In this document: positions 1 to 40,000 of the stretch, one piece after another
Position numbering within the stretch: the stretch's first letter is position 1
Layout: the number at the start of each line of letters is the position of its first letter
NCBI GenBank assembly: GCA_965649685.1
Contig: CBFGLU010000001.1
Location: 1-40,000, forward strand
Origin: an uncultured bacterium
GTDB taxonomy: Bacteria; Patescibacteriota; Saccharimonadia; Saccharimonadales; Saccharimonadaceae
Direction of reading: 5' to 3'
DNA: 40,000 bases
Made by a program: the position numbers and the translations under genes
Notes under the pieces: generated by a model
Seen by the model: only the letters and a program-made list of their open reading frames with translations
Databases searched by the model: none
Told to the model about the DNA's origin: nothing

Positions 1-1715
1 ACAAGTACGGCGTGCCTCGTATCTGCTTCATCAACAAGATCAACCAGACCGGTGGTGACTTCTACAAGTCGCTTGAAACCATTCACACCCGTCTTTCGAA
101 GCATGCGTTGCCAGTCCACTTGCCAATCGGCTTTGAGAAAGACATCAACGGTGTCGTCGACCTGATCGACATGAAAGCCTACACTTACTCGGACTACACC
201 GACAAGGCACTGGTTCCTGGTGACATCCCAGCCGACATGCAGGAAAAGGCCAAGAACGCCCGTAGTTTGCTGGTTGAAGCTGCCGTTGAAGCTGACGACG
301 AACTGATGATGCGCTTCCTCGACGAGGGCGAAGACGCTATCACTACCGACGAGCTGAAGAGCGCGCTACGTAAGCGTATCCTTGCTGGTGACTTCTACCT
401 GGTAACCGGTGGTGATGGTCGTGGTGTGATCGTCGAGAAGGTTCTCGACCTCGTCAGCGACTTCCTGCCGAACCCACTTGACGTAGGTGACACCTGGGGT
501 GTGAATCCTAAGTCTGGCGAAGAGATCAGCCGCAAGCCTGACGCCAGCGAGCCGATGGCCGGTATCGCCTTCAAGATCGCGACCGACCCATTCGTCGGTA
601 AGCTGATCTTCGTCCGTGTCTACTCTGGCACCCTGAAGGCCGGCTCATATGTTCTGAACACCACTACCGGTGAAAAGGAACGTGTCGGACGTATCGTCCG
701 TATGCACGCCGACAAGCGTGAAGACATCGATGAGATCAAGGCTGGTGACATCGCCGCCGTCGTAGGTCTGAAGAGCACCTTCACCGGTCACACCCTTTGT
801 GACGTGGCTAACCCGATTGCACTCGAAAGCATCACTTTCCCAGAGCCACCGGTCGCCATCGCCGTCGAGCCAAAGAGTAAGGCCGACCAGGAAAAGATGG
901 GTATCGCCCTCGGTCGTCTGGCTGAGGAAGACCCTACCTTCCGCGTTCACACCGACGAAGAAACCGGCCAGACCATCATGTCCGGTATGGGTGAGCTGCA
1001 CCTCGACATCTTGATCGACCGTATGAAGCGCGAGTTCAAGGTCGAGGCGAACATCGGTGAGCCACAGGTCGCCTTCCGCGAATCTATCAAGGGTACCAGC
1101 CAGGTTCAGGGTAAGCACGCCAAGCAGTCCGGTGGACGTGGCCAGTACGGTGACGTCTGGGTCCGCTTCGAGCCGAACGAGCCAGGCAAGGGCTTTGAAT
1201 TCTTCGACGAGATCAAGGGTGGTGTGGTTCCGCAGGAATACCGTATGCCGGTCATGAAGGGTATCAAGGATACGCTCGATAGCGGTGTGATCGCCGGCTA
1301 TCCAGTAGTCGATGTGAAGGCGACCCTGTACGACGGTAGCTATCACGACGTCGACTCAAGTGAACTGGCCTTCAGCCTGGCTGGTAGCCTGGCCGCCCGC
1401 GAAGGTGTCAAGCAAGCCAATCCTGTACTGCTCGAGCCTGTCATGCGCGTCGAGGTCACTACTCCTGAGGAATTCATGGGTGATGTGATCGGCGACCTTA
1501 ACTCTCGTCGTGGCCGTATCGAGGCCATGGAAGACCTGGCTGGTGGTGCCAAGCTGATCAAGGCCTTCGTGCCACTCGCGCAGATGTTCGGTTACACCAA
1601 CGACATCCGTTCGATGAGCCAGGGTCGTGCCGCTTCTACCATGGAGCTGGCCCAGTACGAGGAAGTACCACCGAACGTTGCACAGGAGATCATCGAGAAG
1701 CGGGCAAGCAAATAA
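1..1715 (+). CDS. fusA: Elongation factor G, 5'-truncated by the window edge (about 570 C-terminal codons present)
   Basis: The frame is open from the window edge (..KYGVPRICFINK..) to TAA at 1713-1715. EF-G hallmarks are present: IAFKIATDPFVGKLIFVRVYSG, GELHLDILIDRMKREF, GSYHDVDSSELAF. A terminator follows. Confidence 0.95.
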   Translation, partial: KYGVPRICFINKINQTGGDFYKSLETIHTRLSKHALPVHLPIGFEKDINGVVDLIDMKAYTYSDYTDKALVPGDIPADMQEKAKNARSLLVEAAVEADDELMMRFLDEGEDAITTDELKSALRKRILAGDFYLVTGGDGRGVIVEKVLDLVSDFLPNPLDVGDTWGVNPKSGEEISRKPDASEPMAGIAFKIATDPFVGKLIFVRVYSGTLKAGSYVLNTTTGEKERVGRIVRMHADKREDIDEIKAGDIAAVVGLKSTFTGHTLCDVANPIALESITFPEPPVAIAVEPKSKADQEKMGIALGRLAEEDPTFRVHTDEETGQTIMSGMGELHLDILIDRMKREFKVEANIGEPQVAFRESIKGTSQVQGKHAKQSGGRGQYGDVWVRFEPNEPGKGFEFFDEIKGGVVPQEYRMPVMKGIKDTLDSGVIAGYPVVDVKATLYDGSYHDVDSSELAFSLAGSLAAREGVKQANPVLLEPVMRVEVTTPEEFMGDVIGDLNSRRGRIEAMEDLAGGAKLIKAFVPLAQMFGYTNDIRSMSQGRAASTMELAQYEEVPPNVAQEIIEKRASK

Positions 1716-1742
1716 GCCTATCCTATCGCTCCGTTGATTTAT

Positions 1743-1775
1743 GTCACCCGTCATCTGACGGGTGACGTTTTTATT
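1743..1775 (+). terminator. Rho-independent terminator after fusA
   Basis: 10-bp stem gtcacccgtc/gacgggtgac with a 4-nt loop, followed by gtttttatt. Confidence 0.8.
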
Positions 1776-1801
1776 GCAACTATGCGGGAGGCTGGTATAA
1801 T
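1774..1801 (+). promoter_or_regulatory. Sigma70-type promoter of the respiratory module (TTGCAA-16-TGgTATAAT)
   Basis: TTGCAA at 1774-1779, 16-nt spacer, TATAAT at 1796-1801 preceded by TGg. It sits directly after the fusA terminator. Confidence 0.6.
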
Positions 1802-1843
1802 CTTGCTTAAGCTAAACTAAGCGATATTTGCGCGAAGGAAGAC

Positions 1844-2554
1844 ATGAAAACGAAACGAACATTTATCATTCCTGCACTCGCCATGCTGCTAGTGATGGGT
1901 TTGACCGTGCCAGCCTTGGCCCACGAAGGTTCAGACGATACGGTTGTCAGCAATGAGATTGAAACCGAAACTGAAGTTACGACCGGTACGGATGACTCCA
2001 CGATCTCGATCAAGGCTGACGACGACAAGCAGACGAGGCTACAGCGCCAAGCTGAGCGCATCAAGGAGCGTCGAGCGGCCATAGAAGCGAAGCTGGCTGA
2101 GCGTAGGGCCGAGCACAAGGAGCGTCTTGAGGGACGTCGCTTGGCCACGTGCGAGAACCGTGAGCAGCGTATTAACCAGCTGCTTGATAGGAGTGCAGAG
2201 AACGGCAAGCGCCATCTGCAAGTCATCCAGCGGATCGAAGAAGGTATAAAGAAGTTCTACCATGATAAGGCGTTGTCGGCCGATGGGTATGACGCTGCAC
2301 TTGCTGCGGCTGATGAGAGAGAAGCTGACGCTGTAGCGGCTCTTGACGTACTGTCAGACGTCGATTTCGACTGCGCGAATGCGGATGGCCAGAAGCCGGC
2401 CGCCGTGATCGCCTCGGCGGTCCATCAGCGGCACGACGCCCTGAAGGCCTACCGTACGACCGTGAAAGACCTCCTATTGGTCGTGAAGAAGTCGCTGAAC
2501 GATAAGGCCGGAACCAGTACGGACGAGGCTACGAAGCAGGATGGGGAGGTATAG
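1844..2554 (+). CDS. Secreted coiled-coil protein of unknown function (236 aa)
   Basis: SD gaaggaag lies upstream. N-terminal signal peptide MKTKRTFIIPALAMLLVMGLTVPALA/HEG. Charged helical region (RLQRQAERIKERRAAIEAKLAERRAEHKERLEGRR) and two Cys. No family recognised. Confidence 0.75.
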   Translation: MKTKRTFIIPALAMLLVMGLTVPALAHEGSDDTVVSNEIETETEVTTGTDDSTISIKADDDKQTRLQRQAERIKERRAAIEAKLAERRAEHKERLEGRRLATCENREQRINQLLDRSAENGKRHLQVIQRIEEGIKKFYHDKALSADGYDAALAAADEREADAVAALDVLSDVDFDCANADGQKPAAVIASAVHQRHDALKAYRTTVKDLLLVVKKSLNDKAGTSTDEATKQDGEV

Positions 2555-2556
2555 CC

Positions 2557-2814
2557 ATGCGAAGCTATAAGGGATTCTCGATCGTTGAACTTCTGGTCAT
2601 CGTGGGTGTACTGGTATTGATCGGTGGGCTCGGCTTCGTCGCCTGGAAGTCATTCAACAAATCAGCGAACGAGAACGGTACTCCTGTCTCGAATAGTCAG
2701 ACCGCCGAAGTCATAACGACCGAGGAAGATCTGAACGAAGCTGCCAAGCAGCTTGATCAGTTGGATATTGAAGACGAAGACAGTCAGCAGGCCGAAAGCC
2801 AGGCTACGTTTTAG
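2557..2814 (+). CDS. Truncated type IV pilin-like protein (85 aa): prepilin-type N-terminus plus acidic tail
   Basis: Strong SD ggggagg 7 nt upstream. The start is 2 nt after the preceding stop. MRSYKG/FSIVELLVIVGVLVLIGGL fits the class III signal (G/F cleavage, Glu at +5). The remainder is short, acidic and has no globular head. Confidence 0.7.
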   Translation: MRSYKGFSIVELLVIVGVLVLIGGLGFVAWKSFNKSANENGTPVSNSQTAEVITTEEDLNEAAKQLDQLDIEDEDSQQAESQATF

Positions 2815-2820
2815 CAAGAC

Positions 2821-2849
2821 TTGTCCGACAACGGCATAAGCGGTATCAT
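2821..2849 (+). promoter_or_regulatory. Candidate internal promoter in front of cyoA (TTGTCC-17-TATCAT)
   Basis: TTGTCC at 2821-2826, 17-nt spacer, TATCAT at 2844-2849. The ATG at 2860 is only 10 nt downstream and has no SD. Confidence 0.4.
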
Positions 2850-2859
2850 GTAACCACGT

Positions 2860-3750
2860 ATGAAACGTTTCGTGGGGGTGATGATACCGCTTATTATCAT
2901 CGGAGCTTTAGTGATCGGCGGTATCGCGCTCGTGAGCGGAGCTTCGATCGATGCGCTTGATCCAGCCGGTCAGATCGCCGCTCAACAGCGAAAAGTCCTT
3001 ATCCTGACGTTGTTTCTGAGCTCGCTCGTCGTCGTACCGGTATTCACGATGCTTATCGTGTTTGCCATCCGCTACCGTGCGAGCAACCACCGGGCCGAAT
3101 ACCGGCCCGAATGGGGTGAGAATAAGCTGCTGGAAGGTCTTTGGTGGGGTATCCCGATCGCCATCATCGGCGTGCTAGGTGTGGTAACGGTAGTGACGAG
3201 TCATAGCCTCGACCCGTATAAACCGATTGCCAGTGATAAGTCCACGTTGGAAGTGCAGGTCGTCGCTATGCAATGGAAATGGCTGTTCATCTATCCTCAA
3301 TACGACGTCGCGACGTTGAATTACCTGCCGGTAGAGGTTGATCGGCCGATCCATTTCACCCTGACGGCTGACGCACCGATGAGCGCCTTCTGGATTCCGA
3401 AGCTAGGCAGTCAGATTTACGCCATGAACGGCATGCAGTCGGAACTGAACCTGATCGCGAACAAGACAGGTAGCTTTACCGGCTATACTACCAATATCAA
3501 CGGTGAAGGCTACGCCGACATGACCTTTACGCTTAGGTCATATTCGACCGATGATTTCAACGCCTGGCGCAGGCAGGCGAATGCCGTGCCGGCACAGATT
3601 GACTCGCAGACCTACGAGACATTGTCGCAGCCGACCATCGACACCAAACTCCGTACGTATCGCCTGGCGGAAGAAAATCTCTTTGCTACCATAGTGCATG
3701 AACGTATGGATCATTCACACGAACAAATGAAAACCGGAGGGGGACATTGA
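2860..3750 (+). CDS. cyoA: Cytochrome o/bo3-type quinol oxidase subunit II
   Basis: Close to E. coli CyoA as recalled (LDPAGQIAAQQRKVLILT, YRASNHRAEYRPEW, FWIPKLGSQIYAMNGMQSELNLIA). The protein has no cysteine at all, so there are no CuA ligands. This marks a quinol oxidase rather than a cytochrome c oxidase. Confidence 0.9.
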   Translation: MKRFVGVMIPLIIIGALVIGGIALVSGASIDALDPAGQIAAQQRKVLILTLFLSSLVVVPVFTMLIVFAIRYRASNHRAEYRPEWGENKLLEGLWWGIPIAIIGVLGVVTVVTSHSLDPYKPIASDKSTLEVQVVAMQWKWLFIYPQYDVATLNYLPVEVDRPIHFTLTADAPMSAFWIPKLGSQIYAMNGMQSELNLIANKTGSFTGYTTNINGEGYADMTFTLRSYSTDDFNAWRRQANAVPAQIDSQTYETLSQPTIDTKLRTYRLAEENLFATIVHERMDHSHEQMKTGGGH

Positions 3751-5726
3751 TGAACGGTTTCTTCGAATTTCTGATCGGCCGTCTGTCACCTGAGTACTTC
3801 CCGCAGGATCCCGTTACCATAGGGGCTGCGGTCGGCATGCCATTGACGGTGTTATTCATCGCCGGTCTCATAACCTACCTAAAACGCTGGACGTGGCTAT
3901 GGAAGGAGTGGTTGACATCACTGGACGCAAAGAAGATCGGTGTCATGTACGGCATCGTGGCTATCGTCATGTTGCTACGAGGACTGGCGGATGCCGGTAT
4001 GCTGCGACTGCAGACGGCGCTCAGTGCCGGTGATGCCAGCGGGCCGTTCAGTACCGACACCTTCCAGCAAGTATTCACCGCCCATGGCACCATTATGATC
4101 TTCTTCGTGGCCATGGGTCTGATGTTCGCACTGATCAACGTGGTCATGCCGCTCCTCATCGGCGCCCGTGACATGGCGTTTCCTCTGATGAACTCGATCA
4201 GTTTCTGGCTGTTCGCAGCCGGCATGGTATTGATTAACCTGTCGCTACTGTTCGGTGGCTTCTCGAATGCCGGTTGGCTGGGGTACCCACCGTTGACGGA
4301 GTTGGAGTACAACCCAGGGCCTGGCGTCGACTATTGGATATGGTCGCTCCAGATCGCCGGTATCGGCAGCCTGTTGTCCGGAATCAACTTCTTCGTGACG
4401 ATATTGAAGCACCGCGCACCTGGCATGACCATGTTCAAGATGCCGATCTTCCCGTGGAGCGTCCTGGTGACCAGCGTGCTTATCATGCTGGCGTTCCCGA
4501 TCCTGACGGTGACCTTGGCTCTCCTTAGTCTCGACCGTACCATGGGGATGCATTTCTTTACCTCCGACTTGGGCGGGAATCCGATGCTCTACATCAATCT
4601 CATATGGGCGTGGGGTCATCCTGAGGTGTATATCCTGGTACTGCCGGCCTTCGGCATCTTTTCGGAAGTCGTGGCCACGTTCTGTCGCAAGATGCTGTTC
4701 GGTTACCGCACCATGGTCTATGCCTTGATCGCCATCATGCTCCTGTCGTTCATCGTGTGGCAACATCATTTCTTCACCATGGGCGCGGGAGCGAACGTGA
4801 ACGCGTTCTTCGGCATCATGACCATGGTCATCGCCATTCCGACCGGTGTCAAGATCTTCAACTGGCTGTTCACGATGTATCGGGGCCGTATTACGTTCAG
4901 CGCGCCGATGATCTGGTTCTTCGCGTTCGTGGTTACCTTCACGATCGGAGGTGTCAGTGGCGTCATGATGGCCGTGCCCGCGCTCGACTTCCAAGTACAT
5001 AACACGATGTTCCTGGTCGCACACTTCCATAACGTCATAATCGGCGGCGTGGTGTTCGGCTTTTTCGCGGGCATTACGTATTGGTTCCCGAAGGTCTTCG
5101 GCTTCCGTTTGCACGACCGTCTGGGGCGATGGTCGGCCTATGCCTGGCAGCTCGGTTTCATCCTGGCGTTCATTCCGCTCTATATCCTTGGCCTGATGGG
5201 TGCCGTACGCCGGATCGACGACTATAGCGACCCATCGTGGCTACCGTTCTTCATCGTCTCCGGTATCGGCGTGATGGTGGTGGCGTTAGGAGTGGGACTG
5301 TTCTTATTACAAGTGGCTTACAGCATATGGAAGCGCAAGGAGCTGCGTGACACCACCGGTGATCCTTACGACGGCCGTACACTTGAATGGTCGGTGCCGT
5401 CGCCCGCGCCGCACTACAACTTTGCGGTCATTCCGACCGTGACCGAGCGGGATGAATGGTGGTACCGTAAGCAGGCGAAAAAGACCCGGTTGGCACGTGA
5501 TGAGTACAAGGATATATGGCTGCCGAAAAACAGCAGCGTCGGGCTGACCGTAGGCATCTTGTCGGGATTATTCGGATTTGCGATCATCTGGCATCTCTGG
5601 TGGTTGGCGTTGATCTTGCTGGTAGCCGTGGTAGTGGTCATCATTCGTCGGACCCTCGACGATAACGGCGAGTACCGCATTACCGCACAAGAGCTGTACG
5701 AGGAAGCGAACGGAGGACTGGCATGA
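3750..5726 (+). CDS. cyoB: Cytochrome o/bo3-type quinol oxidase subunit I (heme-copper oxidase)
   Basis: Long runs match E. coli CyoB as recalled: YINLIWAWGHPEVYIL, HHFFTMGAGANVNAFFGI, AIPTGVKIFNWLFTMY, HFHNVIIGGVVFG, LLRGLADA. SD ggaggggg lies upstream. The ATG at 3750 overlaps the cyoA TGA. The ORF track starts 3 nt earlier at a TTG. Confidence 0.95.
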   Translation: MNGFFEFLIGRLSPEYFPQDPVTIGAAVGMPLTVLFIAGLITYLKRWTWLWKEWLTSLDAKKIGVMYGIVAIVMLLRGLADAGMLRLQTALSAGDASGPFSTDTFQQVFTAHGTIMIFFVAMGLMFALINVVMPLLIGARDMAFPLMNSISFWLFAAGMVLINLSLLFGGFSNAGWLGYPPLTELEYNPGPGVDYWIWSLQIAGIGSLLSGINFFVTILKHRAPGMTMFKMPIFPWSVLVTSVLIMLAFPILTVTLALLSLDRTMGMHFFTSDLGGNPMLYINLIWAWGHPEVYILVLPAFGIFSEVVATFCRKMLFGYRTMVYALIAIMLLSFIVWQHHFFTMGAGANVNAFFGIMTMVIAIPTGVKIFNWLFTMYRGRITFSAPMIWFFAFVVTFTIGGVSGVMMAVPALDFQVHNTMFLVAHFHNVIIGGVVFGFFAGITYWFPKVFGFRLHDRLGRWSAYAWQLGFILAFIPLYILGLMGAVRRIDDYSDPSWLPFFIVSGIGVMVVALGVGLFLLQVAYSIWKRKELRDTTGDPYDGRTLEWSVPSPAPHYNFAVIPTVTERDEWWYRKQAKKTRLARDEYKDIWLPKNSSVGLTVGILSGLFGFAIIWHLWWLALILLVAVVVVIIRRTLDDNGEYRITAQELYEEANGGLA

Positions 5727-6304
5727 GCGAAGCTGAACGCCTGATGAAGCGAGAGAAGGCAGAGTACGGCTTCTGGCTTTACCTCATGACGGATCTGATA
5801 CTGTTCTCAAGTCTGTTCGCTACCTACGTCATCCTGAAGCACAACACCGTCGGTGCCGGAACTGCCGCGGAACTGCTCGATCCGACTTACGCGCTTATCC
5901 TGACTATCGCACTGCTTACCAGTAGCTTCACGTCGGGCGTGGCTGCCGCCGCGTTCAACTTCGGCATGAAGCGACTCGGTCTCGGGCTTGTCCTGGCCAC
6001 GGTTCTTCTCGGTCTGACGTTCCTGGGCCTGGAACTGGCGGAATTCGCCCATTTGGTGGCGGAAGGTGAGTCGTGGCGTGAGAGTGCCTTTCTCTCCGCG
6101 TTCTTCACTCTTGTCGGTACGCACGGGTTGCACATCACCGTCGGTCTGATCTGGGCGCTGACTCTCATGGTCTACATCATGAAGCGGGGCTTGACGCATA
6201 ACGCCATGCGTAAGTTCGCGCTCTTCACGTACTTCTGGCACTTCCTGGACATCGTATGGATCTTCATCTTCGCGGTGGTATATCTCGCGGGAGGACTGGC
6301 ATGA
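5723..6304 (+). CDS. cyoC: Cytochrome o quinol oxidase subunit III
   Basis: ATGA overlap with cyoB. Five-TM protein with the C-terminal motif FWHFLDIVWIFIF typical of subunit III. Confidence 0.9.
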   Translation: MSEAERLMKREKAEYGFWLYLMTDLILFSSLFATYVILKHNTVGAGTAAELLDPTYALILTIALLTSSFTSGVAAAAFNFGMKRLGLGLVLATVLLGLTFLGLELAEFAHLVAEGESWRESAFLSAFFTLVGTHGLHITVGLIWALTLMVYIMKRGLTHNAMRKFALFTYFWHFLDIVWIFIFAVVYLAGGLA

Positions 6305-6672
6305 ACGGGTTGGATCGAGAATTCAAGAAGCTGCTGGCCGTATATGTGATCGGTTTTGCCGCCGCGTTGCTGCTGAGCGTGGTGAGTTATCTGATGGTGA
6401 TGGACGGATGGTTCGCGACCGACTGGATGACGATGATAGCCTTACTGGTGCTAGCAGTCATTCAGCTTGTCATTCAGCTCGTCTGCTTCTTGCATCTGCG
6501 GCCAGACCGAGACGCCTTCTCACGGACCGGTACCTTCATCTTCGCCGTCGGAACGGTTTTGATCATCGTGGTTGGTTCGATATGGATCATGAAGAACCTT
6601 GATTATCGTATGCATATGACACCGGAATCGATGCTCAAGTATATGTCGGAGCAGAACAAGAAAGGCTTTTAA
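6301..6672 (+). CDS. cyoD: Cytochrome o quinol oxidase subunit IV
   Basis: ATGA overlap with cyoC (ATG at 6301). 123-aa three-TM protein in the conserved cyoABCD position. The 6256 start in the ORF track overlaps cyoC and is not favoured. Confidence 0.8.
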   Translation: MNGLDREFKKLLAVYVIGFAAALLLSVVSYLMVMDGWFATDWMTMIALLVLAVIQLVIQLVCFLHLRPDRDAFSRTGTFIFAVGTVLIIVVGSIWIMKNLDYRMHMTPESMLKYMSEQNKKGF

Positions 6673-6675
6673 GGG

Positions 6676-7545
6676 ATGATAGGCGATTACTACCGGTTGA
6701 CGAAGCCGGGTATCATCAAAGGTAACCTTATTCATGTGCTGGCCGGCTTGTTGTTCGCCCATGCCTATGGATTCTCGTGGCAAGCGGTAGTGGGGGTCGT
6801 CGCCGGTACGGTGCTTATCATTGCTTCGGCCTGCGTGGTAAACAATTACACCGACCGTGGTATTGATGCACGCATGAAGCGGACCAAGACCCGCGCGTCC
6901 GTCACCGGAGCCGTCACGCCGCGTAACGCCATGCTGTTCGCGACCGTTCTGTTTGTGGCCGGCATGACTCTTTTAATTAGCCTGACAAACCTGCTGGTCG
7001 TCATCATCGGGCTGGTGGCGTACGTCTTTTACGTCTTCATCTATGCGGTCGCCAAGCGTACCACGGTGCACAGCACGCTTGTCGGCGCTATTCCGGGCGC
7101 GTTGCCGGCGATGGCAGGGTATGTGGCGTTGAGCGGTCGGCTCGATCTGGCCGCATGGTTGATCTTCCTGCTCGTCCTGGTATGGCAGATGCCCCATTTC
7201 TATGCCATCTCTATCTTTCGGCGCGATGAATACAAGGCGGCCGGCTTACCGGTGTTGGGTGTCGTCAAAGGCTTTGACCAAGTACGCTGGCATATGGGCG
7301 CGTACCTGGCGTTATACGTGCTTGTCGTACTGCTTATCATCGTCAGCGGATCGATCAATCTGCTGGGCGGTGCCGTGTTGCTCATGGCCGCGTTGTATTG
7401 GGTGAGGGCGTACCTACGACCGGTTCATGACCAAGTCAAATGGGCAAAAACGGTTTTCGGTACGTCGTTGCTATTGACGATGACATTGTTGCTCGCGGTC
7501 GCACTCGATGCTGTGACTCCCGGGCTGACTACGTTACAATGGTAA
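6676..7545 (+). CDS. cyoE: Protoheme IX farnesyltransferase (heme O synthase, UbiA family)
   Basis: Polytopic membrane protein with the NNYTDRGIDARMKRTKTRA (NxxxDxxxD) prenyltransferase motif. It immediately follows cyoD. Confidence 0.9.
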   Translation: MIGDYYRLTKPGIIKGNLIHVLAGLLFAHAYGFSWQAVVGVVAGTVLIIASACVVNNYTDRGIDARMKRTKTRASVTGAVTPRNAMLFATVLFVAGMTLLISLTNLLVVIIGLVAYVFYVFIYAVAKRTTVHSTLVGAIPGALPAMAGYVALSGRLDLAAWLIFLLVLVWQMPHFYAISIFRRDEYKAAGLPVLGVVKGFDQVRWHMGAYLALYVLVVLLIIVSGSINLLGGAVLLMAALYWVRAYLRPVHDQVKWAKTVFGTSLLLTMTLLLAVALDAVTPGLTTLQW

Positions 7546-7574
7546 GGAATCAAGAGAGGAACAAACATCACGAC

Positions 7575-8750
7575 ATGACCCATAATCTGAACGTAACCAT
7601 CGTTGGTGGTGGCTTCGGCGGCGTGAAGGCGGCGCTTGAACTGGCCAAGGAGCCCACTGCCCGTATCACCCTGATTTCCGATAAACCTGATTTCCAGTAC
7701 TATCCAGCTTTGTTCGCGACCGCGACGGGTCACAGTCATCGTGAGTCATGGGTGCCTCTGCAAGAAATATTCGCCGGACACAAGAACGTCACGTTGGTGC
7801 AAGACACCATCGAAACCATCGACACGGAAGCGAAGGTGCTGAAGGGCAAGGATGCGTATCATTACGAAGAAGTCATCCTGGCACTGGGCAGCGTGACCAC
7901 CTATTTCGGTATCGAAGGGCTGGATACCTACGCGTACGGCATCAAGTCCCAAGATGAAATCCGACGTCTTCAGCAGCATCTGTGGGATGAAATGAGCGAT
8001 GGTAGCGATGACGAGAAGAACTATGTCATCATCGGGGCCGGACCAACCGGGGTCGAGCTTGCTGGTGCCTTAGGTGAATACCTGCGGACGCTCCGCCAAC
8101 ACTTCGGTATCCGCAAGAAACGGTTACGTATCAGCCTGATCGAGGCGGCGCCACGCGTGCTGCCGCGACTTTCCGAGCATACCAGCAAGGTGGTACACGC
8201 ACGCCTGACGGAGCTCGGCATCCATGTCGAGACCAACAAGAAAGTCGAGCGCCAGACGGCCGACAGCCTGATCGTGAACGGCAAGCCACTGACGACGCAG
8301 ACGGTCATCTGGACTTCCGGGGTGGCCAACGCACCGTTCTACAAGGCGAACGAGGCACAGTTCGATCTGAATGACCGTGGCAAGGTCAAGGTTGACGAGT
8401 TCATGCGATCGAGCGCCCATGTCTATGTCATCGGTGATAACGCCAATACGCCATATGCCGGGCTGGCTCAGACCGCCCTGCACGACGCCATCTTCGTGGC
8501 CAAGCATCTGAAAGGCTCAAAGAAGCCCTACAAAGTGGTGCCGCCGCCGTCGGTCGTACCGGTCGGCCACCATTGGGCCGTATTCGAGTGGGGCAAGCTT
8601 CGCTTCAGCGGCTTACCGGCCGCCTTCATGCGCAGTGCCGCCGATATCATTGGCTATCACGACGTCCTACCCATAGGATGGGCGTTCAAGGCGTGGCGGG
8701 CCCAGTCGATCAAAGAGCTGCGCGTTCCGTCCGCCGTCTCTGACGAATAG
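7575..8750 (+). CDS. ndh: Type II NADH dehydrogenase (NDH-2)
   Basis: Two dinucleotide folds are present: VTIVGGGFGGV near the N-terminus and YVIIGAGPTGVELAG. The start is uncertain. ATG 7575 is preferred, ATG 7539 is possible, and the 7440 start in the ORF track would overlap cyoE by about 100 nt. Confidence 0.85.
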   Translation: MTHNLNVTIVGGGFGGVKAALELAKEPTARITLISDKPDFQYYPALFATATGHSHRESWVPLQEIFAGHKNVTLVQDTIETIDTEAKVLKGKDAYHYEEVILALGSVTTYFGIEGLDTYAYGIKSQDEIRRLQQHLWDEMSDGSDDEKNYVIIGAGPTGVELAGALGEYLRTLRQHFGIRKKRLRISLIEAAPRVLPRLSEHTSKVVHARLTELGIHVETNKKVERQTADSLIVNGKPLTTQTVIWTSGVANAPFYKANEAQFDLNDRGKVKVDEFMRSSAHVYVIGDNANTPYAGLAQTALHDAIFVAKHLKGSKKPYKVVPPPSVVPVGHHWAVFEWGKLRFSGLPAAFMRSAADIIGYHDVLPIGWAFKAWRAQSIKELRVPSAVSDE

Positions 8751-8758
8751 GTTTTAAC

Positions 8759-8779
8759 GGGTCGAATATGACCCCTTTA
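8759..8779 (+). terminator. Weak hairpin after ndh (possible terminator)
   Basis: 5-bp stem gggtc/gaccc with a 6-nt loop, followed by cttta. Weak. Confidence 0.3.
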
Positions 8780-8804
8780 CCACATCCGAAGAACCATGTA
8801 TAAT
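8776..8804 (+). promoter_or_regulatory. Candidate tuf promoter (TTTACC-17-TATAAT)
   Basis: TTTACC at 8776-8781, 17-nt spacer, TATAAT at 8799-8804 preceded by TG. Confidence 0.5.
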
Positions 8805-8877
8805 TAACCATATTGCGTTGCGAGGTATTTTACGACTGCGCGCTAAATATAACTATTTAAAGGAGAATAAATCTCAA

Positions 8878-10059
8878 ATGGCAGATTTCGACCGAAGCAA
8901 GCCGCACGTCAACGTTGGTACCATGGGTCACGTTGACCACGGTAAGACAACCCTAACCGCAGCAATCACTCACGTGCTTGCCAAGAAGCTTCCAAGCGAC
9001 GTCAACGTTCCTCGTAACTACGAAGACATCGACAACGCTCCAGAAGAAAAGGCTCGTGGTATTACCATCGCCTCATCTCACCAGGAATACGAGTCTGAAG
9101 CTCGTCACTACGCTCACGTAGACATGCCTGGTCACGCCGACTACGTTAAGAACATGATCACCGGTGCCGCCCAGGTTGACGGTGCGATCCTGGTAGTTGC
9201 CGCAACCGACGGTCCATTGCCACAGACCCGCGAGCACGTTCTGCTTGCCAAGCAGGTCGGTGTGCCTAAGATCGTTGTCTTCCTGAACAAGATGGACATC
9301 GCTGACCCAGAGCTCGTTGAGCTGGTCGAAATGGACATCCGCGAACTGCTGGCGAAGAACGGCTTCGACGAAGACGCTCCTATCATCAAGGGTTCTGCGA
9401 CCAAGGCTCTCGAAGGCGACGCTGCCTACGAAGACGCCATCATGGAACTGGTCAAGGCTCTGGACGACTACGTACCTGAACCACCACGCGACATGGACAA
9501 GCCATTCCTGATGCCTATCGAGGACGTCTTCTCGATCAAGGGTCGTGGTACGGTTGCTACCGGTCGTATCGAAACCGGTGTCATCAAGCTGAACGACGAA
9601 GTTGAAATCGTCGGTGTGCGCGATACCCAGAAGTCAGTCGTTACCGGCATCGAGGCCTTCAAGAAGAACCTCGACCAAGGTCAGGCAGGTGACAACGCCG
9701 GTCTGCTGCTTCGTGGTATCGAGCGCGAGCAGATTGAGCGCGGCCAGGTCATCGCCAAGCCAGGTTCGATCACTCCTCACACCGAGTTCGAAGCTGAAGT
9801 CTACATCCTGAAGAAGGAAGAAGGTGGTCGTCACACCCCATTCTCAAAGGGTTACAAGCCACAGTTCTACTTCCGTACCACCGACGTTACCGGTGAGGTT
9901 GAACTGCCAGCTGACAAGGAAATGGTCATGCCTGGTGACACCATCACCTTCGTCGTGAAGCTGCTTGCTCCTATCGCTATGGAGCAGGGTCTGAACTTCG
10001 CGATCCGCGAAGGTGGCCGCACCGTCGGTGCCGGCGTCGTGACCAAGATTACCAAGTAA
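8878..10059 (+). CDS. tuf: Elongation factor Tu
   Basis: [32 protein letters not shown] motifs are canonical (DMPGH, NKMD, SATKAL). SD aaaggag lies upstream of ATG 8878. The 8818 extension in the ORF track is rejected. Confidence 0.97.
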
Positions 10060-10080
10060 TCACGGTTCACACCTATGAAA

Positions 10081-10109
10081 ACACCCCGAGCGATCGGGGT
10101 GTTTCTTTA
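10081..10109. terminator. Bidirectional rho-independent terminator between tuf and the convergent 105-aa gene
   Basis: 9-bp stem acaccccga/tcggggtgt with A-run and T-run flanks on either side. Confidence 0.8.
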
Positions 10110-10126
10110 TGAGAATTATCCGAATG

Positions 10127-10444
10127 CTATTCGGCGTTGTCGTGATCGAAGCGCTGGCCTAATCGAACCGTCAATTCAGGGGGCTGTACGGTTTCGTTTA
10201 GGGCCAGACTGACCACACGTCCCGCGTCTATCCGACGAGTCACGATTTCAGGGTATTCGCGTAACATCCGTAAGGCCACCTTATCGGTCTTGAGCATAGG
10301 CGCGGTAAATTCGGTGATATCCGGGTCATTGATCACTTCTTCGTTGATGCGGCTGAGCACCGACAAGGCAAGTTGTTTCTTGACATGTTCGACATGCAAA
10401 AAGCGTTCACGACGTCGATTGTGTTCGTAGGATAGCGCACTCAT
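10127..10444 (-). CDS. Hypothetical cytoplasmic protein (105 aa), no recognisable family
   Basis: Clean ORF convergent on tuf. A promoter -10 box lies 6 nt upstream of the ATG. There is no TM segment or signal peptide. Confidence 0.6.
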   Translation of the reverse strand: MSALSYEHNRRRERFLHVEHVKKQLALSVLSRINEEVINDPDITEFTAPMLKTDKVALRMLREYPEIVTRRIDAGRVVSLALNETVQPPELTVRLGQRFDHDNAE

Positions 10445-10450
10445 AATTGT

Positions 10451-10479
10451 ATTATAGCATAAACATAATGAATAAGCAA
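10451..10479 (-). promoter_or_regulatory. Promoter of the 105-aa gene: TTGCTT-17-(TGc)TATAAT, then 6 nt to the ATG (predicted leaderless)
   Basis: Minus strand reads cTTGCTTattcattatgtttaTGcTATAATacaattATG. Confidence 0.6.
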
Positions 10480-10480
10480 G

Positions 10481-10509
10481 TTTACAGATACGACCTCTTA
10501 TGCTATGCT
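10481..10509 (+). promoter_or_regulatory. Candidate rpsJ promoter (TTTACA-17-TGcTATGCT)
   Basis: TTTACA at 10481-10486, 17-nt spacer, TATGCT at 10504-10509 preceded by TGc. An approximately 100-nt leader with SD aagaggag precedes ATG 10615. Confidence 0.45.
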
Positions 10510-10614
10510 AATTCGGTATAACAATTGTGTTGACAACTTGACCAGACATGAGCTGCCGTCGCGCATGACATGAATCGAGCCAAGGTTACGACACGCCAAT
10601 AAAGAGGAGTCATA

Positions 10615-10932
10615 ATGGCCAAAGAAGAAGGTCTGCGGATTCGTATCCGTCTCAAAGCATACGATCACAAGGTGATCGATCAGTCAGCAAAGCAAATCAT
10701 CGACACGGCTGTGCGCACTGGTGCGTCAATCGCCGGTCCGGTACCACTGCCTACCCGCAAGAGCACTTTCACGGTGATCAAGAGCCCGCACGTTTACAAG
10801 ACCGGTGGTGAAAGCTTCGAGATGCGCGTCCATAAGCGTCTGATCGACATTACCAACGCGACCCCGAAAACCATCGACAGCCTGCAGAACCTTAGCTTGC
10901 CTGCTGGTGTCGATGCCGAAATCCGTATGTAG
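10615..10932 (+). CDS. rpsJ: 30S ribosomal protein S10 (NusE)
   Basis: [26 protein letters not shown]...GPVPLPTRK...[20 protein letters not shown] is canonical S10. Confidence 0.97.
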
Positions 10933-10950
10933 TCAGTAGACTTCATCTGA

Positions 10951-10979
10951 AAACCGCCTCTTATGAGAGGCGGTTTTTT
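10951..10979. terminator. Bidirectional rho-independent terminator directly after rpsJ
   Basis: aaaccgcctct-tatg-agaggcggttt (11 bp) followed by a T-run. The A-run on the other side serves the convergent minus-strand gene. Confidence 0.85.
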
Positions 10980-10993
10980 AGTAATTGACGTAG

Positions 10994-11302
10994 TTAGTTT
11001 TTCTTCTTGTCGTCGACCGGTTGCACGTAGGTGCTTTCGGTGTCAGCCTGGGTGGCCTCGATCTTATCATAGATCGACTGAATGTCGCTCTGAAGGCGCA
11101 GGATCCAGATCGAGAACAGTACGACGACGGTACCGAGTACCAGCCAGTATACGGTCTGCCGTGTCAGGCGGAAGGTCATGAACTCACCGTTATCAGGTGT
11201 AAGCACGACGCCTGAAGCCTTCGCAGGGGCTTTCTTCGCAGCCGGGCGCTTGACCGGCTTCTTAGTTGCTGTTTTCTTGGTTGGGGTCTTTTTCGTAGCC
11301 AT
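10994..11302 (-). CDS. Small single-pass membrane protein with a Lys/Pro/Ala/Thr-rich basic N-terminal tail (102 aa)
   Basis: [29 protein letters not shown], then one TM segment ([18 protein letters not shown]), then a short helical C-terminus. The ORF track begins at TTG 11317. ATG 11302 is preferred. Confidence 0.6.
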
Positions 11303-11308
11303 GCATAT

Positions 11309-11317
11309 AGTATACAA
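11309..11317 (-). promoter_or_regulatory. -10 element TTGTATACT placed 6 nt upstream of ATG 11302 (predicted leaderless)
   Basis: Minus strand reads gcgTTGTATACTatatgcATG. This parallels gcgTTGTAAAATagaggcATG at 28561. Confidence 0.45.
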
Positions 11318-11320
11318 CGC

Positions 11321-11349
11321 TTGTGCTTACATCACGTGTTTATTACAAT
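11321..11349 (+). promoter_or_regulatory. Candidate promoter TTGTGC-17-TACAAT, 11 nt upstream of ATG 11361
   Basis: TTGTGC at 11321-11326, 17-nt spacer, TACAAT at 11344-11349. No SD before the ATG. Confidence 0.45.
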
Positions 11350-11360
11350 GAAAATGATTC

Positions 11361-11702
11361 ATGACGAAACAAACAGGCAAAAGAACGCCATCTACCCAAC
11401 GTAAGACGGTCAGACAAACAACCTCTCAGTCGAAGCGGCTGCACGAGCGTGTCTTTGAAAGTGACGGTACCTACTTCCTGAAACTGGTATTGGTATTCCT
11501 ACTGGCTACCTTCTGGGTAAAATTCGGCACCCCATTTTCTTTAGGCGGGTTAGTCTTCACGGCCGTACCGGTCGGATTGCTGATCGGCATCCTGCTGGTG
11601 CGGATATTTGAGAAGCATCAGGCCGATCGGAAGATCTGGTATGCGCTTCTCATCGTCGTTGCCGTCATCACGTTCTACGACCCGTCCGGTATCGTCATCT
11701 AA
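11361..11702 (+). CDS. Small polytopic membrane protein with a basic N-terminal tail (113 aa)
   Basis: MTKQTGKRTPSTQRKTVRQTTSQSKRLHER followed by three hydrophobic segments. No family recognised. Confidence 0.6.
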   Translation: MTKQTGKRTPSTQRKTVRQTTSQSKRLHERVFESDGTYFLKLVLVFLLATFWVKFGTPFSLGGLVFTAVPVGLLIGILLVRIFEKHQADRKIWYALLIVVAVITFYDPSGIVI

Positions 11703-11716
11703 GCGCGGACTACCTC

Positions 11717-11746
11717 TTGACGTAAGGGGTATAAATGTGCTACGAT
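11717..11746 (+). promoter_or_regulatory. Candidate promoter of the rplC-led ribosomal operon (TTGACG-18-TGcTACGAT)
   Basis: TTGACG at 11717-11722 and TACGAT at 11741-11746 preceded by TGc. Confidence 0.5.
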
Positions 11747-11757
11747 TAAACGGTAAC

Positions 11758-11771
11758 TTATTACGTAATAA
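11758..11771. repeat. Perfect 14-bp palindrome TTATTACGTAATAA in the rplC leader or operator position
   Basis: The sequence is self-complementary and lies about +6 to +19 from the predicted transcription start. Confidence 0.6.
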
Positions 11772-11802
11772 CAACTCGTTCCTGTGCGAATTGGTAGGTC
11801 CA

Positions 11803-11832
11803 CTCCGGAAACCACCAGCCGCCGGGGATTTT
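11803..11832 (+). promoter_or_regulatory. Attenuator-like hairpin plus U-run in the rplC leader
   Basis: cuccgg (11803-11808) pairs with ccgggg (11822-11827) across a 13-nt loop, followed by aUUUU. It sits just upstream of SD gggagaaaagaagg. Confidence 0.3.
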
Positions 11833-11851
11833 AAGTGGGAGAAAAGAAGGC

Positions 11852-12466
11852 ATGAAAGCACTTCTCGGTACCAAGATTGGTATGACCCAGATCCTAGCTG
11901 AAGACGGGACCGCAACGCCGGTTACCCTTATTCAAGCTGGCCCTGTCACCGTGACTCAGGTGAAGTCCGTCGAAGCCGACGGCTACAACGCGGTACAGGT
12001 TGCATTCGGATCGGGTAAGAACCTGAGCAAGGCCGTCGCTGGACACGTTAAGTCCAGCAAAGTATCTCCGAAGTATATTCGGGAATTCCGCGTCGAAGAA
12101 CTGCCAGCCGACCTGAAGGTCGGTGACCAGATCGACGTAAGTGCATTCGCACTCGGTGACCACGTCGACGCGACGGGCACCTCGAAGGGTAAGGGTTTCG
12201 CCGGAACGGTGAAGCGTCACAACTTCAATACCAGCAAGAAGACCCACGGTGGTAACGGTAACGTCCGTAAGCCGGGTTCGATCGGATCGATGTATCCGCA
12301 GAAGGTCTTCAAGGGTAAGCGCATGGCCGGCCGTATGGGCGGTGAGCGTGTGACCGTGAAGAACCTCGAAGTCGCCTATGTCGACAGCGAGAACAACCTG
12401 ATCGGTCTGAAGGGTGCAGTGCCTGGCCCACGCAAGAGTCTGATCATCATCGGAGGTAACGCGTAA
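11852..12466 (+). CDS. rplC: 50S ribosomal protein L3
   Basis: MKALLGTKIGMTQI...; conserved operon position. Confidence 0.97.
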   Translation: MKALLGTKIGMTQILAEDGTATPVTLIQAGPVTVTQVKSVEADGYNAVQVAFGSGKNLSKAVAGHVKSSKVSPKYIREFRVEELPADLKVGDQIDVSAFALGDHVDATGTSKGKGFAGTVKRHNFNTSKKTHGGNGNVRKPGSIGSMYPQKVFKGKRMAGRMGGERVTVKNLEVAYVDSENNLIGLKGAVPGPRKSLIIIGGNA

Positions 12467-13083
12467 TGGCTGAGACTACCAAAGCAACTACTCCGACCCT
12501 GCCGAAGAGCGTCTTCGGTGTCGAGGTCGACAACCATGAGCTGCTGAAGCTCGCCTACGACAGCTACCTGGCAAACGGCCGTTCGGCTCACGCTCGTACG
12601 CTGGAACGAGGCGACGTCCGTGGTGGTGGTAAGAAGCCATGGAAGCAGAAGGGTACTGGTCGTGCACGTTTCGGTTCGACTCGTAACCCAATCTGGCGTG
12701 GTGGTGGTGTCGTATTCGGCCCGACCGGCAACGAGAACCACACCAAGCGCCTGAGCACCACTTCGAAGCGCGTCGCCGTTTCGCAAGCGCTCTCGCTCGC
12801 CAACAAGGCGAAGAAAATCGTCTTGAAGGATGTCAAGACCACCGGTAAGACCGCCGAGATCGTCAAGTTCCTGGAAGCTAACAAGCTTGACCGCAAGGTA
12901 CTGATCGTCGTCGACGAGAAGACGCCGGAGCTGATCCGTGCTACCAGCAACCTGCAGAACGTTCTACTGGTTCGTAGCACCTACCTGAGTGTCTACCACA
13001 TCCTGAACGCCGACCACATCGTGTTGGCACCTGCCAGCGTCAAGACCATCGAAGCATGGCTGACCGGAAAGGAGACTAAGTAA
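12466..13083 (+). CDS. rplD: 50S ribosomal protein L4
   Basis: GGGKKPWKQKGTGRARFGSTRNPIWRGGGVVFGP; start overlaps the rplC stop. Confidence 0.97.
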   Translation: MAETTKATTPTLPKSVFGVEVDNHELLKLAYDSYLANGRSAHARTLERGDVRGGGKKPWKQKGTGRARFGSTRNPIWRGGGVVFGPTGNENHTKRLSTTSKRVAVSQALSLANKAKKIVLKDVKTTGKTAEIVKFLEANKLDRKVLIVVDEKTPELIRATSNLQNVLLVRSTYLSVYHILNADHIVLAPASVKTIEAWLTGKETK

Positions 13084-13403
13084 TGAGTATCCTTATTACC
13101 CCACGGGCGACCGAGAAGGCCTACGGCCAGAGTCAGAAGAACGTGTATGTCTTCAACGTACCACTCGACGCCAACAAGCAGCAGATCGCCGACGCGGTCA
13201 GCGCGCAGTACGACGTCAAGGTCGCCAACGTAGCTACCGCCGTCCAGGCTGGTAAGGCTATCCGCTACTCACGTGGCAAGAAGCGCTACCCAGGCACGAC
13301 CAACCGTAAGGACACTAAGAAGGCCTATGTCACCCTGAGTGAAGGCAGTTCGATCCAGATCTTCGAGCAGCCTGCCGAACAAGCAGCAGAGGAGAAGAAG
13401 TAA
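13083..13403 (+). CDS. rplW: 50S ribosomal protein L23
   Basis: Operon position and L23-like sequence (ITPRATEKAY...). Acidic C-terminal tail. Confidence 0.93.
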   Translation: MSILITPRATEKAYGQSQKNVYVFNVPLDANKQQIADAVSAQYDVKVANVATAVQAGKAIRYSRGKKRYPGTTNRKDTKKAYVTLSEGSSIQIFEQPAEQAAEEKK

Positions 13404-14242
13404 TGCCGATTAAGCAGTACAACCCAACCACCCCTGCTCGTCGCGGCATGACAAGCCAGGACTTAAGCGACATTACGACCCGTAAGCCGCTGAAGAGCCT
13501 GACGAAGAGCAAGAAGCAGAACGCCGGTCGTAACAACGCCGGTCGCATCACGGTCCGTCATCGTGGTGGTGGTGTCAAACGCCACTACCGTCTGGTGAAC
13601 CACCGGCTTGCTCCTGGTCTGACCGCGACCATCGAGCAGATCGAATACGACCCGAACCGTTCGGCCCGTATCGCCCGCGTCAAAGACCAGCACGGTCTGT
13701 ACCACTACGTCATCGCTGACACCAGCATGACCGTCGGTAAGACCATCGCCAGCGGTGAGACCGCACCAATCGAAACCAGTAACCGTATGCCGCTCAGCCA
13801 GATTCCTGTCGGTACCAGCATCTACGCCATCGAAATCCACCCAGGTAAGGGTGCCCAGATGGTCCGCTCTGCCGGTGCCAAGGCGCAGCTGATGGCAAAA
13901 GAAGGTGACTACGCCCTCGTACGTCTGCCAAGCGGTGAAGTCCGTCGTTTCCGCGTGGAATCACAGGCTACCATCGGTACCGTCGGTAACGTGCAGCACC
14001 AGAACATCAAGGTCGGTTCTGCCGGTCGTAACCGTCGTAAGGGTATCCGCCCATCCGTCCGTGGTGTCGTCATGAACGCCGCCGACCACCCGCATGGTGG
14101 TGGTGACGGTGGTCGTCACGGTAGCGGTAAGGCGCCACGTACCCCATGGGGTCAGCTGACGCTCGGTTACCGTACCCGTCGCCGCAAATCAACCAACAAG
14201 TTAATCGTTCGAACGCGCCACGACGCGAAGAGGAAGAGGTAG
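13403..14242 (+). CDS. rplB: 50S ribosomal protein L2
   Basis: GRNNAGRITVRHRGGGVKRHYR, MNAADHPHGGGDG. Confidence 0.97.
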   Translation: MPIKQYNPTTPARRGMTSQDLSDITTRKPLKSLTKSKKQNAGRNNAGRITVRHRGGGVKRHYRLVNHRLAPGLTATIEQIEYDPNRSARIARVKDQHGLYHYVIADTSMTVGKTIASGETAPIETSNRMPLSQIPVGTSIYAIEIHPGKGAQMVRSAGAKAQLMAKEGDYALVRLPSGEVRRFRVESQATIGTVGNVQHQNIKVGSAGRNRRKGIRPSVRGVVMNAADHPHGGGDGGRHGSGKAPRTPWGQLTLGYRTRRRKSTNKLIVRTRHDAKRKR

Positions 14243-14245
14243 TTT

Positions 14246-14512
14246 ATGAGTCGATCACTCAAAAAAGGCCCATTCGTTGACGCGAAACTGGCCAAGAAGG
14301 TCGCCGCCCTTTCTAACGATGACCGTACCGTCATCAAGACCTGGGCTCGCGCCAGCACGATCACGCCAGACATGGTAGGCAAGAACTTTGCCGTCCACAA
14401 CGGTCGCGTGCACGTGCCTGTATATGTAACCGAGAACATGGTGGGACACAAGTTGGGCGAATTCAGCCCGACCCGTAAGTTCCGCAAGCACGGTGGAAAG
14501 GACAAGAAGTAA
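14246..14512 (+). CDS. rpsS: 30S ribosomal protein S19
   Basis: [12 protein letters not shown]...[22 protein letters not shown]. Confidence 0.97.
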
Positions 14513-14916
14513 TGGCTGACCAAACCACCGTCCGTGCCTACGCCAAAGGTGTTGAGATCGCTCCTCGCAAGGTGAGCGTCGTCGCCAGCCTCGTACGGGG
14601 TCGCAGCGTCGCCGACGCACTGGTCATCCTTGACCACGTGCCACGCCGCGCCGGAACTCCGGTCAAGAAAGCGATTGCCAGCGCCCAGGCTAACGCCATC
14701 AACAACCACGGCCTCGACGGCAAGACCCTGGTCATCTCGACCTTGAGTGTCACCGTCGGAACCCGTCTGCGCCGTTACAAGCCAGCTTCTAGGGGCCGCG
14801 CTTTACCATTCCAGAAGAAGACCAGCAACATCTTGGTTGAGGTAAGCGGCAACCTGAAGCCGGCTAAGAAGCCTGCGGCCACCAAGCCAGCAGCAAAGAA
14901 AGAAGAGGAGAAGTAG
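14512..14916 (+). CDS. rplV: 50S ribosomal protein L22 with a Lys/Pro/Ala-rich C-terminal extension
   Basis: Operon position and L22 core. The tail is KPAKKPAATKPAAKKEEEK. Confidence 0.95.
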   Translation: MADQTTVRAYAKGVEIAPRKVSVVASLVRGRSVADALVILDHVPRRAGTPVKKAIASAQANAINNHGLDGKTLVISTLSVTVGTRLRRYKPASRGRALPFQKKTSNILVEVSGNLKPAKKPAATKPAAKKEEEK

Positions 14917-14919
14917 CAT

Positions 14920-15555
14920 ATGGGTCAGAAAGTAAACCCGATCAGCTTCCGCCTCCAGGTTCACAAGAACTGGGACTCTCGCTGGTTCGCCGGCAAGAAA
15001 GACTTTGCGAACTGGTTGGCTGAAGACATCAAGATCCGCGACCTGATTGAGAAGCGGTTCAACTCACGCCCGACCATTCATCGCATTGAGATCGAGCGTA
15101 GCGCCAACCTCATCACTGTCACCATTCACACTGCTAAAGCCGGTGTGGTCATCGGTCGCGGTGGTGCAGGTGTTACCGAACTGAAGGGTCAGATCGAAAA
15201 GATCGTCAGCCTGCCAGTCCGTATCAACATCGAAGAAGTGAAGCGCCCGGACCTGAGCGCCAAACTGGTCGCCGAGAACATCGCGCGCCAGCTGGAACGT
15301 CGTATCAACTTCCGCCGCGCCACCAAGCTGGCCGTGCAGAATACCATGAACGCCGGTGCCAAAGGTATCCGTATCCAGGTATCTGGTCGTCTGAACAACG
15401 CTGAAATGGCCCGTCGTGAGAAAGTGTCGGAAGGTTCCGTACCTCTGCACACTCTGCGCTCTGACGTCGACTTCCATACCGCTCGGGCACAGATGCCGAA
15501 CGGTGGTGGTATCACCGGCATCAAGGTGTGGATCAACAAGGGTGAAAGGAGCTAA
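14920..15555 (+). CDS. rpsC: 30S ribosomal protein S3
   Basis: [12 protein letters not shown]..., KH domain [10 protein letters not shown]. Confidence 0.97.
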
Positions 15556-15560
15556 TCGAT

Positions 15561-15974
15561 ATGTTGTTACCGAAGAAGACGAAATATCGAAAAGTTCGCA
15601 TCGGCAAGAACAAGGGTAACGCGACCCGTGGCAACTACGTGGCATTCGGCGACTACGGCCTGCAGGCCCAGTCGAACGAACGGGTGACCAGCCGCCAGAT
15701 CGAGTCTGCACGTCAGGCGATGACCCGCTACATCAAGCGTGGTGGTAAGATCTGGATCCGTATCTTCCCTCATACTCCTGTGACAAAGAAGCCGCAGGAC
15801 GTAAAGATGGGTAGCGGTAAGGGTAACCCTGAATATTTCGCTGCCAAGGTAAAAGCTGGTACCGTCATGTTCGAAATGAAGGGTGTGCCAGAAGATGTTG
15901 CCCGTGAGGCGATGCGCCTGGCCGCACATAAGCTGCCAGTGAAGACCAAGTTCATTAAGCGGGAGGAAGCGTAA
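15561..15974 (+). CDS. rplP: 50S ribosomal protein L16
   Basis: [12 protein letters not shown]...; operon position. Confidence 0.97.
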
Positions 15975-15975
15975 G

Positions 15976-16194
15976 ATGGCTGAAACCAAGAGTACGAAGA
16001 AACCTGCCGCCAAGAAGGAACTGAACTTGCAGGAGCAGTTGGTTGCCAAGCGCGCCGATATGCTTGAACTGCAGAAATCAAACCGTGCCGGCGAGCTCGT
16101 GAACCCACGCGCCATCACCAGCACACGCAAAGAAATCGCCCGCCTGCTCACGGCTATCCGTGCCGAAGAGCTTTCGGGAAAGGAGAGTAAATAA
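15976..16194 (+). CDS. rpmC: 50S ribosomal protein L29
   Basis: Size, helical Lys/Glu-rich sequence and position between rplP and rpsQ. Confidence 0.9.
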   Translation: MAETKSTKKPAAKKELNLQEQLVAKRADMLELQKSNRAGELVNPRAITSTRKEIARLLTAIRAEELSGKESK

Positions 16195-16195
16195 T

Positions 16196-16480
16196 ATGGC
16201 CAAGACATTGACCGGTATCGTGACTTCGGACAGCCGCGACAAGACTATTACCGTCACTGTGACTAGTCGTGAGACTCATCCTATTTACGGCAAGCAGTAC
16301 ACCGTGAACCGTAAGTATCAGGCTCACGACCCGAAGAACGAAGCCCACAAGGGTGACAAGGTGCAGATCTCTGAGATCCGCCCGGTCTCTAAGACCAAGA
16401 GCTTCCAGCTTGCCAACATTGAGGAGCGCTCGAAGGGCAGCCTGGAACTGAAGCAAGACGTGACGGAGGTGGAAGCGTAA
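16196..16480 (+). CDS. rpsQ: 30S ribosomal protein S17
   Basis: [20 protein letters not shown]... with SD aaggagag. The 16160 start in the ORF track overlaps rpmC and is rejected. Confidence 0.95.
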
Positions 16481-16848
16481 TGATCCAGCAAGAATCACGC
16501 CTTAAGGTGACCGACAACAGCGGTGCGAAGGAAATCCTTTGTATCCGTGTGCTCGGTGGCACCAAGCGTCGCTATGCTCACGTCGGTGACGTCATCGTCG
16601 CGACCGTGAAGGACGCCAACCCAACTGGTAACGTGAAGAAGAAGTCGGTCGTCAAGGCCGTCGTCGTCCGGACCCGCAACCAGATCAAGCGTAAGGACGG
16701 CAGCACCATCGCATTCGATGACAACGCCGCCGTCATCATCAACGATGACAAGACCCCACGTGCGACCCGTGTCTTCGGACCAGTTCCACGTGAACTGCGT
16801 GACCTCGGTTACGCCAAGATCATCAGCTTAGCTCCGGAGGTACTCTAA
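16480..16848 (+). CDS. rplN: 50S ribosomal protein L14
   Basis: [18 protein letters not shown]... Confidence 0.97.
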
Positions 16849-16849
16849 T

Positions 16850-17170
16850 ATGGCCCGTATTCGTAAAGACGACCAAGTGAAGATCATCGCCGGCAAGCAC
16901 AAGGGCACGACTGGTAAGGTACTGGCGGTCGACACTAAGAAATCCGCCGTACTGGTGGAAGGTGTCGGTGTCGGTCACCGTCACGTCAAGCCTACTCAGC
17001 TGAACCCACGCGGTGGCAAGAAAGACATCCATGTCGCCATTGACATCTCGAAGGTCGCGCTCATCGTTGACGAGAAGACTTCGAAGACGTCGCGCGTCGC
17101 GTTTGAAAAGAAGGCCGACGGCACCAAAGTACGTGTCGCCCGTGCCCTAAAGAATAAGGAGATCAAATAA
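16850..17170 (+). CDS. rplX: 50S ribosomal protein L24
   Basis: KOW motif KIIAGKHKGTTGKV; operon position. Confidence 0.95.
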   Translation: MARIRKDDQVKIIAGKHKGTTGKVLAVDTKKSAVLVEGVGVGHRHVKPTQLNPRGGKKDIHVAIDISKVALIVDEKTSKTSRVAFEKKADGTKVRVARALKNKEIK

Positions 17171-17754
17171 TGGCAAAAGCTGCTGTTAGTACCGCTCCTC
17201 GCTTGAAAGCCTTGTACGCTACACAGTACGTCAAGGAACTGCAGGCCGAACTTAACCTCGACAACGTGCACCAGGTGCCAAAGCTCGAGAAGATCGTCGT
17301 AAGCGTAGGAACCGGTAAGACCAAAGAAGACAAGCGTGCGCTTGAAACCGTTAAGAACACGCTGACGAAGATTACCGGCCAGGCACCGGTCGAGCGTTTG
17401 GCAAAGAAGTCGATCGCTGGCTTCAAGATCCGTGCCGGCATGGGCGCACCGGTCGGTGTGGCCGTCACCCTGCGTGGTGCTCGCATGTACGAGTTCCTCG
17501 ACCGCTTGGTCAACGTTTCTCTGCCGCGTGTCCGTGACTTCCACGGCGTCAAGGCGAAAGCCTTCGACAAGGGCGGCAACTACAACCTCGGTCTGATCGA
17601 ACAGTCGATCTTTCCAGAACTGACCTTCGAAGAGACCCAGGTGCTGCACGGATTGCAGATCACCTTCGTCATCAAGAACGAAGACAAGGCTCATAGCCGC
17701 GCCCTGCTTGAGAAGTTCGGCGTACCGTTTGAAAAGGATGGAGGAAATAGGTAA
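17170..17754 (+). CDS. rplE: 50S ribosomal protein L5
   Basis: L5-like sequence (..KITGQAPV...[28 protein letters not shown]) and operon position. Confidence 0.96.
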
Positions 17755-18023
17755 TGGCTAAGAAATCCATGATCGCACGCGACGAAAAGCGTAAGAAGAT
17801 GATTCAGAAGTACGCCGCAAAGCGTGCCGAGCTGAAGGAATTGGGCGACCAGGAAGGTCTGCAGAAGCTGCCGAAGAACTCCAGCCCGACCCGTTGGAAG
17901 AACCGCGACGTCCTGAACGGCCGTCCACACGGATACATGCGCCGTTTCGGCCTGAACCGTATCAACTTCCGCGAAAAAGCATCAAAGGGTGAGATCCCTG
18001 GCGTCACAAAGAGTAGCTGGTAG
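17754..18023 (+). CDS. rpsN: 30S ribosomal protein S14, long cysteine-free form (89 aa)
   Basis: [15 protein letters not shown]...[25 protein letters not shown]. No Cys residues. Confidence 0.95.
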
Positions 18024-18038
18024 GAAAGGAGTAAGCAT

Positions 18039-18440
18039 ATGTCACTACAATCTACAGACCCAATCGCTGACCTCCTGACCCGTATCAGGAACGCCAGCAT
18101 GGTCGGCAAGACCGAAGTCCGCGTACCGAACGCAAAGCTGAAGAAGGTCGTCGCCGACCAACTGAAGAAGAACGGTTACCTGTCAGACGTCAAAGTCGAG
18201 GCAGGCACACCACGCGACACCCTCGTCATCACCATCAATAAGGACGGCGAAAACGCGAGGTTCACCGAGCTGACCCGTATGAGCAAGCCTGGTCGTCGCA
18301 TGTACGTCGGTGCCAATGACATCCCACGCGTAAAGAGCGGCCGAGGTATCGTCCTGATCTCTACGTCGAAGGGTGTCATCACCGGTCAGGAAGCTGCCAA
18401 GCAGCGTCTTGGCGGTGAGGTACTGCTGAAGGTTTACTAG
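18039..18440 (+). CDS. rpsH: 30S ribosomal protein S8
   Basis: DPIADLLTRIRNA... Confidence 0.97.
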   Translation: MSLQSTDPIADLLTRIRNASMVGKTEVRVPNAKLKKVVADQLKKNGYLSDVKVEAGTPRDTLVITINKDGENARFTELTRMSKPGRRMYVGANDIPRVKSGRGIVLISTSKGVITGQEAAKQRLGGEVLLKVY

Positions 18441-18463
18441 GAAACAATTAAGAAGGAACTACT

Positions 18464-18997
18464 ATGAGTCGAATCGGAAAACTACCAATCCAGATTCCAT
18501 CAGGCGTGACAATCACGGTCGACTCAGATGTGATTGCCGTTAAGGGCGCCAAAGGCGAACTGACCGTGCCACACCTGAGCGACGTGACCGTTACTGTCGA
18601 GGATGGCGTCGCTACCGTTACCCGCAAGAGTGACGAAAAAGTATCAAAGAGCCAGCATGGTCTGCAGCGTGCGCTGCTGAACAACGCCGTCGTCGGTGTG
18701 ACCCAGGGCTTCGAAAAGAAGCTCGAAGTCAACGGTGTCGGTTTCCGTGTCAATGGCGGCGGCCAGGAGATCGAGATGAGCCTCGGCTTCAGTCACCCGG
18801 TCAAGTACAAGGCCCAGGACGGCGTTCAGCTGACCGTCAACAAGATGGAAATCACCGTGAACGGCATCGACAAGCAGAAGGTCGGTCAGACCGCTGCTGA
18901 GATCCGTGCGCTGAAGAAGCCTGAGCCGTACAAGGGCAAGGGTATCAAATATGCCGACGAGCAGATTCTGCGCAAGGCAGGAAAGACAGGTAAGTAA
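18464..18997 (+). CDS. rplF: 50S ribosomal protein L6
   Basis: [17 protein letters not shown]... Confidence 0.97.
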
Positions 18998-18999
18998 TC

Positions 19000-19353
19000 A
19001 TGAACAACCTCGCTAAGAAACTCATGAACAAGGGTCTCAGGAAGGCCCGCGTCCGCGCGACCGTTTCCGGTACCGCCGCACGCCCACGCCTGACCGTTAC
19101 CATCTCGAACCTGCACGTGTCGGCTCAGCTGATCGATGACGTCAACCAGGTTACCCTGGCTGCTGCGACCACCGTCGGTAAGAAGCTGACAGGTACGATG
19201 ACTGAGAAAGCCGCCGTCGTCGGTACGGACATCGCCAAGAAGGCAAAGAAAGCAAAGATCAACGCCGTAGTGTTTGACCGTAATGGTCGGGCATATGCCG
19301 GTCGCCTGAAGGCGCTGGCTGACGCGGCTCGTAACGAAGGATTGGAGTTCTAG
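19000..19353 (+). CDS. rplR: 50S ribosomal protein L18
   Basis: Operon position. RPRLTV..SN.H..AQLIDD...[19 protein letters not shown]. Confidence 0.95.
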
Positions 19354-19354
19354 T

Positions 19355-19945
19355 ATGGCAGAACAGACTGCGAATACTACCCCACAGGCCCAGGGTCGCA
19401 CACAGCGTCCGGCACGTGGTGGCCGTCGGGATGACCGACGAAACCAAGCCCCGGCCGAACCAAAGCAGTTCGAGGAGCTTGTCATCAACATCGACCGTGT
19501 CGCACGTGTCGTAAAAGGTGGACGTCGTTTCCGCTTTAAGGCCCTGGTTGTCGTGGGTGACCGCAAGACCAAGGTTGGCGTAGGTGTCGCCAAGGGTGCT
19601 GACGTCCAGTCGGCCATCTCGAAGGCTACCGACGTCGCAAAGAAGAACATGGTAACGATTCCGGTGGTGAATACTACCATTCCTCACGAAGCGGAGATCA
19701 AGCTGTCAGGCGCACGCGTCCTGATCAAGCCAGCTGCTCCAGGTACCGGTATTATCGCCGGTGGTGTCGTCCGTCAGATCATCGGTGTGACCGGCATCAA
19801 CAACATGCTTTCAAAGAGCCTCGGTTCAACCAACAAGGTGAACATCGCATATGCGACCATCGAAGCGTTGAAGAGTCTGGTTCCGAAGGAAGAATGGGTG
19901 AACGCTCAGCCAACCAAAAAGACCGCGAAGAAGGAGACGAAGTAA
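19355..19945 (+). CDS. rpsE: 30S ribosomal protein S5 with an approximately 40-aa basic N-terminal extension
   Basis: S5 core INIDRVARVVKGGRRFRFKALVVVGD. Its TAA stop (19943-19945) overlaps the rplO ATG. Confidence 0.96.
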   Translation: MAEQTANTTPQAQGRTQRPARGGRRDDRRNQAPAEPKQFEELVINIDRVARVVKGGRRFRFKALVVVGDRKTKVGVGVAKGADVQSAISKATDVAKKNMVTIPVVNTTIPHEAEIKLSGARVLIKPAAPGTGIIAGGVVRQIIGVTGINNMLSKSLGSTNKVNIAYATIEALKSLVPKEEWVNAQPTKKTAKKETK

Positions 19946-20424
19946 TGAAATACAACGAACTCCAGGTTTCTGCCAACAAGGATAAGAAGCGTGTCGGTCG
20001 CGGTATCTCTGCCGGCCAAGGTAAGACGGCTGGTCGTGGTACCAAAGGCCAGGGCTCACGTACCGGTAAGAAGCTGAACGCTACCTTTCAAGGTGGTCAG
20101 CGCGCGTTGGTACAGGCGATTCCTAAGAATCGTGGATTCAAGAGCCTGCGCACGCCTGCTCAGGTCGTCTATCTTGACCACCTGAACGCGTTCAACGGCA
20201 AGACAGTCGACAACATGAGTCTGTTCGAAGCCGGCTTGGTCGCGACGCCGTTCCACACCGTGAAGGTCATCGCCCGTGGCGAACTGACTGCCAAGGTAAC
20301 CTTGAACGTGCAAGCAGCCAGCGCAAGCGTCAAAGCTGCCGTTGAAAAGGCTGGTGGTACCTTCAATAAGACCACCACACCGCTTCCAAAGAGCACCAAA
20401 GAAGCCGAACAAGCTGACAAATAG
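19945..20424 (+). CDS. rplO: 50S ribosomal protein L15
   Basis: MKYNELQVSANKDKKRVGRGISAGQGKTAGRGTKGQ. ATG 19945 overlaps the rpsE stop, leaving no room for rpmD (L30). Confidence 0.95.
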   Translation: MKYNELQVSANKDKKRVGRGISAGQGKTAGRGTKGQGSRTGKKLNATFQGGQRALVQAIPKNRGFKSLRTPAQVVYLDHLNAFNGKTVDNMSLFEAGLVATPFHTVKVIARGELTAKVTLNVQAASASVKAAVEKAGGTFNKTTTPLPKSTKEAEQADK

Positions 20425-20440
20425 CAATTTGCTGTTCGCC

Positions 20441-20470
20441 TCGTAGTATACTTAAACAAGTATGCTACGG
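20441..20470 (+). promoter_or_regulatory. Stable hairpin in the rplO-secY spacer, with no U-run
   Basis: cgtagtatactt (20442-20453), aaac loop, aagtatgctacg (20458-20469). Twelve bp with one mismatch. Confidence 0.4.
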
Positions 20471-20511
20471 CTCGAGACAGGAAAATGCCAAAGAATGAGG
20501 GGTAGAATCTG

Positions 20512-21927
20512 ATGAACTGGAAAACAATCCTTAAATCCGTGAAGAACGGGGACATGCGAAAACGACTTCTGGTCGTGTTAGGCCTGGTGGTCGCATACCG
20601 ATTCCTGGCCCATATTCCCGTACCACTCGCGGAACCGGCCGAAATGCGCGAAGTCATCAATAGCGTGGTGTCTGGCAGTGACTTCGGAGGTTTCCTCAAC
20701 CTTCTATCCGGTGGTGCATTGGCAAGTTTCTCCGTCGTGCTGGTAGGTCTTAGCCCGTTCATTACCGCGTCGATCATTACCCAGCTGCTGACCAAGGCCA
20801 TCCCACGTTTGGAAGAGTTGCATAAGGACGGAGAATCCGGACGTCGTAAGATTCAGCAGTGGACTCGAATCATCAGCCTGCCGCTCGCCGTCGTACAATC
20901 CATCGCCTTCATCTATATCCTGCGTCAGTCCGTCTTGGCGGGTAACACGACGTCTGCCCTCGGTGAGGCTACCTTGATGGAATGGATCGTGGCCGTCGGC
21001 GCCATGACTGCGGGTTCTATGCTGTTGATGTGGCTCGGTGAGATCATGACGGAGCAGGGCGTCGGTAACGGACTTTCACTCCTTATCTTTGCCGGTATCG
21101 TCAGCCAGCTGCCTCAGACGATGCAAACTATCGGTACGTCGCTCACCGATACCTCAAGCGGTAGCTTGAGCGTGTTCGGCTGGTTCAGCTTGCCGGTTAA
21201 TCCGCTGGCCTTCTGGGTGGTACTGGCGGTGACATTGGTGTCTCTGGCGGTCCTCTACTTGCTTGTGAAAATCAACGAAGCGCAGCGTGTCGTCACCATC
21301 AATTACGCCAAGCGTGTGCAGGGCAACTCGAGCTATGGCGGCGTCAAGAGCATCCTACCGATGAAGCTGATCGCGGCCGGTGTGATTCCGGTCATCTTCG
21401 CGGTCGCATTCCTTAGCCTGCCGGCCTTCGTAGGTCAGGTATTGAAAGCCACCGGCAACCCTGACATGATGCTGATCGGCGACAATCTGGTGGCATGGTT
21501 CCAGACACCGAACCCTGGTGAGTTTACTGGCGAGACATGGCAGGCCTTCATCTACCCAAGTATGTACTTCCTGCTGGTCATTGCCTTCACATACTTCTAT
21601 ACCGGCATCGTGTTCAACTCGAATGAGATCGCCGAGAACCTTCAGAAACAGGGTGGTTTCATCGAAGGTGTCCGTCCCGGTGAGCAGACCGAGAAATACT
21701 TGGCGAGCACTATGAACCGATTGATCCTGTTCGGCTCATTGGTACTGGGTCTCATCGCTGTCCTGCCATTCGTCGCCGAGTATCTTCTTTACCAACTGGC
21801 CGGCGTCCAGAACAGCAACCTGGCGGTCGGTGGAACCGGTATCCTGATCGTGGTATCGGTCGCGCTTGAGGCGTTGCGTCAGATCAATTCTCGCGCCCTG
21901 ATGGTCACCTACGACGATTACAAGTAA
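20512..21927 (+). CDS. secY: Preprotein translocase subunit SecY
   Basis: 10-TM protein in the conserved position after rplO, with SecY-like motifs (GLSPFITASIITQLL, LLMWLGEIMTEQGVGNG). Confidence 0.96.
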   Translation: MNWKTILKSVKNGDMRKRLLVVLGLVVAYRFLAHIPVPLAEPAEMREVINSVVSGSDFGGFLNLLSGGALASFSVVLVGLSPFITASIITQLLTKAIPRLEELHKDGESGRRKIQQWTRIISLPLAVVQSIAFIYILRQSVLAGNTTSALGEATLMEWIVAVGAMTAGSMLLMWLGEIMTEQGVGNGLSLLIFAGIVSQLPQTMQTIGTSLTDTSSGSLSVFGWFSLPVNPLAFWVVLAVTLVSLAVLYLLVKINEAQRVVTINYAKRVQGNSSYGGVKSILPMKLIAAGVIPVIFAVAFLSLPAFVGQVLKATGNPDMMLIGDNLVAWFQTPNPGEFTGETWQAFIYPSMYFLLVIAFTYFYTGIVFNSNEIAENLQKQGGFIEGVRPGEQTEKYLASTMNRLILFGSLVLGLIAVLPFVAEYLLYQLAGVQNSNLAVGGTGILIVVSVALEALRQINSRALMVTYDDYK

Positions 21928-21952
21928 TTAAACGGACCTCACGTACCCATTT

Positions 21953-21973
21953 GCGGCTCACTCGGTGGGCCGC
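21953..21973 (+). terminator. Hairpin after secY (possible weak terminator)
   Basis: gcggctcac-tcg-gtgggccgc (9 bp including one G-U pair), followed by ttatgg. The U-run is poor. Confidence 0.35.
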
Positions 21974-21976
21974 TTA

Positions 21977-21985
21977 TGGTATAAT
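21977..21985 (+). promoter_or_regulatory. Extended -10 element TGgTATAAT, 8 nt upstream of ATG 21994
   Basis: TG at 21977-21978 and TATAAT at 21980-21985. No SD precedes the ATG. Confidence 0.5.
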
Positions 21986-21993
21986 TTTACCTA

Positions 21994-22680
21994 ATGGCCT
22001 CGGGGTTGAAAATCAAACACGAATCTTCTCATGTCATGGCGCGAACGGTCGCGGCCATCGTGTTCATCGCACTTTGTCTGCTGGTGGCGTTTTATGGATT
22101 GCGTTGGTATAACACGGGTGAGACTGGTCCGTTCCCGCTTCCTATCGCGGCCGCAGGTCCCGTCGTCGATGAGACTGACGTCACGGATGAGCAGCTGACA
22201 GAATTTAAGGCAGAGGCAGGCGAGCCTCGCTATATCAGCATTCCGGTGCTTGACGTGGCCCAGTCGCGTGTCATAGGCATAGGGACGGATAAGAATAATG
22301 CATTGCAGTTGCCAGACAACATTCACGACGCAGGTTGGTACAAGAAAAGCGCCCTACCGGGTAGCGGCACGGGTTCGGTACTGATCGTTGGACGCAGCGG
22401 TGGTCCGACTCGTCCTGGTGCGTTTGCACGTGTGACGTCACTCCAACCGGATGATCTTATCATCATTGAGCGAGGTGACGGTGTGAGCTTGAACTACCGA
22501 GTTTATGATGTCCGCACCATGTCGGTCGAAAAGGCCATGCAAAGTGGCATCAAGGAGATGATGTACTCGGCTGAACCTGACACCGAGGGTCTCGGTATCG
22601 TCGTATCAAGCGGCAAGTGGGTACCTAAGCATCGTGAGTATGATCGTCGCGTCATGATACGTGCGCTTTTGGTTGAATAG
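21994..22680 (+). CDS. Membrane-anchored sortase-fold (class E/F-like) protein with non-canonical active-site residues
   Basis: N-terminal TM anchor, then ISIPVLDV...PDNIHDAGWY...LPGS.GSVLIVGRSGG...LQPDDLIIIE...LGIVVSSGKW...YDRRVMIRALL. This follows the sortase pattern I.IP.L.V...aGWy..s.lPG..G..vi.GH...L..GD.I......L.L.TC....R.vv.a, but Arg replaces the His and Ser replaces the Cys. An alternative start is M15 (22036). Confidence 0.6.
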   Translation: MASGLKIKHESSHVMARTVAAIVFIALCLLVAFYGLRWYNTGETGPFPLPIAAAGPVVDETDVTDEQLTEFKAEAGEPRYISIPVLDVAQSRVIGIGTDKNNALQLPDNIHDAGWYKKSALPGSGTGSVLIVGRSGGPTRPGAFARVTSLQPDDLIIIERGDGVSLNYRVYDVRTMSVEKAMQSGIKEMMYSAEPDTEGLGIVVSSGKWVPKHREYDRRVMIRALLVE

Positions 22681-22702
22681 TGAGCCTTGGGCATTGCATG
22701 GC

Positions 22703-22730
22703 TTGACGTCTGGCTGCGAAACGGTACAAT
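22703..22730 (+). promoter_or_regulatory. Distal candidate promoter upstream of infA (TTGACG-16-TACAAT)
   Basis: TTGACG at 22703-22708, 16-nt spacer, TACAAT at 22725-22730. Confidence 0.4.
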
Positions 22731-22790
22731 GTTAGTATCAAACCTATCGTTTCACCTGCGGGTAGCTCGTGAAAATATCTTTATAAACGC

Positions 22791-22819
22791 TTTACGGCAC
22801 TCTTATTTTCCTGTATAAT
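22791..22819 (+). promoter_or_regulatory. Proximal candidate infA promoter (TTTACG-17-TATAAT)
   Basis: TTTACG at 22791-22796, 17-nt spacer, TATAAT at 22814-22819. ATG 22835 lies 15 nt downstream with no SD. Confidence 0.55.
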
Positions 22820-22834
22820 CTAACTTTGTAATTT

Positions 22835-23083
22835 ATGGCTGGACAAAAGGAAGTAATCAAGATGCAGGGAACGGTGGTGGAAGCACTGCCTAACACCCAA
22901 TTCCGGGTTGAACTTGAGAACGGTCATAGTATTATCGCCCACATCAGCGGGAAGATGCGCAAGCATTATATCCGCTTGGTACCGGGAGATAAGGTAGAAG
23001 TTGAGATGACCCCTTACGACCTTACGAAGGGACGAATCAGCTTCCGCCTGCGAGACGAGCGACCTTCTACGAAGGCCGCCTAA
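22835..23083 (+). CDS. infA: Translation initiation factor IF-1
   Basis: [71 protein letters not shown] matches IF-1 end to end. Confidence 0.97.
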
Positions 23084-23119
23084 ATATCAACGTAAGGGAA
23101 CAGGAGTTTTTACGCGCTC

Positions 23120-23236
23120 ATGAAAGTTCGTGCGAGTGTCAAGAAAATCAGTCCCGATGACCAATTGGTACGCCGTAAAGGCCGCCTCCGCGTCATCAAC
23201 AAGAAGAAACCTAAGAACAAGCAAAGGCAGGGTTAA
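23120..23236 (+). CDS. rpmJ: 50S ribosomal protein L36, cysteine-free form (38 aa; too short for the ORF track)
   Basis: Hand translation gives [38 protein letters not shown]. It sits in the conserved infA-rpmJ-rpsM position. The CxxC...CxxxH zinc ligands are absent. Confidence 0.9.
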
Positions 23237-23238
23237 GC

Positions 23239-23625
23239 ATGACTCGAATTAGCGGGGTAACCATCCCAGCTGAAAAGCAAGTGCAGATCGCTCTTACCTA
23301 CATTTATGGTATTGGGCCCAAGCACTCTCGAGACATCCTTGCGGCGGCAAAGATTGAGCCGACCACTCGGGTGAAAGATCTCACCGAGGCTGAAGAACAG
23401 AAACTTCGTGAAGTAGTCGATCGTGACTACATGACCGAGGGTGATCTCCAACGTCTCGTAACCAACAACATTAAGCGACTGAAAGATGTCGGCGCCTACC
23501 GTGGCTTGCGTCACAAGGCAGGTCTGCCGGTCAACGGTCAACGAACCCGCACGAATGCACGAACTCGCAAGGGTAAGGCGATCGCAGTAGGTGGAACGCA
23601 GAAGAAGGCCGCGTCGAAGACGTAG
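23239..23625 (+). CDS. rpsM: 30S ribosomal protein S13
   Basis: [26 protein letters not shown]... Confidence 0.97.
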
Positions 23626-23639
23626 AAAGGAACTGATAT

Positions 23640-24038
23640 ATGGCAGAAGCAACTCAGAAAACAGCTGCCCGTAAAAAGCAGCGCCGATCAGTTCCAGCTG
23701 GTCAGATGCACGTCCAGGCGACGTTCAACAACACTATCATCACGTTCACCGATAAGAAGGGTGCCGTCTTGTGCGCCTCTAGCGCCGGTGCCTGTGGCTT
23801 CCGTGGTAGCAAGAAGGGTACGGCGTACGCTTCTCAGGTTGCCGCTGAAAAAGCCGCGGAGATGGTTCAGAACCTGCACGGCATGAAGTCCGTCGACGTG
23901 TTCGTCAAGGGTGTCGGTCTCGGTCGCGACGCCGCCGTCCGCGCGTTGGCGAACTACAACATCCAGGTTGAAAGCATTAAAGATGTGACCGGTGTACCAC
24001 ACGGTGGTACTCGTCCACGTAAGGCAAGGAGGGTCTAA
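23640..24038 (+). CDS. rpsK: 30S ribosomal protein S11
   Basis: HVQATFNNTIITFTDKKG...GFRGSKKGT.YA.Q. Confidence 0.97.
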   Translation: MAEATQKTAARKKQRRSVPAGQMHVQATFNNTIITFTDKKGAVLCASSAGACGFRGSKKGTAYASQVAAEKAAEMVQNLHGMKSVDVFVKGVGLGRDAAVRALANYNIQVESIKDVTGVPHGGTRPRKARRV

Positions 24039-24040
24039 TC

Positions 24041-24658
24041 ATGGCACGTGATACTTCACCTATTGTGAAGCAGAGCCGCCGCGAAGGTTACGCCCTGCAT
24101 CCAAAAGCACACAAGATTCTGATCAAGAAGCCAGGTATTCCTGGTCAGCACTCTGGCGGTCGTCAGAGCAAGCCGAGTCTGTATCAGATTCAGCTTCGCG
24201 AGAAGCAAAAGGTCCGTCGTTTGTACGGTCTGCTTGAAAAGCAGTTTGCCAAGCTTATGAAGGAAGCCGCCCGTAAGGACGGTCTAGCGGGTGAGAACCT
24301 GCTCCAACTGCTTGAGCTACGTCTCGACAACACCGTTTATCGCGCTGGTCTGGCTACTAGCCGCCGTGCTGCACGTCAGCTTGTCGGCCACGGCCACTTC
24401 CTGCTGAACGGTCGTCGTGTCGACATCCCGTCGATTCGCGTCAAGGTCGGCGACGTCATTACCGTACGTGAGAAAAGCCACAAGAGCGGCTACTTCACGA
24501 ACATCGACGACGTCGTAGCTAACAGTGTCCAAGGACCGCTGAGCTGGCTCAAGAGCGACACTAAGAAGCTCAAGATTGAAGTTACCGGATTGCCAAAGCG
24601 CGAAGAAGCCGAGGCAGAGATCAACGAACAATTAATTGTTGAGTACTACTCACGCTAA
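24041..24658 (+). CDS. rpsD: 30S ribosomal protein S4
   Basis: S4 N-terminal region plus the S4 RNA-binding domain (LDNTVYRAGLATSRRAARQLVGHGHFLLNGRRVDIPS). Confidence 0.97.
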   Translation: MARDTSPIVKQSRREGYALHPKAHKILIKKPGIPGQHSGGRQSKPSLYQIQLREKQKVRRLYGLLEKQFAKLMKEAARKDGLAGENLLQLLELRLDNTVYRAGLATSRRAARQLVGHGHFLLNGRRVDIPSIRVKVGDVITVREKSHKSGYFTNIDDVVANSVQGPLSWLKSDTKKLKIEVTGLPKREEAEAEINEQLIVEYYSR

Positions 24659-24674
24659 TCAAGGAGACACTATT

Positions 24675-25598
24675 ATGTCAAAAGCTATTCACAACCCTGC
24701 ACTGGCTGGCATCGAAGAGCACTCCGGCGTGAGCGCCACCTTCGTGGTGGAGCCGTTGCACTCAGGCTACGGCAACACCCTGGGTAACAGCCTGCGCCGT
24801 GTTCTTCTGTCAAGCATCCGTGGTGGTGCGGTCGTCGCATTCCGCATCGAGGGTGCAACCCATGAATTCACTACTGTTCCTGGTATCCAGGAAGACGTCG
24901 TGGACATCATGCTGAACATGAAGAACGTTCGCGTCAAGGTTCACACCGATGAGCCAGTCGAACTGCGTCTTGAAAAGAAGGGCGCCGGCCCTATCACTGC
25001 CGGTGACATCAAGGCGAATGCCGATGTCGAGATCGTAAACCCGGAACAGGTCATCTGTACCGTCGACGATGCCAAGAAGAGCGTCGTGATCGACTTGGTC
25101 GTCGAAGCTGGTCGCGGTTACCGCACCATCGATGAATCATCGAACGCACGTATCCACAGCGACATGATCGCATTGGACGCTGTCTTCAGCCCAGTCCTGC
25201 GTGTCCGCTACAAGGTAGATCCTACCCGTGTCGGTCAGGAGACCAACCTGGACAAGCTACGCCTCACCGTCGATACCGACGGCAGCATGAGTCCTAAGGA
25301 TGCCTTCGAAGAGGCCGCTGCGATCCTGGTCAACCAGTACACCGCATTGGCTGGTAGTACCAGCGTTGAAGCCGCACCTGCGCTTGGTCAGGAAACTGAC
25401 GAAGAGAGCAACGAGCTGAACACGCCGATCGAAGAGTTGAACCTGAGCGCACGTACCGCGAACGCTCTGGTGAACAACGACATCCGCACCGTTCACGACC
25501 TGGTCACTCTTAGCGAGCAGGACCTGCGTGAGCTGAAGGGATTTGGCTCTAAGGCTCTTGATGAAGTCAAAGATAAGTTGGCGGAACTGGAGCTCTAA
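24675..25598 (+). CDS. rpoA: DNA-directed RNA polymerase subunit alpha
   Basis: SD aaggagac precedes ATG 24675. FVVEPLHSGYGNTLGNSLRRVLLSSI. C-terminal domain LNLSARTANALVNNDIRTVHDLV. Confidence 0.96.
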   Translation: MSKAIHNPALAGIEEHSGVSATFVVEPLHSGYGNTLGNSLRRVLLSSIRGGAVVAFRIEGATHEFTTVPGIQEDVVDIMLNMKNVRVKVHTDEPVELRLEKKGAGPITAGDIKANADVEIVNPEQVICTVDDAKKSVVIDLVVEAGRGYRTIDESSNARIHSDMIALDAVFSPVLRVRYKVDPTRVGQETNLDKLRLTVDTDGSMSPKDAFEEAAAILVNQYTALAGSTSVEAAPALGQETDEESNELNTPIEELNLSARTANALVNNDIRTVHDLVTLSEQDLRELKGFGSKALDEVKDKLAELEL

Positions 25599-25601
25599 GA
25601 T

Positions 25602-25988
25602 ATGCATCGACACGGATACAAAGGACGTAAGTTCGGTCGCGAACGCGATCAGCGCCGTGCGCTCGTGAAGGGTCTGGCTACCAGCCTCGTCGAGCACGGT
25701 AAGATCGAGACCACCTTGCCAAAGGCAAAGGAACTCGTCCGTTACATTGAAAAACTAATCACCAAGGCGAAGAAAGGTGACCTCGCGTCACGTCGCCAGG
25801 TGATCGCAGGTCTGAGCACCCAGGCTGCAGCCTTCAAGCTGGTCGACGAAGTCGCCCCGCAGCTTGGCGGCCGCACCAGCGGACACGTACGCGTTCAGCG
25901 CACGCGCATCCGTAAGGGTGACGGTGCCGAGATGGCTACCATCAGCTTCGTAGATGAGCTGAAACCTGCTCCGAAGGAGACGAAGTAA
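25602..25988 (+). CDS. rplQ: 50S ribosomal protein L17
   Basis: MHRHGYKGRKFGRERDQRRAL... Confidence 0.96.
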   Translation: MHRHGYKGRKFGRERDQRRALVKGLATSLVEHGKIETTLPKAKELVRYIEKLITKAKKGDLASRRQVIAGLSTQAAAFKLVDEVAPQLGGRTSGHVRVQRTRIRKGDGAEMATISFVDELKPAPKETK

Positions 25989-26422
25989 TGGTAAAGACCT
26001 ACTCACAGAAGCCGAGCGAAGTTACTCGCCGTTGGGTACTGATTGACGCCAAGGACGCCCCGCTGGGACGCCTTTCAACCGAGATCGCAAAATACCTCAT
26101 CGGTAAGTACAAGCCTACCTACACTCCGCACATCGATGGTGGTGACTATGTCGTCGTCATCAACGCGGCTGAAGTACCGGTAACCGGCAACAAGGAAGAA
26201 GACAAGATTTACTACCGCCACAGCGGTTTCCCTGGTGGAATCAAGGACGCACAGCTGAAGGAAGTTCGTGAGAAATTCCCAGAGCGCATCATCGAAGCAT
26301 CCGTCAAGGGCATGCTGCCGAAGAACAAGCTGAGTCCTGAGCGCATGCAGCGCCTCAAGATCTTCGCTGGCAGTGAACACGCTCACGCGGCCCAGAAACC
26401 AGAGAAAGTAGAGGTAAAGTAA
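25988..26422 (+). CDS. rplM: 50S ribosomal protein L13
   Basis: RRWVLIDAKDAPLGRLST.IAKYL.GK.KP.YTPH.D.GDYVVVINA. Confidence 0.96.
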   Translation: MVKTYSQKPSEVTRRWVLIDAKDAPLGRLSTEIAKYLIGKYKPTYTPHIDGGDYVVVINAAEVPVTGNKEEDKIYYRHSGFPGGIKDAQLKEVREKFPERIIEASVKGMLPKNKLSPERMQRLKIFAGSEHAHAAQKPEKVEVK

Positions 26423-26423
26423 T

Positions 26424-26822
26424 ATGGCAGACGCAAAGTACGCCTACGGCCTCGGTCGTCGCAAAAGCGCGACCGCTCGTGCACGACTTTACAAGGGTAA
26501 GGGAAACGTTACGATCAACGACAAGCCCGCGGCTGAGTACCTGAGCGGTAACTCGACCCTGCTTGCCGAGGTAACCGATCCGCTTGCGGTCGTCAACAAG
26601 CAGAAGGAATTCGACGTTACCATCCGCGTAAGCGGTGGCGGCCTGAGCGGCCAGGTGGACGCGATCAAGCTGGCAATCGCCAAGGCTCTGACCGTCGACC
26701 ACGCCGACCTTCGTTCAACCTTGAAGAAGGCTGAATTCCTGAAGCGTGACCCACGCGAGAAGGAACGCAAGAAATACGGTCTGCGTTCAGCCCGTAAGCG
26801 CGAACAGTACTCGAAGCGTTAA
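26424..26822 (+). CDS. rpsI: 30S ribosomal protein S9
   Basis: GLGRRKSATARARL.KG.G...GGG.SGQ..AI.LAIAKAL...RDPREKERKKYGLRSARKREQYSKR. Confidence 0.96.
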   Translation: MADAKYAYGLGRRKSATARARLYKGKGNVTINDKPAAEYLSGNSTLLAEVTDPLAVVNKQKEFDVTIRVSGGGLSGQVDAIKLAIAKALTVDHADLRSTLKKAEFLKRDPREKERKKYGLRSARKREQYSKR

Positions 26823-26833
26823 TCCGACGCATG

Positions 26834-26866
26834 AAAAATACCCCGTCGATGGCGGGGTATTTTTGT
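26834..26866 (+). terminator. Rho-independent terminator after rpsI
   Basis: aaaataccccg-tcgatgg-cggggtatttt followed by tgtt. Confidence 0.8.
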
Positions 26867-26870
26867 TATG

Positions 26871-26879
26871 TGGTATTAT
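26871..26879 (+). promoter_or_regulatory. Extended -10 element TGgTATTAT, 9 nt upstream of ATG 26889
   Basis: TG at 26871-26872 and TATTAT at 26874-26879. This favours M8 of the tracked ORF as the true start. Confidence 0.4.
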
Positions 26880-26888
26880 GCATGCACT

Positions 26889-27353
26889 ATGATACGCATG
26901 CATGGTCATGAGCAGATCGAGTCGTTCAGCCCGACAGAAGTGTTCCACGCGGGTATCCAGACCCAGAATTGGCCTGAGCGCGAGGGACTGATCATCAAGC
27001 CGCAAGACGACATCGTTCGATTAGACAGCCGTATCAATGTAGGCATGAAGGCAGCGGGTATTTCAATCACGCTTGATGGTTTCGTGACTGAGCTGGCACC
27101 CGACGAGATTATCCGTATCGAGGGTGAATCAAAACTCGCATGGGCAAGCGTCATGATCGGTCTGGGCAGAGATATGGGCGCAGGCGGGACGCGTATCGAC
27201 TACGAGGTGAACGTCGAGGGTCGGAAGCTTGTCGTACGTATGGCCGAGGCAGCGATTCGGGACTTTCTTCAAACGGCCGTACCTCGCTTCGCCTCTGATT
27301 ACCGACAGAATGTCGCTACCTACCTACAGGCGCCTACCGTCGGTCGCGCCTAA
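26889..27353 (+). CDS. SRPBCC/CoxG-like small ligand-binding-fold protein (tentative)
   Basis: About 154 aa with a pattern resembling CoxG/SRPBCC proteins (INVGMKAAGISITLDGFVTEL..., GTRIDYEVNVEGRKLVVRMAEAAIRDFL). The start is uncertain (26868, 26889 or 26898). Confidence 0.45.
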   Translation: MIRMHGHEQIESFSPTEVFHAGIQTQNWPEREGLIIKPQDDIVRLDSRINVGMKAAGISITLDGFVTELAPDEIIRIEGESKLAWASVMIGLGRDMGAGGTRIDYEVNVEGRKLVVRMAEAAIRDFLQTAVPRFASDYRQNVATYLQAPTVGRA

Positions 27354-27359
27354 CGGCGT

Positions 27360-28082
27360 CTACCGTAGTGATTGTTCAAGCCTCTCGATTGGGTCATAGA
27401 CGCCGCTTTCAAGCAGGCTCGCTTGAAGCAACTTATCGCCACCGGTTAGGACAAGCAGACCTACCGCAACGAATAACAGTCCGACGATCTGACGGAATAG
27501 ACCATGGGGGTTCAGCGCCCAGCCCAGCCGTTTAATCGCGCGTTGACCTACGAAGGCAAGGACAAATAGTGCGAGTGCAAGGCCCGCCGCATAAACCACC
27601 AAATAAAATGCGCCCTCTGCCACCGAGGCAGGGAGGATGGCAGCGACGATGAACGCATACGTCGGGCTGCAACTCGAGAATACGGGACCTAACGCAGCAC
27701 CTGTCATGACTGGCTGTAAATAGCCACCAGATCGCTTCGCTTGTGCTAAAAGCCCGTGTGATTTCAGGGCAAGACCACTGGAGATCGACAGCTTGTCCCA
27801 TAGGTCTGGAAACAGGTAGACAAGTCCAAGCGTGAGGATGATACCGCCTGAAAGTATCTGCCAGACCGACTGAGGTACGCCGAGTAACATGGCGGTCGCT
27901 TTCAAGAGTAAGGTGAAGATGATAATAGACAGACCGAGCGATCCCACGATAACCGCTACACGTTTCCAGCTGGCGTTTCCTTCGGAAAGGCTGCCACCGA
28001 TGACAATAGGCAATACGGGCAGGATGCACGGGGCAAGCACGGTCAAGATGCCAGCGATAAATGCGAGGAGTAAAAGGGTCAT
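27360..28082 (-). CDS. ccdA: CcdA/DsbD-family transmembrane thiol-disulfide electron transporter
   Basis: Polytopic membrane protein with the two signature cysteines in TM helices (VLAPCILPVLP and VFSSCSPTY). Confidence 0.85.
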   Translation of the reverse strand: MTLLLLAFIAGILTVLAPCILPVLPIVIGGSLSEGNASWKRVAVIVGSLGLSIIIFTLLLKATAMLLGVPQSVWQILSGGIILTLGLVYLFPDLWDKLSISSGLALKSHGLLAQAKRSGGYLQPVMTGAALGPVFSSCSPTYAFIVAAILPASVAEGAFYLVVYAAGLALALFVLAFVGQRAIKRLGWALNPHGLFRQIVGLLFVAVGLLVLTGGDKLLQASLLESGVYDPIERLEQSLR

Positions 28083-28561
28083 CGGTTCAGTAAGTTCTCT
28101 TTCAGGCTATCGAACGTCGGCTCGTTGTAGGCGACGTACTTTGCCAGTAGTCTCCCGTCATGATCGACCTCGACGAATGTCGTTTGTAGCGTCACGTCGT
28201 ATTCCTGCCTGAGCGCCTGACTCGAATCGTAATTCACCTTGAAGATGGTCACTTCGCTAGGAATGGCCGACTTCTTGATGTCAGCTTCAATCATGCGACA
28301 TTGGGGGCACCATGAAGCATGAAAGAATAGGATGCGACGGCCTTGGGTGGCATCGAAGGCAGTTTCCGAATAGGTTACGTAACGTCCAGATGCATCAGTC
28401 TTAGGTGTTTGCACGTTTGTATCCGGCAGTGACTCACGTTGTGCCGCATTTGCTTCGTTCTGACGGGTGGCCTCCTGGCTGTTGTGTAGGTAGGCCACGC
28501 CCATAAGCGTGCCTGCGACGACGATGATAAGGGCGACAAGACTGATCAGTTGTCTCTTCAT
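28079..28561 (-). CDS. Membrane-anchored thioredoxin-fold protein (TlpA/ResA-like), WCPQC active site
   Basis: N-terminal TM anchor, then ILFFHASWCPQCRMIEAD. A 4-nt overlap with ccdA suggests translational coupling. Confidence 0.8.
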   Translation of the reverse strand: MKRQLISLVALIIVVAGTLMGVAYLHNSQEATRQNEANAAQRESLPDTNVQTPKTDASGRYVTYSETAFDATQGRRILFFHASWCPQCRMIEADIKKSAIPSEVTIFKVNYDSSQALRQEYDVTLQTTFVEVDHDGRLLAKYVAYNEPTFDSLKENLLNR

Positions 28562-28567
28562 GCCTCT

Positions 28568-28576
28568 ATTTTACAA
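28568..28576 (-). promoter_or_regulatory. -10 element TTGTAAAAT, 6 nt upstream of ATG 28561 (predicted leaderless)
   Basis: Minus strand reads gcgTTGTAAAATagaggcATG. The divergent spacer to trpS is only 40 nt. Confidence 0.5.
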
Positions 28577-28585
28577 CGCCTGCCG

Positions 28586-28593
28586 TGTATAAT
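28586..28593 (+). promoter_or_regulatory. -10 element TGTATAAT, 8 nt upstream of the trpS ATG
   Basis: TATAAT at 28588-28593 and ATG at 28602. The promoter must fit inside the 40-nt divergent spacer, so the leader can be at most a few nt. Confidence 0.5.
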
Positions 28594-28601
28594 GGAGAGT
28601 A

Positions 28602-29639
28602 ATGCATAAATCAGTCATCCTTACCGGCCTACGTGCCAATAACGATCTTACGCTCGGCAACTATTTCGGGGGTATCTTGCCGATGATCGATATGGCGAAG
28701 ACACGGTCTGAAGACTTCCAGATCAACATGTTCATCCCTGACCTGCATAGCTTCACCACACCGATCGACCATTCTCGGCTGTACGAACAGATCCTTCATA
28801 ACGCACGGCTGTTCGTGGCCGCCGGTCTGCCGCTTGATAGCGAGAACATCCACCTGTATCGGCAAAGTTACGTACCGGCACATAGCGAATTGACATGGAT
28901 CCTGGACTGTTTCACGGGTTTCGGTCAGATGGGCCGCATGACACAGTTCAAGGATAAATCCTCGCACGCATCCGAGGATAGCGTTTCGGTCGGGCTGTTC
29001 AATTACCCAGTCCTTATGGCGGCCGATATACTGCTCTATGGAGCGAAGTATATCCCTGTTGGCGATGACCAAACCCAGCACCTGGAATTCACGCGCGATA
29101 TCGCCGAGCGTATGAACACCCGCTTCGGTGAACTGTTCGTCGTACCGGAAGCGGTACAGAAACAGCACGAGTTCTTTGGCAAGGATCAGGGGCTTCGCAT
29201 CATGGACTTGGTCGACCCGACCAAGAAGATGAGCAAGAGTGACGATACAGGCAAGGGCGTCATCTTCCTAGGGGATGATCCGCAAGTGGCTGTCAAAAAG
29301 ATCATGAGCGCGACGACCGATGATAAGGCGTTGGTCGCTTATGACCCGTTGGAGCAGCCCGGTATCAGTAATCTGATTGAGATCTTGGCACTACTGCGCA
29401 CACAGACGGTTTACGAAGTGGCCGCCGAATTCGCGGAGGAGACTCGCTACGGTGAATTCAAGAAGGTAGTTGCCGATGAGCTGAAGACCTTCTTGGAAGA
29501 CTTTCAATCGAGGCTGGCGAGCATAGATGATGGCAAGGTGATCGCCAAGCTGGAAGCGTCCGAATCGAAGATGAACGAGCAGGCGAGGGCACGACTTTAC
29601 AAAGTACAACAAGCCGTCGGCTTGCGACCGAAGGTATAG
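28602..29639 (+). CDS. trpS: Tryptophanyl-tRNA synthetase
   Basis: Class I signatures: TGLRANNDLTLGNYFG (TIGN-type HIGH variant) and KMSKS (KKMSKSDD). Length is 345 aa. Confidence 0.92.
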   Translation: MHKSVILTGLRANNDLTLGNYFGGILPMIDMAKTRSEDFQINMFIPDLHSFTTPIDHSRLYEQILHNARLFVAAGLPLDSENIHLYRQSYVPAHSELTWILDCFTGFGQMGRMTQFKDKSSHASEDSVSVGLFNYPVLMAADILLYGAKYIPVGDDQTQHLEFTRDIAERMNTRFGELFVVPEAVQKQHEFFGKDQGLRIMDLVDPTKKMSKSDDTGKGVIFLGDDPQVAVKKIMSATTDDKALVAYDPLEQPGISNLIEILALLRTQTVYEVAAEFAEETRYGEFKKVVADELKTFLEDFQSRLASIDDGKVIAKLEASESKMNEQARARLYKVQQAVGLRPKV

Positions 29640-29642
29640 CGC

Positions 29643-30470
29643 GTGCGTTTAGATACCTACGTCGCCCAGTCCTGGCCGGAACACTCGCGCTCAACCTGGA
29701 AAAAGCTGATTGAAGCCGGAAGCGTGTCGGTGAATGATCAAGTCGAAACATCCGCCAAGCGTGAAATCGGTGAAGATGACCGTGTGACAGTCGTGCAGCC
29801 CGAGAAGACGGATTTCTCGACCCAAGAGTTACCGGTCGTGTACGAGGACGACCGTGTCATCGTCATCAATAAGCCCGTCGGAGTGCTGACCCATAGCAAG
29901 GGTGAGCTGAACGATGAATTCACCGTGGCCGAGTTCGTCCGCCCAAAGACGACCTATAAGTCCGAAACTAATCGCCCAGGCATCATCCATCGGCTCGATC
30001 GCGCCACGTCCGGTATCATCATCTGTGCCAAAGACGACGAAACGGCGAGCATGCTGCAGCGTCAGTTTACTAACCGCACGTTGAAGAAGCACTATGTCGC
30101 GGTGCTGGATGGAACGCTCAAGCAACCTGAAGCGGTGATCGATCTTCCGATCGGCCGGAACCCGACCGCACCGAGTACGTTCCGTGTCGCCCCGGGAGGC
30201 AAGTCCGCCCAGACCACTTACCATGTTTTACGCCAATCCGCTGCCCGCACCCTGGTAGACCTTCATCCTAAGACGGGTCGTACGCATCAGTTGCGTGTCC
30301 ATATGGCGTATCTTGGCGCGCCGATCCTTGGTGATGCGGTGTATGGCAAGTCAAAGGCCGAGCGAATGTATCTTCATGCGGCAAGCCTGGAGCTGACGCT
30401 ACCTGGCGGTATCCGAACCACCTTCCGCGCGCCGATACCCGTTGAATTTGAGCGGCAAGTGACGGCATGA
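29643..30470 (+). CDS. RluA/RluD-family 23S rRNA pseudouridine synthase (GTG start)
   Basis: N-terminal S4-like domain. Catalytic motif HRLDRATSGIIICAK. GRTHQLRVHMAYLGAPILGD. Confidence 0.88.
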   Translation: MRLDTYVAQSWPEHSRSTWKKLIEAGSVSVNDQVETSAKREIGEDDRVTVVQPEKTDFSTQELPVVYEDDRVIVINKPVGVLTHSKGELNDEFTVAEFVRPKTTYKSETNRPGIIHRLDRATSGIIICAKDDETASMLQRQFTNRTLKKHYVAVLDGTLKQPEAVIDLPIGRNPTAPSTFRVAPGGKSAQTTYHVLRQSAARTLVDLHPKTGRTHQLRVHMAYLGAPILGDAVYGKSKAERMYLHAASLELTLPGGIRTTFRAPIPVEFERQVTA

Positions 30471-31291
30471 GTATCGTTGCGAGCGCGGCGACGCTAGAGT
30501 TCGCGAATGAGTTCATTCATCGGCCGCCCCACGCCATCTTATTGACAGGTTCTCGCGGAGTAGGCCTGAAGACCCTGGCTATGTATCTGGCAAATGAGGC
30601 CGGAAGACTGCACAGGCTGGTCGAGCCTGTCGCCAAGACTCCAAAAGGACAGGCGATCATCGACGTCGAACGTGTCCGTGCGCTATACGATGACACCCGC
30701 ACGAATCTCTCTGGCGCACATTTCATCATCATCGATGACGCCGACAGGATGAACCACGCGGCACAGAACGCTCTTTTGAAGCTACTCGAAGAACCGAATC
30801 CGACTATCCATTTCATCATGACCTCGCATGCACCGGATCTGTTACTTCCGACTATCCGTTCGCGTGTCTGGCAGTTTGTCGTCCCGCCGGTTGATGAGCT
30901 TGCCAGCCGGCGGCTGCTGAAATCGAAGGGGGTGAATGATCAAACGAAGTTGGCACAGCTATTATATGTGGCGAGCGGGTTACCAGCTCAACTGAGCCGT
31001 CTGAGTACCGAAGGGCCTGAATTTGAGCGGCTTGTCAGCGATGTCAAACAGGCGCGTGCTTTCATCGAAGGAACGGCGTACGATAAGTTGATCATCGTCA
31101 ACGGACTGAAGGATGATAGGGAGGGTGCCTTGCGCTTCATCGATATGGTCGTCACGCTCCTTCGTAAGACGTTAAAAACTTCCGTCGACCCGAAGGTGAC
31201 CTTGGCCATGATCGATCGTCTATTGGCCGCACATGAGGCGGTTCGGGCCAATGGTAACGTCCGGCTTCAGCTTGCCGCCGCTGTGGTATAA
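30467..31291 (+). CDS. holB: DNA polymerase III delta-prime subunit (clamp-loader AAA+)
   Basis: LLTGSRGVGLKTLA, IIIDDADRMNHAAQNALLKLLEEP, PTIRSRV. ATGA overlap with the upstream gene. Confidence 0.8.
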   Translation: MSIVASAATLEFANEFIHRPPHAILLTGSRGVGLKTLAMYLANEAGRLHRLVEPVAKTPKGQAIIDVERVRALYDDTRTNLSGAHFIIIDDADRMNHAAQNALLKLLEEPNPTIHFIMTSHAPDLLLPTIRSRVWQFVVPPVDELASRRLLKSKGVNDQTKLAQLLYVASGLPAQLSRLSTEGPEFERLVSDVKQARAFIEGTAYDKLIIVNGLKDDREGALRFIDMVVTLLRKTLKTSVDPKVTLAMIDRLLAAHEAVRANGNVRLQLAAAVV

Positions 31292-31292
31292 T
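31284..31292 (+). promoter_or_regulatory. Extended -10 element TGgTATAAT embedded in the holB stop codon, 9 nt upstream of ATG 31302
   Basis: TG at 31284-31285 and TATAAT at 31287-31292 (contains the holB TAA). No SD precedes ATG 31302. Confidence 0.45.
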
Positions 31293-31301
31293 TGCTCTAG
31301 T

Positions 31302-31955
31302 ATGTTAGGTCTAACCATCCTTGCGTTGTTGGGTGCGTGGGCGCTCTATCAGCGACAAACCATCGCCGAAGTCACTATGGACTTTCCCTCGAAGATAAGC
31401 GAGAAGCTTGATCGTTTATGGGAAATCGCCCAGGAAAGCTTACGTGACAAGAAGTATCTGCGTGCCGAAAAGGCCCTTCTTACCATCCTGCGGGTCGATG
31501 AGCGTAATGCCACCGCGTATAACCGCCTCGGCATTCTGTATGCCAAGCAACAGGCCTATAACGACGCCATCGAGTGTTTTGAAATCGCACAGAGTCTGGA
31601 ACCGAGTGCATCCAGTCTACACAATGTCGGACTCATCTATTATGAAACCGAGCAGTACGACAAGGCAGCCCTGGCTTTCGAGCAGGCGCTTGGCATGGAG
31701 GAGGATCTTGCGGCCCGTCATATCGCCTACGCCAAGGTACAAGAGCGGCTTGGGCACGATAAACGCATGATTACCGCGTTAGAACGGGCCGTCGAACTGG
31801 AAAAGAACCCGCAGACGCTCACCATTTTGGCGGATGCTTACGACCGTGTCGGTCAGGATGACCTGGCGGTAGACCTGCGTGCACAGGCCACCAAGCTTAT
31901 CATTCCGGAAGGTCAGCCGAAACGCGTGAAGCAGCCGCGCCGCGTGGTCATGTAA
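31302..31955 (+). CDS. Membrane-anchored tetratricopeptide-repeat protein
   Basis: N-terminal TM segment MLGLTILALLGAWALY followed by TPR units (YNRLGILYAKQQAYNDAIECFEIAQSLEP, LHNVGLIYYETEQYDKAALAFEQAL). The 31233 start in the ORF track overlaps holB and is rejected. Confidence 0.75.
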   Translation: MLGLTILALLGAWALYQRQTIAEVTMDFPSKISEKLDRLWEIAQESLRDKKYLRAEKALLTILRVDERNATAYNRLGILYAKQQAYNDAIECFEIAQSLEPSASSLHNVGLIYYETEQYDKAALAFEQALGMEEDLAARHIAYAKVQERLGHDKRMITALERAVELEKNPQTLTILADAYDRVGQDDLAVDLRAQATKLIIPEGQPKRVKQPRRVVM

Positions 31956-31981
31956 GCGCACTGAAACGTGCCGTGTGTCCC

Positions 31982-32010
31982 TTGAAAAAGACCGTTCGTT
32001 CGGGTACAAT
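31982..32010 (+). promoter_or_regulatory. Promoter of the tRNA cluster (TTGAAA-17-TACAAT)
   Basis: TTGAAA at 31982-31987, 17-nt spacer, TACAAT at 32005-32010. Confidence 0.55.
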
Positions 32011-32059
32011 TATCCGAGATGCCGCCTTGGCGGTAGTACATCATTTACCATAATGATAT

Positions 32060-32136
32060 GCCGCTTTAGCTCAGTTGGTTAGAGCAGCTGTTTTGTAAAC
32101 AGCAGGTCCTGGGTTCGAGTCCCTGAAGCGGCTCCA
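32060..32136 (+). tRNA. tRNA-Thr (anticodon TGT), CCA encoded
   Basis: Hand-folded cloverleaf. Acceptor gccgctt/aagcggc, anticodon stem gctgt/acagc, loop tTTGTAa, T-loop ttcgagt. Confidence 0.9.
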
Positions 32137-32147
32137 CAGCAACATGT

Positions 32148-32233
32148 GCTGGGGTAGTGAAGCGGTCAAACACAACAGACTGTAAATCTGTCGGCATTCG
32201 CCTTCGTAGGTTCGAATCCTACCCCCAGTACCA
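32148..32233 (+). tRNA. tRNA-Tyr (anticodon GTA), long variable arm, CCA encoded
   Basis: Acceptor gctgggg/ccccagt, anticodon stem acaga/tctgt, loop ctGTAaa, long variable arm, T-arm gtagg-ttcgaat-cctac. Confidence 0.9.
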
Positions 32234-32246
32234 TTTCGGAAAATGT

Positions 32247-32322
32247 GCCGTCGTAGCTCAGCTGGTAGAGCGCATCCATGGTAAGGATGAGGTCTCGGGT
32301 TCAAGCCCCGACGATGGCTCCA
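32247..32322 (+). tRNA. tRNA-Thr (anticodon GGT), CCA encoded
   Basis: Acceptor gccgtcg/cgatggc, anticodon stem catcc/ggatg, loop atGGTaa, T-arm tcggg-ttcaagc-cccga. Confidence 0.9.
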
Positions 32323-32354
32323 TTTTCATGCCGCTGGCATTTTACCTAAAATCG

Positions 32355-32363
32355 TGCTATAAT
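32355..32363 (+). promoter_or_regulatory. Extended -10 element TGcTATAAT upstream of rpmG
   Basis: TG at 32355-32356 and TATAAT at 32358-32363, with an approximately 33-nt leader to ATG 32403. Confidence 0.45.
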
Positions 32364-32402
32364 AGAAGCAATCATCGATATAAATCATTAAGCGAGACAT
32401 CA

Positions 32403-32609
32403 ATGGCAAAGAAGAACACGAAGCGAAAACTGATTGGTCTTGTCAGCGAACTGACCGGTCACCGTACGTACTACACTACTAAGAACACTCAGAACACCAC
32501 TGAGAAAATCAGCCTGAAGAAGTACGACCCGATCGCACGTAAGCACGCGCTTTACACCGAGACCAAGAAGAACCTTGGCCGTAACGAAGTAAAAGCCCGC
32601 AAGAGCTAA
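32403..32609 (+). CDS. rpmG: 50S ribosomal protein L33, cysteine-free form with terminal extensions (68 aa)
   Basis: KLIGLVSELTGHRTYYTTKNTQNTTEKISLKKYDPIARKHALYTETK aligns with L33, with all four zinc cysteines replaced. The longer tracked ORF (32157) runs through tRNA genes and is rejected. Confidence 0.88.
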   Translation: MAKKNTKRKLIGLVSELTGHRTYYTTKNTQNTTEKISLKKYDPIARKHALYTETKKNLGRNEVKARKS

Positions 32610-32624
32610 TACGGTTACGAATCG

Positions 32625-32660
32625 AAACAGCCAGTCAAATTATTGCGACTGGCTGTTTTC
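32625..32660. terminator. Bidirectional terminator between rpmG and the convergent glucan operon
   Basis: 12-bp stem aaacagccagtc/gactggctgttt with a 10-nt loop and A/T runs on both sides. The stop codon of the minus-strand gene lies in the loop. Confidence 0.8.
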
Positions 32661-33314
32661 GTCTATGGCGCGTGCCAGCCAGACGCCGTTGGCAAGCATG
32701 ACGTCAAGTAGTTCACTGGAAAGATGACTCTTCTCCGAATAAACATATAGGGCATCACCGGTAATCTCGATTACGAGGCCTTTGAAGTGAGCACCGATCT
32801 TTTCGGCTACCTGTGGCGTGATGACACGTTCGGCATCAATCACATGGGAAGGAGTGACATAGACACTATAATGTGACGTAAAATTATCAGGATACGTAGA
32901 TGTCACGTTCATACCGGCGGGTGTCAGTTTAGGATACTTCGTCTGAAGCAGGTGATGGAAGCCATACCCATGGCTGGACGAGCCGATGAACATATGCGGT
33001 AGGTCGCTCTGCGTCTTCAGGTCGAATTCCATGATGTGCCAGCGGTGGTGCTTACCCTTCTGTATCGAATCTGTTCGCTCGACGAACACGACGTCGTAGC
33101 CGTGTACGGTACCAATGCAGTAATGATCGTCAATGTGCTTGGTCGACACGGTCAGGCCTCGCACGATATGATGCTCGTCGCTGCGTTGACTGACGGATCC
33201 GAAGTATACCAGTCCTGCACGGTCGGCGAATCGTTCCACTAACCGTCGCATCATCTTGGTGCGCGGCAACAGGGAGCGAGGTATGACAACTTCTAGTCGT
33301 GAACGCTTATACAT
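32640..33314 (-). CDS. Conserved-looking hypothetical protein (224 aa), translationally coupled to the GH15 gene
   Basis: Its ATG lies inside the 8-nt overlap ATGTATAA with the GH15 stop. It is His-rich and soluble. The C-terminal segment NFTSHYSVYVTPSHVIDAERVITPQVAEKI is faintly reminiscent of DUF3137-type proteins (memory only, unverified). Confidence 0.65.
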   Translation of the reverse strand: MYKRSRLEVVIPRSLLPRTKMMRRLVERFADRAGLVYFGSVSQRSDEHHIVRGLTVSTKHIDDHYCIGTVHGYDVVFVERTDSIQKGKHHRWHIMEFDLKTQSDLPHMFIGSSSHGYGFHHLLQTKYPKLTPAGMNVTSTYPDNFTSHYSVYVTPSHVIDAERVITPQVAEKIGAHFKGLVIEITGDALYVYSEKSHLSSELLDVMLANGVWLARAIDENSQSQ

Positions 33315-35262
33315 GGTGACCGTCCTTTACGGCCATGGTGTCGAGCAGTGTCGCCATATACTCGGCATGGCTCCACACCAGTGGGGATACCGATACGGCC
33401 CTGGCGGTATCTGGGTCGATCTGTTCGGATAGCATGCCGGAGCTTGCTCCGTGCGATTCCACCCATTCCAACACCTCTTCGGTTAAGCGCCTGTCGCCGA
33501 GCTCCGTTCCATACTGTCCAAGCCATAAGGTCGTGATGAACCACCAGTTGCCAGGTAGGCTTGGGTTCATGCGATGGTAGTAATCGTTCTCGTAACGAGG
33601 TAGACCTGCGACGGTCTTTCCCTCTATGAAGATGTTTCGGATGGCGTCCAGCGTGCGTCGGACTTCATCACCGTCGGGTTCGAACAGGCCGAACATGAAG
33701 GCACCGTAAAAACTGGATAGATCGAGGGTCGTGTCCCTGTCGTAGCCATCGTCGTTAGGACGGAGACCTTTTATTAGTAAGCCTCGGCCTTGATCGAACA
33801 GGTGCTTATGGGCGGCTAACTTGATGTCGTCTGCAGCCGAGCGCCATCGTACGGCAGAATCCGGGTCTTCCGCTTCCTCCGCTAGCTCGGCAGCGGCTTC
33901 CAGCGCGGCATATACGACCGACGTCGTGTAAGTCGATGTGATGAAGTTCTCTTCCCATAGATCATAGCTTGGGCGTGGCAACCCGGTCGTCTCATCGGTG
34001 TAGCTGCATAGGAAATCGGCCATTTTTGCGATGAAGCTATCATAAAATTCTACCAGCAGCTTCCGATCTTTCTGAATGTGGTAGAACTGGGTGAACATGA
34101 AGAGCACCAGTGCGGTCTCATCTTCCTGGATCGGCGGCGCCGTCGTGTTGCCATGCACGTATGGATGCCAGCTTGATCCTAGCGCACCATCGGCCTGGTA
34201 TTTGTGCATCAGATAACCGCTGGCATGGAGGCCGCGTCGGCAGAATTCGAAGAAGCGCCGTGGCTCCGATACGTAACCAAGTCGAATAAGCGGCCACAAT
34301 GCGTAGGCTCCATCGCGCGGCCAGCAGTAGGCGTAGGCATCACGCGAATAGTTCAGCATGGAAGTATCGGTGCTGGCGATGACCGCGCCGCGTTTGTCGG
34401 TATGAGCCTTCACGACCAACGCGCTATGCATGAACAAACGACGCCGGTGCTCCGGTAGCTTCTCGCTGACTTTCCGTACCGGTTCGATCCATTCATGCCA
34501 CCATAAGGCGCTGGTATTAAGGTAATGGTCGAGGCCGTTCTCGCGGACGTTCTTGTGGACGTACAAGGCTTCACGGGTAGAAGTGCCGGCCGCGATCCAG
34601 TAATGGACGCGGGCCGATTCATGGGCGGCGAGTTCCAGACGGAAACGGATGGTCGAGTCGACACGGCCATGCTCAACGTTACCGCCTTCCAGCTCGCCAT
34701 CGTCGGCATCGCGATAGGTACCTTCGCGTCCCTCGATACCCGAAAGACCGACCGTATGCTGGTCGAAAGGATCACCGTTGGCGGTACGGCCTCCAATGAC
34801 GAAAGCGCGTCGGCCGCGGTAATGTAGCACGGCGTCGCTATCTGGAAGATACTGTGCCGTATCGGTATTGCTGCGCGTGTCACCGATGGCGAAAGCCTGC
34901 CTCATGAACAGGCGGATGTCTCGTTGGTTCGATCTGTCGTTGATGACATGGATATTACGAAGCAGCACGCTTATTTCGGTATCGACCACGTCGTCGAACT
35001 CAAGCACGACACCTATCTCAGGATTGTGCGCCCGGGTGTGTCCGATGAGTGCGCCTTCGGCAGTCCATGAACGGATGTTCCATTTGCCGTCATCGAGCCA
35101 ACTTATCTTGCCGTCGACCCATACGCCGATCTTATGCCGCATGTTCGCTCCGGCGCTATGGTTCTCCAGGCCGACATAAGGAAAATAGAAGTCATGAACC
35201 AGTCCGAAATCGTTCAGGCCGACATGCAGCTCACCGTTGGAAAGAACGATCGGCCTAGCCAT
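33307..35262 (-). CDS. Glycoside hydrolase family 15 (glucoamylase/glucodextranase-like)
   Basis: 651 aa. GH15 (alpha/alpha)6 signatures YCWPRDGAYALWP and SEQID...PLVWSHAEYMATL. An N-terminal beta-sandwich-type region is present. Confidence 0.88.
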   Translation of the reverse strand: MARPIVLSNGELHVGLNDFGLVHDFYFPYVGLENHSAGANMRHKIGVWVDGKISWLDDGKWNIRSWTAEGALIGHTRAHNPEIGVVLEFDDVVDTEISVLLRNIHVINDRSNQRDIRLFMRQAFAIGDTRSNTDTAQYLPDSDAVLHYRGRRAFVIGGRTANGDPFDQHTVGLSGIEGREGTYRDADDGELEGGNVEHGRVDSTIRFRLELAAHESARVHYWIAAGTSTREALYVHKNVRENGLDHYLNTSALWWHEWIEPVRKVSEKLPEHRRRLFMHSALVVKAHTDKRGAVIASTDTSMLNYSRDAYAYCWPRDGAYALWPLIRLGYVSEPRRFFEFCRRGLHASGYLMHKYQADGALGSSWHPYVHGNTTAPPIQEDETALVLFMFTQFYHIQKDRKLLVEFYDSFIAKMADFLCSYTDETTGLPRPSYDLWEENFITSTYTTSVVYAALEAAAELAEEAEDPDSAVRWRSAADDIKLAAHKHLFDQGRGLLIKGLRPNDDGYDRDTTLDLSSFYGAFMFGLFEPDGDEVRRTLDAIRNIFIEGKTVAGLPRYENDYYHRMNPSLPGNWWFITTLWLGQYGTELGDRRLTEEVLEWVESHGASSGMLSEQIDPDTARAVSVSPLVWSHAEYMATLLDTMAVKDGHHV

Positions 35263-36481
35263 GTCCGCCTCCGGTATGATGGTAGGCCATCAGTCGGTAG
35301 CGCATGTCGCGAATGGCATTCATAAAGAACAGGAAGGCATCGTAAGGGGAATCGTAAGGACTGAAGTACGCATGGACATCCCCATCGGTGAACCACTTGG
35401 TGCACATGTAGTACACGTGATCGGATGTCTGCAATTTACGCCAGTCTGAAATGAGCATCAGGTCGTTAGAACGCAGGACGTCATGCTCCAGTGCGTACAG
35501 GTGCCGCAAGGCTTCCTGCTGCATGCCGTTACCTAGCCACGCGGTGAGATCGCGTTCGCTGTCGGCCCAGGTGACCGTGTGTGGCATCGAGATGTCTCCG
35601 GCCGGATCGAATGCGTCGGCCGCTTCGGACACGGTGTAGAACGTTGCGTCTTCACGGCTTAACCAATCGGCGACGAAATGTTCGAAGAAGTCGAAGATAC
35701 CGGTGTCGGCCCATTGATGTTCACCAAAGGTCTCGTAGTCCATGAACAGATTGATGAGAGGGCCGTTACCGTTGGCCGAGTCTAGCCAATGTGCGTACGT
35801 CTGTGATGACAGCGGCCATTGCTGCCAATCGCGGTTCGAGAAGCGGAACGCGACGTCATCGCTTAAACGATAGTTTTTCAAAAGCAACTTGGTAGTTTCG
35901 GCTCCCGGTGCGGTATATACGTGGTTCGGGCTACGCCACTCCAGTACTGGATCCCATCCTTCGGCCAAGATCGCTTTGTAACCTTGTTCGTCGGCCCACT
36001 TGGCCAGTTCGTCGTTGTAGGCTAACTCCGTATTTCGGAACGCAGTCGGCGTGACGCCGAACAGTTGCTCGACCTTCTCCTTGTGCATGGTGACCTGACG
36101 CTCGAACTCTTCGCGGCTATAGAAAAAGGCAAGGGAGTGGTAGTACGTTTCGGCCACGATCTCAACGCGGCCGGTCGCAGTCAGACGACGGAAACTCTCA
36201 AGTACTTCGGGCGCCCATCGCTCACATTGCTCGATGAACGTGCCGGTGATGCTGAGCGAAACCTTGAAGTCAGGATGACGTTCCAACAGGCGCTCAAGTA
36301 ACGCGTTCATTGGAATGTATGATTTGTCGGCGACTTTATCGAGCACCTTACGGTTGTTGCGGTCATTGTCGGCGCTACCCGCGAAGTAGTCGTGCCGGTA
36401 CGCCGTATCGAACACCGAATAATCACGTACCCGCCAGGGCTGGTGAACATGAAGATACAAGGCGATGCCACGCTTGCTCAT
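35255..36481 (-). CDS. Glycoside hydrolase family 57 (alpha-amylase / alpha-glucan-processing enzyme)
   Basis: GH57 signatures ALYLHVHQPWR and DYETFGEHQW. An 8-nt overlap (ATGGCTAG) with the GH15 start. Confidence 0.88.
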   Translation of the reverse strand: MSKRGIALYLHVHQPWRVRDYSVFDTAYRHDYFAGSADNDRNNRKVLDKVADKSYIPMNALLERLLERHPDFKVSLSITGTFIEQCERWAPEVLESFRRLTATGRVEIVAETYYHSLAFFYSREEFERQVTMHKEKVEQLFGVTPTAFRNTELAYNDELAKWADEQGYKAILAEGWDPVLEWRSPNHVYTAPGAETTKLLLKNYRLSDDVAFRFSNRDWQQWPLSSQTYAHWLDSANGNGPLINLFMDYETFGEHQWADTGIFDFFEHFVADWLSREDATFYTVSEAADAFDPAGDISMPHTVTWADSERDLTAWLGNGMQQEALRHLYALEHDVLRSNDLMLISDWRKLQTSDHVYYMCTKWFTDGDVHAYFSPYDSPYDAFLFFMNAIRDMRYRLMAYHHTGGGHG

Positions 36482-37698
36482 GCGTAGGCCCCTTCTCGTA
36501 ACTTGCGGTAAAGTCCCAGGCAGCGCTGAGCCACGTCATGCCACGAAAGACGCACGTATTCCTGCTTCACACCTTCGGTAAGCTCGCGCTTCAAAGTAGG
36601 TGAGGCGGCGATTCCTACCAATTGATCGGCCAGACGGTCGGTATCCCAGAAGTCGAAACGGAAGATGCTATGCAGCACCTCGCCTACGCCTGATTGTTTC
36701 GAGATGATGAGGGCGTTGTCGTGATGGGCAGCCTCAAGCGCGGTCAGACCGAATGGTTCCGATACCGAGCTCATGACGAAGATATCAGCCACGCAGTAAG
36801 CGTCACGCCATTGCTTACCTCGTACGAAACCGGTAAAGAATACCTTGTCGGAAATACCCAGGTCGGCGCTAAGGCGTAGCAATTCATCTCGCTGTTCACC
36901 GTCGCCTGCCAGTAGGAAGACGAGCTTATCGTAGCGTTCACATGCCCGTGCGGCAGCTTTCATGAAATGCGTCAGTCCCTTTTGAATGGTAAACCGTGTC
37001 ACCGTGGCGACGACCGTGAAGCCCTCCTGCTTCAGGTGCTCCAGGTATTTGTAGGTGCGCATGTCGTAGTGATAATCGGTCAGCTCATTGGTATCAAGCG
37101 CATTGTGCATCACCTCTACCTTGTCGGCCGGAATGTTATATCGCTGTACGATGATGCTCTTTGTGATGTTCGAGACCGCGATGATGCGGTCGGCCATCAA
37201 CAAGCCTTGTTGCTCGATCTCATGCACTACCAGATTACCGCTATGCTCACCGGATCGGTCATACTCCGTGGCATGCACGTGTACTATCAAAGGCGCGCCG
37301 GTAAGATGCTTCGCCTTCATGCCGGCTTCCATCGTAAGCCAGTCGTGCGCATGGATAGCGTCGGGAGTGACGGTTTCAAGCAGTTCTTCCACGAATTCTT
37401 CATAGCGAGCCTGGACGTCACGGATGCCGGTAAGATGACGAGTAGTTTTAGCCTTCGTGCCTATCCCCGTGACTTCTGCGCTATCATATGCGCCCATGCC
37501 GTTCCGGTGCAGAGGTTCAAGCGGGGTGGCGCCGTGAATACGCATGAATGATGCATCCGGGTGGTGTGCGGTGTAGGGAACCACGAAGTCGATAGAAGCT
37601 CCGTTCTCGGCGAGCGCCTTAGACATGTAATAGCACGCGACACCCAGCCCACCACTATTGTGAGGCGGTAGTTCCCACCCTAGCATCAAAATGTTCAT
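36478..37698 (-). CDS. GT4/GT-B glycosyltransferase, glycogen-synthase-like
   Basis: MNILMLGWELPPHNSGGLGVACYYMSKAL and the donor-binding motif SVSEPFGLTALEAAHH. ATGA overlap with the GH57 gene. Confidence 0.85.
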   Translation of the reverse strand: MNILMLGWELPPHNSGGLGVACYYMSKALAENGASIDFVVPYTAHHPDASFMRIHGATPLEPLHRNGMGAYDSAEVTGIGTKAKTTRHLTGIRDVQARYEEFVEELLETVTPDAIHAHDWLTMEAGMKAKHLTGAPLIVHVHATEYDRSGEHSGNLVVHEIEQQGLLMADRIIAVSNITKSIIVQRYNIPADKVEVMHNALDTNELTDYHYDMRTYKYLEHLKQEGFTVVATVTRFTIQKGLTHFMKAAARACERYDKLVFLLAGDGEQRDELLRLSADLGISDKVFFTGFVRGKQWRDAYCVADIFVMSSVSEPFGLTALEAAHHDNALIISKQSGVGEVLHSIFRFDFWDTDRLADQLVGIAASPTLKRELTEGVKQEYVRLSWHDVAQRCLGLYRKLREGAYA

Positions 37699-37758
37699 GC
37701 CGCGTTACTGGATACCGGTGCGGTGTCCGTGCCTCCTATTTCTTTTATCCTGGTTGGC

Positions 37759-37787
37759 ATTATACGGAACTGCTTATGGTTCATCAA
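37759..37787 (-). promoter_or_regulatory. Promoter of the glucan operon (TTGATG-17-TATAAT)
   Basis: Minus strand reads cgcTTGATGaaccataagcagttccgTATAAT. The leader is about 55 nt. Confidence 0.55.
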
Positions 37788-37809
37788 GCGATTTACAACG
37801 TTTCTTTGT

Positions 37810-37837
37810 TTGATTCTACCTCTGGTTTCGTTACAAT
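37810..37837 (+). promoter_or_regulatory. Promoter of the MscS-family gene (TTGATT-16-TACAAT), 9 nt upstream of the ATG
   Basis: TTGATT at 37810-37815, TACAAT at 37832-37837, ATG at 37847. Confidence 0.5.
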
Positions 37838-37846
37838 TGTCTAAGT

Positions 37847-38800
37847 ATGATGTCAGATGATTTTTTCACCCAGTCCAGCCAGGAGCTCATGACGTTCCTC
37901 ACCAGTCCTAACCCCTATCGGTCGATCCTCGTATTAATCCTTTCGGTCATTATTACGTACTGGCTCAGCCGCTTCGTGGCGAAGTTCATCATTATTATCG
38001 CTCAGCGTGTCGCGACCCGTTCCGACAACGAGTCGAATACCCTGAAAGCCATCCGTTTGCGACAGGTTGAAACCTACCTGGGCGTGACCGTGGCCATGGT
38101 GCGGGTCATCATCGTCGCCGTGGTGGCGTATGCCGTCTGGCGCATTCTTAGCCCCGAGGGAAGCAAGCAGCTCGGAGGCAGTGGCGCGGCGGCCATCGGT
38201 GCCAGTGCCATCTTCATCGTGGTGGCCGGTCAGACCATCGGCACCATTTTGCGCGACATCACCGCGGGTTCCATCATGATCGCCGAACGTTGGTTCCAGG
38301 TGGGGGACTATATCAAGATCGAGCCGTTCTGGGACGTCACCGGCGTAGTCGAACGCCTGACGCTCCGTTCTACGAAGGTGCGCTCGCTTAGCGGCGAAGT
38401 AGTATGGGTGCACAACCAAAAGATCGACGCGGTTCATGTGTCACCGAACGGTGTGCGCACCATCGCCGTGGACGTACTGGTGAATGACAAAGAGAACGGC
38501 GAGAAACTGGTGAAGAACGCGATCGGCAAGCTTCCTACGGGTACGCTGTTGGTCGTCGAGAAGCTGAAGATCGTCGAGTCGGTCAAATGGGGCGATGACC
38601 TCCACATGCTGACGGTGCAGGGCAAAACCGTTCCTGGTCGCGAATGGCTGATTGAGAATTACTTCGTGAAGGCCCTTGAAACCGAGAACGCTCGGTTCTT
38701 GAAGAAAGACCGCCCGATGACGGGCGAACCACTGGTGCGCTTTGCCGATCCTGACACGGAACGCCGTTTCCGTCGCGCAGTGCGCCTACAGAACAAGTAG
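37847..38800 (+). CDS. Mechanosensitive ion channel, MscS family
   Basis: Three N-terminal TM helices plus the MscS beta-domain motif FQVGDYIKIEPFWDVTGVVERLTLRSTKVRSLSGEVVWVHNQKI. Confidence 0.85.
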   Translation: MMSDDFFTQSSQELMTFLTSPNPYRSILVLILSVIITYWLSRFVAKFIIIIAQRVATRSDNESNTLKAIRLRQVETYLGVTVAMVRVIIVAVVAYAVWRILSPEGSKQLGGSGAAAIGASAIFIVVAGQTIGTILRDITAGSIMIAERWFQVGDYIKIEPFWDVTGVVERLTLRSTKVRSLSGEVVWVHNQKIDAVHVSPNGVRTIAVDVLVNDKENGEKLVKNAIGKLPTGTLLVVEKLKIVESVKWGDDLHMLTVQGKTVPGREWLIENYFVKALETENARFLKKDRPMTGEPLVRFADPDTERRFRRAVRLQNK

Positions 38801-38816
38801 CCCTGAAAAGGGTTTT
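38801..38816 (+). terminator. Short hairpin plus T-run after the MscS gene
   Basis: ccct-gaaa-aggg followed by tttt. The stem is only 4 bp, so this is weak. Confidence 0.3.
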
Positions 38817-38817
38817 C

Positions 38818-38826
38818 TGCTACAAT
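38818..38826 (+). promoter_or_regulatory. Extended -10 element TGcTACAAT, 12 nt upstream of tRNA-Trp
   Basis: TG at 38818-38819 and TACAAT at 38821-38826. Confidence 0.45.
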
Positions 38827-38838
38827 CTCACGTGGCGT

Positions 38839-38915
38839 AGGAGTGTAGCTCAGGTGGCTAGAGCACCGGTCTCCAAAACCGGGTGTCGGGGGTTCGAGTC
38901 CCTCCACTCCTGCCA
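38839..38915 (+). tRNA. tRNA-Trp (anticodon CCA), 3' CCA encoded
   Basis: Acceptor aggagtg/cactcct, anticodon stem ccggt/accgg, loop ctCCAaa, T-arm ggggg-ttcgagt-ccctc. Confidence 0.9.
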
Positions 38916-38930
38916 TATTCATGTAAACTA

Positions 38931-38960
38931 ACAGGCCTCTTTTAGGGACCTGTTTTTATT
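38931..38960 (+). terminator. Rho-independent terminator after tRNA-Trp
   Basis: acaggcctc / gagggacctgt-type stem (one mismatch, one G-U pair) followed by ttttatt. Confidence 0.6.
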
Positions 38961-39003
38961 GCCCGCGTAATCATAGCCATTGATATGCCAGCCATAAGTA
39001 GTT

Positions 39004-39012
39004 TGCTATCAT
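39004..39012 (+). promoter_or_regulatory. Extended -10 element TGcTATCAT, 6 nt upstream of ATG 39019 (predicted leaderless)
   Basis: tTGcTATCATtacgctATG. Confidence 0.5.
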
Positions 39013-39018
39013 TACGCT

Positions 39019-39582
39019 ATGAAGAAAAAACTTATGCCAAAACCGCGACGTAACGCTCCTATAAAGGAACGTATTCTTTGGGTCATCATTTTCCTATTGG
39101 TCGTCGTACAGATCGTATCAGTACTTTATATCGCAAAACTATACGGCTCTCTTATGAGTGACTCGCAAGAGTCTATCTCTCGCCTGGTCAATTCAGTGGA
39201 AGAGAGACGATACGTACATCCGGTAATAAGCGTGAGCGAGGGCAGGGTGTACATACCGGAAGCGCGAATCTACCTACCTCTCAACGACACGAGTCGACAC
39301 TTACGATATGAATATGTCAGTTTCGCTCACGACACGAAAAAGCTGTTTTTCAGCGTTCGGGGCGCAATAGGCCGGCAGATCGCTGACGACAACCCGAGTT
39401 GTGACAAAGTCGTTGAGCTGAGCCGTACGAAGCAATCCAATACGGAATACGTCTTCGCCGCCACGATTCGACCCACTAAGGACGGTTTACGTTATGTTTA
39501 CAAACACAAACCTTGCAGCATCTACTCGGACACCCTGAATGACGATCTTGCTGATATCGTCACGCAGGCTCGCTCGTACTAG
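39019..39582 (+). CDS. Membrane-anchored hypothetical protein (187 aa), extracytoplasmic domain with two Cys
   Basis: Basic N-terminus and one TM segment (ILWVIIFLLVVVQIVSVLYIA). No family recognised. Confidence 0.6.
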   Translation: MKKKLMPKPRRNAPIKERILWVIIFLLVVVQIVSVLYIAKLYGSLMSDSQESISRLVNSVEERRYVHPVISVSEGRVYIPEARIYLPLNDTSRHLRYEYVSFAHDTKKLFFSVRGAIGRQIADDNPSCDKVVELSRTKQSNTEYVFAATIRPTKDGLRYVYKHKPCSIYSDTLNDDLADIVTQARSY

Positions 39583-39655
39583 CCGATTACGACAGCCCTT
39601 GTCTACCCACCGATAACATGATTAGCTACGGCCAGTAACTAACGGAGGATTTGGG

Positions 39656-39850
39656 ATGTCAAAGAATAGCGTCAAAGTCGTTGAACATGGGCCTTGGGGA
39701 TTCTTCCACTTTCTTGCCTACATCGGTGCGGCAATTTATTTCATTTCTGAATCGAACGGTGGCTTCTGGGAAGTCATTCTTGGCTTATTGCAGGCGATCG
39801 TCTGGCCGGCATATGCTATCTTCCATGTCCTGAAAGCGCTCGGCGTCTAG
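39656..39850 (+). CDS. Small two-TM membrane protein (64 aa)
   Basis: SD acggagga 7 nt upstream. Two hydrophobic helices (FFHFLAYIGAAIYFI and VILGLLQAIVWPAYAIFHVL). Confidence 0.55.
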   Translation: MSKNSVKVVEHGPWGFFHFLAYIGAAIYFISESNGGFWEVILGLLQAIVWPAYAIFHVLKALGV

Positions 39851-39908
39851 CCAGGGGCTTGTTAGTTTTCACGCTGTCATAGTGCAAGTAGCGTACGTCA
39901 TACCATTG

Positions 39909-39935
39909 TTGACACTAGTCGGTACGTGCTATAAT
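39909..39935 (+). promoter_or_regulatory. Promoter TTGACA-15-TGcTATAAT
   Basis: TTGACA at 39909-39914 and TATAAT at 39930-39935 with a perfect extended TGc. The spacer is short (15 nt). Confidence 0.5.
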
Positions 39936-39964
39936 GAAGTTACTATCAGATCGGAGGTAGTGAC

Positions 39965-40000
39965 ATGGACGAAGAGCACTCTATGAATCCAACGCCTATT
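39965..40000 (+). CDS. 5' end of an unidentified CDS that continues beyond the window
   Basis: SD ggagg lies 7 nt upstream of ATG 39965 (MDEEHSMNPTPI...). Only 12 codons are visible. Confidence 0.35.
   Translation, partial: MDEEHSMNPTPI

Follow-up and report, generated by a model that had tools for sequence, protein, structure and literature searches.

A rebuilt nucleotide-base pocket of single origin in the elongation factor G of Saccharibacteria and other Patescibacteria

The elongation factor G (EF-G) of the Saccharibacteria genome analysed here (Patescibacteria/CPR) has asparagine in place of the aspartate that reads guanine in the G4 motif, together with an aspartate of its own in a G5 loop that is one residue shorter. 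NKxD, the usual form of G4, is regarded as a near-universal GTPase fingerprint, and EF-G is among the most conserved proteins known. The reading that we favour, with modest confidence, is that this single-copy EF-G has a rebuilt, co-adapted pocket of single origin, in which a relocated carboxylate serves the binding of a purine NTP, most likely GTP. Across a large bacterial radiation, the only EF-G, an essential protein, would then read the nucleotide base in another way. If GTP is used, the pocket would be a natural compensated re-design and would show cleanly how sign epistasis is overcome by cassette exchange alone; should the nucleotide be ATP or another purine, the textbook energy account of translation would be altered for part of the tree.

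The window, a stretch of 40,000 nucleotides that begins at the contig start, opens inside fusA (nt 3–1715, + strand). The visible part comprises the C-terminal 570 codons and the stop, in an open frame cut at the contig start, and its translation from nt 3, read directly, begins KYGVPRICFINKINQTGGDF. The window covers EF-G from G4 onwards, and the first ~128 codons lie upstream of it. The G1 P-loop and G3 DxxG fall in that part and are absent from the assembly, and the missing N-terminus was not found elsewhere in it; among 120 close homologues, 119 show AHIDAGKTT and IIDTPGHIDF there. Against the TIGR00484 equivalog profile the fragment scores 799.3 bits (cut-off 659.4) over positions 125–689 of 691, and the domain IV tip HDVDSSE (nt 1344–1364, +) is canonical. 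The earlier impression, drawn from the sequence only, that the remainder of EF-G looks functional is borne out by these two results. Full-length homologues (86–94% identical) contain PF00009, PF03144, PF14492, PF03764 and PF00679, the five domains of the family. A tblastn search with a full-length homologue and a genome search of this 95.7%-complete assembly matched TypA, LepA, IF2 and EF-Tu only, and neither a canonical second fusA nor any other second EF-G was found. The tuf gene (nt 8818–10059, +; TIGR00485, 683 bits) follows 7.1 kb downstream, and the gene order in a close relative, G037, is rpoC-rpsL-rpsG-fusA...tuf. This fusA is the gene of the housekeeping single-copy translocase EF-G.

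We compared the base-contacting motifs with those of canonical EF-G. In the G4 motif, N11-K12-I13-N14 (nt 33–44, +) replaces N-K-x-D, and the last codon is AAC (nt 42–44, +), where GAC would encode Asp; the NKIN noticed in the sequence-only reading is thus a direct reading of the DNA. The G5 loop G-G-D-G-R (nt 408–422, +) replaces G-[ST]-A-[LF]-K minus one residue. It lies within T-G-G-D-G-R-G-V-I-V-E at nt 405–437, close to the earlier estimate of about 399–437, with the Asp encoded by GAT at 414–416 and the Arg by CGT at 420–422. The loop had been described as diverged and one residue shorter, which is right, because the HMMER alignment with Staphylococcus aureus EF-G (2XEX) and the MAFFT alignment with 58 canonical Patescibacteria EF-Gs each place a single gap in it. 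Both alignments pair the D with Ser/Thr, the G with Ala and the R with Lys. What had been called divergence is a coupled change, the G5 Ser/Thr being replaced by Asp in every variant EF-G. The altered pocket is specific to EF-G, since G4 is still NKxD in EF-Tu, IF2, LepA and TypA from the same genome. In EF-Tu, the internal control, G4 is NKMD (nt 9286–9297) and G5 is SATK (nt 9394–9405), as had been noticed before.

That the variant is an artefact, a pseudogene or a divergent paralogue is a negligible prospect. The truncation of fusA at the contig start would suit an artefact or a pseudogene, but the frame is open over 570 codons, the equivalog cut-off is passed, and the motifs NK[I]N and GGDGRG are common to all 120 of the closest database homologues (86–94% identical), which settles the earlier question of whether orthologues share the change. 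Logan contigs from four runs of four studies agree with the window and run on upstream of nt 1, where they read ...QSEQVWRQAE and then KYGVPR. Over nt 1–513, among the differences listed, none falls at 42–44 or 414–416, so the doubt raised about base 42 finds no support in these contigs. For this stretch, no RNA data set was listed as containing it. A divergent paralogue is opposed by the search of this genome, in which no other EF-G was found. Coexistence of both types in one genome was considered separately: among 11 genomes with at least two matches, none held variant and canonical copies, and the multiple matches were explained by genes broken at the ends of contigs, by a frameshift in G290 and by an EF-G2-like paralogue in G072.

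To describe the distribution of the variant, we typed 140 of 393 Patescibacteria species representatives. NKxN with GGDxR occurs in 74 of them, from at least 35 GTDB families, and NKxD with G[ST][AS]x[KR]N in 65; no mixed or half-converted G4–G5 form was seen among the 140. Our estimate is that roughly 30% of Patescibacteria have the variant EF-G, and cultured Saccharibacteria of the variant radiation include Ca. Minimicrobia vallesae and Ca. Mycosynbacter amalyticus. The last residue of G4 is Asn in 52/52 variant sequences and Asp in 58/58 canonical ones. Across 35 sequences from 35 families, this Asn and G136, G137, D138 and R140 of G5 are invariant. Other positions co-vary with the type (P0001 numbering, canonical state first): 34, Tyr to varied; 114, varied to Met; 141, Leu/Met to Ile; 143, Arg/Lys to Gln/Leu; 176, Phe to Ile/Val/Met; 264, Cys/Ala to Gly; 269, Asn to Gly/Lys; and 271, Gly to Ile/Val/Met. 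NKxN is absent from 150 representatives of the wider EF-G family, a set too coarse, at 50% identity, for any of its members to stand for the variant clade. A literature search, with most subscription journals outside its coverage, found no published description of an NKxN/GGDxR EF-G.

The history of the pocket differs from that of the rest of the gene. The visible part of the variant cassette (nt 3–818, +) comprises the end of the G domain, G' and domain II, full-protein residues ~129–400, and was delimited by a part-gene tree, mosaic identity profiles and a replacement tract in the genus g57. In the cassette tree the variant is one clade, with one change, an SH-like support of 99 and a stem of 0.15. 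The tree of the remaining fusA requires 8 changes, and monophyly of the variant is rejected there (AU test p 0.0126, delta lnL 150). The replacement was mapped by counting informative sites in a three-genome comparison over 10 kb. The variant genome G037 and the canonical genome G202, both of g57, are the nearest pair everywhere in the 10 kb except in the 5' part of fusA: the informative sites are 602 versus 159 upstream and 142 versus 26 in tuf, and fusA codons 1 to ~420 break the pairing with 91 versus 249 (Fisher p 8e-62). As read from these sites, the 5' ~1.26 kb of fusA was replaced between near-identical genomes. In the family f19, all five variant members are 87–98% identical to canonical members in the C-terminal part and 53–55% identical in the cassette. 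Synonymous sites in f19 are near saturation (third-position identity 28–66%), so that the tract is left unresolved there, unlike in the 10-kb comparison. An assembly chimera was also considered for the mosaic; it is rejected as a general cause because the same pattern recurs in five variant and four canonical f19 genomes of six genera, and is possible in any single MAG. On the evidence of these trees and alignments, the variant state is of single origin. Since the cassette forms one clade, the other fusA sequence is discordant with it and a replacement is seen in g57, the pocket is inherited and exchanged as one co-adapted cassette. We infer that the NKxN/GGDxR state is kept by strong epistasis, as no half-converted form appears even though Asn to Asp is a single transition.

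In GTPases, the G4 Asp takes hydrogen bonds from N1-H and N2-H2 of guanine, and in Ras-like members the G5 Ser hydrogen-bonds this Asp. In the reading that we propose, the whole purine-base pocket of EF-G has been rebuilt as a co-adapted unit: Asn stands in place of the G4 Asp, and Asp in place of the G5 Ser/Thr, the usual holder of that G4 residue; the G5 Ala is Gly and the next hydrophobic residue is deleted, with about six further positions co-varying. The carboxylate would now be supplied from the G5 side, where it may either orient the Asn carbonyl to the base or touch the base itself, so that EF-G would continue to bind and hydrolyse a purine NTP on the ribosome. The cassette is inherited vertically or acquired when the 5' two-thirds of fusA, with G, G' and domain II, undergoes homologous replacement. 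The placement of Asp(G5) with respect to the base and to Asn(G4) is taken from the alignment and from the contact of the Ras-like G5 Ser. For the G/G' part, the AF2 model reaches a pLDDT of 85, and above 93 at G4 and G5; it shows a strand-loop-helix at G5 as in solved EF-Gs, with a TM of 0.81–0.85 for G/G'. A different Asp in the base-contacting position, named earlier as an alternative, is probably the situation here. Carboxylates outside G4 do read guanine elsewhere: in guanine-binding structures without NKxD, about 20% read N1/N2 by an Asp or Glu from another place (PMC11594714). These 'D/E plus' binders belong to other folds and families, and none is a translational GTPase with NKxN. The NTP of the variant EF-G is most likely GTP, which the relocated Asp would read. 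GTP is still the currency of the cell, as EF-Tu is canonical in 26/27 variant genomes and NDK was found in this one.

ATP has to be taken seriously as the alternative, since SpoIVA and Era prefer ATP once the G4 Asp is lost and a G5 acid gained. In SpoIVA, a TRAFAC GTPase turned ATPase, the G4 Asp has gone and the G5 loop has acquired an acidic residue, and Era converted from NKxD to NSxR and from SAx to SAE hydrolysed ATP and lost its GTP specificity (PMC7952092). The variant EF-G would, by this precedent, be an ATP-driven or dual ATP/GTP translocase, in which adenine N1 would receive a hydrogen bond from Asn(G4) and the N6 amino group would give one to Asp(G5); we regard this as possible but rather doubtful. 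The backbone NH groups of the G5 loop normally select guanine O6, and the Gly-rich, shortened loop could shift them. Since every cell contains ATP as well as GTP, swaps of variant and canonical cassettes between near-identical genomes would be tolerable. Neutral re-wiring would have to cross a poorly functioning intermediate, and some functional shift is therefore argued for; an adaptive shift explains fixation better than drift through such an intermediate. The likeness to SpoIVA is, however, one of principle only. SpoIVA has NSxR, with the Lys lost, and its acid lies two residues downstream of the Ser (SxE), whereas the variant EF-G, from another family, keeps the G4 Lys and the first Asn and has its acid in the place of the Ser itself. 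The guanine-type EF-Tu of 26/27 variant genomes also speaks against a general departure from GTP. Two observations run counter to the GTP reading: engineered Asp-to-Asn proteins show a strong drop in GTP affinity (work cited in PMC7952092), and the sole experimental case that combines G4-Asp loss with G5-acid gain gave ATP preference. It is possible, though rather doubtful, that in roughly 30% of Patescibacteria, cultured Saccharibacteria associated with humans among them, translocation is driven by ATP or by ATP and GTP equally. No natural elongation factor of translation would have changed its nucleotide currency before this one, and the change would lie on an exchangeable cassette of ~1.2 kb.

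The altered G4 also recalls engineered GTPases. With a single Asp-to-Asn change, Ras, EF-Tu and adenylosuccinate synthetase switch to nucleotides of xanthine (work cited in PMC7952092), and an XTP- or ITP-specific EF-G would agree with the failure to find HAM1/RdgB in this genome. We nevertheless consider such a factor very improbable. EF-Tu D138N and Ras D119N share the Asn at the G4 Asp position, but the parallel is only partial: G5 is still canonical in the engineered proteins, and here a compensating G5 Asp is always present, with Gly and a deletion, in a natural, conserved and essential gene. No IMP dehydrogenase, the enzyme that leads to XMP, turned up in the assembly (95.7% complete). 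HAM1/RdgB, the ITP/XTP pyrophosphatase that destroys both nucleotides, is present in 27/52 variant and 28/58 canonical genomes, which is no association with the variant. XTP is thus disfavoured by the missing IMP dehydrogenase and by the equal share of HAM1/RdgB in both types, and an essential, abundant factor that relies on a trace nucleotide is implausible. Of the sequence-only reading, then, the alteration of both base-contacting motifs stands, and the implied shift to xanthosine nucleotides is improbable, given the coupled G5 Asp, the IMP dehydrogenase not found and the unassociated HAM1/RdgB. A relaxed pocket is unlikely as well, in which the base is read weakly, any abundant purine NTP is used and the effects are kinetic, such as faster NDP release. 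EF-G works without an exchange factor and binds nucleotides with low affinity, the loop is Gly-rich and flexible, and G4 would offer one carbonyl/amide instead of a bidentate carboxylate, all of which would suit weak base reading. Yet N, D and R do not vary across at least 35 families and half-converted forms were not seen, and a precise, constrained geometry is therefore favoured over a relaxed one.

Outside the pocket, the protein that we describe, with GTP as its most likely nucleotide, resembles canonical EF-G. Over the whole length, identity to canonical bacterial EF-G (for example 2XEX, Thermus thermophilus 1DAR/2BM0 and Escherichia coli 7N2C) is about 50%, with E 1e-256 for the full-length homologue. 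They have in common the five domains, the P-loop AHIDAGKTT and DTPGH (seen in homologues), the HDVDSSE tip and the place in the operon (seen in relatives); the differences are NKxN for NKxD and GGDxR[GKTS] for G[ST]A[LF]KN, with one residue fewer. The pocket sets the EF-G of these organisms apart from that of their hosts and of other bacteria. Lastly, a terminator-like hairpin, read by eye as GTCACCCGTC...GACGGGTGAC and followed by a T run (nt 1743–1775, +), starts 28 nt past the fusA stop.

The fusA gene of the window, cut at its 5′ end by the contig start, is an open frame at 3–1715 on the forward strand, and its product scores 799.3 bits against the NCBIfam EF-G model TIGR00484 (cut-off 659.4; profile positions 125–689 of 691). 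On the same strand, the G4 motif reads N-K-I-N at nt 33–44, with AAC as the last codon at 42–44, and the translated G5 region at 405–437 reads T-G-G-D-G-R-G-V-I-V-E. Alignments with S. aureus EF-G (HMMER) and with canonical relatives (MAFFT) each have one gap in the G5 loop, and both pair the variant Asp with Ser/Thr, Gly with Ala and Arg with Lys. The translated domain IV tip HDVDSSE is intact at 1344–1364 (forward strand), and EF-Tu of the window shows NKMD and SATK. The sequence-only reading, which had described NKIN at G4, a divergent G5 shorter by one residue, a retained tip and a canonical EF-Tu, thus stands in every element of its observation, and its interpretation is supported in part, the shift towards xanthosine nucleotides being unlikely.

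The relatives share these motifs: NK[I]N and GGDGRG occur in all 120 of the closest database proteins (86–94% identical, 695–699 amino acids), and AHIDAGKTT and IIDTPGHIDF in 119 of them. Logan contigs from four runs, belonging to four studies of root, rhizosphere and soil metagenomes, span nt 1–513 with no listed difference at the codons 42–44 and 414–416. Sequencing error is rejected on these two grounds. The contigs also extend upstream of the window, where ...QSEQVWRQAE precedes KYGVPR; the truncation of fusA is therefore an assembly limit and not a broken gene. A divergent paralogue is rejected as well, since the window fusA is the sole EF-G found in its genome, G000 (665 kb, 48 contigs). 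A search of this 95.7% complete assembly found no second EF-G, canonical or otherwise, and its other matches to EF-G were TypA (contig C26, NKID), LepA (C39, NKVD and SAKT), IF2 (C18, NKMD) and EF-Tu only. A close relative, G037, carries its genes in the order rpoC-rpsL-rpsG-fusA...tuf.

To place the variant in the phylum, 400 species representatives of the Patescibacteria were searched, 393 gave a match, and the motifs were read in 140 spanning the full similarity range. NKxN, [GA]GDxR[GKTS] and the one-residue deletion occur together in 74 of the 140 typed genomes and NKxD with G[STA][ASC]x[KR]N in 65, with no mixed G4/G5 form among the 140. The variant is found in at least 35 GTDB families, extending well past the class of the window, with Ca. 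Minimicrobia vallesae, Ca. Nanosyncoccus and Ca. Mycosynbacter amalyticus among its named carriers. Every one of the 47 genomes typed within the 83 best matches is variant. Its share of the sample is roughly 30% when untyped top matches and family f26 are added by extrapolation, with 74/393 as the firm lower bound. For the wider EF-G/EF-G2 family, 150 representatives were examined and none has NKxN. We found no published description of NKxN in EF-G in full-text literature that takes in few subscription journals.

The variant is an orthologue of canonical EF-G whose base pocket differs. We compared 52 variant with 58 canonical sequences column by column, using the residue numbers of a full-length homologue, P0001, and the two sets hardly overlap at the positions given here. 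Around G4, the changes from canonical to variant are Leu/Met to Ile at 141, Asp to Asn at 142 and Arg/Lys to Gln/Leu at 143; around G5, they are Cys/Ala to Gly at 264, Ser/Thr to Asp at 266, Ala/Ser to Gly at 267, Asn to Gly/Lys at 269 and Gly to Ile/Val/Met at 271. Elsewhere, varied residues become Met at 114, Phe becomes Ile/Val/Met at 176, and a conserved Tyr is lost at 34. Over 35 families, the N, K and N of G4, a G-G after G4, and the G-G-D and R of G5 are invariant in the variant.

The tree of EF-G residues 128–400 requires one state change, and with a Bacillota outgroup the variant forms one clade amid canonical Patescibacteria (SH-like support 99, stem 0.15). The tree of the remaining residues requires eight, and the best tree uniting the variants is rejected there by the AU test (delta lnL 150, p 0.0126). 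The two trees point to a single origin of the variant state, which was evidently passed on as a cassette. Both types occur within family f19 (five variant and four canonical at that stage) and family f56 (two and one). Every f19 variant shares 87–98% identity with canonical f19 members over residues 420–690 and 53–55% over 130–400; its identity to variants of other families is 78–80% and 64–68%, respectively. Over 10 kb in genus g57, G037 (variant) and G202 (canonical) are mutually nearest outside the 5′ part of fusA, with informative sites of 602 versus 159 upstream, 77 versus 45 in the 3′ part of fusA and 142 versus 26 in tuf. Over fusA codons 1 to ~420, G037 groups instead with the variant G150 (91 versus 249 sites, Fisher p 8e-62); replacement therefore took in G, G′ and domain II entirely, ~1.26 kb, with a strongly divergent core at residues ~130–400. 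Inside the tract, G037 and G150 are as divergent as across their genomes. This is most simply read as acquisition of a canonical tract by G202, with the direction unproven. Assembly chimera as a general cause is rejected, as nine independent assemblies from six genera are all mosaic.

An Asn codon (AAY) is one transition away from an Asp codon (GAY). Neither NKxD with GGDxR nor NKxN with SAx was seen among ~270 sequences, and the states appear to flip solely when the tract is exchanged as a whole. Such a lack of intermediates at a distance of one transition is what strong G4–G5 epistasis would leave. The redesign of the nucleotide pocket of EF-G is real and conserved, and it is carried on a cassette.

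In canonical GTPases, the hydroxyl of the G5 Ser holds the G4 Asp, as S145 does D119 in Ras. This Asp is the hydrogen-bond acceptor for both N1-H and N2-H2 of guanine, and O6 is recognized by the main-chain NH of the G5 Ala (PMC11594714; PMC7952092). In the variant, the polarity of the G4/G5 pair is inverted, with the amide at G4 and the carboxylate at G5. A carboxylate would then still face the N1/N2 edge of the base, supplied by the other loop, and the G5 Asp would either act directly or fix the Asn with its carbonyl facing the base, keeping guanine. About one-fifth of guanine-binding structures without NKxD use an outside Asp or Glu (PMC11594714). Guanine reading via a relocated carboxylate is the most economical reading, and we lean towards GTP as the nucleotide. 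An AF2 model of residues 9–300 of a full-length homologue (pLDDT 85, >93 at G4 and G5) retains the G5 strand-loop-helix, and its top matches are solved EF-Gs (TM 0.81–0.85); the geometry of the variant pocket is deduced. The main rival is the use of ATP, or of ATP and GTP. SpoIVA, a TRAFAC GTPase-derived ATPase, has lost the G4 Asp and gained an acid in G5 (SxE) relative to GTPases (Ramamurthi and colleagues, PMC7952092), and Era given NSxR and SAE hydrolyses ATP, with its GTP specificity gone (PMC7952092). The variant follows the same principle, although it retains the G4 Lys, unlike SpoIVA and the Era construct, and its acid lies at another G5 position. ATP or dual use is rather unlikely. 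A relaxed pocket is improbable.

The use of XTP, to which the sequence-only reading had pointed, or of ITP is very improbable. A profile search of the 95.7% complete G000 found neither IMP dehydrogenase (PF00478), hence no XMP route, nor the ITP/XTP pyrophosphatase HAM1/RdgB (PF01725), and the XTP/ITP-destroying HAM1 is present in half of the variant genomes. Cross-tabulated by hand from the genome list, HAM1 occurs in 27/52 variant and 28/58 canonical genomes, showing no link with EF-G type; it was detected in 14/14 control genomes and 190/401 sampled Patescibacteria. The unpublished genome G154 is counted only in the phylum-search and HAM1 tallies and supports no claim. NDK is present in G000 (136.6 bits), and guanylate kinase is marginal there, with a match of 80 residues at C7:16710–16949 (24.8 bits genome-wide, 25.5 together with its neighbours in the frame and 27.1 by hmmscan of the piece; cut-off 25.2). 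Between backgrounds carrying the two cassettes, tuf is 91–100% identical at the DNA level. As both cassettes work in a near-identical cell background, the variant should need no special partner or metabolite supply. This speaks against an exotic nucleotide, though it fits GTP and ATP alike. In 26 of 27 variant genomes (27 families), EF-Tu retains NKxD and GSA[LT]K. The only exception among the 27 genes read is locus L243 (G191:C1:151970–153118, family f26), which lacks a regular NKxD (F-I-N-K-F-G-D-A-D) and has G-N-A-L-K instead of G-S-A-L-K at G5; EF-G of that genome carries NKIN and GGDSRS.

A block of ~7 kb (1844–8750) lies between fusA and tuf in the window. Just 3′ of the fusA stop, a terminator-like inverted repeat (GTCACCCGTC / GACGGGTGAC, then a T run) at 1743–1775 would set fusA apart from it. 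The block holds three ORFs without a Pfam match (1844–2554; a prepilin-like one of 85 residues at 2557–2814; a membrane ORF of subunit II size at 2860–3750), haem-copper oxidase subunits I (3747–5726; PF00115, 487 bits) and III (5723–6304), a UbiA-family prenyltransferase, possibly a haem O synthase (6676–7545), and a Pyr_redox_2 flavoprotein, possibly NDH-2-like (7440–8750). In this genome of 665 kb, the block forms a respiratory island among the str/S10 ribosomal genes. The fusA–tuf spacer of g57 (5975–8470 of the G037 locus L248 in fusA orientation, compared with L249 and L250) shows the lowest conservation within the 10 kb, with 35–76% nucleotide identity and long gaps between flanking genes of 85–100% identity. 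It looks like a site of variable insertion, as in the window.

In many assemblies, fusA is interrupted by a break, and the window itself begins at codon ~129. In 8/11 genomes with two fusA matches (L197–L216), two contigs share the gene between them, with the break at query residues ~240–340, not far from where the exchanged tract ends on its 3′ side. The breaks likely arise from highly conserved flanks common to co-occurring populations, and recombination could use these flanks as substrates too. The variant-type fusA of G290 in f19 (L200/L206, G290:C2:47845–49552) consists of two adjacent frames abutting at query residue ~304, owing either to a frameshift or to an error in sequencing.

Follow-up and report, generated by a model that had tools for sequence, protein, structure and literature searches.

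Gene content and signals of the fusA-tuf region

The DNA analysed here, a stretch of 40,000 nucleotides (the window), contains eight genes between fusA and tuf: orfX1, orfX2, the quinol oxidase genes cyoABCD, the heme O synthase gene cyoE, and ndh. (Table 1.) All genes lie on the + strand, and all reading frames of the module are intact. An earlier note on this DNA had named the respiratory genes correctly. The start of ndh was set at 7575, where the gene calls of a near-identical contig begin; a longer ORF from 7440 overlaps cyoE. The product of the partial fusA gene is 91-94% identical to the EF-G of two relatives (L001 and L090).

Table 1. Genes and sequence signals of the fusA-tuf region (positions in the window)
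Feature	Position	Strand	Remarks
fusA (EF-G), partial, 3' 567 codons	12..1715	+	Pfam EFG_III, EFG_IV, EFG_C; upstream flank
Intrinsic-terminator-like hairpin and T-run 3' of fusA	1741..1775	+	stem 12 bp, 7 G-C pairs
Promoter-like site 5' of orfX1	1774..1801	+	TTGCAA-16-TGgTATAAT, 10/12 matches
orfX1	1844..2554	+	exported helical protein, restricted to lineage
orfX2	2557..2814	+	85 aa, one transmembrane helix
Promoter-like element directly 5' of cyoA	2821..2849	+	TTGTCC-17-TATCAT
cyoA, quinol oxidase subunit II without CuA site	2860..3750	+	TIGR01433
cyoB, heme-copper oxidase subunit I	3750..5726	+	match to PDB 1fft, 8f68
cyoC, subunit III	5723..6304	+	TIGR02842 CyoC, 204 bits
cyoD, subunit IV	6301..6672	+	TIGR02847; also called as gene in L081
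cyoE, heme O synthase (protoheme IX farnesyltransferase)	6676..7545	+	TIGR01473
ndh, type II NADH:quinone oxidoreductase	7575..8750	+	NDH-2 structures are best PDB matches
Promoter-like site of tuf	8776..8804	+	TTTACC-17-TATAAT, 10/12 matches
tuf (EF-Tu)	8878..10059	+	Pfam GTP_EFTU, D2, D3; downstream flank

The hairpin downstream of fusA (1741-1768) is followed by TTTTTATT. A hairpin with a different stem sequence occupies the same place after fusA in L092 and L090. When 10 kb were scanned for promoter-like sequences, the top two matches fell exactly in the two intergenic gaps. The TATAAT box of the site preceding orfX1 is kept in L092, L090 and L001, and the sequence CTTTAC-N17-TGTATAAT upstream of tuf is kept in L092, L090, L086, L089, L088 and L082, irrespective of the upstream cargo. 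The terminator after fusA, the promoter following it and the separate tuf promoter proposed in the earlier note are thus borne out by the hairpin with its T-run and by the two 10/12 promoter-like matches. Directly in front of cyoA both hexamers of the promoter-like element are kept in L081, L092, L090 and L001, while the neighbouring non-coding DNA diverges. No Shine-Dalgarno sequence was found upstream of the cyoA ATG.

The two genes preceding cyoA encode putative exported proteins, as had been noticed before. Judged by eye, OrfX1 begins with a Sec-type signal peptide; it also contains two invariant Cys residues. Pfam and NCBIfam gave no match, and a search of 5.8 billion proteins yielded only 8 homologues; in the examined contexts all of these are encoded between fusA and cyoA. 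Its AF2 model is a helical bundle (pLDDT 75), for which no fold match was found in the PDB. Besides its single transmembrane helix, OrfX2 has a prepilin-like N-terminus (KGFSIVELLV) and weak NCBIfam matches to prepilin-peptidase-dependent proteins; orthologues occur in L092, L090, L094 and L001. The pair is a later, lineage-specific addition 5' of the conserved cyoA promoter, and these lineage-restricted exported proteins are a new, minor element of the locus.

Oxidase subunits, heme O synthase and NDH-2

For all four oxidase subunits the best matches were Cyo models, which ranked above the Qox and Cta models. CyoD alone passes its cut-off (85.5 bits, TIGR02847 cut-off 81.45). CyoA scored 257.8 bits against TIGR01433 (cut-off 266.2), ranking above QoxA and CoxB, CyoB 992 bits (NCBIfam cut-off 1020) and CyoC 204 bits (cut-off 224). 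CyoA contains no Cys and lacks the motif H-x(30-45)-CxExC-x3-H-x2-M. Since the CuA ligands are missing, the enzyme is predicted to oxidise quinol rather than cytochrome c, in agreement with the earlier note. Subunit II of E.coli bo3 also lacks a CuA site; unlike E.coli CyoA, the CyoA of the window has no lipobox Cys.

CyoB matched subunit I of E.coli bo3 (PDB 1fft, 8f68) with 840 bits. Identity to E.coli CyoB is 56%, with no identical run longer than 18 residues. As in the E.coli enzyme, all ligands of heme b, heme o3 and CuB (H106, H421, H419, H284, H333 and H334) are present together with the cross-linked Tyr288, and so are the residues of the D-channel (D135, N124, N142, E286) and of the K-channel (K362, T359). 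All these residues are invariant in the window's CyoB and 31 CPR CyoB sequences. In the high-affinity quinone site three of the four residues are kept (R71, D75, Q101), but H98, present in E.coli bo3, is replaced by Thr. All of the clade with the module in the fusA-tuf slot has Thr or Met at position 98, whereas His98 was invariant in the 50 non-CPR CyoB sequences examined (mostly proteobacterial); B. subtilis QoxB also has His. Because of the replacement, quinol binding may differ from the E.coli model. The substitution of the quinol-site His98 by Thr or Met in this clade is a second minor point that is new.

CyoE scored 238.1 bits against TIGR01473 (cyoE_ctaB), above the equivalog cut-off of 210.3. 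Ndh did not match any of the curated NCBIfam equivalog models. Its best PDB matches were the bacterial NDH-2 enzymes B. subtilis YjlD (9pxk), C. thermarum (4nwz) and S. aureus (5na1), to which it is similar over nearly the full length, if distantly (E about 1e-34 to 1e-37). It has two Rossmann GxGxxG motifs, GGGFGG and GAGPTG. In what we take to be the quinone motif, AQxAxQ, the second Gln is His (AQTALH, read by eye). Identity to the protein annotated as Ndh in RAAC3_TM7_1 is 68%. The operon order cyoABCDE is that of E.coli, whose cyo operon does not have ndh fused into the cluster.

Host, relatives and ancestry of the module

Judged by its EF-Tu, whose nearest homologues are all from Saccharimonadales wherever they are named (95% identity to Ca. 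Mycosynbacter amalyticus), the host is assigned to the Saccharimonadales (CPR). No L30 gene was found between rpsE and rplO. Both observations fit the CPR-like host suggested previously.

At least six relatives, each assembled independently, also have the fusA|cyoABCDE-ndh|tuf layout (L081, L092, L090/L091, L094 with a 962-kb contig, L001 and L093). In contrast to the window, about 25 other Saccharibacteria loci examined have a cyo operon that adjoins neither fusA nor tuf, indicating that the slot location is specific to one subclade. Some relatives have lost the module, have kept ndh alone, or carry other cargo in the slot. The earlier note had regarded the fusA-tuf junction as normally tight. 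In this clade it never is: the junction was open in every relative examined, six relatives with EF-Tu 95-97% identical contain six different cargoes, and in every case a conserved promoter-like site of its own precedes tuf. The gap is a variable slot for accessory genes across this Saccharimonadales clade.

A cyoABCDE-ndh cluster at this site has been public since 2013, when the first environmental Saccharibacteria (TM7) genome, RAAC3_TM7_1, was described (Kantor et al., PMC3812714). The window shares with it the six genes in identical order with NDH-2 adjoining the oxidase operon, Thr at the position of His98, and fusA upstream and tuf downstream, as seen in L093, which carries the layout and encodes a protein identical to RAAC3_TM7_1 Ndh. 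The window differs by the additional orfX1 and orfX2 between fusA and cyoA. Identity between window and L093 is 75% for CyoB, 68% for Ndh and 44-53% for the other subunits. In gene order, flanks and host group the locus is thus a module of the RAAC3_TM7 type. The combination of Ndh, cytochrome bo3 oxidase and protoheme IX farnesyltransferase is likewise found in Ca. Teamsevenus rhizospherense and soil CPR (Starr 2018, PMC6031116; Nicolas 2021, PMC8407418).

In the CyoB tree the slot-encoded sequences were monophyletic (91% bootstrap) within a CPR clade, and CPR sequences were separate from those of Proteobacteria. CyoB is 74-88% identical to Saccharibacteria relatives and 55-63% to Proteobacteria; the nearest relatives of both CyoB and Ndh are all Saccharibacteria, and the 120 nearest Ndh homologues are from Saccharibacteria or Patescibacteria wherever named. 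The ndh genes of the slot form one clade, within which the genomes with ndh only are nested. The trees are single-gene neighbour-joining trees with modest support (59-74%) at deep nodes, and repeated loss is implied by an EF-G tree that was midpoint-rooted without an outgroup.

The composition of the module was that of its host. Codon usage correlated with that of the other non-ribosomal genes of the window (r = 0.965), the tetranucleotide correlation (r = 0.91) was the same as for any other stretch of the window, and GC content was uniform throughout. GC3 of the module follows the host in genomes of 55% and 45% GC; in the 45%-GC relative it matches that of the flanking genes in the same genome. 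Compared with the near-identical contig (98.4% identical in DNA), the module has 111 synonymous and 16 non-synonymous differences (pN/pS 0.045), and purifying selection is strong on all four oxidase subunits. No tRNA genes, Rfam elements or flanking repeats were detected at the module borders, and neither Pfam nor NCBIfam identified an integrase or transposase among the ten genes scanned (eight of the module, two flanking it). On the basis of the native composition, the lack of border marks and the CPR origin of the nearest homologues, the reading as a mobile element or an island of recent origin was rejected.

Alternative explanations and proposed role

The earlier note had proposed lateral acquisition. 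As a recent event this would mean that a respiratory island from Proteobacteria or Actinobacteria was inserted at an otherwise tight junction. The cluster does separate genes that are neighbours in the canonical str order, it has a promoter and a terminator to itself, its CyoB is more than half identical to that of E.coli, and the published CyoB tree suggests at least one transfer into the CPR, acquisition from other bacteria being followed by spread within the group (PMC8407418). Nevertheless a recent event is very improbable: position and gene order are shared by at least six diverged lineages, one of them RAAC3-like, the junction is open in every relative examined, the closest CyoB and Ndh are from Saccharibacteria, codon and tetranucleotide usage is native, and the borders carry no tRNA gene or repeat and, among the ten genes scanned, no integrase or transposase. 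The CPR-internal phylogeny of CyoB and Ndh is one half of the outcome that the note itself had named as speaking against its proposal, and the codon and tetranucleotide comparison it suggested gave the usage of the host. Given this phylogeny, the shared position and the host-like composition, any transfer from non-CPR bacteria would have been ancient, as already published (PMC8407418). The module is an ordinary inherited feature of the lineage and not a fresh insertion. That a cyo contig of proteobacterial origin and a ribosomal contig of a CPR bacterium were fused during assembly has a negligible probability. Only the unusual location favours it, against which stand the uniform GC content, an independent ENA assembly that stays colinear for 15,288 bp (98.4% identity), and the same joins obtained by different pipelines (Logan, ENA, NCBI), including the 962-kb contig; the question of continuity across both module junctions is thereby answered.

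It is also extremely unlikely that the genes are decaying relics. The substitution at His98 and the three subunits scoring just under the curated cut-offs could be read in this way, but the frames are intact, pN/pS is low, neither the metal ligands nor the residues of the proton channels vary, and the promoters are conserved. Rather doubtful, yet clearly the most plausible of these alternatives, is a purely protective use, in which the oxidase scavenges O2 for a fermentative epibiont without meaningful energy conservation. Because the remaining metabolism is fermentative, Kantor et al. interpreted the RAAC3_TM7_1 cluster as a means of scavenging O2 in which NDH-2 supplies the electrons (PMC3812714). 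Reliance on scavenged quinone and heme would restrict electron flux, and the cluster is under-represented in animal-associated lineages and over-represented in natural and engineered environmental habitats (PMC8406219, PMC11659515). Scavenging alone, however, would not need pumping, whereas the six D- and K-channel residues are strictly kept across the CPR; purifying selection acts strongly on all four subunits, and surveys report co-occurrence with an F-type ATPase (PMC8407418, PMC12592800). O2 scavenging and energy conservation are, moreover, not mutually exclusive.

We therefore consider it highly probable that the locus is the cyoABCDE-ndh module already described for environmental Saccharibacteria, here in a Saccharimonadales genome, inherited in the slot and encoding an NADH-to-O2 chain. 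Its vertical inheritance between fusA and tuf probably goes back to a time before the RAAC3_TM7 lineage branched off. The enzymatic activities, quinone type, cofactor scavenging and physiological role are predictions. NDH-2 would move electrons from NADH to a membrane quinone, and CyoABCD, a predicted bo3-type A-family heme-copper oxidase, would oxidise the quinol and reduce O2 to water. Proton pumping by CyoABCD is expected because the D and K channels are intact. CyoE would farnesylate imported heme b to heme o.

The source of quinone, heme and farnesyl-PP, raised in the earlier note, is a real question that has already been treated in published work on relatives. Neither quinone nor heme synthesis was detected in the genomes of Ca. 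Teamsevenus rhizospherense and soil CPR, and the authors propose that the cofactors are scavenged, quinone and heme b being taken from a host bacterium or the environment (PMC6031116, PMC8407418). By these accounts the organism, unlike E.coli, would make neither ubiquinone nor heme. The literature on the module (PMC3812714, PMC6031116, PMC8407418, PMC8406219, PMC11659515) thus precedes the present analysis: the module itself, the cofactor-source question, the idea of O2 scavenging and the old transfer into the CPR have all been published (Kantor 2013, Starr 2018, Nicolas 2021, Jaffe 2021). In the organism studied here the chain would regenerate NAD+, add to the proton-motive force and consume O2.

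Gene content and integrity of the respiratory module

The genes and signals of the fusA-tuf region are listed in the table. The gene calls and the layout proposed in the earlier note were borne out with a single correction: ndh starts at 7575 and not at 7440, the start of an ORF overlapping cyoE. The same start was called in the near-identical ENA contig L081. The hairpin 3' of fusA and the promoter-like site following it (1741-1768 and 1774-1801) agree with the terminator and new promoter described there, and the site at 8776-8804 with the restart of tuf from its own promoter. As also claimed, CyoA contains no cysteine and lacks the CuA motif, and rplO directly follows rpsE, the L30 gene being absent between them.

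Features of the fusA-tuf region (coordinates refer to the window)
Feature	Position	Strand	Remarks
fusA, 3' part	12-1715	+	
12-bp hairpin with 7 G-C pairs, then TTTTTATT	1741-1768	+	3' of fusA
Promoter-like site TTGCAA-16-TGgTATAAT	1774-1801	+	
orfX1	1844-2554	+	no family match
orfX2	2557-2814	+	no confident family assignment; prepilin-like N-terminus
cyoA	2860-3750	+	
cyoB	3750-5726	+	
cyoC	5723-6304	+	
cyoD	6301-6672	+	
cyoE	6676-7545	+	
ndh	7575-8750	+	pyridine-nucleotide oxidoreductase
Second promoter-like site	8776-8804	+	ahead of tuf
tuf	8878-10059	+	

For all four oxidase subunits the Cyo models ranked first in NCBIfam, above the Qox and Cta models. CyoE passed the NCBIfam cut-off for heme O synthase, and the top solved-structure matches of the ndh product were bacterial NDH-2 enzymes. 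CyoB aligned with subunit I of the E. coli bo3 oxidase with 840 bits and 56% identity, the longest identical run being 18 residues. The functions predicted from sequence for the module genes are supported.

Two other explanations of the locus, a chimeric assembly and a relic, were considered. L081, which comes from an independent assembly, is colinear with positions 1-15,288 at 98.4% nucleotide identity and crosses both module junctions. This rules out an assembly artefact, and the chimera considered in the earlier note is not supported. Between the window and L081 the eight module genes differ by 111 synonymous and 16 non-synonymous substitutions (pN/pS 0.045), and the heme and copper ligands, Tyr288 (E. 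coli numbering) and the residues of the D- and K-channels are invariant in the window and in 31 CPR CyoB sequences, which makes a relic very unlikely.

The fusA-tuf gap and the descent of the module

The nearest 120 EF-Tu sequences listed (93-100% identity) come from Saccharimonadales/Saccharibacteria wherever the source is named, and include that of Ca. Mycosynbacter amalyticus (95% identical to the window's). In a species-level genome collection the closest CyoB-encoding loci were Saccharibacteria MAGs (60-79% identity), with Proteobacteria ranking next (55-63%). EF-Tu of the window is 97% identical to its counterparts in module-less genomes but 92-93% identical to those of the module-carrying loci L090, L093 and L094. 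L090 is the relative closest to the window by EF-G, S10 and L3. The EF-Tu comparison with these loci showed no recombination breakpoint, and the discordance with the other markers is probably due to long branches or unequal evolutionary rates.

The earlier note took the fusA-tuf junction to be tight and the insertion of the module to point to lateral acquisition. The gap contents were read upstream of tuf in six relatives with EF-Tu 95-97% identical to that of the window, and different cargo was found, which contradicts a tight junction. The Mycosynbacter-like loci L082 and L083, which lack cyo in this slot, carried a gene for a Na+/H+ exchanger plus a 178-aa ORF. An ORF of 295 aa was found together with a CdiA_C toxin domain in L084 and L085. 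L086 and L089 combined DUF5671 with an ndh orthologue, L087 had six genes, one of them for a peptidase M16, and L088 a lone ORF of 188 aa. Regardless of what lies upstream, the compared genomes kept the tuf promoter, CTTTAC-N17-TGTATAAT. A fusA-proximal hairpin was also present in L092 and L090, its stem sequence differing between loci. The rpsG-fusA, tuf-rpsJ and rpsJ-rplC junctions also hold variable genes, and the operon is tight from rplC on. Since the cargo varies, the tuf promoter is conserved and the neighbouring junctions are variable too, the fusA-tuf gap is a tolerated slot for accessory genes between separate transcription units in this Saccharimonadales clade.

At these four junctions the cargo differs from genome to genome among related Saccharimonadales (window 10060-11851; loci L082-L094); examples are a CdiA_C toxin, beta-lactamase, VanY, N_methyl pilins, a Na/H exchanger, peptidase M16, a DEAD helicase and an AAA protein. 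The fillers in the window, ORFs 10127-10444 (-), 10994-11317 (-) and 11361-11702 (+), are without family match. In the spc operon adk and map usually follow secY; in the window a sortase gene (21994-22680) lies directly 3' of secY, and infA is next at 22835-23083.

The order fusA/orfX1-orfX2-cyoABCDE-ndh/tuf was found to be identical in four further lineages: L092 (CyoB 88% identical), L090/L091 (86%), L094 (79%, on a 962-kb contig) and L001 (79%, GC 45%, the contig stopping within ndh). The RAAC3-like locus L093 has fusA/cyoABCDE-ndh/tuf without the two small ORFs, and encodes a protein identical to the NCBI-named Ndh of RAAC3_TM7_1, an environmental Saccharibacteria genome. About 25 other Saccharibacteria cyo loci adjoin neither fusA nor tuf, therefore the slot location marks one subclade.

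In neighbour-joining analysis the slot-encoded CyoB sequences formed a single clade (91% bootstrap), with CyoB of L002, whose cyo locus lies elsewhere in the genome, as its sister (100%). The split between the CPR CyoB sequences and those of Proteobacteria and Simkaniaceae had modest support (59-74%). The corresponding trees of CyoA, CyoC and CyoE, proteins too short or divergent for this purpose, did not recover a CPR-only split (bootstrap 1-23%); their nearest neighbours were all CPR. The slot ndh genes form one clade, and the nearest 120 Ndh homologues listed (64-100% identity) are from CPR wherever named. Because the Ndh proteins of the two ndh-only slot genomes, L086 and L089, nest within the full-module clade, the tree suggests that cyoABCDE was secondarily lost from their slots.

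The ndh genes of these two loci (L086 8723-9889, L089 7842-9011) are orthologous at 66-70% identity and accompanied by DUF5671, in a slot without cyo; in L086 tuf follows ndh directly, and in L089 a minus-strand Zn-peptidase gene intervenes. Saccharibacteria-type CyoB, nesting inside the Saccharibacteria clade, was also encountered in L011 (DATLCF010000002, a 557-kb contig labelled Nevskiaceae) and in L024 (labelled Binatia). Both loci have 51% GC, and these bins are probably mislabelled or contaminated.

The composition of the module is that of its host. GC content is level throughout the window. The codon usage of the module correlates with that of the window's other non-ribosomal genes with r = 0.965 (ribosomal genes against the same set, 0.805), and for tetranucleotides the module correlates with the remainder of the window at 0.91, within or above the range of other segments. 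Module GC3 is 0.42-0.47 in L001 and 0.65-0.75 in the window, the flanking genes being alike in both. When the borders were scanned for tRNA genes, Rfam elements and flanking repeats nothing relevant was found, and mobile-element marks were rejected. All four tRNA genes found sit at 32-39 kb. Three of them, tRNA-Thr(TGT), tRNA-Tyr and tRNA-Thr(GGT), cluster at 32060-32322, immediately upstream of an ORF with an L33 domain (32157-32609); since this long ORF overlaps tRNA genes, the true start of rpmG lies further downstream.

The position shared with relatives, the CPR-internal CyoB and the native composition leave lateral acquisition unsupported as a recent event. The module is inherited vertically within one Saccharimonadales subclade, and any transfer from outside CPR is older than the radiation of the Saccharibacteria cyo operons, a view already put forward on the basis of a CyoB tree (PMC8407418).

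The quinol site and the sequences upstream of cyoA

In CyoB of the window, Thr occupies the position corresponding to E. coli His98 (around nt 4065); the slot-carrying clade, its RAAC3-like member included, has Thr or Met there without exception. Across Saccharibacteria H, T, M, Q or L occupies this position. The histidine is found in the E. coli bo3 and B. subtilis aa3-600 (QoxB) enzymes, in five Parcubacteria-type sequences and in each of the 50 CyoB sequences examined from outside CPR, most of them proteobacterial. The quinol-site residues R71, D75 and Q101 are retained in the window. We consider it improbable that the site was remodelled for a scavenged host quinone (e.g. menaquinone from Actinobacteria) instead of ubiquinone made by the cell itself, with orfX1 and orfX2 helping to take quinone, heme or copper from the surface of the host or to pass them on. 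The substitution is subclade-wide and matters to anyone expressing or assaying these oxidases.

Searches of Pfam and NCBIfam with orfX1 gave no match. Its family has eight members, and every context examined lies between fusA and cyoA. The protein has a signal peptide and two invariant Cys. AlphaFold models it confidently as a helical bundle. The best PDB match, a FAT-domain-like generic bundle, had E = 0.25, and no function was assigned. The N-terminus of orfX2 resembles that of type IV prepilins (KGFSIVELLV); the L001 orthologue has a plain transmembrane helix only. A prepilin-like gene was sought by regular expression in about 27 CPR cyo loci, all but the last four being covered, and stood beside cyoA only in the window; the idea that such a gene generally accompanies cyo was dismissed.

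A clade-conserved promoter-like element, TTGTCC-17-TATCAT (2821-2849), ends 10 nt 5' of the cyoA ATG. Because of this distance and the absence of a Shine-Dalgarno sequence at the cyoA start, the sequence suggests a short-leader or leaderless cyoA transcript. The conservation of the element also means that orfX1-orfX2 may be a separate transcription unit. A perfect 14-bp inverted repeat (2836-2849/2881-2894) spans the cyoA start, its left arm coinciding with the conserved -10 region; a conserved hairpin was rejected, as the right arm is not preserved in L090 and L001.

Predicted respiration and its place in the CPR

The module is predicted to encode a minimal chain from NADH to O2. NDH-2 would reduce a membrane quinone, the bo3-type oxidase, with its pumping channels intact, would oxidise the quinol and reduce O2, and CyoE would turn heme b into heme o. 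The main benefit could be NAD+ regeneration, proton-motive force or O2 removal. Kantor et al. (2013; PMC3812714) reported for RAAC3 TM7 that the ubiquinol oxidase operon is complete and has a type II NDH next to it, and proposed oxygen scavenging. Scavenging as the sole role is made less likely by the strictly conserved pumping residues. A CcdA/DsbD-like membrane protein is encoded together with a thioredoxin-fold protein at 27360-28561 (-); the pair may form a system for extracytoplasmic thiol reduction, of possible importance for life with oxygen.

According to further studies, a soil Saccharibacterium encodes ndh, cyo and protoheme IX farnesyltransferase and lacks quinone and heme synthesis, scavenging of both being proposed (Starr et al. 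2018; PMC6031116); cyo operons occur in soil Saccharibacteria, Parcubacteria and Doudnabacteria, with lateral acquisition inferred (Nicolas et al. 2021; PMC8407418); and the operon is present in more than half of environmental Saccharibacteria (Jaffe et al. 2021, PMC8406219; 2024 genome collection, PMC11659515). The respiratory module and the questions of the earlier note are already known, and are the existing questions of the field. No comment on the fusA-tuf position was found in the cited passages; it is visible in public genomes. New minor points are the His98 substitution, the conserved promoter-like element of cyoA, and orfX1/orfX2.

The fusA-tuf position is inherited in one Saccharimonadales subclade and lies in a generally variable slot; it does not speak for a recent transfer. 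The wider question goes back to 2013 and recurs in several genome surveys: it asks if borrowed quinone and heme allow some ultra-small CPR epibionts to respire. To this the window adds one more example, and no new question.
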